Of a stretch of DNA of 64,000 bases, positions 1 through 64,000 are shown piece after piece; the stretch's first letter is position 1; the number at the start of each line of letters is the position of its first letter. Both the position numbers and the translations under genes were made by a program. Under the pieces are notes generated by a model. It searched no databases. It was given only the letters and a program-made list of their open reading frames with translations, and had not been told where the DNA came from. The stretch spans positions 219,947 to 283,946 of the forward strand of contig JBGARZ010000009.1 of NCBI GenBank assembly GCA_044229975.1. The letters are read 5' to 3'. The DNA comes from Polyangiales bacterium. Its GTDB lineage: Bacteria > Myxococcota_A > Polyangia > Polyangiales > Ga0077539.

Positions 1-1148
1 ACGGATTGCTCGACCTGTCGGGGAACGTCGCCGAGTGGACTTCAGACTGGTATTTCCCGCGCTACGCGAGCGAACCCGCGATCAACCCGCTAGGGCCCGC
101 CTCTGGGACGGCCCGGGTGACGCGCGGCGGGAGTTGGCGCTCGTATGACGCGACGACCGTGCGGGTACGCGCCCGTGCGAGCGAGTCTCCCGCCGTGCGA
201 AGCGATAGGGTCGGCTTTCGGTGTGTCATCGGGTCCATCCCTGGTGCCGCACACGCGAACCTGACGAGTGCGGGCTCCGCGGAAGTCGTTGAGCCCGAAC
301 AGCGAGACGGTGGGACCGACGCGATGGCCACGGAACCCTCGGACGCCGGCAGTCGAGATGACGTCGTGCTCCCACCGGCGGGGAATGGAGTGCCGTTTGC
401 GGAGGATCTACGAAGCCTGGAGGCGCGTCTTGGCCGCATCATCCGCACGTGTGAGCCCGATGCGTCTCCTGCCGACATCGTTGGCTCGTTCGCCCTGGAA
501 GGCACAGGCCACATCGTCAATTCATCAATTTCGATACGATATCGGAATGGCCCGCGATATATGCAGGACGAGTGCATCCGGATATCGATGTACGGACTGA
601 GCGTCAGGCCGTTTGGCGGCCCGCTATATTGGACCAACCTGACGCCATACATGTCCAGATTAAGCTTGCACCATGGCGATAACTTGCAAGGCAGACCGGT
701 TGCGGATCCTACGGTTCGTGTGGGGACGACGCCCCGCATCTCGGGACTAGTTCCCGAGGAATCTATCGAGGTCGTCGTCGAACGGAACATGGGTCAGGTC
801 AATCATTGCATCGAGCAGGGCCGCGCGACCTCTCCGGAGTTGCAGGGCCGCGTCATGATCCGCTTCGTGATCGGCGGGACGGGTACGGTCATTGGTTCCA
901 GCGTGCTTGAAAGCTCCATCCCGGTTCCGAGCGTCGGAGAGTGCATCGCCAATGCGGTGCGGCGTTGGCCATTCCCTGTCCCGGCGGGGGGCGGTGTCAT
1001 CACCGTAAACTACCCGTTCCAGATTGCTGCGGGTGAGGCGCCTCGCCCTGGCTTTGATCCCTTGAATCGTGACTGCCAACGTCGTTGTGGATCGGACTCT
1101 AATTGCCTTGCAAGTTGCCTGATCGAGCCCGACGCCGGTCGGCCATAG
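1..1148 (+). CDS. FGE-sulfatase (formylglycine-generating enzyme) domain protein fused to a C-terminal TonB-C-like domain; 5' end outside the window
   Basis: Translation shows the FGE C-terminal signature (NVAEWT...RVTRGGSW...R..R.......RVGFRC), a Pro/Ala-rich linker, then a TonB_C-like fold (RVMIRFVIGGTGTV...ECIANAVRRWPFPVPAGGGVITVNYPFQIA). ORF is open from base 6 (TTG) with no start inside the window. Confidence 0.7.
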   Translation, partial: GLLDLSGNVAEWTSDWYFPRYASEPAINPLGPASGTARVTRGGSWRSYDATTVRVRARASESPAVRSDRVGFRCVIGSIPGAAHANLTSAGSAEVVEPEQRDGGTDAMATEPSDAGSRDDVVLPPAGNGVPFAEDLRSLEARLGRIIRTCEPDASPADIVGSFALEGTGHIVNSSISIRYRNGPRYMQDECIRISMYGLSVRPFGGPLYWTNLTPYMSRLSLHHGDNLQGRPVADPTVRVGTTPRISGLVPEESIEVVVERNMGQVNHCIEQGRATSPELQGRVMIRFVIGGTGTVIGSSVLESSIPVPSVGECIANAVRRWPFPVPAGGGVITVNYPFQIAAGEAPRPGFDPLNRDCQRRCGSDSNCLASCLIEPDAGRP

Positions 1149-1176
1149 CGCGAGTGCAAACCCCGTGGACCGTGGG

Positions 1177-1902
1177 CTACACGGACCATGGCGGGCGGCC
1201 TGAGCCGAGCGTCCTAACGCGATGAGACGGCAAGACGCGCGAGAACGGCAACAGTCGCTGCGACGTACTTGTTATCAACAAGGATCCACAATTCCACCGT
1301 AGGATTTGGGGGCTCATTTCATCGAGATTCCGATCGAGAAGTTCGGGAGGATAGAGCTTGCGATGGCACTCTTTGCATACCATCTCATAGTCCGGTCCTG
1401 ACGGCAGAGGCCCATCGAACACATGCTTTATCTGATTGTTATTACATCGCCAACTGAAGGACGACGCTGCCGTCCGAGCGGACGAGATTGAGGGCGCACT
1501 CGCTGGGCGAGCAGCCGGAATCGCCTCGGATTTCGGACGAAATGGCACATCCTCCAGCGTCACCGCCGTGGTGCGTTTTCGCACTAGAGCGCCGACCGCG
1601 ATGTTCGGGCAGCAGGAGCTCCGCCTCGGTAGCGCACACGATTTCGAATGGGGAGGGTGGTGAGATCTCGACCGAGAATTGAACGTAGAGTTTATGCCCT
1701 GAGATGACGGGGTGAAGTGGTGTGATGCGAACGTCCACCCAAACATCCCCTGCGTACCGAGTTCGAGCACGCCGAAGAACCCACCCCCGACGGGCGCGAC
1801 GCCAGCCGCACGCCTCGATCGATACAAGGGAAATTGATGAGCCTTCCAAATTTCACGGATCGAAGCCCGGTACCTCCGGCGGAAGTGACCGTGCGAGATC
1901 AC
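1177..1902 (-). CDS. Hypothetical ORF in a low-GC patch; the N-terminal part may be in another frame (1442..1849), so possibly frameshifted or a pseudogene
   Basis: Two minus-strand frames carry protein-like stretches: CKECHRKLYPPELLDRNLDEMSPQILRW in one frame, and ISPPSPFEIVCATEAELLLPEH...DSGCSPSECALNLV in the other. Local GC is clearly below the flanking ~70%. No recognisable domain. Confidence 0.2.
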   Translation of the reverse strand: MISHGHFRRRYRASIREIWKAHQFPLYRSRRAAGVAPVGGGFFGVLELGTQGMFGWTFASHHFTPSSQGINSTFNSRSRSHHPPHSKSCALPRRSSCCPNIAVGALVRKRTTAVTLEDVPFRPKSEAIPAARPASAPSISSARTAASSFSWRCNNNQIKHVFDGPLPSGPDYEMVCKECHRKLYPPELLDRNLDEMSPQILRWNCGSLLITSTSQRLLPFSRVLPSHRVRTLGSGRPPWSV

Positions 1903-2051
1903 GTCATCAACGGTCTCCCTCGGTAAGTCCTGTAATTCGCGTGTGTGGCATCGGGGGTGGCGGCAGTTCGACCTCCACGGGCACGACGTCCCGCTCGAAG
2001 TGCATGCGTCCCGACACCTTCATCGGCGCGCTCGCCCAGGAGTGACCTCCA

Positions 2052-2551
2052 CTACGCCCCGCCCCCACTCTCGCCGCGATGAAACACCTCGCTCCGCGCC
2101 GTGAGCCGCACCGCATACTCCTGCAGTTCCGCGCCGAGGATGCGCAGCGTCTCGCCCGCCGCGAAGGGTCCATGCACCACCGCCCCGTCGTCATCCCACA
2201 CCACAGGCAGCCGCCGCGCGCCCTGTGACGCCACGAACCCGTGCGCTCCGACGTCCTCGGGCACCCGCACCTCGACGTCGCCCCACCGCACCCCCACTCC
2301 CCGCAGCGCCTCTACGGACGGCAGCGCGCGCCAATGTTCGTCGCAGAACGGTCGCGTGTCGCACCAGGCACACTGGTCCCCCGTCCGCGTCGGCGCGGGT
2401 GTCTGTGCCACCGCCGCTCGCACGGCCTCGATGCGCGCCGCAAGGCGGTCTTCCAACGTCTCCAGCCGGGCCGCATCCACCCCGAAGACAGTGCTCCCCC
2501 GCGGGTGTCGCAGCGACAGCGCCACGGGCATGTCCCCCGTGCTGCGCCACC
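2052..2551 (-). pseudogene. C-terminal fragment of a Cas4-like PD-(D/E)XK nuclease, carrying the CxxCx5C cysteine cluster; separated from its N-terminal part by a transposon
   Basis: Translation RWRSTGDMPVALSL...TGDQCAWCDTRPFCDEHW. Reading frame continues exactly from the 6251..6934 fragment once the transposon and one TSD copy are removed. Confidence 0.65.
2545..2551. repeat. Target-site duplication CGCCACC, left copy
   Basis: Identical 7-mer CGCCACC directly flanks both transposon termini (2545-2551 and 6251-6257). Confidence 0.7.
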
Positions 2552-2576
2552 TGTTACCGGGCACGTTGGTTGATGG
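2552..2576. repeat. Left terminal inverted repeat of the transposon (TGTTACCGGGCACGTTGGTTGATGG)
   Basis: Matches the reverse complement of 6226-6250 at 19 of 25 positions, including the first 8 (TGTTACCG). Confidence 0.7.
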
Positions 2577-2750
2577 CGTAGTGCACCGGTTGGCTGATGG
2601 GCATCAACGGCGCGGCGCGATGACGCCCGTCGCTTGATGTCCATCGAGCCGACCGCGACTCGTTCGCCGTCTGCGCGATGGACATCATCGGGCGCGGCGG
2701 GGCGTCGCCGTAGGGCGATGGCCATCACCGTGGTGATGGAGTGGCAGCGA
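2566..2750. repeat. Subterminal array of transposase-binding-like repeats (motifs such as tgatggcgta, ctgatgggcatca, tgatgtccatcga, gatggacatcatcg, gatggccatcacc, gtgatggag)
   Basis: At least six copies of a GATGG(N)CATC-like motif within about 180 bp at the element end. Similar motifs recur at 5401-5428 and 6140-6200. Confidence 0.5.
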
Positions 2751-3052
2751 GCTTGAGGGAGATCAGAAAGGCAGGTCGTCGTGGTCGTCGTCGTGGCAGC
2801 GGCTCTCGCAGTCGACGGCGTCGCGGTAGCAGGCCAGCGCGCACAGCAGCGACTCCGCGTGCGCGATCACCAGGGTCGCCGCCTTCACCCGCAGCGCGCA
2901 GGCGACCGACCACGGCGCTGCGAGCTCGGGGTTGAGCGCCCGCGTCACCGCGATGGCGATGCGCAGCGTGTGCCCGAGGCCGTCCAGCACCGCGATCTCG
3001 GGCGACCCGCCGAGCACGGACGCCGACGCCCTGTCGTGGTCGCCACTCCCGT

Positions 3053-3880
3053 TCATCGATCGCCCTCCTCGCGCGAGGCGTCACTGGCCACCACCTGCCG
3101 CGCGACGGCGCGGTCCACCACGCGCTTGCCCTTGCGCGCCGCGGCGCGGAGCGCGTCGGTCGCCAGGCGATCGAGCTCGCGGTGTGCCCCCTGCGCCGCC
3201 TCGTGCAGCACGGCGATCGCGTCGTCGGCCAGGAGCTCGCTCGTGCACCCCACGCGCTCCAGCCGCAGCCGCAGGTAGGCCGCGCTGTCCTCGACGGTCA
3301 GCGGATCGATGCGTAGTCGGTGATGGAGGCGTGAGTAGAGCGAGCGGTTGATCCGTAGCGCGAGACGGTCGGCCAGCTCGGGCAGGCCCACGAGCACCAC
3401 CGAGAGCAGCGGGCGACGATCCCACTCGTAGTTGAGCAGGATGTGCAAGTGCGCGAGCGTGTCCTGGTGGAGCAGGTGGGCCTCGTCGAGGAGGAAGACC
3501 GGGTGCTGCCGCGACTCGCTCCCGAGCGCCTGCACGTCGGCGCTCACGGCGTGGAAGAGCGCCGCCGCGGTGGCCGACGGCGCGAGCCCGAGCGCGGTGC
3601 AGAGCTGGCGGTAGAAGTCGCGCCGGCCGAGCGTGGCGTTGTGGCAGTAGGTGAGCCGATAGCCCCGCTCGGGCAGCCGCGCCCGCATCGCCCGCAAGAG
3701 ACACGTCTTGCCCACGCCGGGCTCGCCCGTCAGCACCACCGAGGCGTGCTCGGAGACCGCCTCTTCGAGCGCCTGGCAGACCCCGAGCTTGGACGGCGGC
3801 AGCCACAGCGCGCGGTCGTCGAGGTCCTTGTGGAAGGGCGCCTCGCGCAACCCGAAGTGGCTCAGGTACGCGGGCGTCAC
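3053..3880 (-). CDS. Transposition ATPase, TniB/ExeA-like AAA (AAA_22)
   Basis: GTG start (VTPAYLSHFGLREAPF...) overlaps the TniA stop as GTGA. Walker A VLTGEPGVGKT, Walker B VFLLDEAH. The long N-terminal extension in the track ORF is a GC-rich open-frame artefact. Confidence 0.75.
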   Translation of the reverse strand: MTPAYLSHFGLREAPFHKDLDDRALWLPPSKLGVCQALEEAVSEHASVVLTGEPGVGKTCLLRAMRARLPERGYRLTYCHNATLGRRDFYRQLCTALGLAPSATAAALFHAVSADVQALGSESRQHPVFLLDEAHLLHQDTLAHLHILLNYEWDRRPLLSVVLVGLPELADRLALRINRSLYSRLHHRLRIDPLTVEDSAAYLRLRLERVGCTSELLADDAIAVLHEAAQGAHRELDRLATDALRAAARKGKRVVDRAVARQVVASDASREEGDR

Positions 3881-5289
3881 GAGCCCACCTCGGCGTCCAC
3901 GAGCGCCGCGTCGAGCGCGTCGCCGACGTCGTCGCCCAAGCTCGCGTTGGCCTTCGCGCGCGCCTGCTCCAGCAGGGCGCCCGCGGGGTCGAAGGGCACC
4001 CTCGCGCGCGGCGCCGTCGCGATGTGCTCGCGGCGCGCCGGACGCGGGCGCGTGGCGTTGGCCTTGGGGTCCACGCGGCGCAGGAGGTAGCGGTGCCCCT
4101 CGTGCTCGACCCACGGCGCCTCGGCGGGGTCGACCATGCAGCGCGCGACGGTCACCGTGCGCCCGGCGAGGAATCCCTGGTCGAGCTCCCAGGTGTGACC
4201 GGCCGCCGAGAGCGTGGTGTCCTTGCGCACGCGACGTGTCGAGCGGGCCGTGAGCGCCGTGCGCAGCGCCGCTTCGTCGAGGCGATCGACGGGACGCTCG
4301 GCGGTCGTCCACACGACGCCGGGCGAGCGGCCCATGAGCGAGGCGTGGGCGCTCGCGTGGTAGTGCTCCGAGAGGAAGGCGTTGAGCCTTGCCTGGAGGT
4401 CGTCGAGGGTCGCCAAGGCGCCGAGGTGGTCGAGGCAGCCCTGCCTCAGCGTGCGCCAGAAGCGCTCGATCTTGCCGCGCGCCTCGGGGTCGTAGGGCTT
4501 CGCGTGCACGAGCGTGATGCCCAGCCGGGCGCAGCACAGGCGCAGGATCTCGCCGCGGTAGGTCGACCCGTTGTCCAAATAAAGGACCTGTGGCGGGCCA
4601 TGGCGGCGCAGGGCGCGCACCAGCACGCCGAGCATGTCGACCTCGCGCTCGGTGGAGTGCACCTCCAGGGCGACGACGAAGCGCGAGGCGTCGTCGAGCA
4701 GGCCGTGCACCCGCACCGGCACCTTGTCGCCGCCGAGGGTGAGCGTGGGGCCGTGGCAGACGTCGCCGTGCCACAGGGCGCCGGGGCGCTCGGCCTCCCA
4801 GCGCAGCCGGGTGCGGGCGCCGGCGCCGTCGCGCATCGGGATGCGATCGAGCCCGTGGTCGGCGAGCAGCCGTCGCACGGTGGTCTCGGAGACCGCGCCC
4901 TCGGTGATGCGCCCGCTCGCGACGAGCTCGCGCAGGATGACGCTCGCGGTCGCCGCGGGGTGCTCGCGGCGGATGTCGAGCACCAGGTCACGCTGCGGCT
5001 CGGTGAGCTCGCGGGCGCGTCCGCGATCACTGCGCGGCTCGGGGCGCAGCGCTTCCAGGCCGCCCTCACGATGGGCGTACAGCCAGCGCTCCAAGGTCGG
5101 CAGACTGAAGGTGCGGGTGCGGGTCGCGCCCGGCGGGAGGAAGGTCTGCCTGGAGAGCGAGCGCATCTCGGCGCGCAGCTCGCCGCGGGCGAGGGTGCGC
5201 CGGGTGAGCGCGCCGATCACGCCGAAGCGGAAGAGGGCGATCTCTTCGCCGTGATCTCTGGGACGGATCTCGTGGTCATCGTTGGACAT
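3877..5289 (-). CDS. DDE transposase / integrase-core (rve) protein, TniA/Mu-like
   Basis: DDE triad context ALWHGDVCHG ... VLYLDNGSTYRG ... YDPEARGKIERFWRTL. Start MSNDDHEIRPRDHG at 5289; upstream in-frame extension judged spurious. Confidence 0.8.
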   Translation of the reverse strand: MSNDDHEIRPRDHGEEIALFRFGVIGALTRRTLARGELRAEMRSLSRQTFLPPGATRTRTFSLPTLERWLYAHREGGLEALRPEPRSDRGRARELTEPQRDLVLDIRREHPAATASVILRELVASGRITEGAVSETTVRRLLADHGLDRIPMRDGAGARTRLRWEAERPGALWHGDVCHGPTLTLGGDKVPVRVHGLLDDASRFVVALEVHSTEREVDMLGVLVRALRRHGPPQVLYLDNGSTYRGEILRLCCARLGITLVHAKPYDPEARGKIERFWRTLRQGCLDHLGALATLDDLQARLNAFLSEHYHASAHASLMGRSPGVVWTTAERPVDRLDEAALRTALTARSTRRVRKDTTLSAAGHTWELDQGFLAGRTVTVARCMVDPAEAPWVEHEGHRYLLRRVDPKANATRPRPARREHIATAPRARVPFDPAGALLEQARAKANASLGDDVGDALDAALVDAEVGS

Positions 5290-5413
5290 GGACGTCTCCT
5301 GCGCCGCGGCCGTGATGGGCGACGCGGAAGGAGCGGTAGCGGGGTCTGCCGCGCGGGGGAGGCGGCCCAACCGGGTGGGCCGCGGATCCCTCGGTGAATC
5401 AAGGCGATGGGCA

Positions 5414-6025
5414 TCATGGCGGGTGGCAGACGGCACGCGCGACGCGGGAGGGAATGGAGAGCGACTCGTCGGGGACGAGGGCCGCGAGGGTCATGGCGAC
5501 GCGCTCGGCGACGCGGCGCGAGGACCACTCGGCGGGCGACGGGCGCACGTCGGGGAAGAGCGTGGAGGCGATCGAGAGCCAGCGCAGGACCGAGTCCCAG
5601 CCGCGCGCCCCGTAGTTGCGAATGTGCGTTGGATTGAGCGCGCGGTAGACCGTGTCGAGCGACTGCCGAAGCGCGCCGTAGAGGGCGAACGCGAGGGCGA
5701 TGGTGACGGCGCCGAAGTGCTTGCGGGGGAGCACGTCGGCGGGCACGACGGTGGAGGTCGCGTCACACGCGGTGCAGCGGTAGCGGCGCGCGAAGAGCTC
5801 GTGGAAGGTCGCCGGCTCGTCGGGCGCGAGGACTCCGCGCACGGTGCGAGAGCGGAGCCCGTGACCATGGAGCACGAGAGGGCCGCCGGGCGGGGCGCTG
5901 GCGACGTGGCAGCACGGGGTGATGGGCGGTCGCGCGTCGTGGACGGTGGGGGGTCGGGCGATCCAGTCCTTGACGCAAAGCGCGAAGCGGACGACTCGTG
6001 GGGGGTCCCGGTGACTTTCTCCCAA
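5414..6025 (-). CDS. Hypothetical Cys-containing (zinc-ribbon-like) protein carried inside the transposon end region
   Basis: Strong GC3 codon bias on the minus strand. CCH...H ... CTAC motif (RRYRCTACDATSTV). No family assignment. Confidence 0.4.
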   Translation of the reverse strand: MGESHRDPPRVVRFALCVKDWIARPPTVHDARPPITPCCHVASAPPGGPLVLHGHGLRSRTVRGVLAPDEPATFHELFARRYRCTACDATSTVVPADVLPRKHFGAVTIALAFALYGALRQSLDTVYRALNPTHIRNYGARGWDSVLRWLSIASTLFPDVRPSPAEWSSRRVAERVAMTLAALVPDESLSIPSRVARAVCHPP

Positions 6026-6225
6026 GGCATCATCGGGGCCCGACGGGAGGGTGTTGGCGCACCGCTCCCGTCACCTTTTTCACTGGCCGACACAACGTCG
6101 CGGCCCGCTCCTGGGGCGCGACTACATCGCGGCGAGCGGCGAGCGCACGGGCAAACCGATGAGGGCCATCGTCGCGGTGGCGACCCCAGCACCATCAACG
6201 AGCCGGCGCGAAAGCGGGGCGCGAG

Positions 6226-6250
6226 ACCTCAACTCACGCGCTCGGTAACA
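6226..6250. repeat. Right terminal inverted repeat of the transposon
   Basis: Reverse complement TGTTACCGAGCGCGTGAGTTGAGGT matches the left TIR. Confidence 0.7.
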
Positions 6251-6257
6251 CGCCACC
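6251..6257. repeat. Target-site duplication CGCCACC, right copy
   Basis: See left copy. Confidence 0.7.
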
Positions 6258-6934
6258 AGAGCAGCGCATACAGTTGGAGCTGCTCTTCGTACTCGGGTCG
6301 CGGGTGACCCGTCTTGAAGTCCACCACGCAGGTACCTCCCGCGCCGAGCCGCAACATGTCGATCACGCCTCGCACCGGCAGTGTCGGGTGCGCCACCGAC
6401 CACTCCGTCAGCACGCCCTGCGCTCGCAGCCGCCGCAACGGGTCAACCTCTCCGCCGCCTCCCCCCTGGACCGAGACGATCGTCTCGGTCCCCTCGCGGT
6501 CGACGCTCGCGTACTCGCGCTGGAAGAGCGCGGCGACGCGGTTGTAAAGCGAGCGTGCGTCGTGGGGTAGCCGCAGCGCCGCGCGGCGCGGATGCCCGGC
6601 GAGCAGCGCGTTGGCCTCATCGATGCGCCGCTGGATCTCACCCATCACGTCGACCGCCCGCAGCGTGTGACGAAAGCCTTCGCTCCCCGGCGCCGGGAGC
6701 CCCGCGAAGGACAGCGCGCGGAACAGCCGGTCGAGCATCTCGTGCACGAGCGTTCCCTCTAGCGATGCCGCGTGCGGTCGCGTGGGGAAGCGCTCGAAGC
6801 CTGGCCACGACGAGCGCCGCAACTGCCACTGCCGCGGGCACTGCTCCAGTGTCCGCAGCGACGAGAAGCTCACGGTGCCGACGGTCGTCGCCCACGCCTC
6901 GGGCGCCGTCAGCCGGTGGAAGGGGTGGCTCACG
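6251..6934 (-). pseudogene. N-terminal fragment of a Cas4/RecB-like PD-(D/E)XK nuclease (motifs I-III and QxxxY), truncated by the transposon insertion
   Basis: LEQCPRQW (N-terminal Cys), GTLVHEMLD, GVIDML, VVDFKTG, QLQLYALL. GTG start overlaps the helicase stop (GTGA). The track ORF ends 6 codons into the transposon (..WWR|VTERVS*). Confidence 0.7.
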
Positions 6935-9900
6935 CGCTCCCTTCGAGCTTCGCCATCGCGGTCGGCAGCGCGTTCTCCAACGTCCACACGTCGAGCGTCA
7001 CCACCGGGAGCATGCGCGCCATGGCGGCGTCCATTACGGGCGTCGGCGAATGCTCGACGTCGACCAGTGGGTGATGGACCTCGACCCATGTCTCGCCGCC
7101 GTCTGGGAGGTCCACGATCAGCGGCACGTTGACCGTCCCGTCGCCCTCCGGCACGGCCTCCTCGCGATGGGCGATGCCGCGCAGCCGCAGCAGCTCACGC
7201 AGCGGCGCGATGGCCCGTTCCGCCGCGCCCACCTGCACGAGTGGGATCGCGCCTTCCGTGATCGCCGCGAGTAGCGAGAGCGCGAGTGTGCGATCGAGCT
7301 GCCCGTGGAGACGCTGGTTACCCCAATGGCGAAGGCAGCGGTAACACGACGCGGTGCAGTCGCAGCCAGCGAGCAGCTCACGGGTGGCGCCCAGCACCAG
7401 TGCGAGGTTCTCGCGGACCTGCCACGTGTAGCCCGCGCCGCCGGGAAGCAGGTCGTAGAAGTACACGTCGGCCTCGTAGGGGTCGCCGCTCGGGACGGGG
7501 TTCCAGTTGCCCGCGAGTTCACCCTCGTCGATCTGCAACGTGCGCGACGCGGCGAGGCCGATCGCCTCGACCAGCGACGTGAGTGCCGCCCGGCCCGCCG
7601 CACCCGATCGACCTGGCCGGTCCGCCACTGCGCAGTGCATCGGCGCCGTGAGCTTCACCCGCATGAGCAGAACGTCGGTCTTGAAGGTGTGCCCGAGGTA
7701 GAGCGGTCCGTCGCCCTGACCGCTGCACGTCACGCCCTCGCGGGTCGGGGGCGCGTGCACCTTCGAGGCGCCCTTGCCCGACAGCTTCGGGCTGCTGAAC
7801 CCGACACCCAGCGTGGGCTCGGCCAGTCCGCACGATCGGCAGATCATGAACCCGCGATCGCCGACACCCTTGTTCACCACGATGAGTTCACGAGCAGCGA
7901 CGCTCAGGCTCAGTCGTCCCGCGTAGCGGACCTCGTCCCAGTGATCGACGTGGGTCACCTCCAGCTTCGCGGGCGTGGTCTCGCCCGCGTACGAGACCGA
8001 GCCGCCGCGGTCGGGCTCGCGGCGCGCGTTGACGTCGGGCGCGAAGCCCTCCGGGCGCACGAAGGGGCGCTTGAGGAGGTCCGTGTTGCCGCACACCGGG
8101 CACGAGGCCAGCGCGCCCACCGCGAGTCCCCTGCCGACGTAGCCGCAGCCCCGACACGACGCGTACGGCGACTGCTTCGACAGGGTCTTCGCGACGTCGG
8201 GCTGGTAGGGGTTGTAGAGCGCCGCGGACACGAAGCGCTGGCCGTCGATGGTGAGGCTGCGGCCGGGCGCGTACTCGGTGAGCGCCACCTGGAGGTCGCG
8301 CTGCGGTTGATAGTCGAAGTCGAGCTTCCACTTCGGACCGCTCGCGCCCTTCTGCCGGTGCACCCAGAAGGCCACCGTGTCGGTCGGAAACGCGTAGCGC
8401 GGTAGGATCGCCCGCTCGATCAGCATCTGGAGGAGGTTCTCGTCGAGCCGGAGTTTGCGCGCCGTTTGCGCGGCCTCGTCCTGCGCCTCGTCCGCGGGTG
8501 CCTCCGTCGGTGGCAACGCGTCGCGCATCCGCAGCGTCAGCTCCTGAACCGCTCCGTCGAGCGCGGCATCAACGTCGAGCGCCTCGCGCGCGCCGTGCGA
8601 GAAGCTCGGCACCCACCGCCGCAGCTCCGCGAGCAGGCGCGCCTCGTGCGCGGCGAGCCAGGACTCCATCCGCACCAGGGAACACGGCTGCGCGGCGTCG
8701 AGGAAATCGCGCACCGTGCCCATGCTCTCGAAGAGCGCGTGCGCCGCCACCCCGCTCGGGACCTTCTCGTGGAAGAAGCGCTGCACCAGCCACGCGAAGG
8801 CGTGACGCCGCAGCACCCGGGTGTTCTCGACGTAGACCACGGGCGAGCGCACCGCGCCCGACACGATGCGCGTCGGGTCGTCGTAGTACCAGGCGTCGTG
8901 CGACCCGCCCTGCGCGTAGGTCACCACCGAGGCGATGGCGCGGCCCCGGCGGCCCGCGCGGCCGGCCCGCTGCTGGTAGTTGGCCACGTGCGGGGGGACG
9001 TTGCGCAGCGCCACACCGACAAGCGCGCCAATGTCGATGCCCACCTCCATGGTGGTCGTGCACGAGAGCACGTCGATGGGTGGCGCGTTGTCGATGCGGA
9101 GGTCCTGGAAGCGAAGCTCGTATCGCTCGGTGAGGTTGAAGGCCTGGTCGTCGTCGCCGAGACCAGTGAGCTGTGCGGTGTGCTCCTTCACCGTAAGGCC
9201 GAAGGGCTCGAGCGAGGTGCCGTCGAGCGCGCGCAGCACGGCGTCGCGGTAGTATCCGACCCGGGCTGAGAGCACCGCGCCGTCGGCAGGCAGGAGTTCG
9301 CCGCCGCAGTCGTCGCAGGCGCGGCCGAGGGTGTCGGCGTGCATGCGGTAGCAGCGCCCGCACATCCACCACGGACCTTCCGGGCGGAGGTTCATCGTGA
9401 GCAGTGAAGGCCCGAGGAAGTGCTGGTTGTTGATGAAGTGGAACATCCCGCTCCTGGGCAGGGACTCGAACCACTTCGTGACCGCGGCGCGCGCCGCTTC
9501 GTCCTCGACGAGAGTGCGGAGGTGCTCCTGGAAGCGCTGCGGGAGCAGGTCGAGCAGTTTGCCCGGGTTGATCCCGGCCGGCCTCTGGAACTCCTCGCCG
9601 AGACGCCCCGGCGACGCGCCCGGCGGCAGGAAGCAGCGGCGCTCGAGCTGCACGCGCATCCAACGATCGAGCAACGAACGGGTCTCGTCCGGCGAGAGCA
9701 CCCCCGCGGGGAATCCCTTGAGCAGCATCGCGGCCATGCGCGGGTCGACGATGTACTGCGCCACCCCGAGCTGCGAGAGCGACAGGAAGCGTTCGGTCAG
9801 CTCGCCGAAGAGCGCCTGCGCAAAGGCCTCGGGTTGCTGAAGCGAGTACGAGATCTGGAGGATTTGCGGGAGCGACATCGTCGCGGCGAGCACGAGGTGC

Positions 9901-12731
9901 CGGTGCCACTCGCCGGTCGGGTCGCCTTCCGGGAAGAGGTCGACGCTGCGCCTCGCACAGACATGCAGCACCGCCGGGTACAGGAGCCCGATTGAGGGCA
10001 CGTCGCCCTGCGACTCCAGGGTTCGCGCGGCGAGCACCAGCACCTGGCGGAAGGCATCTTGCGCGTGCCCGATGGCGAGCGCCGGCGCGAGGCGGGCGGC
10101 CTTCTGCCGACCATCGCTGAAGACCAGCACCTTGCGTCCGTGGTTGGGCAGGTCGGGTCGTGCGTCCTGCGGCGGCTGCTCGGCGAACTGCGTCTCCACC
10201 AGGGCGGTGAAGGGCTGTTCGCCGCGCGTGCGGTGGTCCTTGATGCGCCCCCGGCGCTGCGAGCCGGGCGGCTGACACGCCGGGCAGACCGGAAACTCCG
10301 CGGCCCGGCGGTCGTCGACCCGAGCCATCCACAGGTCGCGCACCTCCGCCGGCGGGAGCGTGTGCCCCGCATCGAGGAGCTTGCCCGTGCTGAGCTGTAC
10401 CGTGACCACCTCGGCGTCGTGCCCCGGCCGCGGGTCTCCCGGCAGTAGCTGCACCTGCACACCTTCCTCTTCGGCCGCCTCGCCCCAGAGGAAGTCCCAT
10501 TCGGACAGGTCGTGCGTCGGTGCATACGCGAGGCAGTACGCCCCGCCGCACTCGCGGCACGATGCGATCTCGAAGACCCGCGAGCGGCAGGCGTCGCAGA
10601 AGGTTCGCGCTGCCGTGAAGAGCTTGCCGAGCGGCGCGAACTCCCCGGGGTCGCACTGCCGACCCTCGCACCGCGGGTTCAGGCAGGCGTGCAGTCCGTC
10701 GATGCCACGGAACATCAGGTGGATGCGTGTCGGCAGCAGCCCCGGCTCGTCGGGCTGCGGGCGCGCGATGGCCCCAAGCGTAAGCAGGACTTCGGTAGCC
10801 TTGCGTGCGGTCGGCGCTCCCGGGAAGACCCGATCGGCGAGGGCGCCCAGCGCCACAGCCTGCGCCGAAGTCTCGTGAAGCACCTGCTGGAGAAAGGGCT
10901 GCGGCGAGAGCAGGCCGTGCAGCGACGCCACCAGCGCGGTCTCGTCGCCCGCTGGCATGGTGTGTCCGAGGTGCGCGAACAAGGGTGCAAGCACTGCCCC
11001 GAGCGCGTCGCTGGTGCGCGCGACGTGCAGTGCCTCCAGGTCGATGGCGGCGAGCACGTCGGCGGTTGCCGCGTCGCCGGGTCGCGGGCCCCTCGCCGCC
11101 TGGCGATGACCGGTGACGACCTCGAAGCCGTCGGGCGCGAGGCCGGTGAGGTCGGCCGCGAAGCGCCGCGCGACGTCCACCGCGTCGCCGCCGCCGAGCG
11201 AGGCGCTGGTGGCGATCATCGAGACCTTCTCGGGGCGGTCGATCACGCCGAGCCGGTCGAGGAGTCGGCGGATGAGGAACGCGACCTCCGCCCCCTTCGC
11301 CCCGCGGTACATGTGCGCCTCGTCCAGCACCAGCAGGAACCGGCTCCCCGGCTCTTCGAGCCAGCGCCGCGTCTCGTCGAAGATGGGCCGCTCGAAGGGG
11401 CGCATCAGCATGTACTCGAGCATCGAGTAGTTGGTGATGAGCACGTCGGGCGCGTTGCCCTGACCGGTCTCAGCGTCACAGACCATCTCCTGGCGAGTGA
11501 GCAGCTCGCGGTCGCCGTCGGCCGTGAGCAGCCGCCGCTCCCAGTTGTGCTTAGTGAACTTCTTCCCCTTCTTCTTGCCGCTCTTGTACTCGGCGGGCGC
11601 GGCCTGGTCGGCCGCGAGGAAGGCCGCGAGGTCCTTGGAGGGGTAGCGACCAAGGGTCTTCAGATGCGCCGCGAGCGCGGGCTCGTCGGTCTCCAGCGTG
11701 CGGTACCAGTTGAGCAGCGGAACCACGCGCTCGCGATCCTTGGTGGCGTCGCGCGGACCCGCGTAAGGCGTGCGGCCCGTATACATCCCGAAGGTCGGGT
11801 GACGGCCCGCGCCCGTGTCGTCGCGGAAGTCGCGCGCGAAGCCCTCGTCGCCGATCAGCCGTCGCAGGCGCGACACCTGGTCGTTCACCAGCGCGTTCAT
11901 CGGATACAGGATGAGCGCTCGGACGCCGCGCCTCTTCCAGGTCACTGGCGAGATGCGTGCCTCCTCATGGAGCTGCCCCACCATCGGCAGGAGGAAGCAC
12001 TCCGTCTTGCCCGACCCGGTGCCCGTCGCCACCACGAGGTTCTTCCGCGCGGGCCCGAGGAAGCCCTCGAGCGCCGCCGCCTGGTGCGCGTAGAGTGATG
12101 GGTAGATCAGCGCGCGGCGCCCCTCGGCGGCGCGAGAGAGCGAACCGAGGAAGGCCCTCGTCTTCGGGTCGATGCGCAGGTCGTCGAAGCCACCGCGAAA
12201 CTCCGTGTACCGCGGCGTGGTCTCGACGAAGGGCTCTTGCGCGAGGAGGTGCCCGTTGACGTCGGTCTCGAGCAGGGTGCGCCGCGCCTGCACGAGGCGC
12301 GGATCGTTGAGCGGCCACGCGGCCTCGAGGTAGCGCGTGAGCTGGCGCCGGAGCTGCGAGCTCAGCCGCGACGGCGTGTACCGCTCGTGCTTCGTGTCCA
12401 CGGACTCGAAGCGCAGCACCGGCGCCGGCGCCGCGGGCATCTTCTCGCGGGCAGCAGGGCGCGCGACCGGTGGTGCCGACGTCCGATCGAGCCAGCGCAC
12501 CATCGTGGCCTCGACGTCGGGGCACATCCCGCGGAAATCCATCTCGCCCAGCGACTCGGTCGAGCGCCCGCGCAGCAGCTCGTCGAGGAAGCCCAGCGTC
12601 ACGCTGACGACCCCGTCGAACTCCAGCGCGGTCGCGCCACCCATACGGTTCTCTCGCGCGAACGCGGCGTTCTTCACGTCGCGCAGCGTGTCGTCGTCGT
12701 CGGTAAACTTCGCCAGCTTCACGACGCTCAC
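6930..12731 (-). CDS. Giant SF2 DEAH-box helicase (about 1933 aa) with internal Zn ribbons and a C-terminal DUF1998/MrfA-like domain; DruE-like or fused DrmA-DrmB-like
   Basis: Walker A LVVATGTGSGKTECFLLP, DEAH box LVLDEAHMY, motif VI QRAGRAGRRG, multiple CxxC ribbons (CDACRS..CRECGG; CRGCGY..CPVCGN), terminal DUF1998-type CDCTASCYRCLRHWGNQ. Real start taken as GTG (VSVVKLAKF) overlapping the upstream stop; the first ~160 codons of the track ORF are a GC-frame artefact overlapping the UvrD-like gene. Confidence 0.8.
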   Translation of the reverse strand: MSVVKLAKFTDDDDTLRDVKNAAFARENRMGGATALEFDGVVSVTLGFLDELLRGRSTESLGEMDFRGMCPDVEATMVRWLDRTSAPPVARPAAREKMPAAPAPVLRFESVDTKHERYTPSRLSSQLRRQLTRYLEAAWPLNDPRLVQARRTLLETDVNGHLLAQEPFVETTPRYTEFRGGFDDLRIDPKTRAFLGSLSRAAEGRRALIYPSLYAHQAAALEGFLGPARKNLVVATGTGSGKTECFLLPMVGQLHEEARISPVTWKRRGVRALILYPMNALVNDQVSRLRRLIGDEGFARDFRDDTGAGRHPTFGMYTGRTPYAGPRDATKDRERVVPLLNWYRTLETDEPALAAHLKTLGRYPSKDLAAFLAADQAAPAEYKSGKKKGKKFTKHNWERRLLTADGDRELLTRQEMVCDAETGQGNAPDVLITNYSMLEYMLMRPFERPIFDETRRWLEEPGSRFLLVLDEAHMYRGAKGAEVAFLIRRLLDRLGVIDRPEKVSMIATSASLGGGDAVDVARRFAADLTGLAPDGFEVVTGHRQAARGPRPGDAATADVLAAIDLEALHVARTSDALGAVLAPLFAHLGHTMPAGDETALVASLHGLLSPQPFLQQVLHETSAQAVALGALADRVFPGAPTARKATEVLLTLGAIARPQPDEPGLLPTRIHLMFRGIDGLHACLNPRCEGRQCDPGEFAPLGKLFTAARTFCDACRSRVFEIASCRECGGAYCLAYAPTHDLSEWDFLWGEAAEEEGVQVQLLPGDPRPGHDAEVVTVQLSTGKLLDAGHTLPPAEVRDLWMARVDDRRAAEFPVCPACQPPGSQRRGRIKDHRTRGEQPFTALVETQFAEQPPQDARPDLPNHGRKVLVFSDGRQKAARLAPALAIGHAQDAFRQVLVLAARTLESQGDVPSIGLLYPAVLHVCARRSVDLFPEGDPTGEWHRHLVLAATMSLPQILQISYSLQQPEAFAQALFGELTERFLSLSQLGVAQYIVDPRMAAMLLKGFPAGVLSPDETRSLLDRWMRVQLERRCFLPPGASPGRLGEEFQRPAGINPGKLLDLLPQRFQEHLRTLVEDEAARAAVTKWFESLPRSGMFHFINNQHFLGPSLLTMNLRPEGPWWMCGRCYRMHADTLGRACDDCGGELLPADGAVLSARVGYYRDAVLRALDGTSLEPFGLTVKEHTAQLTGLGDDDQAFNLTERYELRFQDLRIDNAPPIDVLSCTTTMEVGIDIGALVGVALRNVPPHVANYQQRAGRAGRRGRAIASVVTYAQGGSHDAWYYDDPTRIVSGAVRSPVVYVENTRVLRRHAFAWLVQRFFHEKVPSGVAAHALFESMGTVRDFLDAAQPCSLVRMESWLAAHEARLLAELRRWVPSFSHGAREALDVDAALDGAVQELTLRMRDALPPTEAPADEAQDEAAQTARKLRLDENLLQMLIERAILPRYAFPTDTVAFWVHRQKGASGPKWKLDFDYQPQRDLQVALTEYAPGRSLTIDGQRFVSAALYNPYQPDVAKTLSKQSPYASCRGCGYVGRGLAVGALASCPVCGNTDLLKRPFVRPEGFAPDVNARREPDRGGSVSYAGETTPAKLEVTHVDHWDEVRYAGRLSLSVAARELIVVNKGVGDRGFMICRSCGLAEPTLGVGFSSPKLSGKGASKVHAPPTREGVTCSGQGDGPLYLGHTFKTDVLLMRVKLTAPMHCAVADRPGRSGAAGRAALTSLVEAIGLAASRTLQIDEGELAGNWNPVPSGDPYEADVYFYDLLPGGAGYTWQVRENLALVLGATRELLAGCDCTASCYRCLRHWGNQRLHGQLDRTLALSLLAAITEGAIPLVQVGAAERAIAPLRELLRLRGIAHREEAVPEGDGTVNVPLIVDLPDGGETWVEVHHPLVDVEHSPTPVMDAAMARMLPVVTLDVWTLENALPTAMAKLEGSA

Positions 12732-14826
12732 GCCGACACCTCCTGGATGTTCCAACCGCTTGCGTCGAGCGCACCGAGCGCGGGGTCGCTCCAGCCCTTC
12801 GGCTGCAATACCAGCAAGCCCCTCATCGCGCGGGTCATGCCCACGTACAGGAGCCTCCGGTGGGTGCGCATCGCCTCCTCGAACTCCTCCGTCGTCGCGA
12901 AGGCCTCCAGCACGGGGAAGCTCCCCGGGCGCAGGCCCGCGATCACCACCATCGGAAACTCCAGTCCCTTGGCCGAGTGCAGCGTGAGCACCTTCACGAC
13001 CGGCTCGCGCAGGTCGAGCTCGCGCCCCGGGAAGTACCGCGCCGCCACGCCCTCTCGCTGGAGCGCCGCTGCCAGCGCCGCGCCCGCCTCCGCGTCGGGC
13101 ACCAGCACCGCCGCGGTCTGTACCTGCAGCGCGAGGTGCTGCGCCATCTGCCGGAGAAAGCGCGCCGCCCATTTCCCCTCGTCGACGGGCGCGAGGCCCC
13201 TCGCGAGCACCGGCCACGGCCCCGACTTGGGGCTCTCCGACGCCTCCGGCGCGTCACCCGCATCGAGCAGCGCGAAGGCCGCCCGGTCGATCTCCGCTGT
13301 CGAGCGGTAGTTGCGAGCGAGCAGCGCCGTGCGCCCCTTGAACTGGAGCCGCGGGTGCGCGCTCGCGAAAGTGTAGTTGCGCGAGTAGAGCGACTGCTTG
13401 CTGTCGGCCGCGAGGAAGATCCCCTCCGGCGTCGCAGCTAGCTCGGCCAGGAGTGCGAGCGAGGCAGGCGACAGGTCCTGGGCCTCATCGACGACGACGT
13501 GGTCGTAACGACGCCCCCCGAGGCCAGCACGCACCCGTGCGAGCGCCTCTCTCCGCAGGTCGCTCCAGGTCTCCAGCTTCGCGAGCGCCAGGTCCTCCTG
13601 GAAGGCCACCCGCAGCGCCCACACCGTCGTGCGGAGCTTCTCGCCGAAGACGATCCCGCGGCCGGGTCGTGGCGCCGCCAGGTACTCGTCGAGCGTCGCC
13701 AGTTCGCGACCCTCGATCACCCACTCGAACTCGTCGAGCAGGTACTCGTCGGTGACGCCCGCCAGCGCCTTCGCCCGGAGCTTGCGCTCGAAGGCGCTCG
13801 GTCCGGGCGCCTCGAAGCTCGCGCGCAGGTCGCGCAGGCGTCGCCGCAGCACCGAAGCGTCCGCGAAGGGCCCCAGCGCCCGCGACGCCGCAACGATCTC
13901 ACGCGCGACGGTGTCGCAGGTCGCGACCCGCACCCGCTTGCGCTGATCGGGTGTCAGGAGCTGGTCGAGAAGCTGCCCGGTCGCCCGCTCGAGGGCCCGC
14001 GTGTACGTGGTGAAAAGCACCGTCTCGTCGCCGCGGGCGCCCTTCTGCTCGAGCACCGACTTCACACGGTAGAGGGCCACCGTGCTCTTGCCGGTGCCCG
14101 CGCCGCCCTTCACCAGCGTTGGGCCCTTGAGCGCCCAGCGGGTGAGCCGCTCCTGCTCGGGGTCGAGCTTCAGCAGGAACGCGATGAGCTCCCCCTCGGT
14201 GTACCGCACGAGGTCGTTCGAGTGCCGTACCACCAGGTCTGGCTGCGCGATCACCTCGTTGATCGGCCGGGGAAACAGCGCCTCCAGGACACGCTCGGCC
14301 ACGTCGGCGGGCACCAACGCGTCGAGGAGGTCGTCCTCGCTGCGACACCGCAGCAGCGCCGAGTGGTGGACCGGCTCAACCTTCAACTGCGCGAGCCACT
14401 CGGCGGTGACGGGCCGCGGCAGGGTGCGCCCCGCCTTCGTCGCCTTCGCATCGAAGTGGAACGTCGGCGCCTCGGCGCGGGCGAGCGCGGCGTCGAGGGC
14501 GTCATCGTCGACCTCGCGACCGGTGGGCTCTGGAGCGTCGGCCGTGACGCCGTCGATGCCGTCACGGTACGTGCGGTCGTCGCGCTTGCGGATCGCGAGC
14601 AACCGGATCCACGCCTCGCCGAAGGTGTAGAAGACGCGGTGATCGCCGACGCGCAGGCGGTAGATGTCGTCCTTGCCGACGAGCTTCTTCTTAAGCTTCC
14701 CATCGGGCAGCGGGTCGTCCGTGAGGAACCCGATCTTCTCCCAGAGCACCCCGGTCTTGTCGGGCGGAAAGGCGTTGAGCTCCCGCAGGAAACTCGGCTT
14801 CAGGTTCAGCTCTCGTCTCGTCGCAC
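12728..14826 (-). CDS. RelE/ParE-like toxin domain fused to a UvrD/Rep-type SF1 helicase
   Basis: N-terminus KPSFLRELNAFP...YRLRVGDHRVFYTF..IRLLAIRKRDDRTY (RelE/ParE fold signature). Then GGAGTGKST, DEAQD, NYRST, LTLHSAKGLEFPMVVIAG, LLYVGMTRA. GTG start overlaps the upstream stop (GTGA). Confidence 0.75.
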
Positions 14827-15831
14827 TCACGCCGTCACCCCCGACTCGTCCACTGCCATCCCCAACCGCGCGGACAACATCTCCCCCAACTCCGGCCAGG
14901 TCTCCGCCGGTACCGCGTAGCGCGCGATCCCATCGGCCGATTCGAGGCGATCGCCCACTCCCAACAGATACCGGTACTCCGCCCTCGGGATCCGACCGGG
15001 CACCGACACGGTGACCACATCGCCGGGCGTGGTCGTCGCCGTCACCGTGCGTCTCACCCCCGCCCTCGCCTCGACGGCCAGCATGGTGCGTGTCGCCTCG
15101 TCGCCCGTGAGCGCGCCCGTCCCCTCCTCGGTGCGCCACGCGTAGCGGTACCACCCACCGGGCTGTCGCAGCCGCTCGAGCCGCGGCAGCCCGACGTCGC
15201 TCCCTTCCGGGCGGCGCCACCGCCCGCGGTCGCCGTAGACCACGAACACTGCGAGATCCCGCTCATCGTCCCCCGCCGCCGCCTCGACCCGCCGCGACGC
15301 CAGCGTCTGCCACCATGCAGCCAGCGTCGGTGGCGCACGGTCGAGGCCCGCCCACACCGCGACCTCGATCACGCCACCACCGAGCGATGCCATGGCGCGC
15401 GCGAGCCCTACCCGGTCGTGGTGTCGCAGCATCATCTGCCTCACCCGCCCCCGCAGGATGTTCTCCTGAGGTAGCGCCGCCGCGAGCACCGAGGTCGGGA
15501 CGCTTCCCATGAGCAGCACGACCCGACTGTTGCCCACGACGGCTGCGCGCAGCGGGGCCGCCCCGACCAGCCCGCCGTCACCCACGAGCGCATCGCCCAC
15601 GCCGTCGAGCGCATCGATCACCTCGTGGATGCGCTCGCGCCGCGCGTCTTCGTCGGGCACGTCGTGCCAGCGCAGAACCCGATCGACCAGTGTGCGCCGA
15701 CGGATGCTGCCCTCAGCCGCGAGGTGCACGCGTATCGTCTCGCGCCATGCGTCGTCCTCGTCGGCGCCCATCCAGCAGACACCTGACGCCGCGGCCCGCT
15801 CGGTCAGCTCCTCCGCCGCCACGACCCTCAT
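14827..15831 (-). CDS. Hypothetical protein of the defence operon (334 aa)
   Basis: ATG 3 nt after the upstream stop; stop overlaps the next start. High GC3. No recognisable motif. Confidence 0.5.
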   Translation of the reverse strand: MRVVAAEELTERAAASGVCWMGADEDDAWRETIRVHLAAEGSIRRRTLVDRVLRWHDVPDEDARRERIHEVIDALDGVGDALVGDGGLVGAAPLRAAVVGNSRVVLLMGSVPTSVLAAALPQENILRGRVRQMMLRHHDRVGLARAMASLGGGVIEVAVWAGLDRAPPTLAAWWQTLASRRVEAAAGDDERDLAVFVVYGDRGRWRRPEGSDVGLPRLERLRQPGGWYRYAWRTEEGTGALTGDEATRTMLAVEARAGVRRTVTATTTPGDVVTVSVPGRIPRAEYRYLLGVGDRLESADGIARYAVPAETWPELGEMLSARLGMAVDESGVTA

Positions 15832-15834
15832 CGC

Positions 15835-18039
15835 CTACCTCCACGCCCCGTAGCGAACCAGGAACCCCTCCAGACCTTCATCCTCGTGGATGATCCCTTC
15901 GAGCGAATCCGCGAGAGGCGCGGCGGACCTTCGCACGTCGAGCGACCACCAGCGACGACCGTCCGAGACGATCGCGCGCGTGAGCCCCAGCGCCCCACAC
16001 AACGCCTCCAACGCCAATCGTACCGAGCCCTCCTCCCGCCCGCGCAGGCTCGCGTCCGATCGCACCAGCACCAGCAGCGCCGACGCCTGCACCCGGTACG
16101 CGCCCCCCTCCTCCAGGACGTCCTCCATGATCGCCGCGCACAGCTCCGGCGCCACGCGCCGCGCAGCCATCGGCAGTTCTCGCACGCCATAGCCCAGGGC
16201 CGCGCCGGCTGGGTGCGCCCACATCGCCAGCGCCAGGCTCGCGTCGAACGACCCCTGGGCGGCCAGCAGCGCGGCTGCGTCGAGCGACCGGCGCAGGCCG
16301 TCACGCGCCGTCGCGAGGGCGTGGTCGATCCGTTGGACGTGACGCAGCACCACCGTCCCTGATTCGCCGAGGTCGATGATCATCGCGCCCACGGGTGCCG
16401 CCTCGCGGAGGGAGCGCGTTCGCGCGATCACCACTGCGGTCGGCACCTCGCCACTCTCGTCGGCGCAGAGTGCCCCGGAGTCCCAGCGCAGCGCACCATC
16501 CCAGCGCACGCGCACTGTCGCCGCGGGCGGTGCGTGGATCGACCACGCAAGCATCCCCCCGAGCGCCGCGAGGTTCTCCTCGATCACGTCACCGCCACGC
16601 AGCGTGCGCCCGCCCAGGAGTACCGCCGGGGCCTCCGTCGGCCAGCGTCCCCGAGCTGCGTCCTCGATCGCGAACACGAGGCGCTCGGGCGACAGCGCGA
16701 GGTCCGCCGCGGTGACCTCCAGCAGATACCGCCCGGCCGCGAGTCCTTCCAACGCGAGCTCGGCGCGCGCGGTGGTCGCGAGCTCGAGCCGCTCCAGGTG
16801 ACCGTTTCCATGCAGAAAGACCACGAGGTCGTTGCGGGGGTTCGACGCCGACACCCGCACCACGGGAGGTGCCTCCGTTGTGAACACAGGGAAGCGCTGG
16901 CCCCGCGGCGTCGTGTCCCAGCGGACGGGCGGCGTGAGCACCCACTGCGCGCACAGCGCCTGCGCCGCGACTGAGAGCCCCACCGTCGCCAGCAACGCGA
17001 CCAGCGTCGCGTCGGGGGCCGCCGGGATCTGCACCGACCAGAGGCGCCACCCCTCGTCGAGCGCCGTCACTCCACCGTCCAACGTCAGCGCGAGCGACGG
17101 CGGAACCAGCACCGCATTGCGCCCGCCAGGAGACAGCATCGCGCCCGCGAGTCTCTGGGTCGGACCCTCCACGTCGCCCCGGAAAACCGTCGGCCGCTCG
17201 GAGACCAACCCCTCCGGCGTCATCGATGAGAGCAGCGCGGCGTAGGTGGCGTCGTCGTCTACATCCCCGGTGCTCCACGTCACCATTCCGCCTGGAGTGC
17301 CCACCGCGAGGCGCGCCCCGACACGCGCGAGGTTCTCCCGGCGCACCGCCCGATCGGCGCCCAACCCCTTCAGCGCGAGCGTCTTCACGAATGGCGCGAA
17401 GCCGTCGCACGGCGCGCAACACAGCCACAGCGCCAGCCCGCCATCGTCGCGTGCCGCGACCTCGTACCAGCCTCGCACCTCGGCCCCGGGTGGCTCCTCC
17501 CCTTCGCCGTCGACCGGAGGCTCGAGCGTCATGGTCCGCTCGTCGAAGGCCCGGGTGATGAGCAGCTCCAGCCGCCGCGCGACCCGCACCTCATCCAACG
17601 CCCGCAACCTCGTTGGCTCACGCAGGACCTCGACCTCGTCGTCCCCCCGCTCAGCGCTCGCGGACTGCCCGGCCTCGACGGGGCCAACCTCGCCCGCATC
17701 CGACGTCGGCAGCGCGCTGATTGTCACTGCCTCGCCCCGGGCCAACGCCGCGAGTTCGCGCATCCACTGGCCCCGCGCCGCGCGAATCGCCGCCTCTTCG
17801 CACCCGTCCAGGCGCGGCAGCACGAGCGCGCCGCCCTGCTGCATCACTTCCGCCACGACGGACGCCGTGAGTTCGCCATGCCGCGCCAGCAGGGCGACGC
17901 ACTCCTCCGCTCCGTGCCACATCAGCCGCGCCGGGCGCCCGCTGGCGCGGTGCAGCGCGAGCGCCCGGCGGCGGGCGAGCTCCCGCTCGGCGGAGGCCAG
18001 CCGGGTCACCAGCGTTCGCGCGACATCGTCAGAAGACAT
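15835..18039 (-). CDS. Hypothetical protein of the defence operon (734 aa)
   Basis: Long minus-strand ORF, 15 nt downstream of the DUF499 gene, tight coupling to the next gene. No recognisable catalytic motif. Confidence 0.5.
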   Translation of the reverse strand: MSSDDVARTLVTRLASAERELARRRALALHRASGRPARLMWHGAEECVALLARHGELTASVVAEVMQQGGALVLPRLDGCEEAAIRAARGQWMRELAALARGEAVTISALPTSDAGEVGPVEAGQSASAERGDDEVEVLREPTRLRALDEVRVARRLELLITRAFDERTMTLEPPVDGEGEEPPGAEVRGWYEVAARDDGGLALWLCCAPCDGFAPFVKTLALKGLGADRAVRRENLARVGARLAVGTPGGMVTWSTGDVDDDATYAALLSSMTPEGLVSERPTVFRGDVEGPTQRLAGAMLSPGGRNAVLVPPSLALTLDGGVTALDEGWRLWSVQIPAAPDATLVALLATVGLSVAAQALCAQWVLTPPVRWDTTPRGQRFPVFTTEAPPVVRVSASNPRNDLVVFLHGNGHLERLELATTARAELALEGLAAGRYLLEVTAADLALSPERLVFAIEDAARGRWPTEAPAVLLGGRTLRGGDVIEENLAALGGMLAWSIHAPPAATVRVRWDGALRWDSGALCADESGEVPTAVVIARTRSLREAAPVGAMIIDLGESGTVVLRHVQRIDHALATARDGLRRSLDAAALLAAQGSFDASLALAMWAHPAGAALGYGVRELPMAARRVAPELCAAIMEDVLEEGGAYRVQASALLVLVRSDASLRGREEGSVRLALEALCGALGLTRAIVSDGRRWWSLDVRRSAAPLADSLEGIIHEDEGLEGFLVRYGAWR

Positions 18040-18054
18040 CGCCCCCGCCCGCGC

Positions 18055-21000
18055 TCACTTCTCGAACGACGCGTCGGCGATGCCGAGCGTGCGGCAGTTC
18101 TCGCGTACGTTGCGAACGACCTCGGTGCTCGCCCCCTCGGGCATCTCTGCGTGCACCTCCAGCGTCACGGTCACCCTCGCCCCGGGCAGCGTCGCAAGGT
18201 GCTTCAGCACCTCCTTCGCGATGAGCTCCGCCCTGGCCGCGAGCTGGGTCGCTTCGACGTCGACGCTCGCGTGAAACCGCTTCGGCATCGCCTCTGGCGT
18301 CGGCGCCACCGCACCCGCCTTCGCCGCCCCACCGCGCGCGACCTCCACACCCGCTGGCGAGACCAGCGCGAAGGTACCCGACGGTGAGGCCTTCGGCACC
18401 GCCGTCCCCGCGCCCTCCGCCCGCGCCCGGTCGGCCTCCATCTGCGCTCGCGCGACCGCCGCCTTCACCAACACCGCGTCACCGTCCGCGCTCACCGCAG
18501 TGGAGGCAGTGCCCGCGCGCAGCCCCGCGTAGCGCCCCGTCTCGGCGTCGAGGCGCTCGGCCCAGGCGTAGGTCTCCGTCTCCCACGCGGTGTTGGCGAG
18601 CCCCTTGCCGATCGCGTCGATCAGCACCTTCGTACTCTGCAGCCGCGGGAGGTAGAGGTACTTCGCGAAGTCGTCCGCGAGCGTCTTCACCGGCACCGAA
18701 TCCCCGCGCCACAGCGGAACCCGGTCGAGGTGCATCTTCAGCATCGTCCCCCCGAGCTCGACGACCAGCAGGTCCTCCGCGCGCAGCTTCTTGCTCGCGC
18801 GCACCCCGAGGCCCTCGGCGCCGCCCGCTTGCAGTCGCAGCTCGCGCCACTCGCGCGCGGGCGGTGGGGCGCCGTCGTCCCCCCGTTCCTGCTCCGGGGC
18901 GAGCAGCAGACACCAGGTCTCGTGCAGGCGCAGTTGCACCGTCTCCCTCGCGGCCTTCTCCCGGGCCGTGGCCTGCGTCATCTGCGACGGTTGCAGATCG
19001 AGATCGTTCGCCTCCTTCACGATGCTCTTCCACGCGAGGAACTTCCGCACCGCCTCCTCCAGCTCCACCAGCCGCCGCCGGTCCGGCGCCAGGAACACCA
19101 CGCTGTTGCGATACGTCCGCGGCCCCGTCCCTCGGCCCTCAAGAATTTCCTCGGCGCGCAGCTTCCCCGGGCTGTCCGTCGCGTTGGGCGTGTGCGGATC
19201 GTCCGGGTCGAGCACCACCAGACCCGCCTCGCGCTCGTCAGGGACCTCCCCGCTCTTCCTCGGGGCCACGTACGTCGCGCGGAAGTCCCCGCGGTTCGCC
19301 GGGGTCTTGAAGTGCTCCTTCAGGCGCTCGACGATCTCCTGCGCGACCACGTCGGCCTTCCAGTCTGCAGCGCGGTCTTCCGCGAGGCGCGACACCGTCG
19401 CCTGGAGCCCGAGCCAGTAGCGCGAGCCCTCGGTGTAGAGGTGCGTGCCCCGCTCGACGAGCCGGCGCAGCGCGTCGCCGAAGGGCGCGATGGGCTCGCC
19501 GGGCTGCACGCACCCGAGGCGCACGCTCTTCTCGTCGATGCCGACGTGGGCCGCCCGCTGCACCGGCGCGGTCGCCATGAAGATGGTGCGCGCGACCCGC
19601 CGGGCGGCCGACACCTTGCCGAGGTTCACGTTCTCCTCGTCGATGCGCAGCGCGAGCGAACCCGGTCCGTCCACATCGCGCTCGATCACTGGACCCCACG
19701 GGTCGTCGAGGTAGCGGGCGAGCTCCGACTGCAGGTCCCGCGATGCCACCGGGATGCTCGCCGGGAGGATCATCAGCGTGCGGTCGCCCTCGTGGTAGAG
19801 GCGGTGCACCACCGTGGCCATGAAGCGCAGCACCCCGCGGGTGCGCTGGAAGCGCGGCAGGCTCGACCACTCCATCGACAGCCGATCGAAGAGCTCGGGG
19901 TGCAGCGGGTACGCCGCCTGGAGCTTGCGCTCGTAGTCCTTCTCCTTGCACTCCGCGGGGAACTCGTTCGGGTTCGAACGGTACAACTCCATGAACTTCC
20001 GGATCACCGTGTCGCGCGCCGCGAAGAGCGCGGGGTCGGTCACGGGCTGGAAGAGCCGACGCCGCACGATCTCGTAGCTCTCCTCCGACGAGGCGGCGCG
20101 CCAGGGCGACTCCACCCGCCCGATGGCGTTCTTCAGGCGCTCCAGGGCCTGGTGGCCGAAGGTGCCACCCACCTCGATGTCCTGCGCCTCGGTCTCCAGC
20201 CGCTGGCCCTTGCGGTCGCGCGCGACGAGGCTCTCAGACGCCGGGATGCTGACCACCAGCAGCGTGCGGGGGGCGGCCTTGGCGGCCTCGCTGAGCTGCT
20301 GCGCGAAGGTGAAGTGCGTGTCGAAGTTGCCGCCCGGCAGCTCCTTCGAGCCGAAGAGCTGGCGGGCGTAGGCGACCCACTCGTCGACCAGCACCACGCA
20401 CGGCGAGTAGCGCGCGAACACCTTGCGCAGCGCGTCGCCCGGGTTGGTCGCCGTCTCGTCGGACTCGCGCACCATCTCGTAGCCCTCGCGGCCGCCGAGC
20501 TGCCACGCGATCTCGCCCCAGAGCGTACGCACCTGGGTGCCGTCGTCCTTTCGCTCGGGCTGGCCCGGCGAGAGCTTGTTGCCCACGATCACCGCGCGGC
20601 GCACCGGCGGTAGGGACGAGACGCCCGCGCGTTCGAGCACCGGCTCCAGCCCCGGCAGGGTGGTCGGCGCCACGCCCGAGAACAGGTGATAGAGCGCCAA
20701 CATCGAGTGCGTCTTGCCGCCGCCGAAGGTTGTCTGGAGCTCGATCACCGGGTCGCCGCTGCCGCCACCAAGGCGCTGGAGCGCATTGGTCAGGAGCTGT
20801 TGCAATCCCTCGGTGAGGTAGGTGCGTCGGAAGAACTCCGCGGGGTCGCGGTACTCCTCGGAGGCGTCGCCAGTGACGACAGCCCAGAGGTCGGCCGCGA
20901 ACTGCGCGAGCTGGAAGGTGCCCTTCGCCACGTCGGCGTGCGGGAGCACGACCTCGCGCCACGGCTTGAGCCCGTCGCTCGGAGCGCCCTTGAGCTCGAC

Positions 21001-21399
21001 CTGGGAGTTCTTGCGCGACTCCTTGCGGGCCTCCTCCTCGAAGCGGGCGCGGAGGAGTTCCTGACGCAGGCGGTCGACCTCGGCCTCCTCGTCGCGCGCA
21101 GAGATGCCGGCGAGCAGGCGCGCGGCGTCGTCGAGCACCCGCCAGGTGGGGTCGGCGTCGAAGCGGGCGCGCTCGGAGATGCGCGCGCGGACCGCGCGGA
21201 GGTCTTCGACGAGGCGGCGGCCGGGCTCGCCGAGTACGCGCGCGGGGGCGGGCTCCCACTGGGCGAGGAGGTGGTCGAAGAGGCCGTCGGGCGATGCCGG
21301 GAGTTCGGCGGGGCCAAGCGCACGTTGGGCCCACGGGCGGAGCGCGGTGTCGATGAGGTCGAGGGCGCGGGTGACTCGTTCGAGGTTCGACAGGGACAT
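18055..21399 (-). CDS. DUF499 ATPase, BrxC/PglY-like, with an N-terminal Swt1-like HEPN domain
   Basis: Characteristic DUF499 P-loop ELQTTFGGGKTHSMLALYHLF and Walker-B-like VVLVDEWVAY. Size 1114 aa, typical of BrxC/PglY. Confidence 0.7.
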   Translation of the reverse strand: MSLSNLERVTRALDLIDTALRPWAQRALGPAELPASPDGLFDHLLAQWEPAPARVLGEPGRRLVEDLRAVRARISERARFDADPTWRVLDDAARLLAGISARDEEAEVDRLRQELLRARFEEEARKESRKNSQVELKGAPSDGLKPWREVVLPHADVAKGTFQLAQFAADLWAVVTGDASEEYRDPAEFFRRTYLTEGLQQLLTNALQRLGGGSGDPVIELQTTFGGGKTHSMLALYHLFSGVAPTTLPGLEPVLERAGVSSLPPVRRAVIVGNKLSPGQPERKDDGTQVRTLWGEIAWQLGGREGYEMVRESDETATNPGDALRKVFARYSPCVVLVDEWVAYARQLFGSKELPGGNFDTHFTFAQQLSEAAKAAPRTLLVVSIPASESLVARDRKGQRLETEAQDIEVGGTFGHQALERLKNAIGRVESPWRAASSEESYEIVRRRLFQPVTDPALFAARDTVIRKFMELYRSNPNEFPAECKEKDYERKLQAAYPLHPELFDRLSMEWSSLPRFQRTRGVLRFMATVVHRLYHEGDRTLMILPASIPVASRDLQSELARYLDDPWGPVIERDVDGPGSLALRIDEENVNLGKVSAARRVARTIFMATAPVQRAAHVGIDEKSVRLGCVQPGEPIAPFGDALRRLVERGTHLYTEGSRYWLGLQATVSRLAEDRAADWKADVVAQEIVERLKEHFKTPANRGDFRATYVAPRKSGEVPDEREAGLVVLDPDDPHTPNATDSPGKLRAEEILEGRGTGPRTYRNSVVFLAPDRRRLVELEEAVRKFLAWKSIVKEANDLDLQPSQMTQATAREKAARETVQLRLHETWCLLLAPEQERGDDGAPPPAREWRELRLQAGGAEGLGVRASKKLRAEDLLVVELGGTMLKMHLDRVPLWRGDSVPVKTLADDFAKYLYLPRLQSTKVLIDAIGKGLANTAWETETYAWAERLDAETGRYAGLRAGTASTAVSADGDAVLVKAAVARAQMEADRARAEGAGTAVPKASPSGTFALVSPAGVEVARGGAAKAGAVAPTPEAMPKRFHASVDVEATQLAARAELIAKEVLKHLATLPGARVTVTLEVHAEMPEGASTEVVRNVRENCRTLGIADASFEK

Positions 21400-21508
21400 C
21401 GGGGGGACTCCGAGAGGAGGGAGCTCAAGCGGTTACGTCGAGGAAGGCGCGGCGGTACATCAGCGGATGAAGGGAACGCTCTCTACCGGATTCGACATCC
21501 GCCCTCAT

Positions 21509-22960
21509 CTATCGGGTCTTTTCCATTCGCGCCTGTAACGCCGCCAGCCGAGCGTTCATCCCTTGATGGCGATCATCGAAATCACGATGAGCCTGCCCGA
21601 TACGAACGAGTTCTGCATTCATACGAACGCTCTGCACCTGCCAGGCTTGCGCGCTGACTGCAAACCGGTGTGCAAGCGCGTCCTGAGCGACGACCAGCCT
21701 GACAGCACCGTTGGCCGTCGCCTGCAAGGCCTCACCCACCGCGGCGATTTGGGTGATGAGCGCAACCTGGGCTTCCCATGCCTCGCGATTCTCCGCTCTC
21801 CGCACGCCCTTCTTGAGGCCGTCATAGCCCGCACTGCCCAACAAGGACCCGACAAACGATCCCACCAACGCGCCCACGACCGGGATGGGAATCAGCACCT
21901 GCCCCGCGGCCGCACCGTACATACCCGCCACACCGGCCACGCAGCCGCCTGCGGTTCTGTCGCCAAACTGGGTTGCCGAGATTTCCCCCTGCGACAACCT
22001 GTACGCGTCGACCATCGCGCGAAGCACGACAGCCGTCATCGCACCAACAACCCCCGGGGTGACTGTACGCGCGGCCTCCCCCAACACCCCCGTCCGGCAC
22101 ATCACTTGTACCCCCGACGCGACAGCGCCGCGAAGGAATCCAGCACCGCCGCCATTGATCCCTTCTCTCGCGGCGGCCTTCAACGACTGGGTTGCACGCT
22201 CGCGATCACCCTCATAGGCACTCCGAAGGGTCGCGATCACATGAGGAGCGGCGGCCATGGCGGCTGAAATCGCGACCGCGCTCAACCCAGCCTTGGCCGC
22301 CTCGCGCGCAACATCCAACGGTTCGATGACCTGGTCGATCGATACACCGTAGTCACGGAGGTTCGCGTCCCCACGCTGTCCGTCCCTGGCGAGGCGGATC
22401 GCATCTTGTTGGTCCAGTGCATGGGACCGAGCGCCCCCGCCTTCCAGATGGTCACTCACGACATCCGCGGTATCACGCAATTGTGCAGCCTGCTCAGGTC
22501 TGTGGCCGTGAATACGGGCAGCACGCGCCAACGCCTCGGCCTGCACTCCATCCAACTGATCCGCCGGAGCGACCTTTCCCATGCCAGCATACTGAGGGTC
22601 GCTCAAAGCCTTCGCGGTCGCACCCGCATCGCGATGGTATTTGACCTGGTAGTCGACATGGCTGTGGCCCACGTGCAGGCGAGCGTCCGCCGGACCGTTG
22701 CCTCCGAGGCGTTCAGCTCGAACTTCGTGCAGGCCACTGCGTGCCGCGTCGACGTTGAACGCGCCAACGTGAAAGACCTCCGCCAGGAAGCCTTTGGCCG
22801 AGTGAAGCGAGTTGTTCCGATACTGCGCAGCGACCTCGTCAAGCATCTTGGAGAAGACAGCGATCGCCCCATCTACCGCGTCGGCGTAGGCTGCCCCATG
22901 CATCGCTCCATCTTGTGCGCCCACATGATCGCGCGCTCTGTCCGCATGTTCGTCGTTCAT
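21509..22960 (-). CDS. Hypothetical protein with a C-proximal glycine-zipper membrane segment
   Basis: GGCVAGVAGMYGAAAGQVLIPIPVVGALVGSFVGSLLGSAGYDG (GxxxG repeats). Stop overlaps the upstream gene start (ATGA). Confidence 0.45.
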   Translation of the reverse strand: MNDEHADRARDHVGAQDGAMHGAAYADAVDGAIAVFSKMLDEVAAQYRNNSLHSAKGFLAEVFHVGAFNVDAARSGLHEVRAERLGGNGPADARLHVGHSHVDYQVKYHRDAGATAKALSDPQYAGMGKVAPADQLDGVQAEALARAARIHGHRPEQAAQLRDTADVVSDHLEGGGARSHALDQQDAIRLARDGQRGDANLRDYGVSIDQVIEPLDVAREAAKAGLSAVAISAAMAAAPHVIATLRSAYEGDRERATQSLKAAAREGINGGGAGFLRGAVASGVQVMCRTGVLGEAARTVTPGVVGAMTAVVLRAMVDAYRLSQGEISATQFGDRTAGGCVAGVAGMYGAAAGQVLIPIPVVGALVGSFVGSLLGSAGYDGLKKGVRRAENREAWEAQVALITQIAAVGEALQATANGAVRLVVAQDALAHRFAVSAQAWQVQSVRMNAELVRIGQAHRDFDDRHQGMNARLAALQARMEKTR

Positions 22961-23919
22961 CTTGCTCCTACACTCAAATAGACTTCCAGAACCAGAACCG
23001 ACACTGCAAGTCCAACTGCCGCGGCTAGCGCAACCACCTTCCGGGTTGTCATCGGTCGGACGCCCATCAGATGAGGAGCAGCCACTTCCATTGCCCCACG
23101 CAGACGGGCTATCTCACGAGCCTGAACGTCGTGATCAGATTCCCTCTGCGCAATCGATTGTCGCAGCAGGGCGAGCTCTTGCGAAGCGCGCCGAGTCTGA
23201 ATATCGTGATCAGACTCCTTTTGCGCAATCGATCGCCGCAGAAGAGCAAGCTCTTGCGAAGTGCGATCACGCTCTTCGTGCATGATCATCTGTTGCTCAG
23301 CGAGCAAGAGCATCTGGTCGACGGTTCCTTGCACCTGGAGCAGGCGATCTGCCTGACCCGACTGAGTCGTGATCGCACCACCGACGGTATGTCGAAACGC
23401 TTCAAGCTCGGCATGGATCACCTGCGTCATCGCCATACTACGGGCGTTCGCTGCAAGCGCGACCCGCACGAGATGCACGGTGACGGCCTGCATCTTGACG
23501 ACGTCTTGCATGGCCAGCGCGAGATCGCGAGTATTGTTAGCGAACATCCGTCCGAAGAATCCCCGTTCAGCGATCTCCCCCAATCGATCCTGCGTCGAGA
23601 GCACCAGCGACGACAGGTCGCGGAATGCAGTTCGGACCTCCTCGGCTCGCTGCATGATCTCGGAGCCGTGCGCAGCCTTCGCGAGGCTCGATGTCCATGG
23701 AACCATCGAGCCAGCGCCGTCCGAACCCGCCATGGCACCAAACCTCCCGGAACTCACATCAATCCGCGGTCGGACGCTGTCCGTTCCACTTCGGCCGCGG
23801 AGACTGCCAGCGAAGGGCCCTCGTGGGAAGGACCTTCTCGGACAGTCGAGCGTCAAAGGACGGACGACGATGTCGTTCCGTCGGTCGAACTCCCAGCGGA
23901 GCAGCTCGACCTCGCAGTT
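22957..23919 (-). CDS. Hypothetical coiled-coil protein with a C-terminal transmembrane helix; contains a 66-bp tandem repeat
   Basis: Two copies of SQELALLR.SIAQ.ESDHD.Q.R. C-terminus KVVALAAAVGLAVSVLVLEVYLSV. Lower GC than the surroundings. Start uncertain; I took the GTG after the upstream stop, and the track ORF extends to 24108. Confidence 0.4.
   Translation of the reverse strand, partial: NCEVELLRWEFDRRNDIVVRPLTLDCPRRSFPRGPFAGSLRGRSGTDSVRPRIDVSSGRFGAMAGSDGAGSMVPWTSSLAKAAHGSEIMQRAEEVRTAFRDLSSLVLSTQDRLGEIAERGFFGRMFANNTRDLALAMQDVVKMQAVTVHLVRVALAANARSMAMTQVIHAELEAFRHTVGGAITTQSGQADRLLQVQGTVDQMLLLAEQQMIMHEERDRTSQELALLRRSIAQKESDHDIQTRRASQELALLRQSIAQRESDHDVQAREIARLRGAMEVAAPHLMGVRPMTTRKVVALAAAVGLAVSVLVLEVYLSVGAR
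23110..23285. repeat. Intragenic tandem repeat, about 66 bp x 2.5
   Basis: cgtgatcagattccctctgcgcaatcgattgtcgcagcagggcgagctcttgcgaagcgcg and cgtgatcagactccttttgcgcaatcgatcgccgcagaagagcaagctcttgcgaagtgcg. Confidence 0.6.
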
Positions 23920-23947
23920 CACAGGGTGAATGGTCGCATGCGGACGC

Positions 23948-24478
23948 TCAACCCGCTCTTCGCCCGCCGTCGAGGCCGCCAGCACACTGCGCCTGCCAGC
24001 ACGCAACGGCCAGGGCGAGCGCCTCGTCGAGCGAGTCGCAGCGCCGCATGTGAGGATGGAGCTTCGCAGCGGCCCAGAGGTAGTTGCGGCCTTCGGTCGT
24101 GGGTGCAATCACGAAGAACGTCGGAATCCTCGCGCCGAGCAGGAAGCCGAACTCGCACCGGCTGGCGAGGGCCTTCGACGCCGCGTCCAGATGGAAGACC
24201 ACGCAGATGGCGTCGCGGAGGCCCGCGTGCTCTCGAGCGACGAGTGCGTCGACATCGGCCTGGCGAGCGTCCCCGTTGCTGGCATCGATGCCCGACCAGT
24301 CTGTGGCGGTCGGGTCGAAGCCGGGGACTCCCGCCTGATGGAGCGCCGCGAGCAATGGCAGACGCCACGGCGTCGATATGGAGCCATACAGTGCAACAAG
24401 ACCAGATCGTGATGCGACGGTGGACGAGGTTTCAGACTCAATCATTGGAGTCACGCGGGGAGGATGTTCGGCGAGCAC
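23948..24478 (-). CDS. Hypothetical protein (176 aa), possible Rossmann-like fold
   Basis: GC3-biased ORF directly downstream of the deaminase gene: LVALYGSISTPW...ICVVFHLD...FFVIAPTTEGRNYLW. No confident family. Confidence 0.4.
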   Translation of the reverse strand: MLAEHPPRVTPMIESETSSTVASRSGLVALYGSISTPWRLPLLAALHQAGVPGFDPTATDWSGIDASNGDARQADVDALVAREHAGLRDAICVVFHLDAASKALASRCEFGFLLGARIPTFFVIAPTTEGRNYLWAAAKLHPHMRRCDSLDEALALAVACWQAQCAGGLDGGRRAG

Positions 24479-24528
24479 TTCAACGCTCGGAAGATGGTAA
24501 ACGACGACGCCCGCGGATTGTACCGCTG

Positions 24529-27144
24529 TTAGGCCTTACGCCCACCCGTGGATGGTCGCGATGCAGTGCTCCACGGTGGCGGTAGCAGCTCCCGTAGTGC
24601 CTCCCGATCGGCGCTGGCCGCCAGCGTGAACCGTGCTCGCATCCCGTTGCGCCGCGCCTCGTCGAGCCACGCGAGCGCTTGCCGTGCCGAGAGGTCGCGC
24701 CGCGAGAGCGCGTGGAAGATGTGCGCGTACTCGTCCGAGAGGCAGCTCGCGAAGGTCGCGGGGTTGTCAGTGTTGATCGAGAGCAGTACGTCGGGTCCGA
24801 CCGCCGCCGTCGCCCCGCCCACGGCCTCCGGCAGCGGCTGCAACCTGAACGCGGGGTGGTGCTCCAACGAGTCCAGGTTGCCCAGCAGGAGGTTGCACGA
24901 GGGGTTCGCCTCGACGGTGATCTCCAGCTGCCCGAGCTTGCGCCGCAGCCACGCCTGCAGCCTCCCCGCGACTGCCGTCTCGGCCTCCGTCGAGACGACC
25001 TCGACGACGTCCTGACCGCGCGCGAAGACCTCGCCCTCGCGCAGGTAACGCCAGAGCAGCAGCTCCGCGCCCTTCAGCCCGTCCGAGGTCCGCCGCACGG
25101 GGTAGCCCAGCCTCCGCAGCACGCGCGGGTCGTGCCGCAGCCGCCGCGCCTCGCCGTGCTCGGCGAGTGAACGCTCCTCGTCATAGATCGCCTTCGCGAG
25201 CCTCGTCGCCTCAGCCCGCACGTACTCCACCCGGCCCGCGTCGCCACTGAGGTCGCCGGTGCCGTAGCGATCCAGTTCCCAGAGCAGATCGTCGAGGCGC
25301 TCCTCGGCGGGTTGCATCACCAGCGGGGCGGCCTGCGTGTGGCGGGCGACGTCGACCCCCAGCACCAGCGCGTGCCCGATGCGGTCGCCCGTGTGCAGCA
25401 CGTGAAACTCCACCAGTTCGTGCACTCGGCGCAGGCCCTCCATCGCCCGCCGCCAGTCCTCCCCGGCGTGCACCGAGGTGCGGAACAGCTCCGGCTTCCA
25501 CCGCGGCTGCCGCCGCGCCAGTACCCGCGCGACCTCCGACGAGGCCCTCCGCAGCTGGTCGAAGAGCGGAACCGTCACCCACGTCGGCACGGCGAGCTCG
25601 ACATTGCAGACGTCAACGCTCCGCAACAAAATCAGCAACTCGGGACGAAGTCGTAGCGCCGTCTCGATCGCCTGCACCCGTTGCCACTGGTCCCGAAACC
25701 ACGGACCGAAGCGGTAGCCGAAGGCGGCGTTGTCGGGGTCGCCCTGCATCCGCTGCTTGCCACCCTGCGTGCGCTCCCAGCGCTTTACGAAGTGGAAGAT
25801 GAGCCCGACCTCGGGGCGCACCCGCCCGATGAGCGGCTCGAAGTCATGCGCCTGCCGGGCGAGCGCCCGCACCTCGTTGCGCACCTTGAACCAGCGATTG
25901 GCTGGCGTCGTACGCATCTCCAGGGCGCGCAGGTTCAGGTCACGCGACTGGGACATCAGCGCCTCCGCGTAGTAGTCAAACGTGGCGAGGTCGCGCAGCG
26001 GCGCGAGCCGGTCGTAGCGCTGGGTGAACCAGTCGAGCCCGCCCGTTCCTGGTTCCTGCACCAGGAAGCGGAAGGTCAGGCTGCGCACCCGGGTGTATTG
26101 CCAGAAGAGCTGCGCGAAGGTCGTGTCGTCGCGTCCGTCGCGGAGGAGATATCCAATCGCGCGACTGGCGAATCGCGTCTCCGGCGAGACCGACTCGGTC
26201 GGCGGTAGCCACGCCTCCAGCGGATCACGCACCTTCGAGCGGGGACCCGGGCGATGGGAGAGGCTGATGTAGAAGCGCCGGAGGACGGCGTTAGGGTGAC
26301 GCTGGTCCTGGCCGAGGAGCAGGGAGTTGAGCACGCTGGAGAACAGCGAGCGGGCGCCCTCGCCCTGGAAGCGGCGCAGCGTAGCATCGAGTCTCGGCAG
26401 GAATCGACGGAGGTATTCGTCGAGGGTGCCGCGGATGGTCCCCTCCTCGCGTCCCTGGAGGAAGCCCGCGAGCACCAGCCGGGTGATCTGCGCCGCGAGG
26501 AGATGTCCGATGAAGACCTTCGCGCTGTCGAAAGGCACCCTACCGCCGCGGGCGAGCTTCTTCTCGTCGGGTAGCGCTTCGAGGAGGCCCCGTGCGAGCA
26601 GTCCCCAGAGGCAGCCGAAGGAGAGAGCGGCGCCGACGTGGAGATGGCCCTCCGCGCAACCCTCGTCGAGGACCTGGCGGAGCTGCGGAGTGACGAGGGT
26701 GACGTGTTCGGTGGCGGGGTCGCGCCGGTCGGCCGCCGCGAGGGCCGCGACGAGGAGGTCGGAGGGGAGCGCGAGGGTGATCCAGCGCCAGCACTCGGCG
26801 CGGGCGTGGAGGTCGGAGTCACGGTGGAGGCAGACGGTGGTCCCGTCGGCGGAGAGCCATTGGCAGGCGGTCGTGGCGAGCACCTCGGCGAGGGACGCCG
26901 ATCGCGCGGGGTGGGAGAGCCAGAGCTGGTTGCGCTGCTGGCGGAGGGCGTCGAGGGTGGTGCCGGAGGCGCGCGGGCGGAGCCAGTCCTCTAGGGACGT
27001 CCAGAGCCTGCCGGTGGACTTGTCGGGGACGCCGGCGGCGTCGCGGCCGAGGGTGACGGTCGCGGCGCGGAAGGCGGGCTCGGCGCCGAAGGGCCAGGCG
27101 ATGACCTCCGCGGCGGCGCGGTGGTGGTGGCTCGCGGGGTCCAT
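24529..27144 (-). CDS. rdrB: Large divergent adenosine deaminase (amidohydrolase fold), RADAR RdrB-like
   Basis: Adenosine/AMP-deaminase metal-binding signatures in order: HLHVG, SVHAGEDW, GDRIGHALVLG, SINTDNPATF. 871 aa. ATG 3 nt after the stop of the upstream ATPase. Confidence 0.6.
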   Translation of the reverse strand: MDPASHHHRAAAEVIAWPFGAEPAFRAATVTLGRDAAGVPDKSTGRLWTSLEDWLRPRASGTTLDALRQQRNQLWLSHPARSASLAEVLATTACQWLSADGTTVCLHRDSDLHARAECWRWITLALPSDLLVAALAAADRRDPATEHVTLVTPQLRQVLDEGCAEGHLHVGAALSFGCLWGLLARGLLEALPDEKKLARGGRVPFDSAKVFIGHLLAAQITRLVLAGFLQGREEGTIRGTLDEYLRRFLPRLDATLRRFQGEGARSLFSSVLNSLLLGQDQRHPNAVLRRFYISLSHRPGPRSKVRDPLEAWLPPTESVSPETRFASRAIGYLLRDGRDDTTFAQLFWQYTRVRSLTFRFLVQEPGTGGLDWFTQRYDRLAPLRDLATFDYYAEALMSQSRDLNLRALEMRTTPANRWFKVRNEVRALARQAHDFEPLIGRVRPEVGLIFHFVKRWERTQGGKQRMQGDPDNAAFGYRFGPWFRDQWQRVQAIETALRLRPELLILLRSVDVCNVELAVPTWVTVPLFDQLRRASSEVARVLARRQPRWKPELFRTSVHAGEDWRRAMEGLRRVHELVEFHVLHTGDRIGHALVLGVDVARHTQAAPLVMQPAEERLDDLLWELDRYGTGDLSGDAGRVEYVRAEATRLAKAIYDEERSLAEHGEARRLRHDPRVLRRLGYPVRRTSDGLKGAELLLWRYLREGEVFARGQDVVEVVSTEAETAVAGRLQAWLRRKLGQLEITVEANPSCNLLLGNLDSLEHHPAFRLQPLPEAVGGATAAVGPDVLLSINTDNPATFASCLSDEYAHIFHALSRRDLSARQALAWLDEARRNGMRARFTLAASADREALRELLPPPWSTASRPSTGGRKA

Positions 27145-27147
27145 GCG

Positions 27148-30100
27148 TCAGGGCTTGGCGGGCCGCTTCCGGGCGCCTCCCTTTGCCCCGGAGTCTTTCC
27201 GCGTAGTCGATGCGCGGGCGGAACGCTGCCCAACCTTCGGTGCTGCTACCTCATCAGAAGGCGCCTCGATCCGATCGACACGGTCATACCAGGGATGTTC
27301 TGGAAAGCTCGAGCGCAGATGAGTGAATATCGGGCGGATGGCATCTGGCGAGTCGCAGAATCGAGCGGCCCACTCCACTCGGAGAGCCTTGAGAGTGTCC
27401 ACCGTCTCGCCGCCGACACCTAGAACCGTGGTGAGAACATGGCCTGCAACGGCTGGTGACACGCCAAGTTCAGGGGTCGCGAAGAGACCAAGTTCCCGTC
27501 GGAAGGTAGCGTAGTCACCGTGGTCCACCATTTCCGGCTTAGACTTCTTCCATGTGACGAGATCGCGAAGGAGGGTCTGCCAGTTCTGCCCGGTTGGCTC
27601 ACCCGTAAAATGCGCCGTCTGAACGCTCGACTCCCCCAGCAACCGGCGCGTGTTCTGGAGACAGCTGTAGAGCATGGCATCTACACGCCACTGAGGATCT
27701 GACACAGACCGAAGCTCACGCTGGTCGATCTGCCGAAGCGCCTCGTTCCAGGCATCCTCAATCTCAGAAACGTCTCCATACTGAAACCAATACAGAGCAG
27801 GCCAATAGAACTCCGGTCCATTGTCTCCGACCATGCATCGGACACCCTCCCACGGAAAGAAACCTACCCTCCTCGGGGTTGGGATCACAGAATTCGACGC
27901 GGCGTAGTCTGTCGCAATGGAATACACTGCATCGCAAGGCGACTGAAGCCGTAGGTCGTCCACGGTGACTCGAATTTCCCCGATCTCGTAGGTCCCAACG
28001 ACCAGATCTCCAGGAAGTGCAACCTGCCTCGTCGGGTGCTCGACCGTTTCGCGCGTGAACCGAAGGCCGTTCGTCTCGATACGCTGTTCGTCGCCCGGGA
28101 CCACTCGAACGGCCTTTCCAAAACGCTGCTGCTTCGTCGCGGAGATCGAAGCGTGCCACAATTCTGCAATGATCCGAGCTGTCGGAACGCTGCCGAACCG
28201 GTTTTCCTCAAGCACCCTCCTCATGACGTCAACGGCGTTGCGCGGCGCGCGAGAGAGCCTCCGCCGAACGAAACCGCTCAGGCGGTTACTCCCAACCAGA
28301 TTTCCCAGGCTTTGAATGAGGTCGGCGACATCCTTGGTCGGCGCCCGTCCCGCAACTCCGACCCCAGCAAACTTCAACCATGGATGATCCGTGGCGGCCA
28401 CCTCGTCGATCGCGTTCCGATAAATCGCGATCTGCGCCTCGTCCGTCGGTCGCCTCCGCAACGGAACCATTCGATGCGCAACGCCACGTCGAATCATCTC
28501 ATTTCGCGCGATCACCAACTCATCACGCAACGCAGACGCCCAAAGTCTTTCTCCAAACTCCTTCCTGAGCAGTTTCAGCCAGGACATAGCTGACTCGGGA
28601 GGAAGTCCACATTCAGGTGCTCCCAGCAGAGCCACCCGGGAGCGGGCCCAGACGGCGAAGGACTTCGCTCGTGGTGTTGTCGCCCGTTGCACTCCTAACC
28701 TGGCAACGCGAGGCGCCAACTCGCTCCACTTCGGCGCCTGAGTTTCCGACTCGTTCAAACGAATAGTTGGATCAGCCAGCTCGGCCTGATCGAGAACTAA
28801 TCCGACCAGAGTCCGGGCGAGGTGGTCAATGTGTCCTGCCCCCCAGGCACTACCAAGGCATGATTCACGCCACCTTCTTTCGACAACAATCGCATCCAAC
28901 GGAGACACCCAATCCGGGACGGGCCACGAAATAGGCAACACATCATCCCAAATGGCACCCTCAGCGGTGTCCCGACTCTCGGCAGCACGAGACAAGAACC
29001 GAACACTCGAAATGCAGTACCGATCGAAGACTGAAACACTTCCAAATTCATTGAACGGCGGAAAAGGACCGTCGGTAAGTGCGTCCTCGTGCATCATCGC
29101 CACAAGTGCGGACGTCGATGCGCCAGACAAAGACGCCGCTTCCTGCGGACGGTCAGCGCTCAGACCCGACCCACCCGGCGGCTCGATCCACCAGTGCGCC
29201 AGGGTTTGGAATGTGAGATCCGTTCCGGATCCGCTGGATGACGTATGGATGCCACGCCAATCGGCCCGAAGTCGAAACTCGCCACTTCTGACTCGAATTG
29301 ATCCGTCATCGGTATCAAAGAGAACATCCCGGCTTCTGCTCCGGAGGGCCAAGGACTTCGCATCATCTTCAATCGCGTGTCTCCAGAGATCGCGGAGAGC
29401 TGCGGCGCGGTTTCGATCGCCGACCTTCAGCGTCGCCGCCCGTCGGGTGCGAGCAGTCGTGGTCCCTTCGGCGGATCGCGTCGGCATGATAGCTTCGGAC
29501 CAACCGAACCAAACCGAGTCCGCCCGCAAGACGCCTTCTTGGAGCTGTCGGAGATTGCCGGGTAGCGCAAGGAGAAGCTCCGGAAGAGCCTTCATATATC
29601 CGCTCAGAGGCAAGCGCCCGTCGTGCGTCAGGTCGTCAATGCGACAAACCAGGGAGTTCATGGATACTCGTGACGTTCCCCTTCCACTCTCCGCCCCGCG
29701 AACATCTGAGTCAAAGTGCACCTCCCATCGATCACGCACGGCAATCTCGCTCAACGCGAATCGCTGGCTTTCAGGCACCGACTTGCTGAAAATCTGCCTG
29801 GAGATCTTCGCCGCCTTTTCGAGGCTTCCGTCTTCGAACGCAGGCGTCCTTCCAGAGTCGGAGGCCGCACTACCCAGCCGAATGTCGCGCAGAACCGAAT
29901 GCCGCAAAACGAGCTCAAATAACTCGCTGTCACCGGCAAGGACGATAGCAAACCGAGGATGCCACAACATCCTGATAATATCGATCAACTCCGGTACTCT
30001 CATGACATTCATATCACCATCATCAATGGGCAATACAAACAGCGGCGCTCGATCCCTCCAGTGCATTGCGCTGGCAAAGTCCTTTGCGAAGCAGTCCATC

Positions 30101-30831
30101 AGCTTTCCGAAGGATGATCTCACATCCATTCGGTCCGCCTCAACCTGCTGAAGCTCGTCCACGTAGCTCTCGAGATCGAGTCCGCCGCTCCGCCCCTTCA
30201 TGACGTCGTCCCACCCGATCACGACGGTGCTCATAAAGCCCCTCCAGGCATCGAAGGCCCCTGATCGAGTGCCCATCGTTTGCCAGGCAGTTCGCTCGAT
30301 GGTCCCCTCACCCGGGAGCCCGCGCTGAATCGCCTCGGCGATCGGGCGAAGACGGGTGGCGATGTGCGCCAGAAGATGCGTCGACTTCGGCAAGGGCTGC
30401 AGATCGAGAATCTCAAGCGGCACCACTTGAGAGCCCGTATAGACCTTCTGGAGGCTCTCCGCGACGAGCTTGCTGTCGAGCATCGGCCCCTGCACCTTAG
30501 GCTGAGGACGGCCTCGAATTGCGTTATTCCAGTGACCGAGAATCGATAACAGTACCGCGGTCTTTCCCGTACCCCGATCGCCGTCGATTAGGGCAACGCG
30601 ATTCGATCGCGCCTGATCAATGCGAGGAAGCACCAATTCGATCACGCAATCGCGCGACTCTCCTTGGATGTTCCCGGCGGTCGTCTCCTTCGCCATCGCG
30701 TCGACTAGATCAAGGATTCGCCGCGTCGCCCACCGCTGGTCCTCAGTCATCTCGTGCCAGTCCAGCGGCCGCGCCTCCGCCCTCGGCCCGCCGCTCACCC
30801 GATTCTCCCCGCCGCCGTTCGCGCTCGTCAT
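27148..30831 (-). CDS. rdrA: Large P-loop NTPase (KAP/AAA-like, 1227 aa), RADAR RdrA-like
   Basis: Walker A ALIDGDRGTGKTAVLLSIL, Walker-B-like FVLPIDDGDM (KAP-type hhhhDDxD). GC about 57%, versus about 70% around it. Immediately precedes and is coupled to the deaminase gene. Confidence 0.5.
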   Translation of the reverse strand: MTSANGGGENRVSGGPRAEARPLDWHEMTEDQRWATRRILDLVDAMAKETTAGNIQGESRDCVIELVLPRIDQARSNRVALIDGDRGTGKTAVLLSILGHWNNAIRGRPQPKVQGPMLDSKLVAESLQKVYTGSQVVPLEILDLQPLPKSTHLLAHIATRLRPIAEAIQRGLPGEGTIERTAWQTMGTRSGAFDAWRGFMSTVVIGWDDVMKGRSGGLDLESYVDELQQVEADRMDVRSSFGKLMDCFAKDFASAMHWRDRAPLFVLPIDDGDMNVMRVPELIDIIRMLWHPRFAIVLAGDSELFELVLRHSVLRDIRLGSAASDSGRTPAFEDGSLEKAAKISRQIFSKSVPESQRFALSEIAVRDRWEVHFDSDVRGAESGRGTSRVSMNSLVCRIDDLTHDGRLPLSGYMKALPELLLALPGNLRQLQEGVLRADSVWFGWSEAIMPTRSAEGTTTARTRRAATLKVGDRNRAAALRDLWRHAIEDDAKSLALRSRSRDVLFDTDDGSIRVRSGEFRLRADWRGIHTSSSGSGTDLTFQTLAHWWIEPPGGSGLSADRPQEAASLSGASTSALVAMMHEDALTDGPFPPFNEFGSVSVFDRYCISSVRFLSRAAESRDTAEGAIWDDVLPISWPVPDWVSPLDAIVVERRWRESCLGSAWGAGHIDHLARTLVGLVLDQAELADPTIRLNESETQAPKWSELAPRVARLGVQRATTPRAKSFAVWARSRVALLGAPECGLPPESAMSWLKLLRKEFGERLWASALRDELVIARNEMIRRGVAHRMVPLRRRPTDEAQIAIYRNAIDEVAATDHPWLKFAGVGVAGRAPTKDVADLIQSLGNLVGSNRLSGFVRRRLSRAPRNAVDVMRRVLEENRFGSVPTARIIAELWHASISATKQQRFGKAVRVVPGDEQRIETNGLRFTRETVEHPTRQVALPGDLVVGTYEIGEIRVTVDDLRLQSPCDAVYSIATDYAASNSVIPTPRRVGFFPWEGVRCMVGDNGPEFYWPALYWFQYGDVSEIEDAWNEALRQIDQRELRSVSDPQWRVDAMLYSCLQNTRRLLGESSVQTAHFTGEPTGQNWQTLLRDLVTWKKSKPEMVDHGDYATFRRELGLFATPELGVSPAVAGHVLTTVLGVGGETVDTLKALRVEWAARFCDSPDAIRPIFTHLRSSFPEHPWYDRVDRIEAPSDEVAAPKVGQRSARASTTRKDSGAKGGARKRPAKP

Positions 30832-30895
30832 CTCGACACCCCTCTCTCGACTTAGCTCGACCCCTCGCCACCCGCCGCCCCCGCCCCTCGCCCGC

Positions 30896-33757
30896 TCACC
30901 CCATCCCCGGCAGTCCCCGTTGCGCCGGCGTCTCCGCCACGCTCGACGCCTCGCCCGCAGCCGCCGCCAGCTTCGCCACTTCGGGCCACGCGGTCACCAG
31001 CCCGTTGTAGGCCAGCGCCTCCGCCGCCCACTTCTTCCGTTCGCACAGGCTGTACAGCCGATAGGCCAGCTCGCGCGCCGCCTCGCCCTGCGCGCCTACC
31101 CGCGCCAGCAGCTCGCCCGCCGCCCGCTCGCCCTTCGCCTCCAGCGCGCGGATCAGGTGCTGCGCCACCTCCCACACCGTCCGCCGCGCGTCTGTCGCCG
31201 GGTCCCAGTCGGCCGACAGCTCCGCCCGCGTGAGCAGCGCCACCTTGCCGCGCGACGACCGCAGGACGCCCGCCTCCACCAGCCCCGCCACCGAGGTGTT
31301 CTTCGCCCGCGCCAGCGTGTCGGCACTCCCGAACTCCGCCTCGCCATACTGGTGCTGCTCGAACCACGCGAGGGCGCAGCGCGTGTCGGCGTCGAAGTCA
31401 CCCTCCTGCTCGGAGAGCACCTCGTCGAGCACCTGGTTGATGATCTGTAGCGCGGTGCGAACGCTCATCGCCGACCCGTCGGACTCCAGCACCTTCGCGT
31501 ACGACGAGAACACCGCCATCCCCGGTCCGATCGCCGCCTGCGCGAAGTCCACCGGGGCGATGTTGCCCTGCTGGAGCAGCTTGAGGTCCCGCGGGAGCGT
31601 GCGCTTCAGGGCGCGCAGGAAGTCCGATCGGGTCGCCGAGGGGGCGTCGTCCGCGCGCTTGCGGCAGACGAGTACGATCGAGGAGGCGAGGGCGTTGATG
31701 TGCTTCTTGATGTTACCGGTAAGCTCGGTCCTTACCGGCCAAGTCCCGTGCACGACGAATCCTGAACCCAATAGACTGGAAAGCATCGTCTCCCAACCAG
31801 ACGACGCAACCACGCCACCACCGGCATCGCCCTCGCCATCAGACTCAACCTGCTTGAATGCGTAGTAGACCGCGAGTGGATACCCTTCGACTTGACGCTC
31901 GTATATCCGACCGAATGCGATACGAATCTTCTCTTCGAAGAAGTCCTTCGCCCTCGCCAGATCGCCACCGTGTCGGTGCTGCGAAGCGACCAATTCCGAG
32001 TTCTTGGGGACGGTGATTGTGGCAAAAAGGTTCGGATACAACAGGCCCACCGAACGCCTGAGCCATACGTAGAAAAAATCCGAGAGGTCGGCGTAGCCGA
32101 TGTTGTCATAATACGGCGGATCGGTGCTCACCACGACCCCTTCGGGACCGCCCGGCTCACAGGCATCGGCTTGAAAGGCTCTCCCAAGGCATGTCAAATC
32201 GGCGGGAATTCTAAGCAGGTTCTGGTAGACACCGTCGACTTGGCTAATAAAATTTCCACTAGACTCGCTGAACGGATTCCCCTCGGCATAGTCCCACGTC
32301 ATCGTGAGCGCCTGCCTCGCAAACGTACTGGTGATCGTCTCGTACTTAGCTCCCGAGTGCCACGAGCACAGCATCGAAGAATAGTTCACCAGACGGTCAA
32401 CAGCGAATGACAAGAACACAGCAATCGCTTCCCCGTAACCAGCCTTGGCAGGATCACTCAACGGGCGGACGTCCTTCAATACCTCCGCTCGCACCTCTTC
32501 GACGAGACCGGAGAGGGTCGCGAGGGTGTTCAGTTGCCGAGGTGTGAAGGCGTCTGCCCATTCGTACATACCGTACATTGGCAACCGATCGACATCATGG
32601 CTCGGTGTCGTCACCCTCTCAGACGGACGCCAATGCGACTGTGCCGACGCTGCGATTGATGCGTGGCTATCGATGGACGACAGATATATCCTGGCCCTTT
32701 TGCCCTCGGCAACGATCGCGGTAGGAATCGATCCCATGCGTCCCGCCTGCGCCTCCTCGCGCACATAAGAGAGCTCAAATTCGTTCTTGCAGGCAAGGCA
32801 ATATGCGCTGCGAGCGCGAACGGTCCCCACTGACTCGCCAGCACCCTTTTCGACGCGAAATCCACCTCTACCTCCGAGCGCCTTGGGGTCGGCGACCAGG
32901 TGATATTCTTTGCCAGGCTTTGTCGCGAGGGATAGTGATCGAATCAGCGGCGCGGTGGCATTGCATGCGGGATTCGGACACTTCACCGTCCGAGCCCAAA
33001 GCCACGCGATGACCGTCGCCTCTCCGCCGCCGTGCTCCGTCGATAGTGTCACCTTCGGATACAGGTGTCCAATCCGCTTGAAGGCCTCATCCCTCATCCA
33101 CGTCCCGTAATACCGGACGTCCTCCGCGAGCCCCTCGGCGCCCTTCCACGTCCGCATCTTCTGGTTGCGCTGCGACTCCGGGTTCACCGGCGGCTGCCCC
33201 GCGAACTTCGGCGGAATCTCGATCAATGCCTTGTTGATCAGCACCGCCACCGGGTTGAGGTCCGTCGCGATGGCCCGCAGCCCGAGCCGCTGCGCCTCCA
33301 ATGGAATGGTCCCGCCCCCCGCGAAGGGGTCGTGCACCGGCGGCAGCGCCGTCGCGAGGTACTGATTGACCACCGCGGCCGCGGGCTTCTCCCCGAGGAT
33401 CACGTCGGCCCGCGGGTCGTCCCGGTGGAAGCGCGCGTGCGACTGCGCGATCTCCCGCCGCGCCTCGTTGATGATGGCCTCGTCGTGGCTCGCCTCCCAC
33501 GGCACCATCCGCTCGATCAGCCGGAACAGCCGCTCGCGCTCGCGCTTCTGCCCGGCCTCATCGCCCTGGAGTTCGGGCCAGGTGCTCGGGTCATCCACGA
33601 GTTGCGCGAACAGCACCGCGCGCGCCGCCGCCAGCGGTCGCCGCGCCCACCAGAGATGGAGCGTCGAGGGGTGCCCGTGGCGAATGGACTTCTCCCTCCC
33701 GGCGGCGGCGTTGATGGCTTCGAGCGGGAGCGCGACCTCGATGAGCTTCTTGGGCAT
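30896..33757 (-). CDS. DUF1156-type DNA methyltransferase (N6-adenine or N4-cytosine, DPPY class)
   Basis: N-terminus MPKKLIEVALPLEAINAAAGREKSIRHGHPSTLHLWWARRPLAAARAV (DUF1156 signature). Motif I DPFAGGGTIPLEA. Motif IV STDPPYYDNIGYADLSDFFYVWLRR. Confidence 0.75.
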   Translation of the reverse strand: MPKKLIEVALPLEAINAAAGREKSIRHGHPSTLHLWWARRPLAAARAVLFAQLVDDPSTWPELQGDEAGQKRERERLFRLIERMVPWEASHDEAIINEARREIAQSHARFHRDDPRADVILGEKPAAAVVNQYLATALPPVHDPFAGGGTIPLEAQRLGLRAIATDLNPVAVLINKALIEIPPKFAGQPPVNPESQRNQKMRTWKGAEGLAEDVRYYGTWMRDEAFKRIGHLYPKVTLSTEHGGGEATVIAWLWARTVKCPNPACNATAPLIRSLSLATKPGKEYHLVADPKALGGRGGFRVEKGAGESVGTVRARSAYCLACKNEFELSYVREEAQAGRMGSIPTAIVAEGKRARIYLSSIDSHASIAASAQSHWRPSERVTTPSHDVDRLPMYGMYEWADAFTPRQLNTLATLSGLVEEVRAEVLKDVRPLSDPAKAGYGEAIAVFLSFAVDRLVNYSSMLCSWHSGAKYETITSTFARQALTMTWDYAEGNPFSESSGNFISQVDGVYQNLLRIPADLTCLGRAFQADACEPGGPEGVVVSTDPPYYDNIGYADLSDFFYVWLRRSVGLLYPNLFATITVPKNSELVASQHRHGGDLARAKDFFEEKIRIAFGRIYERQVEGYPLAVYYAFKQVESDGEGDAGGGVVASSGWETMLSSLLGSGFVVHGTWPVRTELTGNIKKHINALASSIVLVCRKRADDAPSATRSDFLRALKRTLPRDLKLLQQGNIAPVDFAQAAIGPGMAVFSSYAKVLESDGSAMSVRTALQIINQVLDEVLSEQEGDFDADTRCALAWFEQHQYGEAEFGSADTLARAKNTSVAGLVEAGVLRSSRGKVALLTRAELSADWDPATDARRTVWEVAQHLIRALEAKGERAAGELLARVGAQGEAARELAYRLYSLCERKKWAAEALAYNGLVTAWPEVAKLAAAAGEASSVAETPAQRGLPGMG

Positions 33758-33977
33758 TGGGCGGCGCGCAGTCTGCGCCCCGACGCGTCCCGCCGGGAAG
33801 AGGGAACCACCCCGCGGCCTCGGCGCCGTTCCTCCATCGGGGGACTGCTTTGCCCCTGGTGGCGCTGACTATTCCTGACCGGTGGCTGCGGGCCGGTGCG
33901 CCACGAGTTCGGCACGAGCGCACCTGCATCAAGGAGCTTGCGTTCGCTCCCTTTTGTCCGCTCTCGGGGCGGTCCGC

Positions 33978-34502
33978 TCAGCTTGCGACACGCGGCGGAT
34001 CATGGCCCATGGTCACGCGGTAGAGGTCGCAGAGGTCCACGAGCTGGGCTGCGGCGATCGCGACCTGGCGCACATGGTACTGGGGTTCTCCCTCCCAGCC
34101 GTCCTTCCCTTCGTTGACGTCCACCCGGAAGTGCCGACGCGCCTCCTTCGCGCGCTCGGCGATCAGCCGTCCGAGACCCTCCATCGCGTCGAGCGCCACG
34201 CACGCCATTGTCTCGCCCTCGCCGTGCTCGCCCGGGTCGACCGCCATCGCGCCGCATTGCACGAAGACCACCTGGGCGAGCGCGAGCTCCGGGCACCAGA
34301 GATCGACCGACGCATCGAGGGCGTTCTGCGTGACCTCGGCCAGCACCGGGTGCGCCTCCAACCAGGTCAGCGGGCGGGTGAGAGCCGCACGATCCTTTCG
34401 GGCGCCACCAGCCTCCGTCGATGGAGGCACTTCAGCGGTGGACCTGGCGGACGAGCGGGCGGAACCCTCCGCCTCGGGGCGAGCCCTTCGCGGCGCGCTC
34501 AC
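33978..34502 (-). CDS. Hypothetical small protein (about 174 aa) of the operon
   Basis: GTG start overlaps the upstream stop (GTGA). GC3-biased. The track ORF's N-terminal 65 aa overlaps the upstream gene and is judged spurious. Confidence 0.4.
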   Translation of the reverse strand: MSAPRRARPEAEGSARSSARSTAEVPPSTEAGGARKDRAALTRPLTWLEAHPVLAEVTQNALDASVDLWCPELALAQVVFVQCGAMAVDPGEHGEGETMACVALDAMEGLGRLIAERAKEARRHFRVDVNEGKDGWEGEPQYHVRQVAIAAAQLVDLCDLYRVTMGHDPPRVAS

Positions 34503-35203
34503 GCGTCCGCCCCCGACCGGAACCACGTGCTTCCACGGTGGATCACGGGCACACCGCGTCTTGCCGCGAGCATCAGCCCATCGACTACCCGCCAGAGCCG
34601 CCGCAGGAGCAGGGCGATCTCCTGTTGGCGCTCGGACATCTCCATGATGTTCCCGGCGACCTTGCTCTCGTCCTCGGTTCCGATGGTCGCGTCGCACAGG
34701 CGGTCGACGATGCTGTCGATGTGGCGTCGCGCGGGCCTCGTGATTCGGCGGGCAACTCGCGCGAGCTGCTCGGCGTAGTCGAGCGGCCCGAGCCGGAAGA
34801 CCACACGCGTACCGAGATCGAACACCAGCAACTCTCGCGCGAGCTTCGGATCGCCGGCGTAGTAGGCGAAGAGCTTCAGGTCCCAGAGCAGCGAGGCCGG
34901 GACCTTCGTCCGGCGCGCTGGCGCGGCGGTCTTACTCGCGGGCGGCGGCGTGCGATGCGCTACGGCCGACGGCGATGTCGGTTGCAACTGGATGAGTTTC
35001 CCGCTGACGGGAGCGGCCTTCGTGGTCGTAGCCACGGGGACTCTCGGCTGTCCGATCGGCGGGCGAACGTCGCCCGCAGCGCCCAGTGGCGCGGCCTTGT
35101 TGTGCACGGTTCCCGTCTCCTGCGGCGCACGTTGGACAACCCCAGCGCCGTCGGAGCGACCCAACGATGGCTGCGTCGCGGATGTTCCACGGACAGTCGT
35201 CAC
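34499..35203 (-). CDS. Hypothetical protein (234 aa) between the SNF2 helicase and the methyltransferase; candidate DUF3780-type partner
   Basis: GC3-biased ORF 19 nt downstream of the SNF2 gene stop. DLKLFAYYAGDPKLARELLVFDLGTRVVF... No motif recognised; the DUF3780 idea comes only from known gene-neighbourhood context. Confidence 0.4.
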   Translation of the reverse strand: MTTVRGTSATQPSLGRSDGAGVVQRAPQETGTVHNKAAPLGAAGDVRPPIGQPRVPVATTTKAAPVSGKLIQLQPTSPSAVAHRTPPPASKTAAPARRTKVPASLLWDLKLFAYYAGDPKLARELLVFDLGTRVVFRLGPLDYAEQLARVARRITRPARRHIDSIVDRLCDATIGTEDESKVAGNIMEMSERQQEIALLLRRLWRVVDGLMLAARRGVPVIHRGSTWFRSGADA

Positions 35204-35222
35204 GAGCGGGTTCGGAGTGGGA

Positions 35223-38200
35223 TTATCCCAGCGCGACGACCACGACCGGCTCCTCGAAACCCGGCATCGCCCCAGCGAGTCCGTCGAGCACTACTGGAAT
35301 CCCGGTCGTCCCCTCGTCGTTGACCTCGACGACCACCAGCGCGACCCGCTCGGGCGCGTGCCGCAGCGCCATAGCCTCCGAGCGCCGCAGCGTCACCGAC
35401 GCGGCCCCCTCGGGCACCCCGCGCACGACCCAGAACCGCAGCGCCCCCGTCGCCGGTTCGCGCGCCTCGAGGTCCCACCCGGCCCGCTGCGCCCGCACGT
35501 CGCGCAGGTCGCGGCCGCGCAGCGCCTCGGCCCGCATCACCGCCGCGATCGCCACCTCGTCGCGCCCCCCGTCGAGCGCCAACCCACCTACGAGCCCGGC
35601 AGGGACCACCGGCACCACCGCGACGATATCCACGTCGCCCTCCGCCACGGCGCGCAACCCGGCGAGCTCGGCGCGGCGCTCGAACATCCGACCGCGCAGG
35701 GTCTTCTCCAGCTCGGACTGCTGCTGGGCCTTCTTGGCACCGTGGTGCCCACGCGCCTGCGCCTCGACCTTCAGCCGGTGGGCCTGCTGCGTCTCGGCCG
35801 AGAGCCGCGCCATCACCTCGCGCTCGATGACGTCGATCGCCTTCTCATGGCGCGTACGCACCGCCCGACGCCACGGCACGAGCAGCGCTTCATCGATCGC
35901 GGCGCGCAGGGAATCCGGCCGCGCCGGAAGCGCGGGGTCCATCGCCGCGAGGCACGCGCGCTCCTCGTCGGTGGTCGATCGAAGGTCGAGATGGGCGGGT
36001 CCCGCGAGGGGACGGACGGAGCCGTCGGCGCGGACGGCGACGAGCCACGCAGCTTCGTCGAGGCGCGCCCCTTCGCCGTGGGTGAGCGCCTGCGAGACGG
36101 CGACGAGCCACCAGGGCTCGCTCCCCCCGTCGAAGGGATCGACGTACGCCGCGGGCGTGTGCAGCGCGTCGCGGGCCACAGCGAGGGCGAGCGCGCGGGC
36201 CCACGGGTGTGCGGCGGTCAGGCGCACGACCTCGTCGCCAGCAAGGGGATCGAAGCCGATGGGAGGCGGCCGTTGCGGGAGGGTGGCGTCGTGCGCGCGC
36301 CACGCGGGCGGGGTGAAGTTGACGGCGTAGCGCCCTTCACTGCGGGGGAAGGCGCGGCCCTGTATCGACCCGAGCGCGGCGACGAACCAGGGCTCCAGGC
36401 AGGCGCGCCCGAGCTGCTGGCCGGCGGCGCGGTCCATGTCGTCGCGGAGGGCGCGTAGCTGGCGGGCAGCGGCCTCGCGCGCGGCGGTCTCATCGACGCG
36501 TCGCGAGAACTCGTGCTGGCGGGTGACGGCCTCATCCACCTGGCGGCCGACGGCGTCGCCGGCGCGGGCGGCCTCGTGGCGTCCGCCGCGCACCGCGTCG
36601 AGGAGGAAGTCCCGCAGCGGGCGCTCGCTGAAGGCCGCGCCGAGGACGTCGAAGACCTGTCCGCGGAGGGACTTCGACTCTTCTTCGAGGCGACGGCAGA
36701 GGGCCTGGAAGACCTCGGTCTCACGGGTGCCGTCGGCGACGAGGTTCCAGAGCTGGCAGGTCTCGGTCTGGCCGATGCGGTGCACGCGGCCGAAGCGCTG
36801 CTCGATGCGCGCGGGGCTCCAGGGGATGTCCCAATTGAGCACGAGCGAGGCGCACTGGAGGTTGATGCCCTCGCCCGCGGCGTCGGTCGCCACGAGGAAC
36901 TCCGTGCCCTCCTCGTCGGCGAAGGCACGCTGCGCGGCGAGGCGCTGGGCGCGGTCCATGGAGCCGTCGATGGTGACGACGCACTCGGCGCGGCCGCGCA
37001 GGTTGGCCAGGAAGTCGGCGACGTAGGTGAGGGTGTCGCGGTGCTCGGTGAAGACCACGAGCTTCCGCCGCCGGCCGAGGCGGTCGACCATGGCTGCGGA
37101 GGTGAGCAGCTCGGCGACGCGCTCGCGTTTGCAGTCCACCTTGGCCTGGAGCAGCGCGCGGCTCTCGACCTCGAGCTCGGCGAGGCGATCGACCTCGTCG
37201 GCGAGCTCGTCGATCGAGCGCGCCGCGGTGGCGCCTTCGGCGAGGGCGCTCTCTTCGGCTTCGGTCTCGGCGCCCGGGAGGTCGAGGGCGGACTCGAGCT
37301 CGTCGTCGGAGAGGCTCTCCTCCTCGGCGCGGAACGAGCGGGCGCGCAGGGCGGCGAGGCGCGCGGCGAGCTTCGCGCGGCGCGAGGAGAGCGAGCGGTG
37401 GATGGCGCTCGGGCTCGACGCGAGGCGGCGCTGGAGCACGGTGAGGGCGAAGCCGACGGTGCGTCCGCGGCCCTCGGTGGCCTCGGCACGGTCGAACTCG
37501 GTGCGCACATACTGGGTGACGGACTCGTAGAGGGACTTCTCCCGGGGTGAGAGCGCGAAGTTGACGGTGACCGCGCGGCGCGGGGGGAAGAGGGCCGAGC
37601 CGTCGAAGCGGACGAGGTCTTCCTTGAGGCGGCGGTGGATGAGGTCGTCGATGCGCGGGGTGTGGACGCCGTCGCGGAACTTGCCCGCGAAGCGGTCGCC
37701 GTCGACAAGCTGGAGGAAGGCCTGGAAGCGCTCCTCGCTGCCGTCGTGGGGAGTGGCACTCATCAGGAGGACGTCGCGAGCCTCGGCGGCGACGCGGCGC
37801 GCGAAGCTGAAGCGCTGGGTGGGGTCGAGGCGCTGGCCGTTCCAGCCGGTGGAGAGGCGGTGGGCCTCGTCGAAGACAGCGAGGTCCCAGTGCACGGCGG
37901 CGACGCGGGCGACGAAGGCCGGGTCGCGGGCGACCTGGTCGAGGCGCACGACGGCGAAGGGATGCTCGACGAACCACTCGTCGGCGCGGACGAGGTCGGT
38001 GCGCGTGGGGAGGTCGAAGCGGAGGTCGAAGCGGGTCCAGAGCTCGTCGCGCCACTGGTCAACGAGCGAGCCGGGCGCAACGACGACGCAGTTGCGGAGG
38101 AGACCACGGGCGCGCATCTCGGTGATGAGCAGGCCGGCCATGATGGTCTTGCCGGCGCCGGGGTCGTCGGCGAGCACGAAGCGCAGCGGGCGTTGTACGA

Positions 38201-38345
38201 GGAGGGTCTCGTAGACGGCGGAGACCTGGTGGGGCAGCGGATCGATGCGCGCGACGTGGACGGCGAGGCGCGGGTCGAAGAGCGCCGCGTGGAGGACGCG
38301 CCAGGACTCGAGGGCCAGTCGCACGGGGTCGGGGGTGGTTCCCAT
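35223..38345 (-). CDS. SNF2-family helicase (DrmD / MADS-helicase-like) with a long C-terminal extension
   Basis: LADDPGAGKT, DEAHRL, MSATPHDGS, helicase-C motifs FLVATDAAGEGINLQ and QRFGRVHRIGQ. 1040 aa. Confidence 0.8.
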   Translation of the reverse strand: MGTTPDPVRLALESWRVLHAALFDPRLAVHVARIDPLPHQVSAVYETLLVQRPLRFVLADDPGAGKTIMAGLLITEMRARGLLRNCVVVAPGSLVDQWRDELWTRFDLRFDLPTRTDLVRADEWFVEHPFAVVRLDQVARDPAFVARVAAVHWDLAVFDEAHRLSTGWNGQRLDPTQRFSFARRVAAEARDVLLMSATPHDGSEERFQAFLQLVDGDRFAGKFRDGVHTPRIDDLIHRRLKEDLVRFDGSALFPPRRAVTVNFALSPREKSLYESVTQYVRTEFDRAEATEGRGRTVGFALTVLQRRLASSPSAIHRSLSSRRAKLAARLAALRARSFRAEEESLSDDELESALDLPGAETEAEESALAEGATAARSIDELADEVDRLAELEVESRALLQAKVDCKRERVAELLTSAAMVDRLGRRRKLVVFTEHRDTLTYVADFLANLRGRAECVVTIDGSMDRAQRLAAQRAFADEEGTEFLVATDAAGEGINLQCASLVLNWDIPWSPARIEQRFGRVHRIGQTETCQLWNLVADGTRETEVFQALCRRLEEESKSLRGQVFDVLGAAFSERPLRDFLLDAVRGGRHEAARAGDAVGRQVDEAVTRQHEFSRRVDETAAREAAARQLRALRDDMDRAAGQQLGRACLEPWFVAALGSIQGRAFPRSEGRYAVNFTPPAWRAHDATLPQRPPPIGFDPLAGDEVVRLTAAHPWARALALAVARDALHTPAAYVDPFDGGSEPWWLVAVSQALTHGEGARLDEAAWLVAVRADGSVRPLAGPAHLDLRSTTDEERACLAAMDPALPARPDSLRAAIDEALLVPWRRAVRTRHEKAIDVIEREVMARLSAETQQAHRLKVEAQARGHHGAKKAQQQSELEKTLRGRMFERRAELAGLRAVAEGDVDIVAVVPVVPAGLVGGLALDGGRDEVAIAAVMRAEALRGRDLRDVRAQRAGWDLEAREPATGALRFWVVRGVPEGAASVTLRRSEAMALRHAPERVALVVVEVNDEGTTGIPVVLDGLAGAMPGFEEPVVVVALG

Positions 38346-38372
38346 CGGAGCGCGGAGGATGAGAGCGCGCGC

Positions 38373-40946
38373 CTAGACCACGATGGCCGCGAGAGTGGTC
38401 TCGACCTCGTCGAGGCCGGGCCGCGCTCCGGGCTCGTGGGTGGTGCATGCGCGCGAGAGCTTCACCCACGACGGCAGCATCACCTTGTCGACGTCGGTCT
38501 GGCCGGTGAGCAGATAGGCGAGCAGCTTGCCGAAGGCGTAGACGTCCGCGCTCGGGTGGGCCTCGGCGCCGTCGACCTGCTCGGGGGGCGCGAAGCCCGG
38601 CGTGCCGAGTCCTGCAAAGGTGCGGTGCTGCGTGACGAGGCGGCGGAGGTTCTTGGCGATGCCGAAGTCTCCGAGCTTCCAGCGGCCGCCTACGCAGAGC
38701 ACGTTCTCTGGCTTGAGGTCTCGGTGCACGACGTCGAGGGAGTGCAGCTCACGCAGGGCGGCGAGCACGGTGAGCGCGATGGCCTTCGACTCGGCAGGCG
38801 TGAGCGGCTCGGGCTTCGCGCGGACGAAGGCGTCGAGGGTGCCGCCATCGGCGAACTCGGTGAGCAGAGCCACGTGGGTGTCGTTGTGCTCGATGCCGAG
38901 CACCCGCAGCACGCCGTCGGAGTCGGCGCGGTGCAGCCGCGTGTAAACGTCGATCTCCCGGCGCAGCGCGTCGCCCGCGAGCCCGTCGACCGGGACCTTC
39001 TTCATGAACGCGATGGTGCCGTCGCGCCCGCGCACCTTGAAACCATCGGACATGCCGCCGCCGGGCATTCGCGCGAGCACCTCGTACTGATCGAAGAGCG
39101 TCTCGGTGGGGCGGCGGTCTTCGCTCACCACCGTCGGCAGCGGGCCGCCGAAGGTGCGACGGGTCTCCTCGGAGTCGCGGCCGTTGATGGGCTTGCCGGT
39201 CAGGCGCTCGACGCCGTCGAGGAGGCGTCGGGCGCGCTCGCGGTAGAAGGTCGCGAAGTCGTCCTGCCGCAGCGAGCGGGCGTCCATGCAGTGGGTGCGG
39301 AGGAGCTCGTCTAGGTCATTGGCCTTCACTCCGCCGCGCTCGACGCGCGCGAGGTACACCGATGGGTTGACCAGGCCGAGCCGCTTCCAGGTGCGCGAGG
39401 TGCGCGGCGTTTTGTTGAGGATCGACTTCTGGATCGACGGCGGAAACTGCCCCGTCTTCCCCGTGAACCACGAGTCGGGGAAGGCGTGGTGGAGGTCGAC
39501 GTCCTGGGCGAAGTAGGTCGACCGCTCGATCTCGTCGCCCGACAGAAGGTCGCGGGCGCCACGTTGCAGCAGCAGCGCCATGAAACCCTTGTAGGCGGCG
39601 CTGAGTCGCATCGAGAGGGTGGCGAGTCGCGACGGTGAGAAGTTGCAGTCGCGCACGGTGGATGGCTCAGGGCCGCCGTCGATCCAGAGCAGCACCTCGG
39701 AGATGTCCTTGCCGAAGCGCGTCTCGGTGGTTCCGCCGTAGAGCTCGCCGAAGACGCCGCACCAGTACCAGCGGAGGAGCTTCTCCCGCGCGGTGGGCTC
39801 GTCGACGCGCGGACCGAGCGCCGCCGCGATGGCCGCGAAGGGGATGAGCTGGCTCTTGTAGGGGAGGTACCGGGTGTCGAAGATGCGCTCGCGTTCGAGG
39901 AGCCGCGACGCGGTGACGAAGCCCTCGTACACGGCATCGGCGTGGACGTTGTACTCCTCCAGCGGGAGGTTGAGCATGTCGACGCGCCGGCAGCCGACGT
40001 GGATCCGGCGGTCGTTGGCGCCGCGCTTCCACGACGAGAGCAGGGAGATGGCCTGGAGGAAATCGGTGGCGATGATCTCACCGAGGATGCCGTGAGCGGC
40101 GAGCGCGCGCTGGCGCTTGTCCCACTCGACGCGCATGTCGACCGAGCGCGCGGCGTAGGTGGCGGTGACGAGTTCGAAGACGTCGAGGGGCTTGCCGCCG
40201 GTGTTCACCTTCTCGAAGACCATGCAGATGGCCTGTCGCGAGGTGGTGCGCCCGAGCTCGATGGAGGGCACGCGGTACTGCTGAATCGACTGGATCACCT
40301 CGCGCTCAAAGCGGTTCCAGAGTTTCGCGATCTCGGCCGCGTGCTGGTGAAAGTCGCTCAGCCCGTAGCGCCAGTCCTGACTCGCGGCGACGTCGAAGAC
40401 GGTGGCGACGGGAATGCAGAGGTTCTCGTAACACTTCTCCGGGGTCGACAGGTCGAGGTCGATGGTCCGATTGAAATTGCTCCGTACCTGCAAGGAAGGG
40501 TCGAGCGCGAGCACGGCTTCCTTCCGCTCGATGCCCTCGTCGAGGCACTTGCGGATGTCGAAGAAGTACACCCGCTTGATGGCGTTGCCCTTGGTGTCGA
40601 GAGTGGGCACCGGCACGCCCGCCCGGAAGGTCGAATAGAGGGCGGTGAGGCGCTGCTGCCCATCCAGGATGAGGCGCCGCTCCAGCCCCGGGTTTTCGGG
40701 CGCGCCCTCGACGGAGCGGGCCTTGAACTGCACGTCGCCCCCGCACTCGAGGAGCAACACCGCGCCGACAGGCCAGGCCTGCGACACCGACGCGACGAGG
40801 TCACTGATGCGATCGTCGTCCCAGACCCACGAGCGCTGGAAGTCGGGAAGCTGGAGCACCCCGCGGTGGATCTCTTCGAGGAGATCGCGGAGGGGCGTCT
40901 CGGCCGGACGAAAGGTCATCTGTGCGGGCATCGGGGCGCATGACAC
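38373..40946 (-). CDS. GmrSD-like type IV restriction enzyme (DUF262 ParB-like plus DUF1524 His-Me nuclease) fused to a C-terminal Ser/Thr protein kinase
   Basis: DUF262: LPDFQRSWVWDDDRISDL...LILDGQQRLTAL. DUF1524: DLHHAFPDSWF. Kinase: AFMK, HRDLKPENV, DFG, GTPGFAPPE. Confidence 0.7.
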   Translation of the reverse strand: MSCAPMPAQMTFRPAETPLRDLLEEIHRGVLQLPDFQRSWVWDDDRISDLVASVSQAWPVGAVLLLECGGDVQFKARSVEGAPENPGLERRLILDGQQRLTALYSTFRAGVPVPTLDTKGNAIKRVYFFDIRKCLDEGIERKEAVLALDPSLQVRSNFNRTIDLDLSTPEKCYENLCIPVATVFDVAASQDWRYGLSDFHQHAAEIAKLWNRFEREVIQSIQQYRVPSIELGRTTSRQAICMVFEKVNTGGKPLDVFELVTATYAARSVDMRVEWDKRQRALAAHGILGEIIATDFLQAISLLSSWKRGANDRRIHVGCRRVDMLNLPLEEYNVHADAVYEGFVTASRLLERERIFDTRYLPYKSQLIPFAAIAAALGPRVDEPTAREKLLRWYWCGVFGELYGGTTETRFGKDISEVLLWIDGGPEPSTVRDCNFSPSRLATLSMRLSAAYKGFMALLLQRGARDLLSGDEIERSTYFAQDVDLHHAFPDSWFTGKTGQFPPSIQKSILNKTPRTSRTWKRLGLVNPSVYLARVERGGVKANDLDELLRTHCMDARSLRQDDFATFYRERARRLLDGVERLTGKPINGRDSEETRRTFGGPLPTVVSEDRRPTETLFDQYEVLARMPGGGMSDGFKVRGRDGTIAFMKKVPVDGLAGDALRREIDVYTRLHRADSDGVLRVLGIEHNDTHVALLTEFADGGTLDAFVRAKPEPLTPAESKAIALTVLAALRELHSLDVVHRDLKPENVLCVGGRWKLGDFGIAKNLRRLVTQHRTFAGLGTPGFAPPEQVDGAEAHPSADVYAFGKLLAYLLTGQTDVDKVMLPSWVKLSRACTTHEPGARPGLDEVETTLAAIVV

Positions 40947-40978
40947 CCGATGGCCACCCGCAGCGTCAATGGCGGTGT

Positions 40979-41878
40979 TCAGGCCGCGCGCGAGAAGCGT
41001 TCGAAGCGTTGCGCGAGGAACTCTTCACGGGGCCGCACGCTCGACGGCCAGCGGACGCTCGCGCGGTCGAAGGGCTTGAGCGCTGCGTCGAGCACGGGCC
41101 CCGCACTCGGCGCCGCGGCGAGCGAGGGCGCGAGGTGGATGGTGCCCGCGTGCGAGACGCCCAGCAGGTCGAGGTCAAAGACGTCGCGGTGGAGGAGGCA
41201 GAGCGGGAGGGCGTTGTCCTCCTCGGGCGCTCCGCGGCGGGCGCCGTCAGGCCAGACCACCGAGGCGTCGAGGAGTGCCTGCGTTGAGAGCGAGCAGACG
41301 GCACAGCGATGCTCCCAGGCCGCGAGGGTGCGGTCGCGAAGGATGACGTGCTCCCAGCGGGGTTTGGCGACGACGGTGCGTCGGCGGAGTTCGGCGGTGG
41401 TGACGCGCGAGGCGAGGTCGTCGGCGGTACCGATGACGACCTCGGCGGTCAGCGCGCTCCGATCGATGCCGCTCGCATACGCCGGAAACAGGGCGAGGTA
41501 GCGGGCGGGTGCCACGCCAAAGAAGTAGATCATCGGCGCGTCGAGGCTCGCCGAGTATTCGAGTGCGTTGTTGTCGAAGGCGTCGGGATCGGTGCCCTGG
41601 AAGCGATAGACGAAGCCGCCCTCCACGGTGAGGTCGTCGTAGCGCGCGACTCGCCCCGCCTTCGGGATGGTCGACTTGATCGAGAGTGCGCCGGCGACCA
41701 TCTGCTTCGGCCGGAAGATGCCCCGCGCCCGATTGGCGAAGAGCACCCGCTCACCGCGGAACTGGAAGCCTTCCGCGATGACCTCCCACGGCAGGATCTC
41801 GCCGTATCGGCGGACCAGCGTGCGCAGTCCATCGAAGGCCGCGAGTCGAATCTCCAGATCGGGATCGGTGACGCTCAT
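40979..41878 (-). CDS. HNH endonuclease with an N-terminal uncharacterised (possibly modification-sensing) domain
   Basis: C-terminal HNH: HRCAVCS...WPDG...DNALPLCLLHRDVFD. Start chosen at MSVTDPD (41878); the upstream extension is in a GC-rich artefact frame. Confidence 0.55.
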   Translation of the reverse strand: MSVTDPDLEIRLAAFDGLRTLVRRYGEILPWEVIAEGFQFRGERVLFANRARGIFRPKQMVAGALSIKSTIPKAGRVARYDDLTVEGGFVYRFQGTDPDAFDNNALEYSASLDAPMIYFFGVAPARYLALFPAYASGIDRSALTAEVVIGTADDLASRVTTAELRRRTVVAKPRWEHVILRDRTLAAWEHRCAVCSLSTQALLDASVVWPDGARRGAPEEDNALPLCLLHRDVFDLDLLGVSHAGTIHLAPSLAAAPSAGPVLDAALKPFDRASVRWPSSVRPREEFLAQRFERFSRAA

Positions 41879-42114
41879 CGGACGCCAGGCTACCGGCGAG
41901 CAGGGCGACGTCAACGACTGGGCGGAAGGGTTGCGGTGCTGCCGGAGTACCGTGGCGATCTCGGTTCTCACTTCTCTCGACCTCGTCCGATGCGGCCGAG
42001 CCCACTGCCAATCGGTGGGCGAGATGTCAGATCGTTCACCGGAGGGGCGTCGAACCGGTGCTTTGTCCAAGAACACCGGTGGTGGGGCGCAGGCCCACCA
42101 AGGATGCTCGCCGC
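41879..42114. promoter_or_regulatory. Divergent intergenic region; likely promoter(s) for the minus-strand defence super-operon and the plus-strand enzyme cluster
   Basis: Only sizeable non-coding gap between the two oppositely oriented gene arrays. AAGGA is 10 nt upstream of the 42115 ATG. Confidence 0.35.
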
Positions 42115-44196
42115 ATGTCCAACTCGCTTCCACTGCCGCTCTCCCAGCAGATCATGGCGTGGCTCGTCCAGGCACTCGGTCTCGATACCGCGCCCTCGCG
42201 GAACCGCCGCCTGTCCTCCGGCACGCTCAAGGGTGCCCGGCTGGGCAAGATCATCGCGCGAAGCTGGCGCGATCTCGTGAAGGAAGTGACCGCGCTGCTC
42301 GGTCTTCCGCAGGTCGCACACGAACTGTGGCCGACTCTGCTCCGCCGTTGGGACGCCACCGTGAGCGCGATGCACGCTCCGGAGCTCGACCCTGGCGACG
42401 CGCTCCTCCCGGTGCTGCGCATGGCCGTCCCGCGGATCGGGATCCGACTGGGCGCGCTGGCCGCGCTCGCCTGCTCCGCGTCGGGAGCTTCGAAGGACCG
42501 ATGGGAGTGGCTCTGTGATCCCCTCGACCCGCACCTGCCGCGACGGGTGCTGGAGGGATTGCTCTCGGTGCATCGTCCCGAGTGGCGGACCTGGGAGCAG
42601 CGCTACGAAAAGCTCAGAGGCGCAGTCGACCAACGAACGATCGAGAGCTGGAACGCCGGGGCCATCCTGGGGCCCAAGGTCATCGCGAAGATCGCCGCAG
42701 CGGTGCACCCCAGAGTCGCAGCACCGCTCCGTTGGGCGCGGGCGGCGATGGTCTTGCGGCGCGACCTGGAAGAGTCGGTCGACGCCGCGGCGGTGGACTC
42801 CTGGCGGGACGCCGTCCGACAGGTCGCGTCCTCGACCCTGGCGACCCTCATGGATCCGATGGCGGTGTCCCGCGTCGCCGAACTCTGGACCGAAGAGATC
42901 GCCCACGCGAGCGGTCCAGAGGTCACGGTCCTCCTCGCCAACCTTGCACAGATGGCCGGCGTCGAAACGCGTGCGGACGACACGGCTCCGTGGCTCGAGC
43001 GAGCCGCAGCAGCGAAGTTCAGCGATCGCTCCCCGAGGCGGGCGGAGACCCATGCCGTACTCCTGCTGACGATCCTGCAGCCGCACGCCCGACTCGTCAG
43101 CGCGGCGATCGGACGCGACAACTCCCAGAACGCGGAGGCGCTGGCCTCGGCGGATCTCGGGCGCTGGCTGATGGGCGAGTGGGAGCTTCTGTCGATGCTC
43201 CGTCGCCTCGCGCGAGGGAAGCCGATCGCGTTGCAGCTTGACGGTCGCCTCAGGACGACCGGCCCGGTCCCCGACGAGGTGCGCGACGCCGCAACGATGG
43301 AGCTCGAGCGGGCGGCCCGTTTCGTCCAGAGTCGAGAAGACGTCGCACGGTCGGACGAGGCCGAGAGCACCGTGTTCTCCTTCCTCTTCGACGGAAACGG
43401 CGATGCGTACCGGGCGGCGCGCTCCGCCTCGATGTTGGAGTTTCCGCTCGCGGTGATCGATCGAGGCGTGGAGCGCTCGATGTCGGAAGAAGACGTGCGC
43501 GCGATCCCCGAACTCGCCTGCGCGCGGGCGCGTCGGCTGGCGGAGGGCGGCGATGTTATCGCCGCGATGGCCATGCTCGAATCTGTAGGCGTCCATGATC
43601 ATCTCCCGGATCGGTCGGCGCGACGCGATCTCTCTCGGGCACTGATCGCGGTCGCGCACGCGCAACTGGACCAACACTACGAGAGTGTTCGAGAGTGGCT
43701 GGAGGTAAGGGCGTCGTTCATCGTCGGGGATGACGCGCTGGCGATCGGTGACGCGCTCATGGCGCTCGCCGACCAGATCGTCTCCGCACTCTCCGCGCTG
43801 AGTTCACTGCACGACTCCGCGGCCTTCATGCTCGCCCTACCCGGTGTTGCCGAGCCACCCATCGACTCCTTTGTGATGTCCTTCCCGTTTGCCCTGCGAT
43901 GCGAAGGCGTCTTTCGAGCACTCGACCGCGAGAGCACGCTGCGGCCCGACTCGCGGACCTCCGCGGCGGTGCTTGCTTCTTGGGCAGAGAAGAACCCGAA
44001 CGACGGCGAAGTGGCCGCGCTCCTCGCCGTCTGGGCTCGATTCAACGGCAGCTCTCCGGCGACGCAAGCCAAGGCCGACAAGGGCTGTGAGCACCTCGGC
44101 ACCGCGCCGCTGCGTGACCAATGGATCAATCGCCTCAAGCGCGACCTCTCTTTGATGATGAACGCCGGTTCTGGGCTGAAGGCGGGGGAGGCATGA
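42115..44196 (+). CDS. Hypothetical alpha-helical protein (693 aa), first gene of the plus-strand cluster
   Basis: ATG with an upstream AAGGA. High GC3. No recognisable domain. Confidence 0.5.
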   Translation: MSNSLPLPLSQQIMAWLVQALGLDTAPSRNRRLSSGTLKGARLGKIIARSWRDLVKEVTALLGLPQVAHELWPTLLRRWDATVSAMHAPELDPGDALLPVLRMAVPRIGIRLGALAALACSASGASKDRWEWLCDPLDPHLPRRVLEGLLSVHRPEWRTWEQRYEKLRGAVDQRTIESWNAGAILGPKVIAKIAAAVHPRVAAPLRWARAAMVLRRDLEESVDAAAVDSWRDAVRQVASSTLATLMDPMAVSRVAELWTEEIAHASGPEVTVLLANLAQMAGVETRADDTAPWLERAAAAKFSDRSPRRAETHAVLLLTILQPHARLVSAAIGRDNSQNAEALASADLGRWLMGEWELLSMLRRLARGKPIALQLDGRLRTTGPVPDEVRDAATMELERAARFVQSREDVARSDEAESTVFSFLFDGNGDAYRAARSASMLEFPLAVIDRGVERSMSEEDVRAIPELACARARRLAEGGDVIAAMAMLESVGVHDHLPDRSARRDLSRALIAVAHAQLDQHYESVREWLEVRASFIVGDDALAIGDALMALADQIVSALSALSSLHDSAAFMLALPGVAEPPIDSFVMSFPFALRCEGVFRALDRESTLRPDSRTSAAVLASWAEKNPNDGEVAALLAVWARFNGSSPATQAKADKGCEHLGTAPLRDQWINRLKRDLSLMMNAGSGLKAGEA

Positions 44197-44218
44197 CGTC
44201 CGTGGAGGTCACTCATCC

Positions 44219-44542
44219 ATGGAACATCCCGATTCATCAGCACCCCAGGCCCGCGCGGGCCGCGTCGCCGTCTTCGGTGGAGACGCCCGACAGAAGCGCC
44301 GCTTCCAACACCTCGGCGAGGTCGCCTTCTACCCGGCCGCGGAGTGCGGTGGCCCCCACCACGCGCAGCGGCTCATCGATTCGATCCGGCATGGCGGTGT
44401 CGTGCGGGTCTTCATTCTCGCGCGGTGGAACGGCCACAGCACATCGGGCCGTGTCCGCGACGTCGCCCGACGACACGGCGTTCCCGTGACGATTCTCACG
44501 GGGGTACAGGCTCCCCGCATCGACGCTTCGAAGAAGGGATGA
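44219..44542 (+). CDS. Small conserved hypothetical protein (107 aa; DUF2325-like fold suspected)
   Basis: RVAVFGGDARQ...VRVFILARWNGHS...GVPVTILTG. GC3-biased. Confidence 0.4.
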   Translation: MEHPDSSAPQARAGRVAVFGGDARQKRRFQHLGEVAFYPAAECGGPHHAQRLIDSIRHGGVVRVFILARWNGHSTSGRVRDVARRHGVPVTILTGVQAPRIDASKKG

Positions 44543-44547
44543 CACGC

Positions 44548-44793
44548 ATGACCAGGCAGATTCTCATTGCGGGGTCGTGCGGCCTCGTCGAACGCGCTCG
44601 GCCCCCCTCGCTCACCGCCACGGGCTACGCCGTAGGTGGTTTCGACGTGGCGCCGCCGCGCACCTACGACGTCGCGCGCTTCGTGGGCAACCCGTCGCAC
44701 GCCCTCGACCGGCTCGACTGGCGCCCGACGACTCCGCTGTCCGAGAGCCTCGACCGACTGATCACGACGTTCCGCGAGGAGGGATCCCAATGA
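44548..44793 (+). CDS. Micro-ORF resembling the fused N- and C-termini of an NAD-dependent epimerase/dehydratase; gene remnant or small coupled ORF
   Basis: MTRQILIAGSCG resembles the Rossmann N-terminus; YDVARFVGNPSHALDRLDWRPTTPLSESLDRLITTF resembles the epimerase C-terminal tail. Stop overlaps the next ATG (ATGA). RBS AAGGGA. Confidence 0.3.
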   Translation: MTRQILIAGSCGLVERARPPSLTATGYAVGGFDVAPPRTYDVARFVGNPSHALDRLDWRPTTPLSESLDRLITTFREEGSQ

Positions 44794-47144
44794 AGGTGCT
44801 CCAGGTCATCCACGGCTACCCCATGCGCTACAACGCCGGGTCCGAGGTTTACACGCAGACTCTCTGTCACGGCCTCTCCGACGCAGGCCACGAGGTGCAC
44901 GTCTTCACCCGCGAGGAGGACTCTTTCGCCGAAGACTTCGCGATTCACCGCGAGCGCGACGCCGACGATTCGCGCGTAGCGCTCCACGTCATCAACAACC
45001 CGCGCAGCCGCGACCGCTACCGTCACGCCGGCATCGATGCCCGCTTTGTCGAGGTGCTCGAATCCCTCCGCCCCGACGTGGTGCACATCGGGCACCTCAA
45101 CCATCTGTCGACCTCGATCGTGCGCGAGGCAGCGGCCCGCGGTGTTCCGGTGGTGTTCACGCTGCACGACTACTGGGTGATGTGCCCGCGCGGACAGTTC
45201 ATGCAGATGCACCCCGCCGACGGAGGCGAACTCTGGGCCGCCTGCGACGGGCAGCAGGATCGCAAGTGCGCCGAGCGTTGCTACGCGCGCTACTTCTCGG
45301 GTGCCTCCGACGAGTACGAGGAGGACGTCCGCCACTGGGAGCGCTGGGTCGCGCGCCGGATGCAGGACCTCCGCGAGGTCGCCGATCTCGTCGATCTGTT
45401 CATCGCTCCGACCCGCTACCTCCACGACCGCTACCGCGACGAGTTCGGTCTGCCCGAGCGCAAGCTGGCTCATCTCGACTACGGCTTCGACCTCGCGCGA
45501 TTGCGCGGAAGACAGCGCCAACCCGGCGAGCCCTTCACCTTCGGCTACATCGGGACGCACATCCCGGCCAAAGGGATCCACCAGCTCATCGCGGCCTTCG
45601 GCGACGTGCGAGGCGACGTGCGTCTCCGCATCTGGGGGCGCCCGCGCGGGCAGGACACCGAAGCCCTGCGAGCGTTGGCGGCGGCGCTCCCCGGCGACGC
45701 GGCGAGCCGGGTCGAGTGGACCTCGGAGTATCGCAATCAGGACATCGTCGCCGAGGTCTTCGATCGGGTCGACGCCATCGTGGTCCCTTCGATCTGGGTC
45801 GAAAACTCGCCTCTCGTCATCCACGAGGCCCAGCAGTCGCGCGTGCCGGTCATCACCGCCGACGTCGGCGGGATGGCGGAGCTCGTTCACCACGAGGTCA
45901 ACGGCCTCCTCTTCGAACATCGCAACCCGCGAGCGCTCGCCGCGGCCATGCAGCGCCTGGCGGACGACCCCGCCCTCGCCCGCGAGCTCGGCGCGCACGG
46001 CTACGTCCATTCGAAGGACGGCGACGTGCCCGACCTGAACGAGCACGTCCGCGCGATCGAGGGGCTCTATCGTCGCGTGATCGCGCAGCGCGAATCGACC
46101 CGCGTGACGCACGCGGCGGGGCCGTGGCGCATCACCTTCGATACCAACCCCGATACCTGCAATATGAAGTGCGCGATGTGCGAGGAGCACTCGCCACACA
46201 GCCTGTCGCAGCTCGGGCGGAAGAAGGAGGCGCAGCCGCGGCGGGTGATGCCGATCGAACTGCTCGAGCGCATCGTCGTCGAGGCCGCGCCCAAAGGGCT
46301 GCGCGAGGTGATCCCTTCGACGATGGGTGAGCCACTGTTCTACGAGCACTTCGAGCGGATCATCGGGGTCTGCAAGGCCCATGGGGTGATGCTCAACCTC
46401 ACGACCAACGGCTCCTTCCCCCGGCTCGGCGCGCGGGCGTGGGCCGAGCGGCTCGTGCCCATTACCTCCGACATCAAGGTCTCCTGGAACGGCGCCACGA
46501 AGCACACCCACGAGGCGGTGATGATCGGCTCCAACTGGGAGCAGTGCCTGGCCAACGTCCGCACGCTCATCGAGGTGCGCGACGCCCACGCGGCGGCGGG
46601 CGGCAACCGCTGCCGCGTGACCTTCCAGATGACCTTCCTTGAGACCAACGTGGGCGAGCTCGCGGACATCGTCCGTCTCGCGGCGAAGTTGGGAGTCGAT
46701 CGACTCAAGGGACACCACCTCTGGGCGCACTTCGGGGAGATCGAGTCGCTCTCGATGCGACGCGACCTCGGGTCCATCCGCCGATGGAACGACGCCGTCC
46801 GCGACGCCCAGGCGGCCGCGCGCTCCGACCGCCTGCCCGATGGGCGCGAGGTGCTCCTGGAGAACATCTTCCCCCTCGCTGAGGACGCCACGCAAGATCT
46901 CGCGCCGGGCGGCCCGTGTCCCTTCCTCGGTCAGGAGGCATGGGTCAGCGCGCTCGGTCGCTTCGACCCGTGCTGTGCGCCCGACGCCCAGCGACGGACG
47001 CTCGGCGAGTTCGGATCGCTTCATGATCAGAGTCTCAACGCGGTCTGGCAGTCGGAGCCCTACCGCAAACTTGTCGCGACCTACCGCAACCGCGCTCTCT
47101 GCCTCTCCTGCAACATGCGCCGACCGGCCGCGGAGTCCCGATGA
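44790..47144 (+). CDS. Fusion protein: GT4-family glycosyltransferase (GT-B) plus radical SAM domain with a SPASM-like C-terminus
   Basis: GT4: EAQQSRVPVITADVGGMAELVHHEVNGLLFE. Radical SAM: CNMKCAMCEE (CxxxCxxC). Auxiliary Cys motifs: CPFLGQEAW, RFDPCCAPD, CLSCN. Strong RBS GAGGAGGG before the ATG at 44790. Confidence 0.7.
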   Translation: MKVLQVIHGYPMRYNAGSEVYTQTLCHGLSDAGHEVHVFTREEDSFAEDFAIHRERDADDSRVALHVINNPRSRDRYRHAGIDARFVEVLESLRPDVVHIGHLNHLSTSIVREAAARGVPVVFTLHDYWVMCPRGQFMQMHPADGGELWAACDGQQDRKCAERCYARYFSGASDEYEEDVRHWERWVARRMQDLREVADLVDLFIAPTRYLHDRYRDEFGLPERKLAHLDYGFDLARLRGRQRQPGEPFTFGYIGTHIPAKGIHQLIAAFGDVRGDVRLRIWGRPRGQDTEALRALAAALPGDAASRVEWTSEYRNQDIVAEVFDRVDAIVVPSIWVENSPLVIHEAQQSRVPVITADVGGMAELVHHEVNGLLFEHRNPRALAAAMQRLADDPALARELGAHGYVHSKDGDVPDLNEHVRAIEGLYRRVIAQRESTRVTHAAGPWRITFDTNPDTCNMKCAMCEEHSPHSLSQLGRKKEAQPRRVMPIELLERIVVEAAPKGLREVIPSTMGEPLFYEHFERIIGVCKAHGVMLNLTTNGSFPRLGARAWAERLVPITSDIKVSWNGATKHTHEAVMIGSNWEQCLANVRTLIEVRDAHAAAGGNRCRVTFQMTFLETNVGELADIVRLAAKLGVDRLKGHHLWAHFGEIESLSMRRDLGSIRRWNDAVRDAQAAARSDRLPDGREVLLENIFPLAEDATQDLAPGGPCPFLGQEAWVSALGRFDPCCAPDAQRRTLGEFGSLHDQSLNAVWQSEPYRKLVATYRNRALCLSCNMRRPAAESR

Positions 47145-48409
47145 GCTGGCGCGGCTTACTTCCCTCCGCCGACGGGACTCATCACGTCCGCGCGGGCGTC
47201 CCGGCCTACGCGGATCGCTTCGATGAGGTGCTGAAGTTCCATGAGCCCGGCCTCGCTCCGGTGCGGCGCGGCGCGGCGGCGTGGCACATCGACCCGGCTG
47301 GCGTGGCCGCGTACGTCCGTCGCTTCCAGCGCACCTTTGGCTTCTACGAAGGGCTCGCGGCGGTCGAGTCCGGCGACGGCTGGCACCACGTCGCCCCCGA
47401 TGGTGCCAACGCCTTCGATCAACGCTTCGCGTGGTGCGGCAACTTCCAGGGCGGACGGGCGACGGTGCGCGCGCGCGACGGGCGCTACCACCACATCCTC
47501 CCCGACGGCAGGCCCTGCTATGCCGAGCGCTGGTGCTACGCGGGTGACTACCGTGACGACGTCGCGGTGGTGAAGCGCCACGACGGGCTCGCCACCCACA
47601 TCGACCTGAACGGCCGTGCCTTGCACGACCGCTGGTTCGTCGACCTCGACGTGTTCCACAAGGGGCACGCAAGGGCCCGCGACCGCGAGGGCTGGTTCCA
47701 CATCGACGCCCGCGGCGAGGCCCTTTATGGACGGCGTTTCGCGAGCGTCGAACCCTTCTACAACGAGCAGGCCTTCGCAGAACTCCACGACGGCAGCCAG
47801 GCGGTCATCGGCCACGACGGGGTCGGCCTCGTGCAGGTGTCGGCGCCCTGGTCGGGAGGGCGCGCTCCGGGCGGGCGCACAGGCGGGCGACGCCTGCTGC
47901 TCGTGGGGCTTGCCGCCGCGGGCAAGACGACGGTCGGCCGCGCGCTCGCGGCACGTTGGGGCGTCGAGCTGGTGAGCCTCGACGACTGCCGACGACGCTG
48001 GGGCGATGGGACGACGGCGGGCGACCACCTCGCGCGGGCTATGTTCCTGCGCACCTGCGCGACCCTCGACGCCGGAGTGTTCGAGACCTCTGGCGCGGGC
48101 CCGTATCGACACGCTACGCGCGCAGCGCTGGCCGAGCGCCGAGGGCCACTCGTGGTCTGCTGGCTCGACGCGCCCGCCAACGTCCGCCGCGCGCGCCGCG
48201 ATGCGCCCCCGCGCGACATCCCCCATCCCCCGGCGGCGACGGGCGGGTGGAGCGAGGCCGACGCCGAGGCCGCGCTGACCGACGACATCGCGCACGGGTG
48301 GTGGACGCTGCTCGATGATTGGCGAGCGCATCGGGTCGACGCGACGGTCCCGGCCGATGAGCTCGCGTCAACAATCGACGCGCTGGTGTCAGGAACCCGG
48401 GACCCGTGA
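47141..48409 (+). CDS. WG-repeat domain protein fused to a P-loop kinase (AAA_33-like)
   Basis: Six repeats of the WHxDxxG type (WHIDPAG, WHHVAPDG, YHHILPDG, ATHIDLNG, WFHIDARG, IGHDGVG). Then LLLVGLAAAGKTTVGRALA. ATG overlaps the upstream stop. Confidence 0.6.
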   Translation: MSWRGLLPSADGTHHVRAGVPAYADRFDEVLKFHEPGLAPVRRGAAAWHIDPAGVAAYVRRFQRTFGFYEGLAAVESGDGWHHVAPDGANAFDQRFAWCGNFQGGRATVRARDGRYHHILPDGRPCYAERWCYAGDYRDDVAVVKRHDGLATHIDLNGRALHDRWFVDLDVFHKGHARARDREGWFHIDARGEALYGRRFASVEPFYNEQAFAELHDGSQAVIGHDGVGLVQVSAPWSGGRAPGGRTGGRRLLLVGLAAAGKTTVGRALAARWGVELVSLDDCRRRWGDGTTAGDHLARAMFLRTCATLDAGVFETSGAGPYRHATRAALAERRGPLVVCWLDAPANVRRARRDAPPRDIPHPPAATGGWSEADAEAALTDDIAHGWWTLLDDWRAHRVDATVPADELASTIDALVSGTRDP

Positions 48410-49251
48410 GCGTCTTCCCTGACGTGAACCCCGAGTCGGTGCTGCTGGTTACGCTCGACTCGTGCCGCTACGACACCGCGGCGTTGGCCGACACGCCCAC
48501 GCTCCGCACGCTGGGCGAACCCCTACGGGCGATGGCACCGTCGTACTTCACCCTCGCGTCGCACGCGGCCATCTGGGTCGGCGCGACGCCGGGCGTCCCC
48601 GGGCTCCGCGCGCCGTGGCTCAACCCAAAGTGGCGTCGGCTCTTCCGCCTGGAGACGGGCTCTATCAAGGCGCGCGACGACGAGGCCTTCGCGCTGCCCG
48701 GGCGCACGATCATCGACGGCTTCAACCGGCTCGGGTACGCGACGATCGGAACCGGTGCGGTCGACTGGTTCGACCCGCAGACGGCGGCGGGGCGATCGCT
48801 CTGCGAGGACTTCTCGGAGTTCCATTACGTCCGAGGCGAGGGCGCGAATCGGCAGGTCGCGTGGCTCGCCGATCGGGCGCGCGCGGCCGGAGGGCGGCCG
48901 GTGTTCGCCTTCCTGAACGCTGGTGAGACGCACGTCCCGTACTGGCACGAGGGCGCGACGTGGCCCCGCGACGACAACCCCTGCGTGCCCTTCGGCGAGG
49001 CGAACCGACGCGCCGACTGCGAGTCGCGACAGCGTGCGTGCCTGGAGCACGTCGACCGTGCGCTCGCCCCGTTGCTCGACGCGTACCGCAACGCGACGGT
49101 GCTGGTCACCGCCGACCACGGCGACTGCTGGGGCGAGGACGGCCTCTGGGAGCACGGCGTCTGGCACGCCAAGGCGATGGAGGTCCCGCTATGGCTGCGC
49201 GTGCGCGGCCGGGTCGTGCGCGACGATCGGCGCGCAACGCCGGAGATCTGA
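48406..49251 (+). CDS. Alkaline-phosphatase-superfamily metalloenzyme (phosphodiesterase/NPP- or phosphomutase-like)
   Basis: LLVTLDSCRYD and VLVTADHGDCWGEDGLWEHG. GTG start overlapping the upstream stop (GTGA). Confidence 0.55.
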   Translation: MSVFPDVNPESVLLVTLDSCRYDTAALADTPTLRTLGEPLRAMAPSYFTLASHAAIWVGATPGVPGLRAPWLNPKWRRLFRLETGSIKARDDEAFALPGRTIIDGFNRLGYATIGTGAVDWFDPQTAAGRSLCEDFSEFHYVRGEGANRQVAWLADRARAAGGRPVFAFLNAGETHVPYWHEGATWPRDDNPCVPFGEANRRADCESRQRACLEHVDRALAPLLDAYRNATVLVTADHGDCWGEDGLWEHGVWHAKAMEVPLWLRVRGRVVRDDRRATPEI

Positions 49252-49294
49252 AGAGCGAGCGCTGGTGCGCGAGGGGAGAGGGAGCCAGGGAGTC

Positions 49295-49969
49295 ATGGGA
49301 GAAGATCGGTCGTATCCACCCGGGGAGATCCCCGCGTCGTTGGTCGATAGCTGGGCGCTGGTGCCGGAGGGCGTCCACGCGGCGCTCTTCATGCGGCACT
49401 CGTATCGACCATCGATCCCGCGAGAAGGTCCCGACGAGGTCGACCTCACCGAGGAGGGCGTGCGGCTGGCGCGAGAGCTGGGCGCCCTATTCCGCTCGCG
49501 CCCGGTGGGCCGACTGCTCGCGAGCAAGGTGCCGCGCTGCATGACGACGGCACGCGCGCTCGCCGAGGGTGCAGGCTGGTCGGCCGAGCCCGTCGTGGAC
49601 GAGCGACTGCGAAACCCGTGGACCGCCGATGAGGCGGGCAAGCGGCTCGCACACGGCTACTGGAGCACGCGCCCGCGCACGATCGACGCGCTTCGGCTCG
49701 CGATGGCGGAGGGTATCCCCGGCTGGAGGCCCTTCGGCGAGGCCGTGGCGGTGATGGTCGACGCGATGATCGAGGCGCCCGTCCCCGGCGCGCTCGACGT
49801 GCTCGTGACACACGACCTGATGGTGGGTGCCGTCGTCGAGTGGCTGCTGCGGCCCGGACTCGAGCGGGTGCCGCGCTTCCTGGAAGGTGTGTTCGTATGG
49901 AAGACCGGGTCCGGCATCGCGGTCGCCTGGCGCGGCGAGACACGGGAGCTGCCGTGGCCTCCGCGCTGA
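49295..49969 (+). CDS. Histidine phosphatase (phosphoglycerate-mutase-like) family protein
   Basis: ALFMRHSYR (RHG-type) and LVTHDLMVG. RBS GGGAG before the ATG. Confidence 0.55.
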   Translation: MGEDRSYPPGEIPASLVDSWALVPEGVHAALFMRHSYRPSIPREGPDEVDLTEEGVRLARELGALFRSRPVGRLLASKVPRCMTTARALAEGAGWSAEPVVDERLRNPWTADEAGKRLAHGYWSTRPRTIDALRLAMAEGIPGWRPFGEAVAVMVDAMIEAPVPGALDVLVTHDLMVGAVVEWLLRPGLERVPRFLEGVFVWKTGSGIAVAWRGETRELPWPPR

Positions 49970-50613
49970 GCGAGGAGGCCGTCGCACGTTGCGGCGAGGC
50001 GCTGATCGGTGAGGCGCTGGGGCGGGACTTCGACGGCGAGGTCTTCCTCGCGGGCGGGGCGTTCCGTACCCTGCTGACCGGCGAGGCTCCGCGCGACCTC
50101 GACCTTTGGGCGCCCGACGAGGCCAACCGCACCGCGCTCATCGCGTGGCTCGCTCGGCGCGGCGCGACGATCGAGCGGGACCACCCGCCGTTCCAAACGA
50201 TGTTCCGCTGCGGTCACCATCGGGTCGACGTTCCCTATGCGTTGGGAACCACGCGCCTGGCCGACCGGCTCGCGCGCTTCGACCTGGGGCTCTCGGCGGT
50301 CGGAGTCAGTTGGCGGGACGGGCGCATCGTCGAAGCGGTCATCGACCCGTGCGCAGTGCGCTCTGTCGAGGCGCGGGCGGTGCTCGTACTTCGCCCACTG
50401 CGCAACGCCTCGTACCTGCTCAACACCGTCGAGCGAGCGCGCCGCTACGCGCGTGAACTGGGCTTTGCGCTCCCTGACGCCGAGGAGGAGTTTCTCTGGG
50501 AGACCTACGCGTCGATGCCGCGCGACCGTCGCGAGAAGGTCCTCGCCAACTTCACCTGGGCCGGAGGCGCGGACGGGCAGATTGCCGCCCACGCACGAGA
50601 GCTGGTTGGGTGA
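49897..50613 (+). CDS. Minimal nucleotidyltransferase-like protein (pol-beta/CCA-head fold)
   Basis: FLAGGAFRTLLTGEAPRDLDLWAPD matches the GG..R..L.G....D.D NTase signature. Start uncertain (ATG 49897 or GTG about 49950). Confidence 0.4.
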   Translation: MEDRVRHRGRLARRDTGAAVASALSEEAVARCGEALIGEALGRDFDGEVFLAGGAFRTLLTGEAPRDLDLWAPDEANRTALIAWLARRGATIERDHPPFQTMFRCGHHRVDVPYALGTTRLADRLARFDLGLSAVGVSWRDGRIVEAVIDPCAVRSVEARAVLVLRPLRNASYLLNTVERARRYARELGFALPDAEEEFLWETYASMPRDRREKVLANFTWAGGADGQIAAHARELVG

Positions 50614-50668
50614 GGGCGGTGCGCCGAGGGCGCTTCGATCGCAGGGACGGTGCGCGCGTCGATCCGGC

Positions 50669-52486
50669 TCAAGATGAGAACGGCAGGGCGAGAAACCGCC
50701 CGAGCATCGCGGGCGCATCGAGCGCCAGCGCCCGTTTGATGGCGTCGACTGCTACACGTTCAAGCGGCGCTGCGGTTCGCCCGTGGGCGACGGCATTGCG
50801 AACCTCCACCAGGCTGAAAGGTGCCCCCGACACTGGCGCGATCGACCTCGCCGCGCCCGCGACCGAAGCGAGGGCGTCGAGCGTCGGCCCGTCGACCACT
50901 TTATCGATGCACGCGCGCGCCGCGCCCGGCCTGCTCACCAACTCCATCACCTGCAGCAGCGTACTGAGCGTCGGTTCCTTCGTGGGCTTCAGGAGGAGGG
51001 CCCACTCGCCCTTCGGCTTGAAGGCGTGGACGTTGTCCTCGGCGACCTTGCGCAGGGGCGTGAGGACACGCTCTCGCAGCTCGCGCTCAAGCGTGATCGC
51101 CAGTAGATGAGCGCTGCGCCCGAGATCATCGACGGCGCCGTGATAGGTGATCTCCGAGCGCACGAGGTCGGTTTGTGATTCGGGATGCAAGCTCCCGAAG
51201 GCGTCCCCCAGGATCAGCGCCCAGCGTCGCTGGGACTGCTCGCGGAGCCGGTCGTGCCATCGCCAGGGATCCACCGCGGCCGACGTCGCGAGGGGTCTGA
51301 CATCGGCGCCGAGGATGCCCTCGATCCTGACGAAGAGCGCGTCGAACGTCTCCCGCTCAGCCGCGTCGCGCGGCAGCAAATACGCCTCGGCCTGCAGCTC
51401 GTTCGCCAGGGAACGCAGTTGCTCGACCCACGCCCCTGCCATGCCGCGCACGCGATCGTTCTTGAGGCCCGCGATGACCTCGACCCGTCGCCCCGTGGCC
51501 CGCTCCAGATACCAGAGCGCCTCGCCGTGGAGACCTGCGTCGGCGCAGACCCTCGCGCGCAGCTGATACAGCTTGGGGGTCAGCACCGGATGGTCCAGCG
51601 CCTCAGCCATCGGGCTCACTTCGCCGAGTACGGCGTGCGCCTCCGCGATGCGACCGCGGCCTCGATAGAACTCGGCGCGCCTCATCGCGATGCGCACGCG
51701 GACCTTCCGATCGTCGCCCGCGTCACTCTCGGCCCACGCCGCAGCGAGCGCCTCTTCTGCTTCCTTGGAGTGTCGTTCGATGTCCTTCGGATCTCCGCCC
51801 ACCGTACGTCCGAGGCGCGCGATCGCCAGCTCAGCGCGATGCTTCTGCGCGCTGCATCGACGGCGGCGGTCGTCGAGCACCGCGCCGGCTTTCAGCTCGT
51901 CGTCGAAGCGCCACGCCGCCCCGTCGAGGTCGCCCCGGAGCAGCGCCGCCCGGCCTGCGAGGGCGCGAGCGTTGGCCAGGCGCCGCGGATCCCCGACGTT
52001 CTCCAGCAACTCCTCGTAGCGCGCGTAGCAGTCATCAGCGCTGGCCCTCTGATCGAGCTCATCGAAGAGCGCTCCGAGGTTCCCCAACAGTCGAGCGCGC
52101 ACCCCGACGAGCGCAGGCCCGACCGCATCGCGCAACGCCTCGCGGAACAGGTCGTACGCCTCATCGTGGCGACCGAGGTCCCGGAGCGTCGCGCCGAGGT
52201 GGTTGCTCACCGCGAGCCGTAGCTCCTTGTCGTCGGACTGACGTGCAAGGTCGAGTGCTCGTCGGAAGTAAACCTCCGAGCGGGCCAGGGCAGCCGCTCC
52301 ACCGGCGCGATAGCAGGACAATCCGACGAAGCGCTGGCAGACCGCCTCCGCGCTTGTGTCGCCGCTCTCCTCCGCGAGTGCGAGCGCCCGCTCGTTGCAC
52401 GCGAGCGCCGCCGTCCAGTCCTGGCGCAGATACGCTTCCTTCCCTCGCGCCAGGTGTGCCTCGACCTCGCCCGCCGCGGTCGCCAT
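50669..52486 (-). CDS. TPR-repeat protein (605 aa)
   Basis: Repeated TPR-like helical hairpins in the N-terminal half (AYDLFREAL, CYARYEELL, and similar). Coupled to an upstream small ORF. Confidence 0.55.
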   Translation of the reverse strand: MATAAGEVEAHLARGKEAYLRQDWTAALACNERALALAEESGDTSAEAVCQRFVGLSCYRAGGAAALARSEVYFRRALDLARQSDDKELRLAVSNHLGATLRDLGRHDEAYDLFREALRDAVGPALVGVRARLLGNLGALFDELDQRASADDCYARYEELLENVGDPRRLANARALAGRAALLRGDLDGAAWRFDDELKAGAVLDDRRRRCSAQKHRAELAIARLGRTVGGDPKDIERHSKEAEEALAAAWAESDAGDDRKVRVRIAMRRAEFYRGRGRIAEAHAVLGEVSPMAEALDHPVLTPKLYQLRARVCADAGLHGEALWYLERATGRRVEVIAGLKNDRVRGMAGAWVEQLRSLANELQAEAYLLPRDAAERETFDALFVRIEGILGADVRPLATSAAVDPWRWHDRLREQSQRRWALILGDAFGSLHPESQTDLVRSEITYHGAVDDLGRSAHLLAITLERELRERVLTPLRKVAEDNVHAFKPKGEWALLLKPTKEPTLSTLLQVMELVSRPGAARACIDKVVDGPTLDALASVAGAARSIAPVSGAPFSLVEVRNAVAHGRTAAPLERVAVDAIKRALALDAPAMLGRFLALPFSS

Positions 52487-52487
52487 C

Positions 52488-52794
52488 TCAGCTCCCTGAT
52501 CTCACGACGTCCTCAACGACGGTCGGCATCTGGAGGTCGCGGTGCAGCTCATCGAGGTCGAGCATCCTTCCGCTGGGCCCGTACGCAGCCTGGCCTCGCA
52601 GATCGAGTCCCTGCAGACACGACTCGACCGCGGCACGCCCCTCCTCCGTCGTCATCTGCCGTCGCCGAACGCCGCCCACCGCGGCAAGCCGCCTATCGAG
52701 CGAGTCGCGCAGCGAGGGCGCCGTGAGCTTCGCCGCGATGGCCATCGCCTCCTCTGACGAGCCCACGACCACCGGGTGGTTGGAGATCACCATG
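52488..52794 (-). CDS. Small hypothetical protein (about 102 aa)
   Basis: GC3-biased. ATG start MVISNHPVVVGSSEEAMAIAAKL. Stop 1 nt before the TPR gene ATG. The track ORF extends further upstream in an artefact frame. Confidence 0.35.
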
Positions 52795-53125
52795 GTCTCG
52801 TCGGCTTCTGTCTTCGTCCGGGCGACGTTGTGGGTCGTCCTTGCACGGCGACGTTGTGGGAGCGGGCCGAGCCGCGTCGCGAGCCGCACGCCGACCCATT
52901 CGACCGACGCTCGGAAGTGCGACGACGCGACGCGGAGGGGAATGACCGGAGGAACCTTTGCGTGGCGTCCCATGGACGACGACGCTCGCATGGTCGGCGC
53001 GCACGATTCAATCTCTCGAAGCGGCCCGCGATGCGGCGCGATGTGGCGGCGCTCCCCGCTATGACTCGCGTCGGCCCGACAGCGGCGCCATGGACCTGCG
53101 CCTCGCAGTCCTGCCGCCGCGGCTG

Positions 53126-54334
53126 CTACTGCGGTCGCAGCGTGAAGTTCCACCGCCCGCTACCGCAGGCTCGCGAGCCACCGCCAGCGACGAAGGTCTC
53201 TCGCGTGAACCCCAAGGTGATGTCTTCGCAGATCGCGTCGGAGCCTGCGACGTCGCGGTCTCGGAATGTCGTCGGCACGCCGGCCATCAACATTCCGGCG
53301 GTCACTACGGGCAGCGCGTAGTTCCAGTTCGGCGCGACGGTGTCGCTCGCCTCCGGCGTGCAGTTCTGCCGCCCGTTGAAGGTGACGCACACGAACGGGT
53401 CCGGCGCTCCACCCAACGAGTCCCACGAGGCGCCGGTTCCCGTGCGCTCGGCGACCGTTCCGCTCGTCACGGTGATGACCCACCCCGAGCCCGGCACGAC
53501 GTTGCAGGTTCCAGCACTACCGCATGCGAATCCACGCCCACACTCGGCGCCGCATGTCCCGCCGCAACCATCCGAGCCGCAGGTGCGCCCGGCGCAATTC
53601 GGCGTACAGACGCAACGCCCCGCCGCTGAACACGGCTGCCCCGATGGGCAAGCCCCACAGGTCCCACCGCATCCGTCGGAGCCGCAGGTTCGTCCTGCAC
53701 ACCGCGGGCTGCAGACGCAGCGTCCCAGCATGCAGCTCGACCCCGCAGGACAAGCACCACCGAGCGACCCACAGCTGCGACCTTCGCAGTAGAGGCCCGG
53801 ATCGGCGCCGCACTCCCGGCCCGTGCACTCCGAGCGGCAGACCATCGTGGGCGTCACGCACTGCCCCTGCCCGTTGCAAGACTGCCCGCTCGGACAGCCT
53901 CCACCGTTCGCCCCGCAGACGCGCCCACCGCAGCCAACACCTGGGTCGGCTCCGCATTGGCGACCGCCACAACCCGACTGGCAAGTCAGTGCAGTTCGCA
54001 GACATACGCCGAGCACGCAGTCACCGCCGTCGGAGCAGGTGCCACACGATGTGACCGACCCGTCGGCGCCGCAGGTCCCGCGGCTGCAATCTCCGGCGCC
54101 GCAGCTGCCGCAGCCACTCCATGACCCTGGGAGGCCGGCGCATTCCTGAAGACCCTGTGTGCCGTTGTCGCAGCGACAGAGACGTGCCTGTCCTTCGAAG
54201 CACGGGTCGTCCTGCGACCCGTCGATGCTCGTCGTTCCCGAGTCCACCCTGAGCAGCGGGTCCGGGCGGGGACTGCATGCCAGCGTCCCCACGACCAACA
54301 CCCCCGCGAGCACCCACCCGTTCCGCCCTGCCAT
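53126..54334 (-). CDS. Secreted lipoprotein with Myxococcus-type cysteine-rich repeats
   Basis: Signal peptide plus lipobox MAGRNGWVLAGVLVVGTLAC. About 10 tandem repeats CxxxCGxDxCGGxCGxCxxGxxC. Confidence 0.65.
   Translation of the reverse strand: MAGRNGWVLAGVLVVGTLACSPRPDPLLRVDSGTTSIDGSQDDPCFEGQARLCRCDNGTQGLQECAGLPGSWSGCGSCGAGDCSRGTCGADGSVTSCGTCSDGGDCVLGVCLRTALTCQSGCGGRQCGADPGVGCGGRVCGANGGGCPSGQSCNGQGQCVTPTMVCRSECTGRECGADPGLYCEGRSCGSLGGACPAGSSCMLGRCVCSPRCAGRTCGSDGCGGTCGACPSGQPCSAAGRCVCTPNCAGRTCGSDGCGGTCGAECGRGFACGSAGTCNVVPGSGWVITVTSGTVAERTGTGASWDSLGGAPDPFVCVTFNGRQNCTPEASDTVAPNWNYALPVVTAGMLMAGVPTTFRDRDVAGSDAICEDITLGFTRETFVAGGGSRACGSGRWNFTLRPQ
53390..54160. repeat. Tandem coding repeats (Cys-rich repeat units) inside the lipoprotein gene
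   Basis: Repeated nucleotide units encoding the ...CGSDGCGGTCGAC... modules. Confidence 0.5.
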
Positions 54335-54471
54335 CGCGCGCTCCTGACGTTGCACCGCGAGCAGCGGAAGCATCAGAAACGCCTCATGCGCCGATGTTCA
54401 CGCTGCCCGCGAGGGGCAACCATATGCCAGGGCGTCTGTTACGCAATAACTCTTTGTAGCCACGATCGAGC

Positions 54472-55257
54472 GTGCGGCGGAAAGCCACCTTGCGTGACCC
54501 GCTGTATCGCTCGCCCGAGTACCTGGACCTTATCGGCCGGGTCGCGACCAACGTCCGAAACCTGCGGCAAGGCCACGGGTGGACGCAGGAGGAAGCCGCG
54601 ACCCGCTGCGGCCAGTTGTCGGTCTACGTACTGCGGCAGATCGAGAGCGCGCAGACCAACGTCACGGCCGTGACCCTGGCCCGTCTCAGCGCCGGCTTCG
54701 GAGTCGATGTCGCGACCTTCCTGGTTCCGGCTCCCACTCCCACTCGACGCACACCCGGACGACCAGCGCTGATTCCCCAGGTCGTTGCCCCGGGTCCGCT
54801 CCCACGACGACAAAACGGAAGCGCTGAAGAGAGAACGACCGGAGACACCTCAACGGCCCAGAGCGACCCGACCGCTCGCATTGGGAGCGTCGAGACTCAG
54901 CCAGCCTCCTCGACTGTCCCCGTCCATGTGGGCACTTCCACTCGGCTCGTCGCCACGGACGTCGTCGTACCGACCTATCCCTCAGCGCAGACCCAGACCT
55001 TCACCCTGCCCGAGCTCCGCGACTTCATCGCGACGGTTCTGGCGGCGAACCCCGCGGGACTCACGGCGAGCGAACTCCTCCATGTCGCCCGCTCCGCTGG
55101 TCAGGAACGCCTGGTCGCCAACAGCCTCCACTACGCCCTCCACCACCTCGTGCGCAGCGGCTACGTCCAGCGGACGGGCGCTCGCGGCAGCTACCTGCAC
55201 CGGTGGTTGGGCGGGAAGACTTCTGCCGTCTCGGATCGTCAACCGTTGCAGGACTGA
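54472..55257 (+). CDS. XRE-family HTH transcriptional regulator with a C-terminal winged-helix-like domain
   Basis: HTH_3: LRQGHGWTQEEAATRCGQLSVYVLRQIESAQTNVTAVTLARLSAGFGV. Confidence 0.6.
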   Translation: MRRKATLRDPLYRSPEYLDLIGRVATNVRNLRQGHGWTQEEAATRCGQLSVYVLRQIESAQTNVTAVTLARLSAGFGVDVATFLVPAPTPTRRTPGRPALIPQVVAPGPLPRRQNGSAEERTTGDTSTAQSDPTARIGSVETQPASSTVPVHVGTSTRLVATDVVVPTYPSAQTQTFTLPELRDFIATVLAANPAGLTASELLHVARSAGQERLVANSLHYALHHLVRSGYVQRTGARGSYLHRWLGGKTSAVSDRQPLQD

Positions 55258-55347
55258 CCCGGCCGCCACCACGACAACCGGACACCTCGTCATCACCAGC
55301 AGGGTAGGCGAAGGGGCGGGATGGGTCCGGCCACCTTCGTGCACTCG

Positions 55348-55392
55348 AAGAGTCACTTGCTTTGACTGTCACTTCTGTCACGATTGTCATGT
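55348..55392. promoter_or_regulatory. Operator-like cluster of TGTCAC repeats upstream of the 55384 gene
   Basis: gagtcacttgc tttgactgtcacttctgtcacgattgtcatg: four GTCAC half-sites in 45 bp. Confidence 0.3.
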
Positions 55393-57051
55393 TCACCGAC
55401 GATGCCCTCACGCAAACCATCACCTCCAAAACCTCCGGTATCCAAGAGATCTCCGGGCGTCTCTCCAGGTCATCGGCCTCGGCGGCGACCTCTGCGAGCC
55501 CCACCGGTCGGCCCGTCGAACACCGACGCGCCAACAACGGTCCGCGAGATCGTCGTCGGCTTCGACGAGGAGGCCGTAGCCAACGCCGGCATCGCGGCAC
55601 TCGCAGCGTGCCCCGAGCTGTTCACCCACGCCGGACAGCTCGTCACGCTGGTGCCCCGCTCAATTCCTGGCGCCGCGCTCGACCGCTCTCCGCAGACCCT
55701 GCGTATCGAGCGCCTGCCCACGCCTCGCCTGCGCGAACTCTTGAGTCGCTCAGCGCGTTGGCTGGTCCCCCGGACCGACGACCCCCAGGACCACATCGTC
55801 AGTCACGTTCCGCAGTGGGTCGTGGCCGGCATCGCCGCGCGCCGTGAATGGCCCGGTCTGCGCCCGCTCGCGGGCCTCATCCACACGCCCGTGCTGCGAT
55901 CCGACGGGACGGTTCTGGAGACCCCCGGCTACGATCCGGCGACAGGGCTCTATCTCACCCCCAACGCCGAGTACCCGCGGATCGCTGCCCGGCCGACTCT
56001 CTCCGACGCACGTGCTGCCGCTGATCTCCTCGTCGAGACCGTGACTCACGTCCCCTTTGCGACGGCGGCCGATCGGGCCGCGTGGCTCACGATCGTGCTC
56101 ACGATCTTCGCGCGCTTCGCCGTCGGCGCCGCCTCTCCGCTCTACGTGGTCGAGGACTCGCGCCCCGCGAGTTGGACCAACGAGCTGGTGGACCATACCG
56201 CCTCCATCGTCGGCCTCGGCCCCGTCGCTGCGGTTGAAGCCGACGATTTCATTCCGGCGCCCCGTCGATGGATCGACCTCCTGCTGGCGCAGGGTGAGTC
56301 CCTCGTCGTCTTGCGCAACCCCTCCGTCCAAACGCCGACCGGCTGGCGACGGATTCGCGAGGTACTTGAGCGCTCTCACGCCACCAGTGGATTGACCTGG
56401 TGCACGACGCTTGTTCGGGCGCAGCGCGACCTCGACCTGCTCCGTACGGGGCTGTCCATCCGCTGCGAAAGCAGCGACGGACTCGCACGCATCGGACCGC
56501 AAGAAACACCTCACCGAGGGCTCCGCCAAGGGCCGACGCCGCGGCTCGCGGTCGCGGCGCTAACGATGCTCCGCGCCTATCAGGCCGCCGGAGTCCCTGA
56601 CCAGCATCTCGTACCGTGGTCGGGCTTCGAGCGCTGGTCGCACTTCATTCGCTCGGCAGTGGTCTGGTGCGGCTACCCCGACCCGGTTCTGACGAACGTC
56701 CCCTCGTCGGAGCCGACGACGTCGGCGCTCGCGACGGACGCCGCTGCCGCTGATCTCGTCCTGGGTTGGGCGGACCTGATGGTCGACCACCCTGGGGGGT
56801 GCAGCGCCAGGCAAGCGCTCGATGCGTTGAGTCTCGAACCGACGAAGTACCCGCGTCTCCAAGCAGCGTTGAAAGTCTTCGCCCCGGGCCCCCTAAACGA
56901 TCGCAGTACGGCCGACCGCCTGGGCCGCTGCTTGACCCGGCTCCGCGACGTCGAACACGAGGGATACGCCCTCGTCTTCGTGACCAGCGGAAACCAGGGC
57001 AACCGATGGACGGTGCGACCGACGACGACGGCCCGGGGGCGCGAAAGGTGA
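55384..57051 (+). CDS. Hypothetical protein of the integrative element (555 aa); start uncertain
   Basis: Long GC3-biased ORF with no P-loop. N-terminal ~45 aa are Pro/Arg-rich and may be non-coding. Confidence 0.45.
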   Translation: MSCSPTMPSRKPSPPKPPVSKRSPGVSPGHRPRRRPLRAPPVGPSNTDAPTTVREIVVGFDEEAVANAGIAALAACPELFTHAGQLVTLVPRSIPGAALDRSPQTLRIERLPTPRLRELLSRSARWLVPRTDDPQDHIVSHVPQWVVAGIAARREWPGLRPLAGLIHTPVLRSDGTVLETPGYDPATGLYLTPNAEYPRIAARPTLSDARAAADLLVETVTHVPFATAADRAAWLTIVLTIFARFAVGAASPLYVVEDSRPASWTNELVDHTASIVGLGPVAAVEADDFIPAPRRWIDLLLAQGESLVVLRNPSVQTPTGWRRIREVLERSHATSGLTWCTTLVRAQRDLDLLRTGLSIRCESSDGLARIGPQETPHRGLRQGPTPRLAVAALTMLRAYQAAGVPDQHLVPWSGFERWSHFIRSAVVWCGYPDPVLTNVPSSEPTTSALATDAAAADLVLGWADLMVDHPGGCSARQALDALSLEPTKYPRLQAALKVFAPGPLNDRSTADRLGRCLTRLRDVEHEGYALVFVTSGNQGNRWTVRPTTTARGRER

Positions 57052-57054
57052 ACC

Positions 57055-57165
57055 CCAGATGGAAGTGGAAGTGCTTGAATTGAAGCGCTTCCACGAAGCT
57101 TCCACGACGTGAAACCACTTTCACAGAGCTTCCACGAGTTTCCTGTGGAAGTGACGATCCTCCGC
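57055..57165. repeat. Iteron-like cluster A: GTGGAAG / CTTCCACGA(G) motifs in both orientations
   Basis: ggaagtggaagtg, gcttccacgaagcttccacgacg, ctttcacag, gcttccacgag, tgtggaagtgacg. Confidence 0.55.
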
Positions 57166-57244
57166 CCATGAACCGGTCGTGGACCCACGCGAACGACGCC
57201 GGAGGCTCTCCGCCCCTCGCGTCCGCACTCATCCTACCGGGTCC

Positions 57245-58801
57245 CTACAGCCGAACGACCTTCACCGCGCGCCCGCCCGCCGTGGTGACCGCCTCGACGG
57301 CCTGTCGCTCGGGCAGCGCGGGGACGTTCTTCCGCTGATCGAAGAGCACCAACCACCCCTCCGCCACGCCCAGTCGCGCGAGGTATCCGTCGAGCTGCGT
57401 GAGTCCATCGACCGTCGGGTCCTTCGCCTTGTCGGCGTCGCGCCAGGTCTTGACCTCAATGCCCAGCCGCTCGCCGCGATACGCCACGCAGAGGTCGAGC
57501 CGCTTGGAGCCGATGGCGTACTCGCGCTCAATCCTCCCGCCGCCGTTCACCACCCGGTGCAGGAAGGCCATCATCACCAGCTGCGGTGCCGCCTCGTTGT
57601 ACGGCGAGCTCGCGAGCAACGCCTCGCCGTGCTGCACCCAGAACGCGATGAAGGCCTCCAGCAGCCGGTCGAAGTCCATGCGCCCGTCCGCCGCGAGCCA
57701 CGTCGGCGTCATCACTGGCAGCGACGCGCGCATCGTCACCGTGAGCTGCCGCGCGATGATCTCCCGGTAGATCGGGTTCGCCACCTCGACACCGCCGTCG
57801 GCGCGCTCGCGCACCAGCCCGAGGTCGAGCACGAAGCGAAGGTCGTCGGGCGCGAGCGCCGCCAGCGATTCCCCCTGGATCATCGGCTCGATCACCGCGC
57901 GCACCCGCGGGTCGCGCAGCCGCTCGGCCAGCGAGTCCAGGTGCGTGTCCTGCCGATCGACGAGGACATCGCGGGCGCGGTCGATGTCGGCGACGGTGAT
58001 CGACGTCGCGCGGTCGGGCTTCAGCTCCGTCGTCACGACGTACGCGAGCGCGTTGACCAGCCATGGCTGCCCCTGGGTGTGGGCGAAGGCCTGCCGAAGC
58101 GCGTCGTCCTCGAACCGCTGCCCCGTGTCGGCGGTGTGCTGCCCGTAGAGCTCGCCGACCTCGTCGGCCGTGAACTCGCGCATCGTCAGCGAGCGCACCT
58201 TGATGTTGAACGGCGACGCCGTGTGCAGGTGCTCGCTACCGCCCGAGGCGACCTTGTAGTCGCGCACGTCCCGCAGCCCCACGAGTCCCAGCGCCCACGG
58301 GAAGCCCGCTGGCCTCGAGCGGTGCCCCGCGCGGAGCTGTCGCAGCACCGACAGCAGCACGTTGTCCCGCAGCGCGTCGATCTCGTCGAGGAAGAGCACC
58401 AGCGGCCGCACGCTCGCCTCCGACCACGCCTCGAGCGCCGAGCCGATGCGCGAACCCGCCTGCGTGTCGGGCCACGGCGGCGGCTGCAGGTCGGCCGGGA
58501 GCTGGTGTCGCGCCGACCGACGCCACTCGGCGAGGATCGCGTGCTCGGCGGCGCCCACGTCGTCAGGGAAGGCGGCCCCGGTCTCCATCGACACGAGCAA
58601 CGCTGCGTACCGGCCCTCGGCCGTCAGCGCTGCGCCAAGCGAGAGCAGCGCGGTGGTCTTGCCCACCTGCCGCGGCGCATGCAGGACGAAGTAGCCTTGC
58701 TGGTCGATCAACTCCCTGACCCCGGGAAGCCGTCGATCCGGCGGCAGCATGAAGTGCAGGTCCGGCTTGCACGGCCCGGCGGTGTTGAAGTGGCGGCTCA
58801 T
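57245..58801 (-). CDS. AAA ATPase (Orc1/AAA_14-like) with a C-terminal PD-(D/E)XK-like domain
   Basis: MSRHFNTAGPCKPDLHFMLPP...FVLHAPRQVGKTTAL...LVLFLDEID. C-terminal IGSKRLDLCV...GIEVKTW. Start chosen at 58801. Confidence 0.65.
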   Translation of the reverse strand: MSRHFNTAGPCKPDLHFMLPPDRRLPGVRELIDQQGYFVLHAPRQVGKTTALLSLGAALTAEGRYAALLVSMETGAAFPDDVGAAEHAILAEWRRSARHQLPADLQPPPWPDTQAGSRIGSALEAWSEASVRPLVLFLDEIDALRDNVLLSVLRQLRAGHRSRPAGFPWALGLVGLRDVRDYKVASGGSEHLHTASPFNIKVRSLTMREFTADEVGELYGQHTADTGQRFEDDALRQAFAHTQGQPWLVNALAYVVTTELKPDRATSITVADIDRARDVLVDRQDTHLDSLAERLRDPRVRAVIEPMIQGESLAALAPDDLRFVLDLGLVRERADGGVEVANPIYREIIARQLTVTMRASLPVMTPTWLAADGRMDFDRLLEAFIAFWVQHGEALLASSPYNEAAPQLVMMAFLHRVVNGGGRIEREYAIGSKRLDLCVAYRGERLGIEVKTWRDADKAKDPTVDGLTQLDGYLARLGVAEGWLVLFDQRKNVPALPERQAVEAVTTAGGRAVKVVRL

Positions 58802-58974
58802 CGGCGGCGCAGCATAGCCGACGAGCCCGGGGGCTCGCGCTGGTTCGGCGGTCGATGGCGACGGCAGGTCACGATCGTCGCGACCACCCCGCGAGAGGAT
58901 CGCCTCGGACATGGGCAGCTCGTGGAAGTACCCGCGGGACGACACCATCCGTAAGCTATTGAAACCAGGCAGCT

Positions 58975-59280
58975 TACACTTCTCGTGAAAGTCATCTGTA
59001 CGTACCCGCACTCAGCTTTCACGTCGCGCATGTGAAAGTGGGTGGCCGACTTTCACGAGCGGGTGACCTCGAAGGCGCGGTGGCCCTCGACGGCCAACGC
59101 GGGCTGGTGGTCGAGGACGTGGCCGCGGTCCCGGGAGCGAGATAGCGAACGCGAGCAAACGGCTTGCGGGCAGAGCGATCGCGCACTTGTGCGACGGCCC
59201 GCGTGGCTCCGATCGGGCGAACGTAAGCCCTCGTGAAAGCCCTCGTGAAAGCCCTCGTGAAAGTCGTGGAAGTCGTCCTT
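58975..59280. repeat. Iteron-like cluster B: CTCGTGAAAG / CTTTCACG motifs, including 3 perfect tandem 12-mers (gccctcgtgaaa x3) followed by gtcgtggaagtcgtcc
   Basis: tctcgtgaaagtc, gctttcacgtcg, tgtgaaagtgg, gactttcacgagc. Tandem array at about 59226-59275. Confidence 0.6.
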
Positions 59281-59409
59281 CAAGCGCCACCTCTTCGAGG
59301 GCCCTGCAGCGGACGACACCGGCGCGGCCGGCCGCCCTGATCCCCGCTATCGGCGGCACCGTGCCCATCAAGTTGGCACCCTGGGATTCGTCGGTCAGGA
59401 AGAGGGACC

Positions 59410-60384
59410 ATGCCGAAACCCTCGCGTGACTCTCAACCTCCGACGACCTCAACCTCGGAACCCAGACGGCGCCTCCGCTTGAACGCGAAGTTGTCGTCGA
59501 TGGGTGCCGCCCCAGCGCTGGGTGTGCCTGCGCCTGTCGATGAGGCCTTCTCCGAGACGCTGCAGCTCACCGCGGAGTCGCGCCTCGTGATGAGTACGAC
59601 CGGCAACCTGTCGTCCTGGTGGACGCGGATTGAAAAGCTCCGACCGGACGGCAGCTGGCAGGTGGATCCATCTCCTGGTCTGCGGCTCGAGGACGTTCAT
59701 GTGGATCAGTACCGCGATCTGCTGGAGGCGCGCTTGCTGAGGGCCGGCGCCCTTCCACCCCCGGTCCCGTTGATCGCCCTCGCAGAACGTCACGAGTGGG
59801 ATGCTCGCACTGGTGACCCGGACGCTCTCGTCATCGCGAGGGTGCTGCAGGCGCTGGCCTACGCCCTGCGAGACGATCCGGAGGTGGTCACTGAGTTACT
59901 CAACTTCGCGCACGCCTACATGCTCCAGCGGCGCCCAGGCCACGTTCCACTGGGGTCGGGAGACCCGCGGATCAAGCGTTCGGGGCGACGACCCGTCGCG
60001 GCGCTCCGCCTCCTCAAGTGCGCCCGCAACGCGATGCGTGATCTGCCTCCACTTCGGCGAGAAGGTCCAACCGAGGAGGAGAACGATGAGTACCTCGACG
60101 AAGCCGAGCACCTCGCCTGGGAGGTCGAACATCTGTACCCGGCCGTCTACCCGAAGAAGTTCTCCGAGCAGCAGTCGGCCATCACGGCGCTCAGCGAGGA
60201 GCTGATGGCCATGCGGAAACGTGAGCCGGATCGCATCGCCAAGGCAGCGCTGCGAGCGTGCGGGATGTCCTCGAGGCAGGCGTCCGACACGTTCGCCTTC
60301 CTCGACAAGAAGTCGAAGCGCAAGGCGGAGACAGAGCCCGGAGCATCGGCTGGTCGCGTTTCGCCCTCGGAGAATTCTCGGTGA
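59410..60384 (+). CDS. Hypothetical protein of the integrative element (324 aa)
   Basis: GC3-biased ORF divergent from the ATPase gene. No recognisable domain. Confidence 0.45.
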   Translation: MPKPSRDSQPPTTSTSEPRRRLRLNAKLSSMGAAPALGVPAPVDEAFSETLQLTAESRLVMSTTGNLSSWWTRIEKLRPDGSWQVDPSPGLRLEDVHVDQYRDLLEARLLRAGALPPPVPLIALAERHEWDARTGDPDALVIARVLQALAYALRDDPEVVTELLNFAHAYMLQRRPGHVPLGSGDPRIKRSGRRPVAALRLLKCARNAMRDLPPLRREGPTEEENDEYLDEAEHLAWEVEHLYPAVYPKKFSEQQSAITALSEELMAMRKREPDRIAKAALRACGMSSRQASDTFAFLDKKSKRKAETEPGASAGRVSPSENSR

Positions 60385-60434
60385 GAGTCCGATGACCGTG
60401 GTGGAGGCGTAACGCGTCTGCTCCGCTGCGGGTC

Positions 60435-60890
60435 GTGAGATCTCGGTCAGCGATCACTGCACGACCCACCGGCCCCGTCGCCGAGTCGTCCCTCCACGCA
60501 TCCCAAGGACACACTGTTGGCGATGCCGCCCGTGAGGCCGTCGAACTCCCGCGCCACCTCACGGCGCGCGAGATCTTCGTGCAGTTGCCTGGCCGAAGTC
60601 TCCGCTGGATCTACGATCACATGCACAAGGCCGGGGGCGCACGCGGACTGGTCCGCGCTGACCTCTGGGCCCGACACCTGGAGCAACTCACCTCATGGCA
60701 ACCCTCCGACGCAAAGGCCGCTACTGGTACCTCCGCGACCGCTCCGGCGGCACCGACACCGAGGTCGGGACCGGCTGTACCGACCGCAAAGCCGCCGAAG
60801 CGTGGCAACGCCAGTGGGAGCGTGACCGCGCCGATCCCGAAGGTGCCGCCCGTCGCACGGCGGCGGCGACCACGCTCCAACGCGCCGTAG
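60435..60890 (+). CDS. Excisionase/AlpA-like small HTH protein (Xis candidate); 3' end uncertain
   Basis: LTAREIFVQLPGRSLRWIYDHMHKAGGARGL resembles AlpA/Xis HTH_17. Lies directly upstream of the integrase; the tail overlaps the integrase frame. Confidence 0.35.
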   Translation: MRSRSAITARPTGPVAESSLHASQGHTVGDAAREAVELPRHLTAREIFVQLPGRSLRWIYDHMHKAGGARGLVRADLWARHLEQLTSWQPSDAKAATGTSATAPAAPTPRSGPAVPTAKPPKRGNASGSVTAPIPKVPPVARRRRPRSNAP

Positions 60891-61894
60891 ACCTCGAGCA
60901 CGACCGGCACCTCGCCGAGGAGAGCGCGGGGAAGCTCGCGAGCAACACGGTCGCCTTCTACAAGAGCAAGCTTGGCGTGGTGCTCGACGTGATCGGCGGC
61001 GAGACCCCGATCGTCGAGGTGAGCTCCGCGACCGTGGACCAGTACATCCAAACCCGCCGCGACGACGGCGCCTCGGACCACACCATCGCCAAGGAGCTAC
61101 ACGCGCTGAAGGGTGTCCTCGCGACAGCCCGACGCGCGAAGCTCTGGTACGGCCGCGTCGATGAGGTGATGCCCGAGCGCTTCTCGCCCAACTATCGACC
61201 GCGGACGCGCTTCCTGACGGTCGCTGAGGTCCTCAAGGTGATCGGCGAGCTCACGCACGACCGGGCCGCGTGGGTTGCTCTCGCCGTCGGGGCAGGTGCC
61301 GAGCTCTCGGCGCTGCAACGCGCCGAGCGCGGCGACCTCGACCTCAAGCGCGGCCTCGTTCGCGTGCGCGGCACCAAGAACGAGCGGCGCGACCGTGAGG
61401 TGCCCATCGTCCTGCCCGAGTGCGAGCAGCTCGTCGAGCTTGCGTTCAAGTGGGGACAGGGAACCGACGGCAAGCTCCTGCGCCCTTGGGGCAAGAACTG
61501 GCGCGACCTCGACGACGTCGCGACCGACCTCGGCATCGAGCCCTTCTCGCTGCACTCGCTGCGGCACACCTTCGCTACGTGGCACCTCGCCGCGGGCATC
61601 CCCTGGGACGAAGTCGCCCGCGCGATGGGGCACGCGGACACGACGATGCTCCACCGAATCTACGGGCACATCAGCGGGGACGAGCTGCGCAACCGCCTGC
61701 TCCGCGCGCTCAACGAGAGCAAACCGACTTCCCCGGATGTTCCCCGCGACGGGGCGCAAGAGGCGCATTCGGCGCGCCCGGCGCGCGACCCCAGAAATGA
61801 CGAAAGCCCTTCTCTCGAAGGGCTTTCTGGGTACCGGCGGTCGGACTTGAACCAACGACCTGAGGATTATGATTCCCCTGCTCTAACCAGCTGA
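60695..61894 (+). CDS. int: Tyrosine recombinase / phage-type integrase whose ORF reads into the adjacent tRNA gene
   Basis: Catalytic residues in context: R (VRVRGTKNERRDREV), HSLRHTFATW, GHADTTMLHRIYGH (R..H..R..Y). The ORF's last ~20 codons overlap tRNA-CAT. Confidence 0.8.
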   Translation: MATLRRKGRYWYLRDRSGGTDTEVGTGCTDRKAAEAWQRQWERDRADPEGAARRTAAATTLQRAVDLEHDRHLAEESAGKLASNTVAFYKSKLGVVLDVIGGETPIVEVSSATVDQYIQTRRDDGASDHTIAKELHALKGVLATARRAKLWYGRVDEVMPERFSPNYRPRTRFLTVAEVLKVIGELTHDRAAWVALAVGAGAELSALQRAERGDLDLKRGLVRVRGTKNERRDREVPIVLPECEQLVELAFKWGQGTDGKLLRPWGKNWRDLDDVATDLGIEPFSLHSLRHTFATWHLAAGIPWDEVARAMGHADTTMLHRIYGHISGDELRNRLLRALNESKPTSPDVPRDGAQEAHSARPARDPRNDESPSLEGLSGYRRSDLNQRPEDYDSPALTS

Positions 61895-61905
61895 GCTACA
61901 CCGGC
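61832..61905 (-). tRNA. tRNA-Met(CAT): tRNA with anticodon CAT (elongator Met or Ile2/lysidine type)
   Basis: Minus strand: GCCGGTG-TA-GCTC-AGCTGGTTA-GAGC-A-GGGGA-ATCATAA-TCCTC-AGGTC-GTTGG-TTCAAGT-CCGAC-CGCCGGT-A, then CC. Clean cloverleaf, U33, A37. T-arm resembles tRNA-Ile2. Confidence 0.8.
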
Positions 61906-62036
61906 GTGGGGCGCGGACTCTACTGATCGGCGCTTCGCTGTCAACCCTTTCCTCCCGCCGTCCTCCGCTTCCGTCGGTCCGCTTCGCACCTTCCGGCGCC
62001 GCGGGCGATGGGGATATAACCGCGCCCAACCCACCG

Positions 62037-62696
62037 ATGAGCGACATCTCCCCCAACGAACGCGATCGCCTGCTCGAACACTTCGGCCGGCGCTACGCCA
62101 ACGGCGAGGTGATCTTCCGCGAGGGCGACGCCGCGCGCGAGGTGTTCATGCTACAGGAGGGCCGCGTGCGCGTCGCCAAGCGCGTGCGCAACGTCGAGCG
62201 CTCGATGCACATCCTCAAGCCCGGCGACCTCTTCGGCGAGGTGGCCCTCGTGCCCGGATCGCTCCGCAACGGCAGCGCCTTCGCCCTCTCCGACGTCGTC
62301 GTCCTCGCCCTCGACCCCGACACCTTCACGCAGCTCCTCTCCGGCTCGCCCGCCGTCGCCACGCGCCTCGTGCAGCAGCTCGTTCGGCGCCTGCGCGACT
62401 CCGAAGACCAGCTCGAAAACGTCCTCCTCCGCGACCCCACCTCCAAGGTCGTCAACACGCTCCTCAAGCTCGCCGCCGAGACCGGCCGCACCTCCGGCGG
62501 CGCGCAGATCGCCGTCTCGCCCCTCGAGCTCTCCGCCCGCGCGTCCCTCGACGTCGACGCCGTGAAGCGCGCCGTGCTCCAGCTCCGCGAGCTGCAGTAC
62601 ATCCGCATCGCCGAGGAGAAGGTCGCCATCGACGACATCGACGCCCTCCGCCGCCTCTACACGCTCCTTGGCATGCAGGAGCAGGTGCGCGGCTGA
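62037..62696 (+). CDS. Crp/Fnr-family transcriptional regulator (cNMP-binding domain plus C-terminal HTH)
   Basis: GEVIFREGD...FMLQEGRVRV...GDLFGEVAL and a C-terminal HTH (TSGGAQIAVSPLELSARASL). Confidence 0.65.
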   Translation: MSDISPNERDRLLEHFGRRYANGEVIFREGDAAREVFMLQEGRVRVAKRVRNVERSMHILKPGDLFGEVALVPGSLRNGSAFALSDVVVLALDPDTFTQLLSGSPAVATRLVQQLVRRLRDSEDQLENVLLRDPTSKVVNTLLKLAAETGRTSGGAQIAVSPLELSARASLDVDAVKRAVLQLRELQYIRIAEEKVAIDDIDALRRLYTLLGMQEQVRG

Positions 62697-62790
62697 CCCA
62701 CCGCGGCCCAGGGCAGTCAAGTTCCTGGTTGACCGACCGCGGACCCTTCGGTTAGATGCGGCGCTCTACGGCTCGCGGAAACGTGACGAG

Positions 62791-63615
62791 ATGCCCCTCC
62801 CCGACATCAGTCGCCCCCGCGGCTTCGCTTGCTTGATCGTCGGTTGGCTTGCGGTCGCAGGGTGGTCCTGCACCGGCGTCAGTGAAGAAGCACGACTGCA
62901 ATCACAGGCGGACTTGAACCTGGGACGAGCCATGTTTGCGGAGGAGCACAACGCCGAAGGGGCCCTCGTCCCCTTGGAGCGCGCCATCCGCCTCGACCCC
63001 GAAAACGCCGACGCCAACGCCACCCTCGGCCTGGTGCTGGGGCAGCTCGGGTTCTTCGACCGCGCCGAGGCCCCGCTCCGCCGCGCGGTCGAGCTCTTCG
63101 CCGTGCAGTCCGTCAACAACGAGAGCCTGCGCGCCTCGCTCGCCGACGCCCGCAACTCCCTCGGCGTCGTGCTGATGAACCTCAACCGCTACGACGACGC
63201 GCTCCCGCTGCTTCGCCTGGCCACCGAGGAGATCACCTACGGCAGCCAGCACCTCGCCCTCGGCAACCTCGGCCGCGTGTACATCCAACTGCGCCGCTAT
63301 CCCGAGGCCATCGAGGTGCTCCAGCGCGCCATCCGCCGCCAGCCCAACTTCTGCGTCGGCAACGCCCGCCTCGGCGAAGCCTTCGCCCGCTCGGGTGACC
63401 CCACCCACGCCGTCGAAGCCCTCGACCGCGCCATCGGCACCCAGGTCGCAGGGTGCGATCAGTTTCAAGAAGCCTTCCTCTGGCGCGCCCGCGCGCGCAT
63501 CGAGCTTCATCAGCCAGACCAGGCGCGGGAAGACATCCAGCGCTGCATCGCCCTCGGCGCGCGAACCCCCGAAGGCCAGGAGTGCACGACGCTCGGGAGG
63601 TCCGTCGCCCCATGA
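62791..63615 (+). CDS. TPR-repeat (lipo)protein
   Basis: N-terminal hydrophobic signal MPLPDISRPRGFACLIVGWLAVAGWSC, then TPR motifs (ALGNLGRVYIQLRRYPEAIEVLQRAI and similar). Confidence 0.5.
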   Translation: MPLPDISRPRGFACLIVGWLAVAGWSCTGVSEEARLQSQADLNLGRAMFAEEHNAEGALVPLERAIRLDPENADANATLGLVLGQLGFFDRAEAPLRRAVELFAVQSVNNESLRASLADARNSLGVVLMNLNRYDDALPLLRLATEEITYGSQHLALGNLGRVYIQLRRYPEAIEVLQRAIRRQPNFCVGNARLGEAFARSGDPTHAVEALDRAIGTQVAGCDQFQEAFLWRARARIELHQPDQAREDIQRCIALGARTPEGQECTTLGRSVAP

Positions 63616-63673
63616 GCGCGCGTCACCACAACCATCCAACAGCCCAGCGGGCTGCTGCCCGCTCCGAGGTGTA

Positions 63674-64000
63674 GATGGAACCCATCGGGACATTCCTCCG
63701 ACGCGAGCGCGAAGACCGCGGCCTCTCCCTCGACGAGATCGCCGACGTCACCCGCATCCCGTCGACGTCCCTGAGCCTCCTCGAAGAGGGCCGCTTCGAA
63801 GCCCTCCCCGGCGACCCCTTCGTCCGCGGCTTCCTCCGCGCCTACGCCCGCGCCCTCGGCGTGAAGACCGACGACGTCCTCGCCCGCTACTCCATCGAGG
63901 TGCGCCTCCGCGACGTGCTCCCGCTCCCGCCGCGCATGCTCGATGACGGCGACGCCCGCGGCCGCCGCTTCGGCCTCGCCATCGCCCTCGTCGTGTTCGC
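63674..64000 (+). CDS. RodZ-like HTH (XRE) cytoskeleton protein; 3' end outside the window
   Basis: MEPIGTFLRREREDRGLSLDEIADVTRIPSTSLSLLEEGRFEALPGDPFVRGFLRAYARALGV is the conserved RodZ N-terminus. No stop before the window end. Confidence 0.55.

Follow-up and report, generated by a model that had tools for sequence, protein, structure and literature searches.

The authors of Islander pointed to Mx8 and SSV as cases in which the integrase reaches across attP (PMC4383910). Integration alters the C-terminus of the Mx8 integrase IntP, according to the title of a 1996 study by Tojo et al. that the same paper cites. In Mx8, attP lies inside int (with the forms intP and intX), and the integrase ORF spans the core antisense to the 3′ part of the tRNA gene; the Int peptide ...GVARSTGLEPV..., read by eye, looks like the translation of an antisense tRNA. 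Integration of Mx8 trades a C-terminal segment, reportedly of 112 residues, for a few residues encoded by the host. The Mx8 excisionase gene, uoi, overlaps int, and the host is a myxobacterium. In SSV-type archaeal elements attP again lies within the int ORF, and integration splits int in two, separating the catalytic domain. A third point of reference is the large group of Islander-type tRNA islands and prophages, with P4-like or lambda-like heterobivalent integrases, in which an intact tRNA gene with a restored 3′ half stands beside the integrase gene.

We analysed a stretch of 64,000 nucleotides from a Polyangiales bacterium (GCA_044229975.1, contig JBGARZ010000009.1), hereafter called the window. 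Its right-hand part contains an integrase gene that reads into a convergent tRNA gene, and this junction is a new example of the known arrangement with attP inside int. An earlier note on this DNA had described the arrangement as classic; an int ORF that crosses the att core is instead unusual and belongs to the rarer Mx8/SSV type (PMC4383910). As in Mx8, the ORF spans a core antisense to the tRNA 3′ part, the C-terminal segment is exchanged for a few host-encoded residues, a small upstream ORF overlaps int and the host is a myxobacterium. The two systems nevertheless differ. Mx8 targets tRNA-Asp genes whereas the window element targets tRNA-CAT; Mx8 Int has the canonical Arg I where the integrase family of the window has Glu; and in the window family the core lies far past the catalytic Tyr, so that about 35–50 residues are swapped. 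No similarity in sequence links the window integrase to Mx8 Int (BLASTP E = 3), and phage records gave no tblastn match at 1e-5. Unlike SSV, the window integrase keeps its whole catalytic domain and exchanges the tail alone.

The junction in the tRNA gene

The region 61729–61905 is attR, the right-hand junction of a mobile island inserted in a tRNA gene. Its features and their surroundings are as follows.

60695–61894, plus strand: 399-aa tyrosine integrase, integrated form (Pfam PF00589 Phage_integrase, residues 188–326)
61729–61754, plus strand: P-arm motif TTCCCCGGATGTTCCCCGCGACGGGG (SPDVPRDG in translation), a candidate arm-type site for Int binding that is repeated in attP forms
61802–61827, minus strand: tRNA-gene terminator hairpin with an 11-bp stem and a T-rich tail, inside the int ORF (terminator scan and folding)
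61830–61905, minus strand: intact tRNA-CAT gene (ARAGORN, tRNA-Met(CAT); elongator Met or Ile2, not initiator-like)
61831–61877, no strand: 47-nt common core of attR, beginning at the acceptor (3′) end of the tRNA and reaching the 5′ strand of its anticodon stem
61917–61944, minus strand: promoter-like site TTGACA-16-TAGAGT of the tRNA gene, in the chromosomal part (promoter scan, 10/12 matches, 0 expected in shuffles)
62037–62696, plus strand: Crp-like cNMP-binding regulator of the conserved chromosomal right flank (Pfam; syntenic in 55 related loci)

The Rfam tRNA model places the tRNA at 61832–61905 on the minus strand (61.5 bits). The stop codon of int, TGA at 61892–61894, sits in the D-arm of this convergent gene, so that the int ORF and the tRNA gene overlap by 65 nt. 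The integrases of four relatives at the same locus (L008, L013, L011 and L012) all reach the same TGA.

Five empty sites in related genomes or metagenome contigs (L006, L009, L010, L076 and L077) have the same tRNA and right flank. To the left of their tRNA are housekeeping genes, with DAGK-like, photolyase, COX2-like, SCO1 and UbiA genes. They resemble the window only from the tRNA 3′ end (about 61825–61831) rightward and have a different terminator. The integrase gene is absent from all five, as is every part of the window's 61.8 kb left of the tRNA; when the left flanks of the empty sites were compared with the window by tblastx, the outcome was compositional noise only. Two of the five empty sites came from a metagenome scan with the native terminator and core. 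Gene content left of the tRNA differs in nearly every relative. One locus, L007, is without the integrase gene yet has the element-type hairpin, and may be an empty site or a remnant; its left-flank genes were found nowhere else.

The unintegrated state is represented by attP forms of related elements (L061–L064, L065 and L067), which carry a P arm, the hairpin, the tRNA 3′ half and a P′ arm, and have no tRNA gene. The integrases of L061–L064 are 78% identical to that of the window and adjoin DUF87 and Replic_Relax genes; L065, a tailed-phage contig of 41.5 kb, has genes for baseplate wedge and RecT proteins. These attP-form relatives thus include a tailed-phage contig and a conjugative-type element, and a scan of IMG/VR with the family alignment returned distant relatives only (identity ≤35%). 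The attP forms diverge from the window after 61877, where the similarity of L061 ends. Together with empty-site similarity that starts at the tRNA 3′ end, this sets the common core at 61831–61877. In the alignment this 47-nt block is common to the attR (integrated), attP (unintegrated) and attB (empty) sites, which are drawn from different lineages and not from one element, and the crossover must therefore fall inside it, probably in the anticodon-loop region. Among Islander-type islands, cores with their end at the anticodon stem form the common class, centred on the anticodon (PMC4383910). At 61863, within the core, a Logan contig forks, a hint of polymorphism.

The P-arm motif occurs once in the window at up to 3 mismatches and is conserved in L008 and L013. 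The attP forms have it twice, the other copy standing some 220 nt farther downstream, past the core in P′ (L061, 11035 and 11257; L065, 5484 and 5708). The motif is a candidate arm-type binding site for Int. The hairpin is supplied by the element: it is present in the attP forms L061 and L067, and a different hairpin stands at the empty sites L006, L009 and L010.

We consider it very probable that the element integrated by a tyrosine-recombinase crossover into the 3′ half of tRNA-CAT, with an int ORF that spans the core and changes form as in Mx8. The element would have contributed the P-arm motif, a replacement terminator hairpin and the tRNA 3′ half up to the crossover, and the chromosome the tRNA 5′ half and the tRNA promoter. 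The earlier note observed correctly, and its interpretation holds in part. ARAGORN and Rfam confirm the tRNA and Pfam the integrase, whose ORF stays open to 61894 inside the convergent tRNA. The suspected island boundary is real, with its right edge at 61830, and the suggested comparison with relatives that lack the island yielded the five empty sites, which break at the tRNA 3′ end. Restoration of the tRNA 3′ half by the element is likewise upheld, the attP forms of related integrases carrying exactly that segment.

Read-through across the integrase family

In a single window sequence the read-through is statistically unremarkable: in this window of about 70% GC, 51–55% of random 60-codon windows are stop-free. 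This figure favours a reading in which the locus is a normal tRNA island and the read-through has no function, the integrase effectively ending at about residue 338 and its ORF drifting through GC-rich, stop-poor DNA. P arm, terminator hairpin and antisense tRNA together supply the codons of the tail, residues 339–399. In keeping with that reading, AlphaFold gives the tail a pLDDT below 50, about 30, so that it is predicted to be disordered, and its portion as far as the hairpin shows nearly neutral evolution in the window clade (pN/pS 0.71–0.81, against 0.37–0.49 for the core).

The wider family tells against it. Only one of the three frames antisense to the tRNA 3′ half is open; the other two stop in the T-loop or the anticodon region. 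Yet an antisense-tRNA peptide, in the open frame, occurs in 48 of 59 integrase homologues, 44–95 residues past the catalytic Tyr, and these peptides derive from at least four different tRNAs. With spacers of 44–95 codons, family-wide read-through on this scale exceeds chance; like the junction anatomy, the empty sites and the attP forms, it is a direct observation. Moreover, the P′-encoded motif GDGRSTWR differs among three phage-clade attP forms by 6 synonymous and 0 non-synonymous changes, and the P′-encoded tail thus appears to be translated. Mx8 is an experimental precedent. On balance, we think a functionless read-through unlikely, though a serious contender, and prefer an ORF that is built to cross its attachment core.

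The homologues also end in two ways. Thirteen stop 6 residues past the antisense-tRNA peptide (6 aa after a DYD motif); these are integrated forms, and integrated-form integrases terminate in SPALT[DS]. Most of the others run on for 35–59 further residues, with a few outliers at 16 or at 112 and 129. In the window the last five integrase codons (PALTS) and the stop are host sequence from the tRNA 5′ half. The preferred mechanism would accommodate both endings. In an element family of Polyangia-type myxobacterial metagenome-assembled genomes, the attP-state int ORF would run about 35–50 codons further into the other arm of the element, and integration would swap those codons for five host codons and a stop in the tRNA D-arm. 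Because the attP-arm codons are replaced on integration, the window would hold a shortened, integrated-form integrase, comparable to IntX as against IntP. The change of C-terminus on integration is seen at the level of the family, not within one element.

We infer that the swapped C-terminus modulates integration versus excision. A more speculative proposal, which we advance tentatively, concerns a large, undescribed Polyangia integrase clade found in tailed phages, conjugative-type elements and defence islands, and using at least four tRNAs. Here the core within the ORF might act as a built-in state sensor: integration would require, and itself remove, the 35–50 residues past the core (LFxPGK..RR or PWxGDGRS), biasing the integrated enzyme towards stability or excision, and the enzyme would work with Glu at Arg I. 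The placement of attP inside int is more than a peculiarity of one phage: a whole clade of integrases from uncultured myxobacteria conserves this design, on phages, on conjugative-type elements and on islands. The clade offers candidate integrase/attP pairs as tools for hard-to-engineer myxobacteria, and a natural set of proteins in which to probe the importance of the C-terminal swap and of Glu at Arg I.

The left end and extent of the island

In two respects the locus resembles an Islander island: the integrase gene adjoins an intact tRNA gene, and the segment is missing from relatives, with a breakpoint at the tRNA. Defence genes and other cargo in the region are a further likeness. Unlike such islands, it has an int ORF that overlaps the core and no displaced tRNA-gene fragment within the window, that is, in 61.8 kb leftward.

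The earlier note had seen no second att repeat by eye. Indeed, blastn-short found no direct match longer than 12 nt to 61780–61960 within the window, only chance matches of 10–12 nt. The check that the note had suggested, with a tRNA 27-mer at up to 3 mismatches, gave no second copy in the window, so that no repeat of the tRNA 3′ end lies within 61.8 kb and the left end of the island is either beyond the window or lost. Nor did the P-arm 26-mer, the hairpin, P′ DNA from L061 or 35 tail peptides from attP forms reveal a second site in the window. One match (E = 0.006), at 27377–27433 within a gene, we attribute to chance. No attL was found within 10 kb in L006–L021, L073 and L074, or in the metagenome scan with native terminator and core. 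In the related loci, too, 10 kb yielded no further copy of the 47-nt core, the hairpin or the P-arm motif.

With no attL found, the window's own copy counts as putatively mobile, and the locus could be a fixed remnant of one or more past elements, with attL deleted or rearranged, an integrase that can no longer excise and defence genes gathered independently at a hotspot. Such a history would suit the sequence to the left of the tRNA: content there varies from relative to relative, the likeness to the sister island breaks off at 52865 with nothing att-like in place, 3053–6025 is occupied by an rve/TniB-type transposon and GC ranges from 0.57 to 0.75 across the region. It sits less well with the state of the junction. 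The int ORF is unbroken and still encodes K, R II, H and Y; no damage shows in the P arm, the hairpin or the core; and the internal tRNA fragments expected of a tandem array are absent from the window. Moreover, Islander accepts islands of up to 200 kb and one of 611 kb is known (PMC4383910), so that attL may simply lie past the window. We find the remnant reading doubtful, if worth keeping in view, and retain integration at tRNA-CAT of an element whose left end has a predictable form.

The predicted attL core is GTACCGGCGGTCGGA[AC]TTGAACCAACGACCT[TG][GA]GGATTATGATTCCC, followed within about 150 nt by another TTCCCCGGATGTTCCCCGCGA. It should be preceded by a DAGK-like gene and the native terminator (AAAAGGCCCCGTTTCC..GGAAACGAGGCCTCTTCTTCTCT). 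The right boundary of this defence-gene-rich insertion of at least 62 kb is thus fixed to the nucleotide and, with the form of the left end predicted, the island can be delimited from the full contig.

How much of the insertion moves as one unit is a separate matter. A module of about 9 kb is shared with a related island (L008/L078), and by blastn and tblastx the similarity stops at 52865. The 52 kb farther left, with the defence genes, lies within the same inserted region and may belong to the same mobile unit. The suggestion that the whole defence region is cargo is plausible: all 61.8 kb are absent at the empty sites, but what is shared with the closest island ends at 52865. A prophage reading of the window itself gained no support, the subset of ORFs scanned containing no structural genes.

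The element backbone and its integrase

The 9 kb nearest to int (regulator, primase-like gene, ATPase, unknown protein, Xis-like ORF and int) is a conserved backbone. Its features to the left of int, with the adjoining left part of the shared module, are listed here.

52865–54373, minus strand: left part of the shared module, including a Cys-rich 415-aa gene at 53126–54373 (blastn, tblastx)
54472–55257, plus strand: XRE-family HTH regulator (Pfam HTH_3, HTH_31; 66% identity in L008)
55384–57051, plus strand: 555-aa relative of phage primase/polymerase-type proteins (phrog_29234, 8.9e-30; phrog_19930 DNA polymerase/primase, 2.4e-8; 68% identity in L008)
57245–59011, minus strand: AAA_35-type ATPase, 588 aa (Pfam; 93–95% amino acid identity in L008, L011 and L012)
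59225–59263, no strand: perfect 12-nt tandem repeat, AAGCCCTCGTGA × 3.2, between the ATPase and 324-aa genes (Tandem Repeats Finder)
59410–60384, plus strand: conserved 324-aa protein (82% identity in L008; 34% in L011 and L012)
60435–60890, plus strand: small HTH-like ORF just upstream of int and overlapping it (conserved motif)

Pfam, PHROG, repeat finding and the conserved motif bear out the gene list read earlier from the letters (XRE, 555-aa protein, ATPase with repeats, Xis-like ORF, int). By its matches the 555-aa protein is a candidate replication protein, and the 12-nt repeat looks iteron-like. Neither the 324-aa protein nor the HTH-like ORF has a family match in Pfam, PHROG or NCBIfam. 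The true start of the HTH-like ORF is probably near 60540. Its motif, LPRxLTAxE..VPGRSxRWxYDHMxKAGG, is kept upstream of int at eight loci (L008, L013, L061–L064, L065 and L066), and we regard the ORF as a candidate excisionase or directionality factor.

The integrase scores 53.9 bits against PF00589 (cut-off 27.1) and matches the phrog_1 integrase at 1.4e-42. Foldseek aligns its model with lambda Int, Tn1549 Int and XerA at a probability of 1.00, and residues 1–338 are predicted to fold like lambda Int, N-terminal arm-binding domain included, as in Islander-type integrases. A chromosomal XerC/D-type housekeeping enzyme beside the tRNA by chance, which the earlier note had named as a refutation and to which the best, low-scoring NCBIfam and PDB sequence matches (Xer-type) might point, is refuted by scores of 42–59 bits against cut-offs of 220–335 (for XerC/D in NCBIfam, 41.7 and 58.4 against 335 and 330), by absence of the gene from the five empty-site relatives, by close homologues on a phage contig and a conjugative-type element, and by the lambda-Int-like arm-binding domain.

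Of the catalytic residues, the integrase has K228, H287, R290, H313 and Y323. Its residue at the Arg I position is Glu203, and Glu stands there in 50 of 59 family members; with Glu in place of the canonical Arg I, integrase activity is not to be taken for granted. Functional tyrosine recombinases without the canonical Arg I do have precedents (IntDOT; IntDes). Like the window integrase, IntDOT and IntDes of Desulfovibrio lack the initial Arg of the RKHRH pentad at its usual position; those enzymes belong to another family and other hosts, and the window family has Glu there. R212 lies near the usual position of Arg I and is present in 54 of the 59 members; it could stand in for Arg I.

The integrase reading frame and the tRNA junction

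The window holds one tRNA gene, a tRNA-Met(CAT) called by ARAGORN and confirmed by Rfam (61.5 bits). The integrase ORF ends inside it. The earlier note had described this ORF as running through the 3' half of the tRNA, and it does: the TGA stop (61892-61894) lies in the D-arm, and the final 65 nt of the ORF are antisense to the tRNA. In the encoded protein of 399 residues Pfam recognises a Phage_integrase domain (residues 188-326) and, weakly, a SAM-like domain at the N-terminus. The junction comprises the following features:

60695..61894, plus strand: integrase ORF
61729..61754: P-arm motif, element-derived
61827..61802, minus strand: tRNA terminator hairpin following the tRNA, 11-bp stem with T-rich tail
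61830..61905, minus strand: tRNA-Met(CAT)
61831..61877: 47-nt core common to attR, attP and attB (aligned right-junction, unintegrated-element and empty-chromosome sites)
61944..61917, minus strand: promoter-like site preceding the tRNA, TTGACA-16-TAGAGT

Because the hairpin follows the tRNA, the tRNA terminator sits within the integrase ORF. A G1-U72 wobble pair and an A31-U39 pair beside the loop mark the tRNA as a non-initiator; it is either an elongator tRNA-Met or a lysidine-modified tRNA-Ile2.

The segment 61729..61905 is attR. The element supplies its P-arm motif, hairpin and tRNA 3' half, and the chromosome the tRNA 5' half and promoter; the last five integrase codons (PALTS) and the stop belong to the host. 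Before integration the ORF would run on into the other end of the element. The window tRNA 3' half has GGACTTG in the T-loop and CCTGAGG in the anticodon stem, unmatched in relatives at this locus, and an integrase homologue of attP form (P0008) encodes the same variant as the peptide RRSDLNQRPEDYDS. These sequences are consistent with a tRNA 3' half borne by the element.

Empty, occupied and unintegrated sites

A search with the Crp-like gene on the right-hand side of the tRNA (62037..62696) recovered 55 related loci from Polyangia-type myxobacterial MAGs. The right flank (Crp-like, TPR, HTH_25 and RecO genes) is syntenic in all close relatives; gene content to the left of the tRNA varies from genome to genome. 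Five loci, namely L006, L009, L010 and the metagenome contigs L076 and L077, have housekeeping genes on that side (DAGK-like, photolyase, COX2-like, SCO1/SenC and UbiA). Similarity of these loci to the window starts at the tRNA 3' end (window 61825-61831); on this comparison they are unoccupied sites. The genes of their left flanks are missing from the whole window, and therefore at least 61.8 kb has been inserted in the window's genome relative to those sites.

Four relatives have an integrase at the same position: L008 (78% identical), L013 (72%), and L011 and L012 (49%). Each runs into the tRNA and stops at the same TGA as the window integrase. The whole integrase-proximal module is common to L008 and the window: a Cys-rich gene, an XRE regulator, a 555-aa protein, an ATPase, a 324-aa protein, an Xis-like ORF and the integrase.

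A protein search with the integrase returned 59 homologues, whose C-termini we sorted into classes. Thirteen end 6 residues after the antisense-tRNA peptide, the tRNA-CAT form reading ...RRSELNQRPWDYD-SPALT[DS]; these are integrated copies, like that of the window. The other 35 with such a peptide run on, most by 35-59 residues, with outliers at 16, 112 and 129. We examined the DNA of four longer forms. In L061-L064 (integrase 78% identical) the neighbours are DUF87 and Replic_Relax genes; L065, a contig of 41.5 kb, has genes for baseplate wedge, tail fibre and RecT and is therefore a tailed phage; L067 carries ParB-methylase and DUF5131 genes. No tRNA gene is present in any of these loci. After the catalytic domain they have a short motif, a hairpin, the tRNA 3' half as far as GATTCCC and then unrelated sequence, within which a second copy of the motif lies ~220 nt downstream of the first. 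As read from this order, the layout is the anatomy of an attP: P arm, core and P' arm.

L061 resembles the window as far as 61877, and phage L065 resembles occupied site L011 as far as the equivalent base. Within the tRNA, the common core begins at the acceptor 3' end and reaches the 5' strand of the anticodon stem. attP includes the element-type terminator hairpin; empty sites carry a different, native hairpin. Together, the empty sites and attP forms give good support to the earlier proposal of an island boundary and attachment site at this tRNA.

Other states of the site were also seen. L013 has two integrases of this family adjoining the same tRNA in inverted orientation (1706..2776, minus strand; 3748..4941, plus strand; 51% and 72% identical to that of the window), which suggests nested or successive insertions. 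In the close relative L007 (1..2600) the 2.5 kb next to the tRNA lack an integrase, and the OmpA/TSP3 and metallophosphoesterase genes there have no counterpart in the other loci. L007 nevertheless has the element-type hairpin, and its similarity to the window extends to 61772. It may be what is left of an element and not a true empty site. One metagenome contig identical to the window right flank (L001, Logan SRR28480386) breaks off at 61863 in the anticodon stem, where the window tRNA reads CCTGAGG and all relatives read CCTTGGG. Each of the five short contigs with the Crp-like gene breaks in or just past the tRNA; these breaks look like assembly forks from strains with different 3' halves or island states.

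The read-through and the class of recombinase

Does the read-through have any meaning? For the window integrase alone it is unremarkable, because 51-55% of random 60-codon windows lack a stop in this ~70% GC DNA. Moreover, the stretch from catalytic domain to hairpin is near neutral in the window clade (pN/pS 0.71-0.81 versus 0.37-0.49), and AlphaFold gives residues 339-399 a pLDDT of ~30, with residues 1-338 confidently folded. Against an accident stands the family as a whole. Read-through of a tRNA 3' half occurs in 48 of the 59 homologues and involves at least four different tRNAs, judged from four peptide types. Antisense to the tRNA 3' half, two of the three frames run into a stop in the T-loop or anticodon region and only one stays open. 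The homologues always use an open frame, with spacers from catalytic Tyr to tRNA of 44 to 95 codons. Among three attP forms of the phage clade, the P'-encoded motif GDGRSTWR has 6 synonymous and 0 non-synonymous differences, and the whole P' tail has a pN/pS of 0.49-0.66 versus 0.15-0.23 for the core. These comparisons suggest that the P'-encoded extension is translated and under selection. Our reading is that the linker is a mere spacer that has to stay in frame, and the P'-encoded end the functional part. The integrated copy in the window is without that end.

A similar arrangement is known from the myxophage Mx8, whose integrase reportedly undergoes a 112-residue replacement upon integration. 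In the annotated Mx8 genome uoi overlaps int, and Mx8 Int contains the peptide GVARSTGLEPV, antisense-tRNA-like to our eye. According to the Islander paper (PMC4383910), the Mx8 and SSV integrases reach across attP, and titles cited there and in a review of myxobacterial tools state that Mx8 integration alters the IntP C-terminal region. The window integrase would work alike, yet lies outside the Mx8 Int protein family: the two sequences are not similar (BLASTP E = 3), and there is no phage match at 1e-5. An ORF running through the core is a known design of Mx8 type; here, as judged from the homologues, it is conserved across a whole integrase clade.

Structural matches to the predicted fold include lambda Int at full length, Tn1549 Int and XerA. 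The possibility, raised earlier, of an XerC/D-type chromosomal recombinase is rejected by scores of 42-58 bits versus cut-offs of 330-335. In the family alignment K, Arg II, His and Tyr are conserved. At the Arg I position (E203, window 61301..61303), 50 of 59 members have Glu, three have Asp, two Cys and one Gly; Arg occurs there only in the three members most distant from the rest, as it does in Mx8 Int. Nine residues on, R212 is Arg in 54/59. IntDOT and IntDes are precedents for an Arg I that is absent or displaced (PMC8138268); Glu at this position looks unusual.

Extent of the island, possible cargo and backbone

A direct repeat of the tRNA 3' end, which the earlier note had proposed as a marker of the two att sites, was sought across the window and not found; there is no second copy of core, hairpin or P-arm motif in the window, nor within 10 kb in any related locus. 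Similarity between L008 and the window stops at 52865, with no att-like feature there. Beyond the shared module, the remaining 52 kb on the left include an rve/TniB-type transposon and the following genes:

6930..13217, minus strand: Druantia DruE homologue, 2095 aa, 1495 bits (PADLOC)
18055..21399: HmaC
24529..27144: RdrB-like gene
27148..30831: weak RdrA-like gene
30896..33757: HmaB
35223..38345: HmaA
38373..40946, minus strand: GmrSD_N nuclease domain fused to a Ser/Thr protein kinase
44577..47144, plus strand: family-4 glycosyltransferase (GT4, including a 'GT4-conflict' model) fused to radical SAM/SPASM

The whole region is absent from the empty sites, which fits a conserved backbone with variable cargo. 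Alternatively, it may be a composite of several acquisitions, or a fixed remnant.

Within it, the Hma genes (18055..38345) are split by a lower-GC block holding the two Rdr-like genes; one defence system seems to have inserted inside another. DruE has as neighbours a UvrD/GajB-like helicase, two unknown genes and a PD-(D/E)XK nuclease, and the neighbours scanned include no further gene with a Druantia name. Both fusions are unusual.

In the backbone, the XRE regulator and AAA_35 ATPase are present as first described. Among PHROG families, phrog_29234 (8.9e-30) and one of DNA polymerase/primase type match the 555-aa protein. The small ORF upstream of the integrase has no HMM support; its motif is conserved upstream of the integrase in eight other loci, the phage included, and its position makes it a candidate excisionase. 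The ATPase and 324-aa genes are divergent, and the 400 nt that separate them hold a perfect 12-nt tandem repeat (AAGCCCTCGTGA x 3.2, 59225..59263), which could be a binding site for a regulator or a replication protein. The ATPase itself (57245..59011, minus strand) has 93-95% protein identity with its counterparts in L008 (5214..6920), L011 (4971..6575) and L012, where its neighbours are just 34-82% identical; the gene is inverted in L011 and L012. This pattern suggests recent exchange of a single gene or unusually strong constraint.

Follow-up and report, generated by a model that had tools for sequence, protein, structure and literature searches.

The window examined here is a stretch of 64,000 nucleotides from a Polyangiales bacterium. 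Near one end of it, two clusters of a short repeat lie on either side of a gene for an AAA+ ATPase, in a region bounded on the right by an integrase gene and a tRNA gene. The features of this locus are listed in Table 1.

Table 1. Genes and repeat features of the locus, with positions counted from the first nucleotide of the window
Feature	Position	Strand	Remarks
XRE-family regulator (HTH_3) with C-terminal region	54472-55257	+	Pfam HTH_3, E 3.8e-8
Region upstream of rep	55340-55395		GTCACTT / GTCAC repeats overlapping extended site form GTCACTTCCAC
Rep-like gene (549 aa)	55402-57051	+	proposed binder of the repeats
Cluster A	57059-57151		8 GTGRAAG-type sites, proposed origin
AAA+ / winged-helix / PD-(D/E)XK nuclease gene (518 aa)	57245-58801	-	Pfam AAA_35, AAA_16, AAA_22
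Cluster B1	58922-59056		5 sites, + + - + -
Cluster B2	59225-59272		perfect 3x tandem of AAGCCCTCGTGA, then TCGTGGAAG
324-aa protein (p324)	59410-60384	+	between cluster B and int; no family matches
Tyrosine integrase	60695-61894	+	Pfam Phage_integrase; phrog_1, E 1e-42
tRNA-Met	61830-61905	-	presumed integration target; ARAGORN; Rfam tRNA 61.5 bits

The locus looks like an integrative element at tRNA-Met. The integrase reading frame runs into the tRNA-Met gene, and the same tRNA gene adjoins the integrase gene in the orthologous locus L001 and in locus L026. A preliminary description of this DNA had placed the repeats in an element with an integrase and an XRE-type regulator, and both genes are indeed there. 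No attL or other repeat of the tRNA region of at least 15 nt was found within the 64-kb window, which leaves the island with no recognisable left edge, and no genes for packaging were seen close by. The XRE gene stands directly upstream of rep in the window, L001, L006 and L009, and no homologue of it was found in the examined flanks of L004, L010-L013 and L018-L020. Only five relatives of p324 were found, and L026 has a homologue (34% identity) at the same position. The sole long contig among these relatives begins just right of the position expected for B2.

Alignment of all 17 repeat sites gave the consensus c-T-C-G-T-G-R-A-A-G-Y, with a unit of 7-11 nt present in mixed orientation. The 17 copies of cTCGTGRAAGy lie in non-coding DNA, in a cluster A (57059-57151) and, about 1.77 kb away, a cluster B (58922-59056 and 59233-59272) with the same consensus. 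Both clusters flank the ATPase gene where the preliminary description had put them; its downstream set of five sites actually numbers eight, and its upstream set begins at 58922 and not at 58975. The excess of the motif over random expectation is pronounced: TCGTGRAAG has 13 matches in the window against 0.96 expected, ten of them inside clusters A and B, and CTCGTGRAA nine against 0.91, neither count being reached in any shuffle. The core GTGRAAG matches 35 times on the two strands of the window, with 15 matches within 57065-59272. Beyond the locus, the 64-kb window holds only isolated 7-mer matches and three 9-mer matches, which, as far as the window reaches, speaks against a dispersed repeat of the REP or MITE kind. 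DnaA boxes were dismissed by eye, since the reverse site nCTTCCACGA has only TCCAC in common with the familiar consensus TTATCCACA and the frequent A variant, CTTTCAC, breaks even this match. Searched against known RNA families (Rfam), the locus gave the tRNA as sole match, and scans of the locus for promoters and terminators predicted none.

Cluster A starts 8 nt past the rep stop codon and lies between the stops of two genes, rep and the ATPase gene. Its sites are oriented + + - - + - - +, two of the eight being one-mismatch variants. The sequence is AT-richer at 57057-57086 (lowest 1% of 24-nt windows), with + sites at 57059 and 57065 on one side of this patch and - sites at 57088 and 57099 on the other; the patch is short (about 17-30 nt) and merely about 53-58% A+T. 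The cluster is conserved in L001, where 7 of 55 motif positions and 15 of 47 spacer positions have changed (p = 0.03). The R position of its sites toggles between A and G and so stays within the consensus.

Cluster B lies within a divergent gap of 608 bp, with the ATPase start at one end and the p324 reading frame at the other. The B1 sites surround a patch (58941-59004) whose AT content is the highest of the locus (minimum GC 38%, lowest 0.3% of windows), and the patches of both clusters belong to the lowest 1% of the window. In L001 most B1 sites carry one mismatch, and the motif positions have diverged at 6 of 49 (hand count on the alignment), equal to the background of about 12%. B1 includes an inverted pair, CTTTCAC-N9-GTGAAAG, at 59016-59038; both halves have changed symmetrically in L001, which fits a dimeric binder. 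B2 consists of four direct sites (59233-59272), 140-180 nt upstream of p324. The perfect threefold tandem array reported for it earlier was recovered by TRF (59225-59263, period 12, 3.2 copies, 100% match). Since L001 has one copy of this unit, the expansion must be recent and lineage-specific. A small ORF in the gap was rejected as a gene, its substitutions relative to L001 being without codon periodicity.

The gene directly upstream of cluster A encodes a D5/P4/SaPI-Rep-type helicase core followed by a predicted C-terminal winged-helix domain (residues about 440-549), and its kin are the helicase and C-terminal parts of phage and plasmid primase-helicases. This protein, called Rep here, matches phrog_29234 (E 9e-30) and phrog_19930, 'DNA polymerase/primase'. 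Its fold is compatible with those of D5, PriRep1 and SaPI5 PriRep, the match to the latter two being weak, with a winged-helix-like C-terminus; a PDB sequence search returned nothing significant (best E 0.13 and 0.3). In distant homologues the N-terminus is a Prim-Pol or NrS-1 HBD domain, and the motifs GxGKS/T, DN and TGNN are intact; such homologues on small plasmids are annotated as 'bifunctional DNA primase/polymerase'. The Walker A, Walker B and motif C of these relatives are gone from Rep, where the corresponding columns read EDSRPASWT, VVLRN and TTLVR, and Walker A is present in none of the 17 members of its clade. Pfam, NCBIfam and PHROGs detected no primase or prim-pol domain in Rep or the ORFs around it, and neither these databases nor PADLOC revealed a helicase among the neighbouring genes.

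Having neither the helicase ATP-site motifs nor a primase domain, Rep could at most mark, and perhaps melt, an origin, and it would depend on the host or a helper phage for unwinding and priming. With no helicase or primase recognised nearby either, self-replication of the SaPI kind is excluded as such. The dN/dS of Rep against its L001 orthologue is 0.29, which indicates that the protein is under purifying selection. The repeats just upstream of rep (Table 1) are possible autoregulatory sites, on weak evidence; in L001, CTTTCAC and CTTCCAC occur directly before the rep ATG.

Repeat arrays accompany rep far beyond the window. Six full-length homologue lineages have sequence past the rep stop (five at 53-70% identity to Rep, one at 30%), and in every one of them an array comes next, with or without an ATPase gene. 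The unit varies by lineage, being GTGRAAG in the window, L001 and L013, and CGTGAAGC, CTGGCGA or GCGGGGGAT elsewhere. In L008 and L017, three copies of GGTCGTGAAGC plus CTCGTGAAGC are followed by a 30-bp AT-rich stretch and two more copies, one of them inverted. In L004, L009-L012 and L018-L020, three to four CGCCAG sites precede at least five CTGGCGA sites, and L022, the lineage at 30% identity, has three copies of GCGGGGGAT, about 70 AT-rich nucleotides and three inverted copies. An AT-rich patch is part of the array in some lineages. The unit tracks the Rep clades, and the wing motif SGNQGNRW is invariant across clades whose units differ; residues of the helix at 501-513 do vary (CLTRLRD against SLRRHRH). 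One MAG contains three elements with three different units (L013, L008 and L010), and in two MAGs the rep family is multi-copy with its arrays intact. By an exact-7-mer rank test the arrays of L001, L008 and L013 are weak. For 14 of 49 distant viral homologues, the repeat score just past the 3' end of the gene ranks among the highest 10% of the respective locus, about five being expected. Because an array passes to descendants along with its rep gene, simple linkage could account for the agreement of unit and clade.

The gene between the clusters encodes an AAA+ module, then a winged-helix domain and a C-terminal PD-(D/E)XK nuclease motif with invariant D436, E449 and K451. Neither a PADLOC scan of this gene and its neighbours nor a PDB sequence search with the protein gave a significant match. 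Its GC3 is 0.91 against 0.75-0.77 in neighbouring genes. The dS relative to L001 is at host level for the ATPase gene (0.18) and far higher for Rep and XRE (0.86-1.09), a contrast that indicates a mosaic region. Homology to ATPase loci elsewhere is confined to the gene borders (57245-58827), which argues against a mobile cassette, and the only candidate for terminal inverted repeats, a 34-nt pair at 57129-57162 and 58895-58928, is 74% complementary and chance-like. In L026 and L027 a 94%-identical ATPase gene lies again between two repeat modules. Those of L026 have the unit GGTCGCCAYC, unlike that of the window, and stand in direct orientation with 83% identity along some 280 bp, exactly the outcome expected of one crossover between two copies of ori. 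A 145-aa ORF beside the second module is not a detectable Rep remnant, and none of the simple inversion or insertion models fits the gene orders of the window and L026. In sister elements, Druantia- or Dpd-like helicases occupy the slot just past the origin. The ATPase gene is probably a passenger and not an initiator, and perhaps of the defence type.

We favour the view, with a probability of roughly 0.6, that the repeats are iterons for the element's own 549-aa Rep, that cluster A is the origin and that the ATPase is cargo. The preliminary description had taken the repeats for origin iterons belonging to the flanked ATPase. They do behave like iterons of an integrative element, but the ATPase is not the favoured partner, because the arrays track the upstream rep gene whether or not an ATPase is present. 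Rep would read the iterons through its predicted C-terminal winged-helix domain, and cluster A would be the family-typical origin directly 3' of rep, with opposed sites around an AT-richer patch; the ATPase gene would then sit as cargo in the slot just past it. Cluster B might be a further cis-acting region like crr of P4; it might be the leftover origin of another, related element that cointegrated at ori; or Rep might act on its sites as operators of the two divergent promoters, those of the ATPase gene and of p324-int. We infer that Rep binds the sites, that cluster A serves as origin and that this origin still fires.

Repeats and Rep are most likely a variant of a known origin layout, that of SaPI Rep-ori. 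The SaPI ori lies immediately downstream of rep and comprises 6-12 penta- or hexanucleotide iterons in opposite directions around an AT-rich centre; the C-terminal winged-helix domain of Rep reads them, binding and melting are ATP-independent, and Rep-ori specificity differs between related islands (PMC9371898). Like SaPIs and PICIs, the window has int and an XRE-type regulator on an integrative island, a Rep of the SF3/D5 type, for which a C-terminal winged helix is predicted, and short, opposed repeats directly 3' of rep, at least two on each side of an AT patch; its Rep-ori specificity, too, would differ from that of related islands. It differs from them in a Rep devoid of Walker A, Walker B and motif C, in a primase neither separate nor fused, in a second cluster about 1.8 kb off, past a cargo gene, and in its myxobacterial host. 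Excision, replication and packaging induced by a helper phage belong to the SaPI type.

P4 offers another parallel. It has two separated clusters of the same octamer, in both orientations and kilobases apart, which are bound by the C-terminal domain of its primase-helicase and flank the rep gene itself. The window resembles P4 ori and crr in its two separated clusters of one short repeat in both orientations, and P4 as an integrative element beside a tRNA gene. Its clusters, however, flank an unrelated ATPase-nuclease gene, and whereas P4 alpha is an active DnaG-type primase and helicase (domain order primase, SF3 helicase, winged helix; PMC2777425), only a helicase-derived core and C-terminal domain are present here.

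In pRN1, too, the region downstream of the prim-pol/SF3 gene is essential for replication (PMC4234260; PMC2777425). The likeness to its ORF904 lies in the Prim-Pol or NrS-1 HBD N-termini of the distant homologues; the Rep of the window has no prim-pol domain and no active helicase, and the pRN1 origin is a stem-loop region with no described iteron array. Classical iteron plasmids have the concept in common with the window. Their initiators (RepA, pi, TrfA) bind repeats beside an AT-rich unwinding element, recruit the host helicase and autoregulate through inverted copies of the site. Iterons of Rep_3 plasmids are direct, helically phased and 17-22 bp long, unlike the short units of mixed orientation in the window, and their Rep proteins, built of a double winged helix, have no relation to SF3 helicases; Pfam gave no Rep_3 match here.

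It is conceivable, though in our estimate rather unlikely, that the clusters are fossil origins. One or two related elements would have formed a cointegrate at tRNA-Met and decayed there, the clusters would now be without function, and recombination at ori would incidentally have left the ATPase gene flanked. With no attL found in the window, the island may be a fossil, and its Rep is helicase-dead. Among relatives, cluster A is precisely missing from L006 and L014, and rep is cut short in L014 and L026; cluster B evolves at background rate, the dS values reveal a mosaic, and the direct modules of L026 are those expected from a crossover between ori copies. Purifying selection on Rep, however, counts against decay, and so do the better preservation of motif positions than of spacers in cluster A, the intact arrays of the multi-copy family in two MAGs and the recent growth of B2 to three perfect copies.

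We consider it still less probable that the arrays are operators and not an origin, bound by a transcription factor such as the XRE/winged-helix regulator, or by Rep as nothing more than a repressor, and controlling the ATPase gene and p324-int. The position of cluster B in a divergent promoter region would suit this, as would the inverted pair in B1 with its symmetric change, the motif-like sites just upstream of rep in L001 and the XRE gene adjoining rep in four loci. Cluster A, by contrast, lies between two gene 3' ends with little to control; arrays are present in L004, L010-L013 and L018-L020, loci whose examined flanks yielded no homologue of this XRE regulator; and the number of sites, their mixed orientation and the AT patches suit origins better.

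Improbable as we judge it, the bracketing itself may be functional, a helicase-dead Rep and two iteron modules forming a unit around the AAA+/PD-(D/E)XK nuclease gene. Rep could loop clusters A and B together and silence the nuclease gene, or could let helper-phage or host machinery fire the flanking origins at the start of infection; dose or expression of a defence nuclease would then be tied to replication of the invader. This would fit because a 94%-identical gene lies between unrelated iteron modules in two elements, because the same slot of sister elements holds defence helicases, and because purifying selection has kept Rep even with all its catalytic motifs gone.

There is very little to recommend the ATPase as an Orc1/Cdc6-like initiator or partition protein binding the repeats on both sides. 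The Orc1/Cdc6 likeness stated in the preliminary description holds for the fold, which resembles that of Cdc6/Orc1 bound to origin DNA (2qby, 2v1u) and of archaeal AAA+/winged-helix ATPases (Foldseek: PABY2304 1.6e-8, SSO1545 1.1e-7, ORC/Cdc6 1.1e-7, Cdc6/Orc1 on DNA 2.4e-7), and the recurrence of the gene between two modules in L026 and L027 points the same way. RuvB and clamp loaders score as well as Cdc6/Orc1, however, and an initiator with iterons of its own does not agree with the size of the family (at least 8000 homologues, with members standing alone in unrelated contexts) or with the homologues at 75-90% identity in other contexts (L023-L025), which have no such repeats. Other rep lineages possess arrays without any ATPase, the intact PD-(D/E)XK motif is no initiator feature, and one protein would not be expected to read both the window's unit and the unrelated one of L026, where the ATPase is 94% identical.

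Hairpins formed in RNA or DNA by inverted copies, which would act as terminators or as 3'-end stabilisers for the converging transcripts of rep and the ATPase gene, are equally hard to credit: the + strand RNA of 57050-57175 does fold stably (-42.5 kcal/mol, z = -4.7 against shuffles), but the - strand reaches only z = -1.9, no terminator-like sites were predicted, stem differences from L001 are not compensatory (hand comparison of the alignment), and neither B2, whose sites are all direct, nor the direct-repeat runs of sister lineages can be explained in this way.

Self-replicating elements are scarce tools in myxobacteria, and integrative islands there are almost undescribed. The locus and its relatives constitute a family of tRNA-linked islands with a SaPI/P4-like rep-ori module, at least four iteron specificities and defence-type cargo in the slot just past the origin. 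If the helicase-dead Rep licenses no origin, the locus is an ordinary decaying island. If it does license one, it would be a natural SF3 initiator reduced to marking the origin and dependent on host or helper for the rest, and the rep-ori pairs might be usable as compatible vectors and as markers for satellite-like elements in Myxococcota.

Two clusters of repeats in both orientations, which the preliminary description had placed on either side of an ATPase gene, were confirmed by reading positions 56700-59700. Both are non-coding, and alignment of 17 sites gave the consensus c-T-C-G-T-G-R-A-A-G-Y. Counted on both strands, the window has 35 copies of the core GTGRAAG, 15 of them inside 57065-59272. 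The enrichment over chance on which the earlier claim depended is clear: TCGTGRAAG was found 13 times in the window against 0.96 expected, ten of the 13 within the two clusters, and CTCGTGRAA nine times against 0.91 (dinucleotide shuffling). Cluster A carries eight sites in the orientation + + - - + - - +. Cluster B consists of B1 (58922-59056; + + - + -) and B2 (59233-59272), four direct copies, where the perfect threefold tandem reported upstream of the ATPase gene proved to be a 12-bp unit in 3.2 copies. GTGGAAG is the preferred form in cluster A and GTGAAAG in cluster B. Both clusters hold AT patches from the lowest 1% of the window; that of B1 is the larger (58941-59004, minimum GC 38%).

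Features around the repeat clusters, with window positions
Feature	Position	Strand
XRE regulator	54472-55257	+
Rep-like 549-aa ORF	55402-57051	+
Cluster A	57059-57151	no strand
AAA_35-type ATPase	57245-58801	-
Cluster B	58922-59272	no strand
324-aa ORF (p324)	59410-60384	+
Tyrosine integrase	60695-61894	+
tRNA-Met	61830-61905	-

Gene order, derived from GC3 profiling and family searches, puts cluster A between the 3' ends of two genes. Cluster B occupies a 608-bp divergent gap, where substitutions relative to the orthologue show no codon periodicity. The integrase and XRE regulator previously ascribed to the element are both present, the integrase ORF entering the oppositely oriented tRNA-Met gene beyond a GC-rich hairpin (61801-61828); host-like Crp and TPR genes follow past the tRNA. 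A search of the whole 64-kb window yielded neither an att-like repeat of the tRNA region nor an attL. GTCACTT and GTCAC repeats stand just upstream of the rep start (55340-55395), and in the syntenic orthologous locus L001 two perfect iteron-like copies (CTTTCAC, CTTCCAC; 6950-6990) lie right before the rep ATG.

The 549-aa Rep has no Pfam match; it matches phrog_29234 and a 'DNA polymerase/primase' PHROG. A database search returned 28 relatives. The close clade comprises 17 full-length Myxococcota proteins (53-70% identity), two of them named 'putative DNA primase/helicase' by JGI, and distant relatives of 780-960 aa bear an N-terminal Prim-Pol or NrS-1 HBD domain. Relatives of 24-52% identity occur on 56 viral contigs of 4-113 kb (mostly 12-62 kb), and small plasmids encode others, annotated bifunctional primase/polymerase. 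In the alignment, distant relatives show GxGKS/T, hhhhDN and TGNN at the expected positions, the columns where the whole close clade has EDSRPASWT-like, RN/TN and non-TGNN residues. A regular-expression search found no Walker A in 17 aligned sequences (16 of the close clade and P0019, a relative of 34% identity). Rep is under purifying selection (dN/dS 0.29). Judged from sequence, homology and missing motifs together point to a derivative of a phage or plasmid primase-helicase initiator, which probably kept the scaffold and C-terminal DNA-binding domain and lost catalysis.

Neighbourhoods of Rep homologues were fetched and searched for an array after the rep stop codon. Cluster A is conserved in L001, whose Rep is 68% identical to that of the window. 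L013, at 57% identity, shows five GTGRAAG sites with a T-rich patch after the stop, and in L008 and L017 (also 57%) three direct GGTCGTGAAGC and one CTCGTGAAGC are followed by a 30-bp AT-rich stretch and two more copies, one inverted. Loci of 55-57% identity (L004, L009-L012, L018-L020) have three or four CGCCAG sites and then at least five CTGGCGA sites; at 30% identity, L022 (6471-6589) has three GCGGGGGAT, about 70 AT-rich nt and three inverted copies. Across three Rep clades, the repeat unit tracks the clade. One MAG (L008, L010, L013) contains three elements, each with a unit of its own, and another (L009, L011, L012) three Rep-family copies with one common unit. By a crude exact-7-mer score, the 300 nt after rep belong to the highest-ranking 3% of windows at 8 of the 11 loci, and of 49 distant viral homologues 14 reach the top 10% for their own locus, against about five expected. 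A homologue of the window's XRE was not found in the examined flanks of several other rep lineages. Related ATCCCCCG and AGGGGGAT repeats stand behind several viral Rep homologues (L066, L051, L057). In L013 (5821-7743), the rep ORF runs without a stop past the conserved SGNQGNRW end and continues through its own repeat array.

In staphylococcal pathogenicity islands (SaPIs), the origin lies immediately downstream of rep and has 6-12 penta- or hexanucleotide iterons, which flank an AT-rich centre and point in opposite directions; an SF3-type Rep recognises them with its C-terminal winged-helix domain, and its binding and melting are ATP-independent (PMC9371898). In pRN1, too, the region downstream of the prim-pol/SF3 gene is required, and the domains of P4 alpha follow the order primase, SF3 helicase, winged helix (PMC2777425; PMC4234260). 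The window, its array directly behind rep, is built like a SaPI replicon. From these three layouts we consider a SaPI-type scheme most likely, in which cluster A would be the element's origin and Rep the protein binding it; unwinding and priming would be supplied by the host or a helper, because Rep presumably lacks ATP hydrolysis and no primase accompanies it. The proposal that the repeats are iterons of the integrative element's replication module is thus partly supported: arrays behind rep in homologue lineages speak for it, but the partner would be the upstream Rep and not the ATPase.

Comparison with L001 revealed changes at 7 of 55 motif positions in cluster A and 15 of 47 spacer positions (p = 0.03), the R position switching between A and G inside the consensus. 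The main rival regards the arrays as fossil origins, and the missing attL, the helicase-dead Rep and deletions in relatives favour it. Cluster A (57052-57175) is precisely absent from L006 (4850-4965) and L014 (6205-6312), the gap being bounded by a TGAACC direct repeat containing the rep stop codon.

In cluster B, 6 of 49 motif positions differ from L001 (hand count, alignment A3), equalling the surrounding 10-20%; most B sites have one mismatch there, and the 12-bp tandem is a single copy. The inverted pair CTTTCAC-N9-GTGAAAG (59016-59038) reads CTTTCAG-N9-CTGAAAG in L001 (10603-10625), a symmetric change that keeps the palindrome. Under the SaPI-type scheme, cluster B might be a second origin left by cointegration, a set of Rep-responsive operators, or a second site comparable to crr in the ori/crr pair of satellite phage P4. 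An XRE-type regulator might have its operators in cluster B, but cluster A fits that role poorly. Hairpin terminators are conceivable given z = -4.7 on the + strand, but neither a terminator scan nor compensatory change supports them, and sister lineages have direct-repeat arrays. Rfam gave no family match apart from the tRNA.

An ATPase initiator with its own iterons, as first proposed, fails on linkage: three solitary loci of 75-90% identity lack GTGRAAG repeats at both ends, and the ATPase is absent from other rep lineages with arrays. Nucleotide homology to solitary loci ends at the gene borders. Its family (at least 8000 matches; 60-80% identity in Sorangium, Myxococcus and Archangium; also in Acidobacteria) consists of solitary members in unrelated neighbourhoods. 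As a description of the AAA+/winged-helix fold, the name 'Orc1-like' is fair, since the AF2 model (pLDDT 81) resembles archaeal AAA+/winged-helix ATPases, Cdc6/Orc1, RuvB and clamp loaders about equally, but the protein is a predicted ATPase-nuclease fusion, with Pfam matches to AAA_35, AAA_16, AAA_22 and, weakly, a nuclease domain, and an invariant C-terminal PD-(D/E)XK motif (D436, E449, K451).

The locus is a mosaic. The ATPase gene is host-like in both GC3 (0.91) and dS, and Rep and XRE have a GC3 of 0.77. Over 50500-64000, dS against L001 is 0.18 for the ATPase, 0.29 for Crp, 0.34 for p324, 0.41 for the integrase, 0.59 for the TPR gene, 0.86 for Rep and 1.09 for XRE, and the Rep-XRE part seems to have another history than the ATPase-p324-int part. 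Elsewhere in the window, GC is 0.57-0.64 at 22000-24000 and 27000-33000 (0.69 overall), stretches that may be other acquired regions; two tandem copies of a 75-bp unit (83% match) lie at 23117-23265, within lower GC.

The same tRNA-Met/Crp locus of a close relative (L026, L027) holds a different element (identity to the window: integrase 49%, p324 34%, ATPase 94%). In L026 the ATPase stands between two direct module copies, 83% identical over about 280 bp (100-260 and 2590-2760; unit GGTCGCCAYC plus an AT-rich patch), the first directly 3' of a Rep C-terminal remnant; L027 is bracketed likewise. The module next to rep is intact, and the one next to p324 eroded, in L001 as well as in L026. Such brackets could arise if the origins of two related elements recombined by a single crossover and deletions came later; the gene orders of window and L026 are not reducible to one simple event.

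In the CTGGCGA lineage, the slot just past the origin holds DruE-like and DpdE/DrmD-like helicases: in L004 (9209-15620) the array is directly followed by genes for a 1771-aa DruE-like helicase and a DpdE/DrmD-like SNF2 helicase, and L009, L011 and L012 are arranged similarly. Defence-type cargo thus occupies the slot of the window's ATPase, which looks like a cargo slot. From replicons of the SaPI/P4 kind, the proposed module would differ in its catalytically dead initiator, its second cluster beyond a cargo nuclease and its myxobacterial setting.
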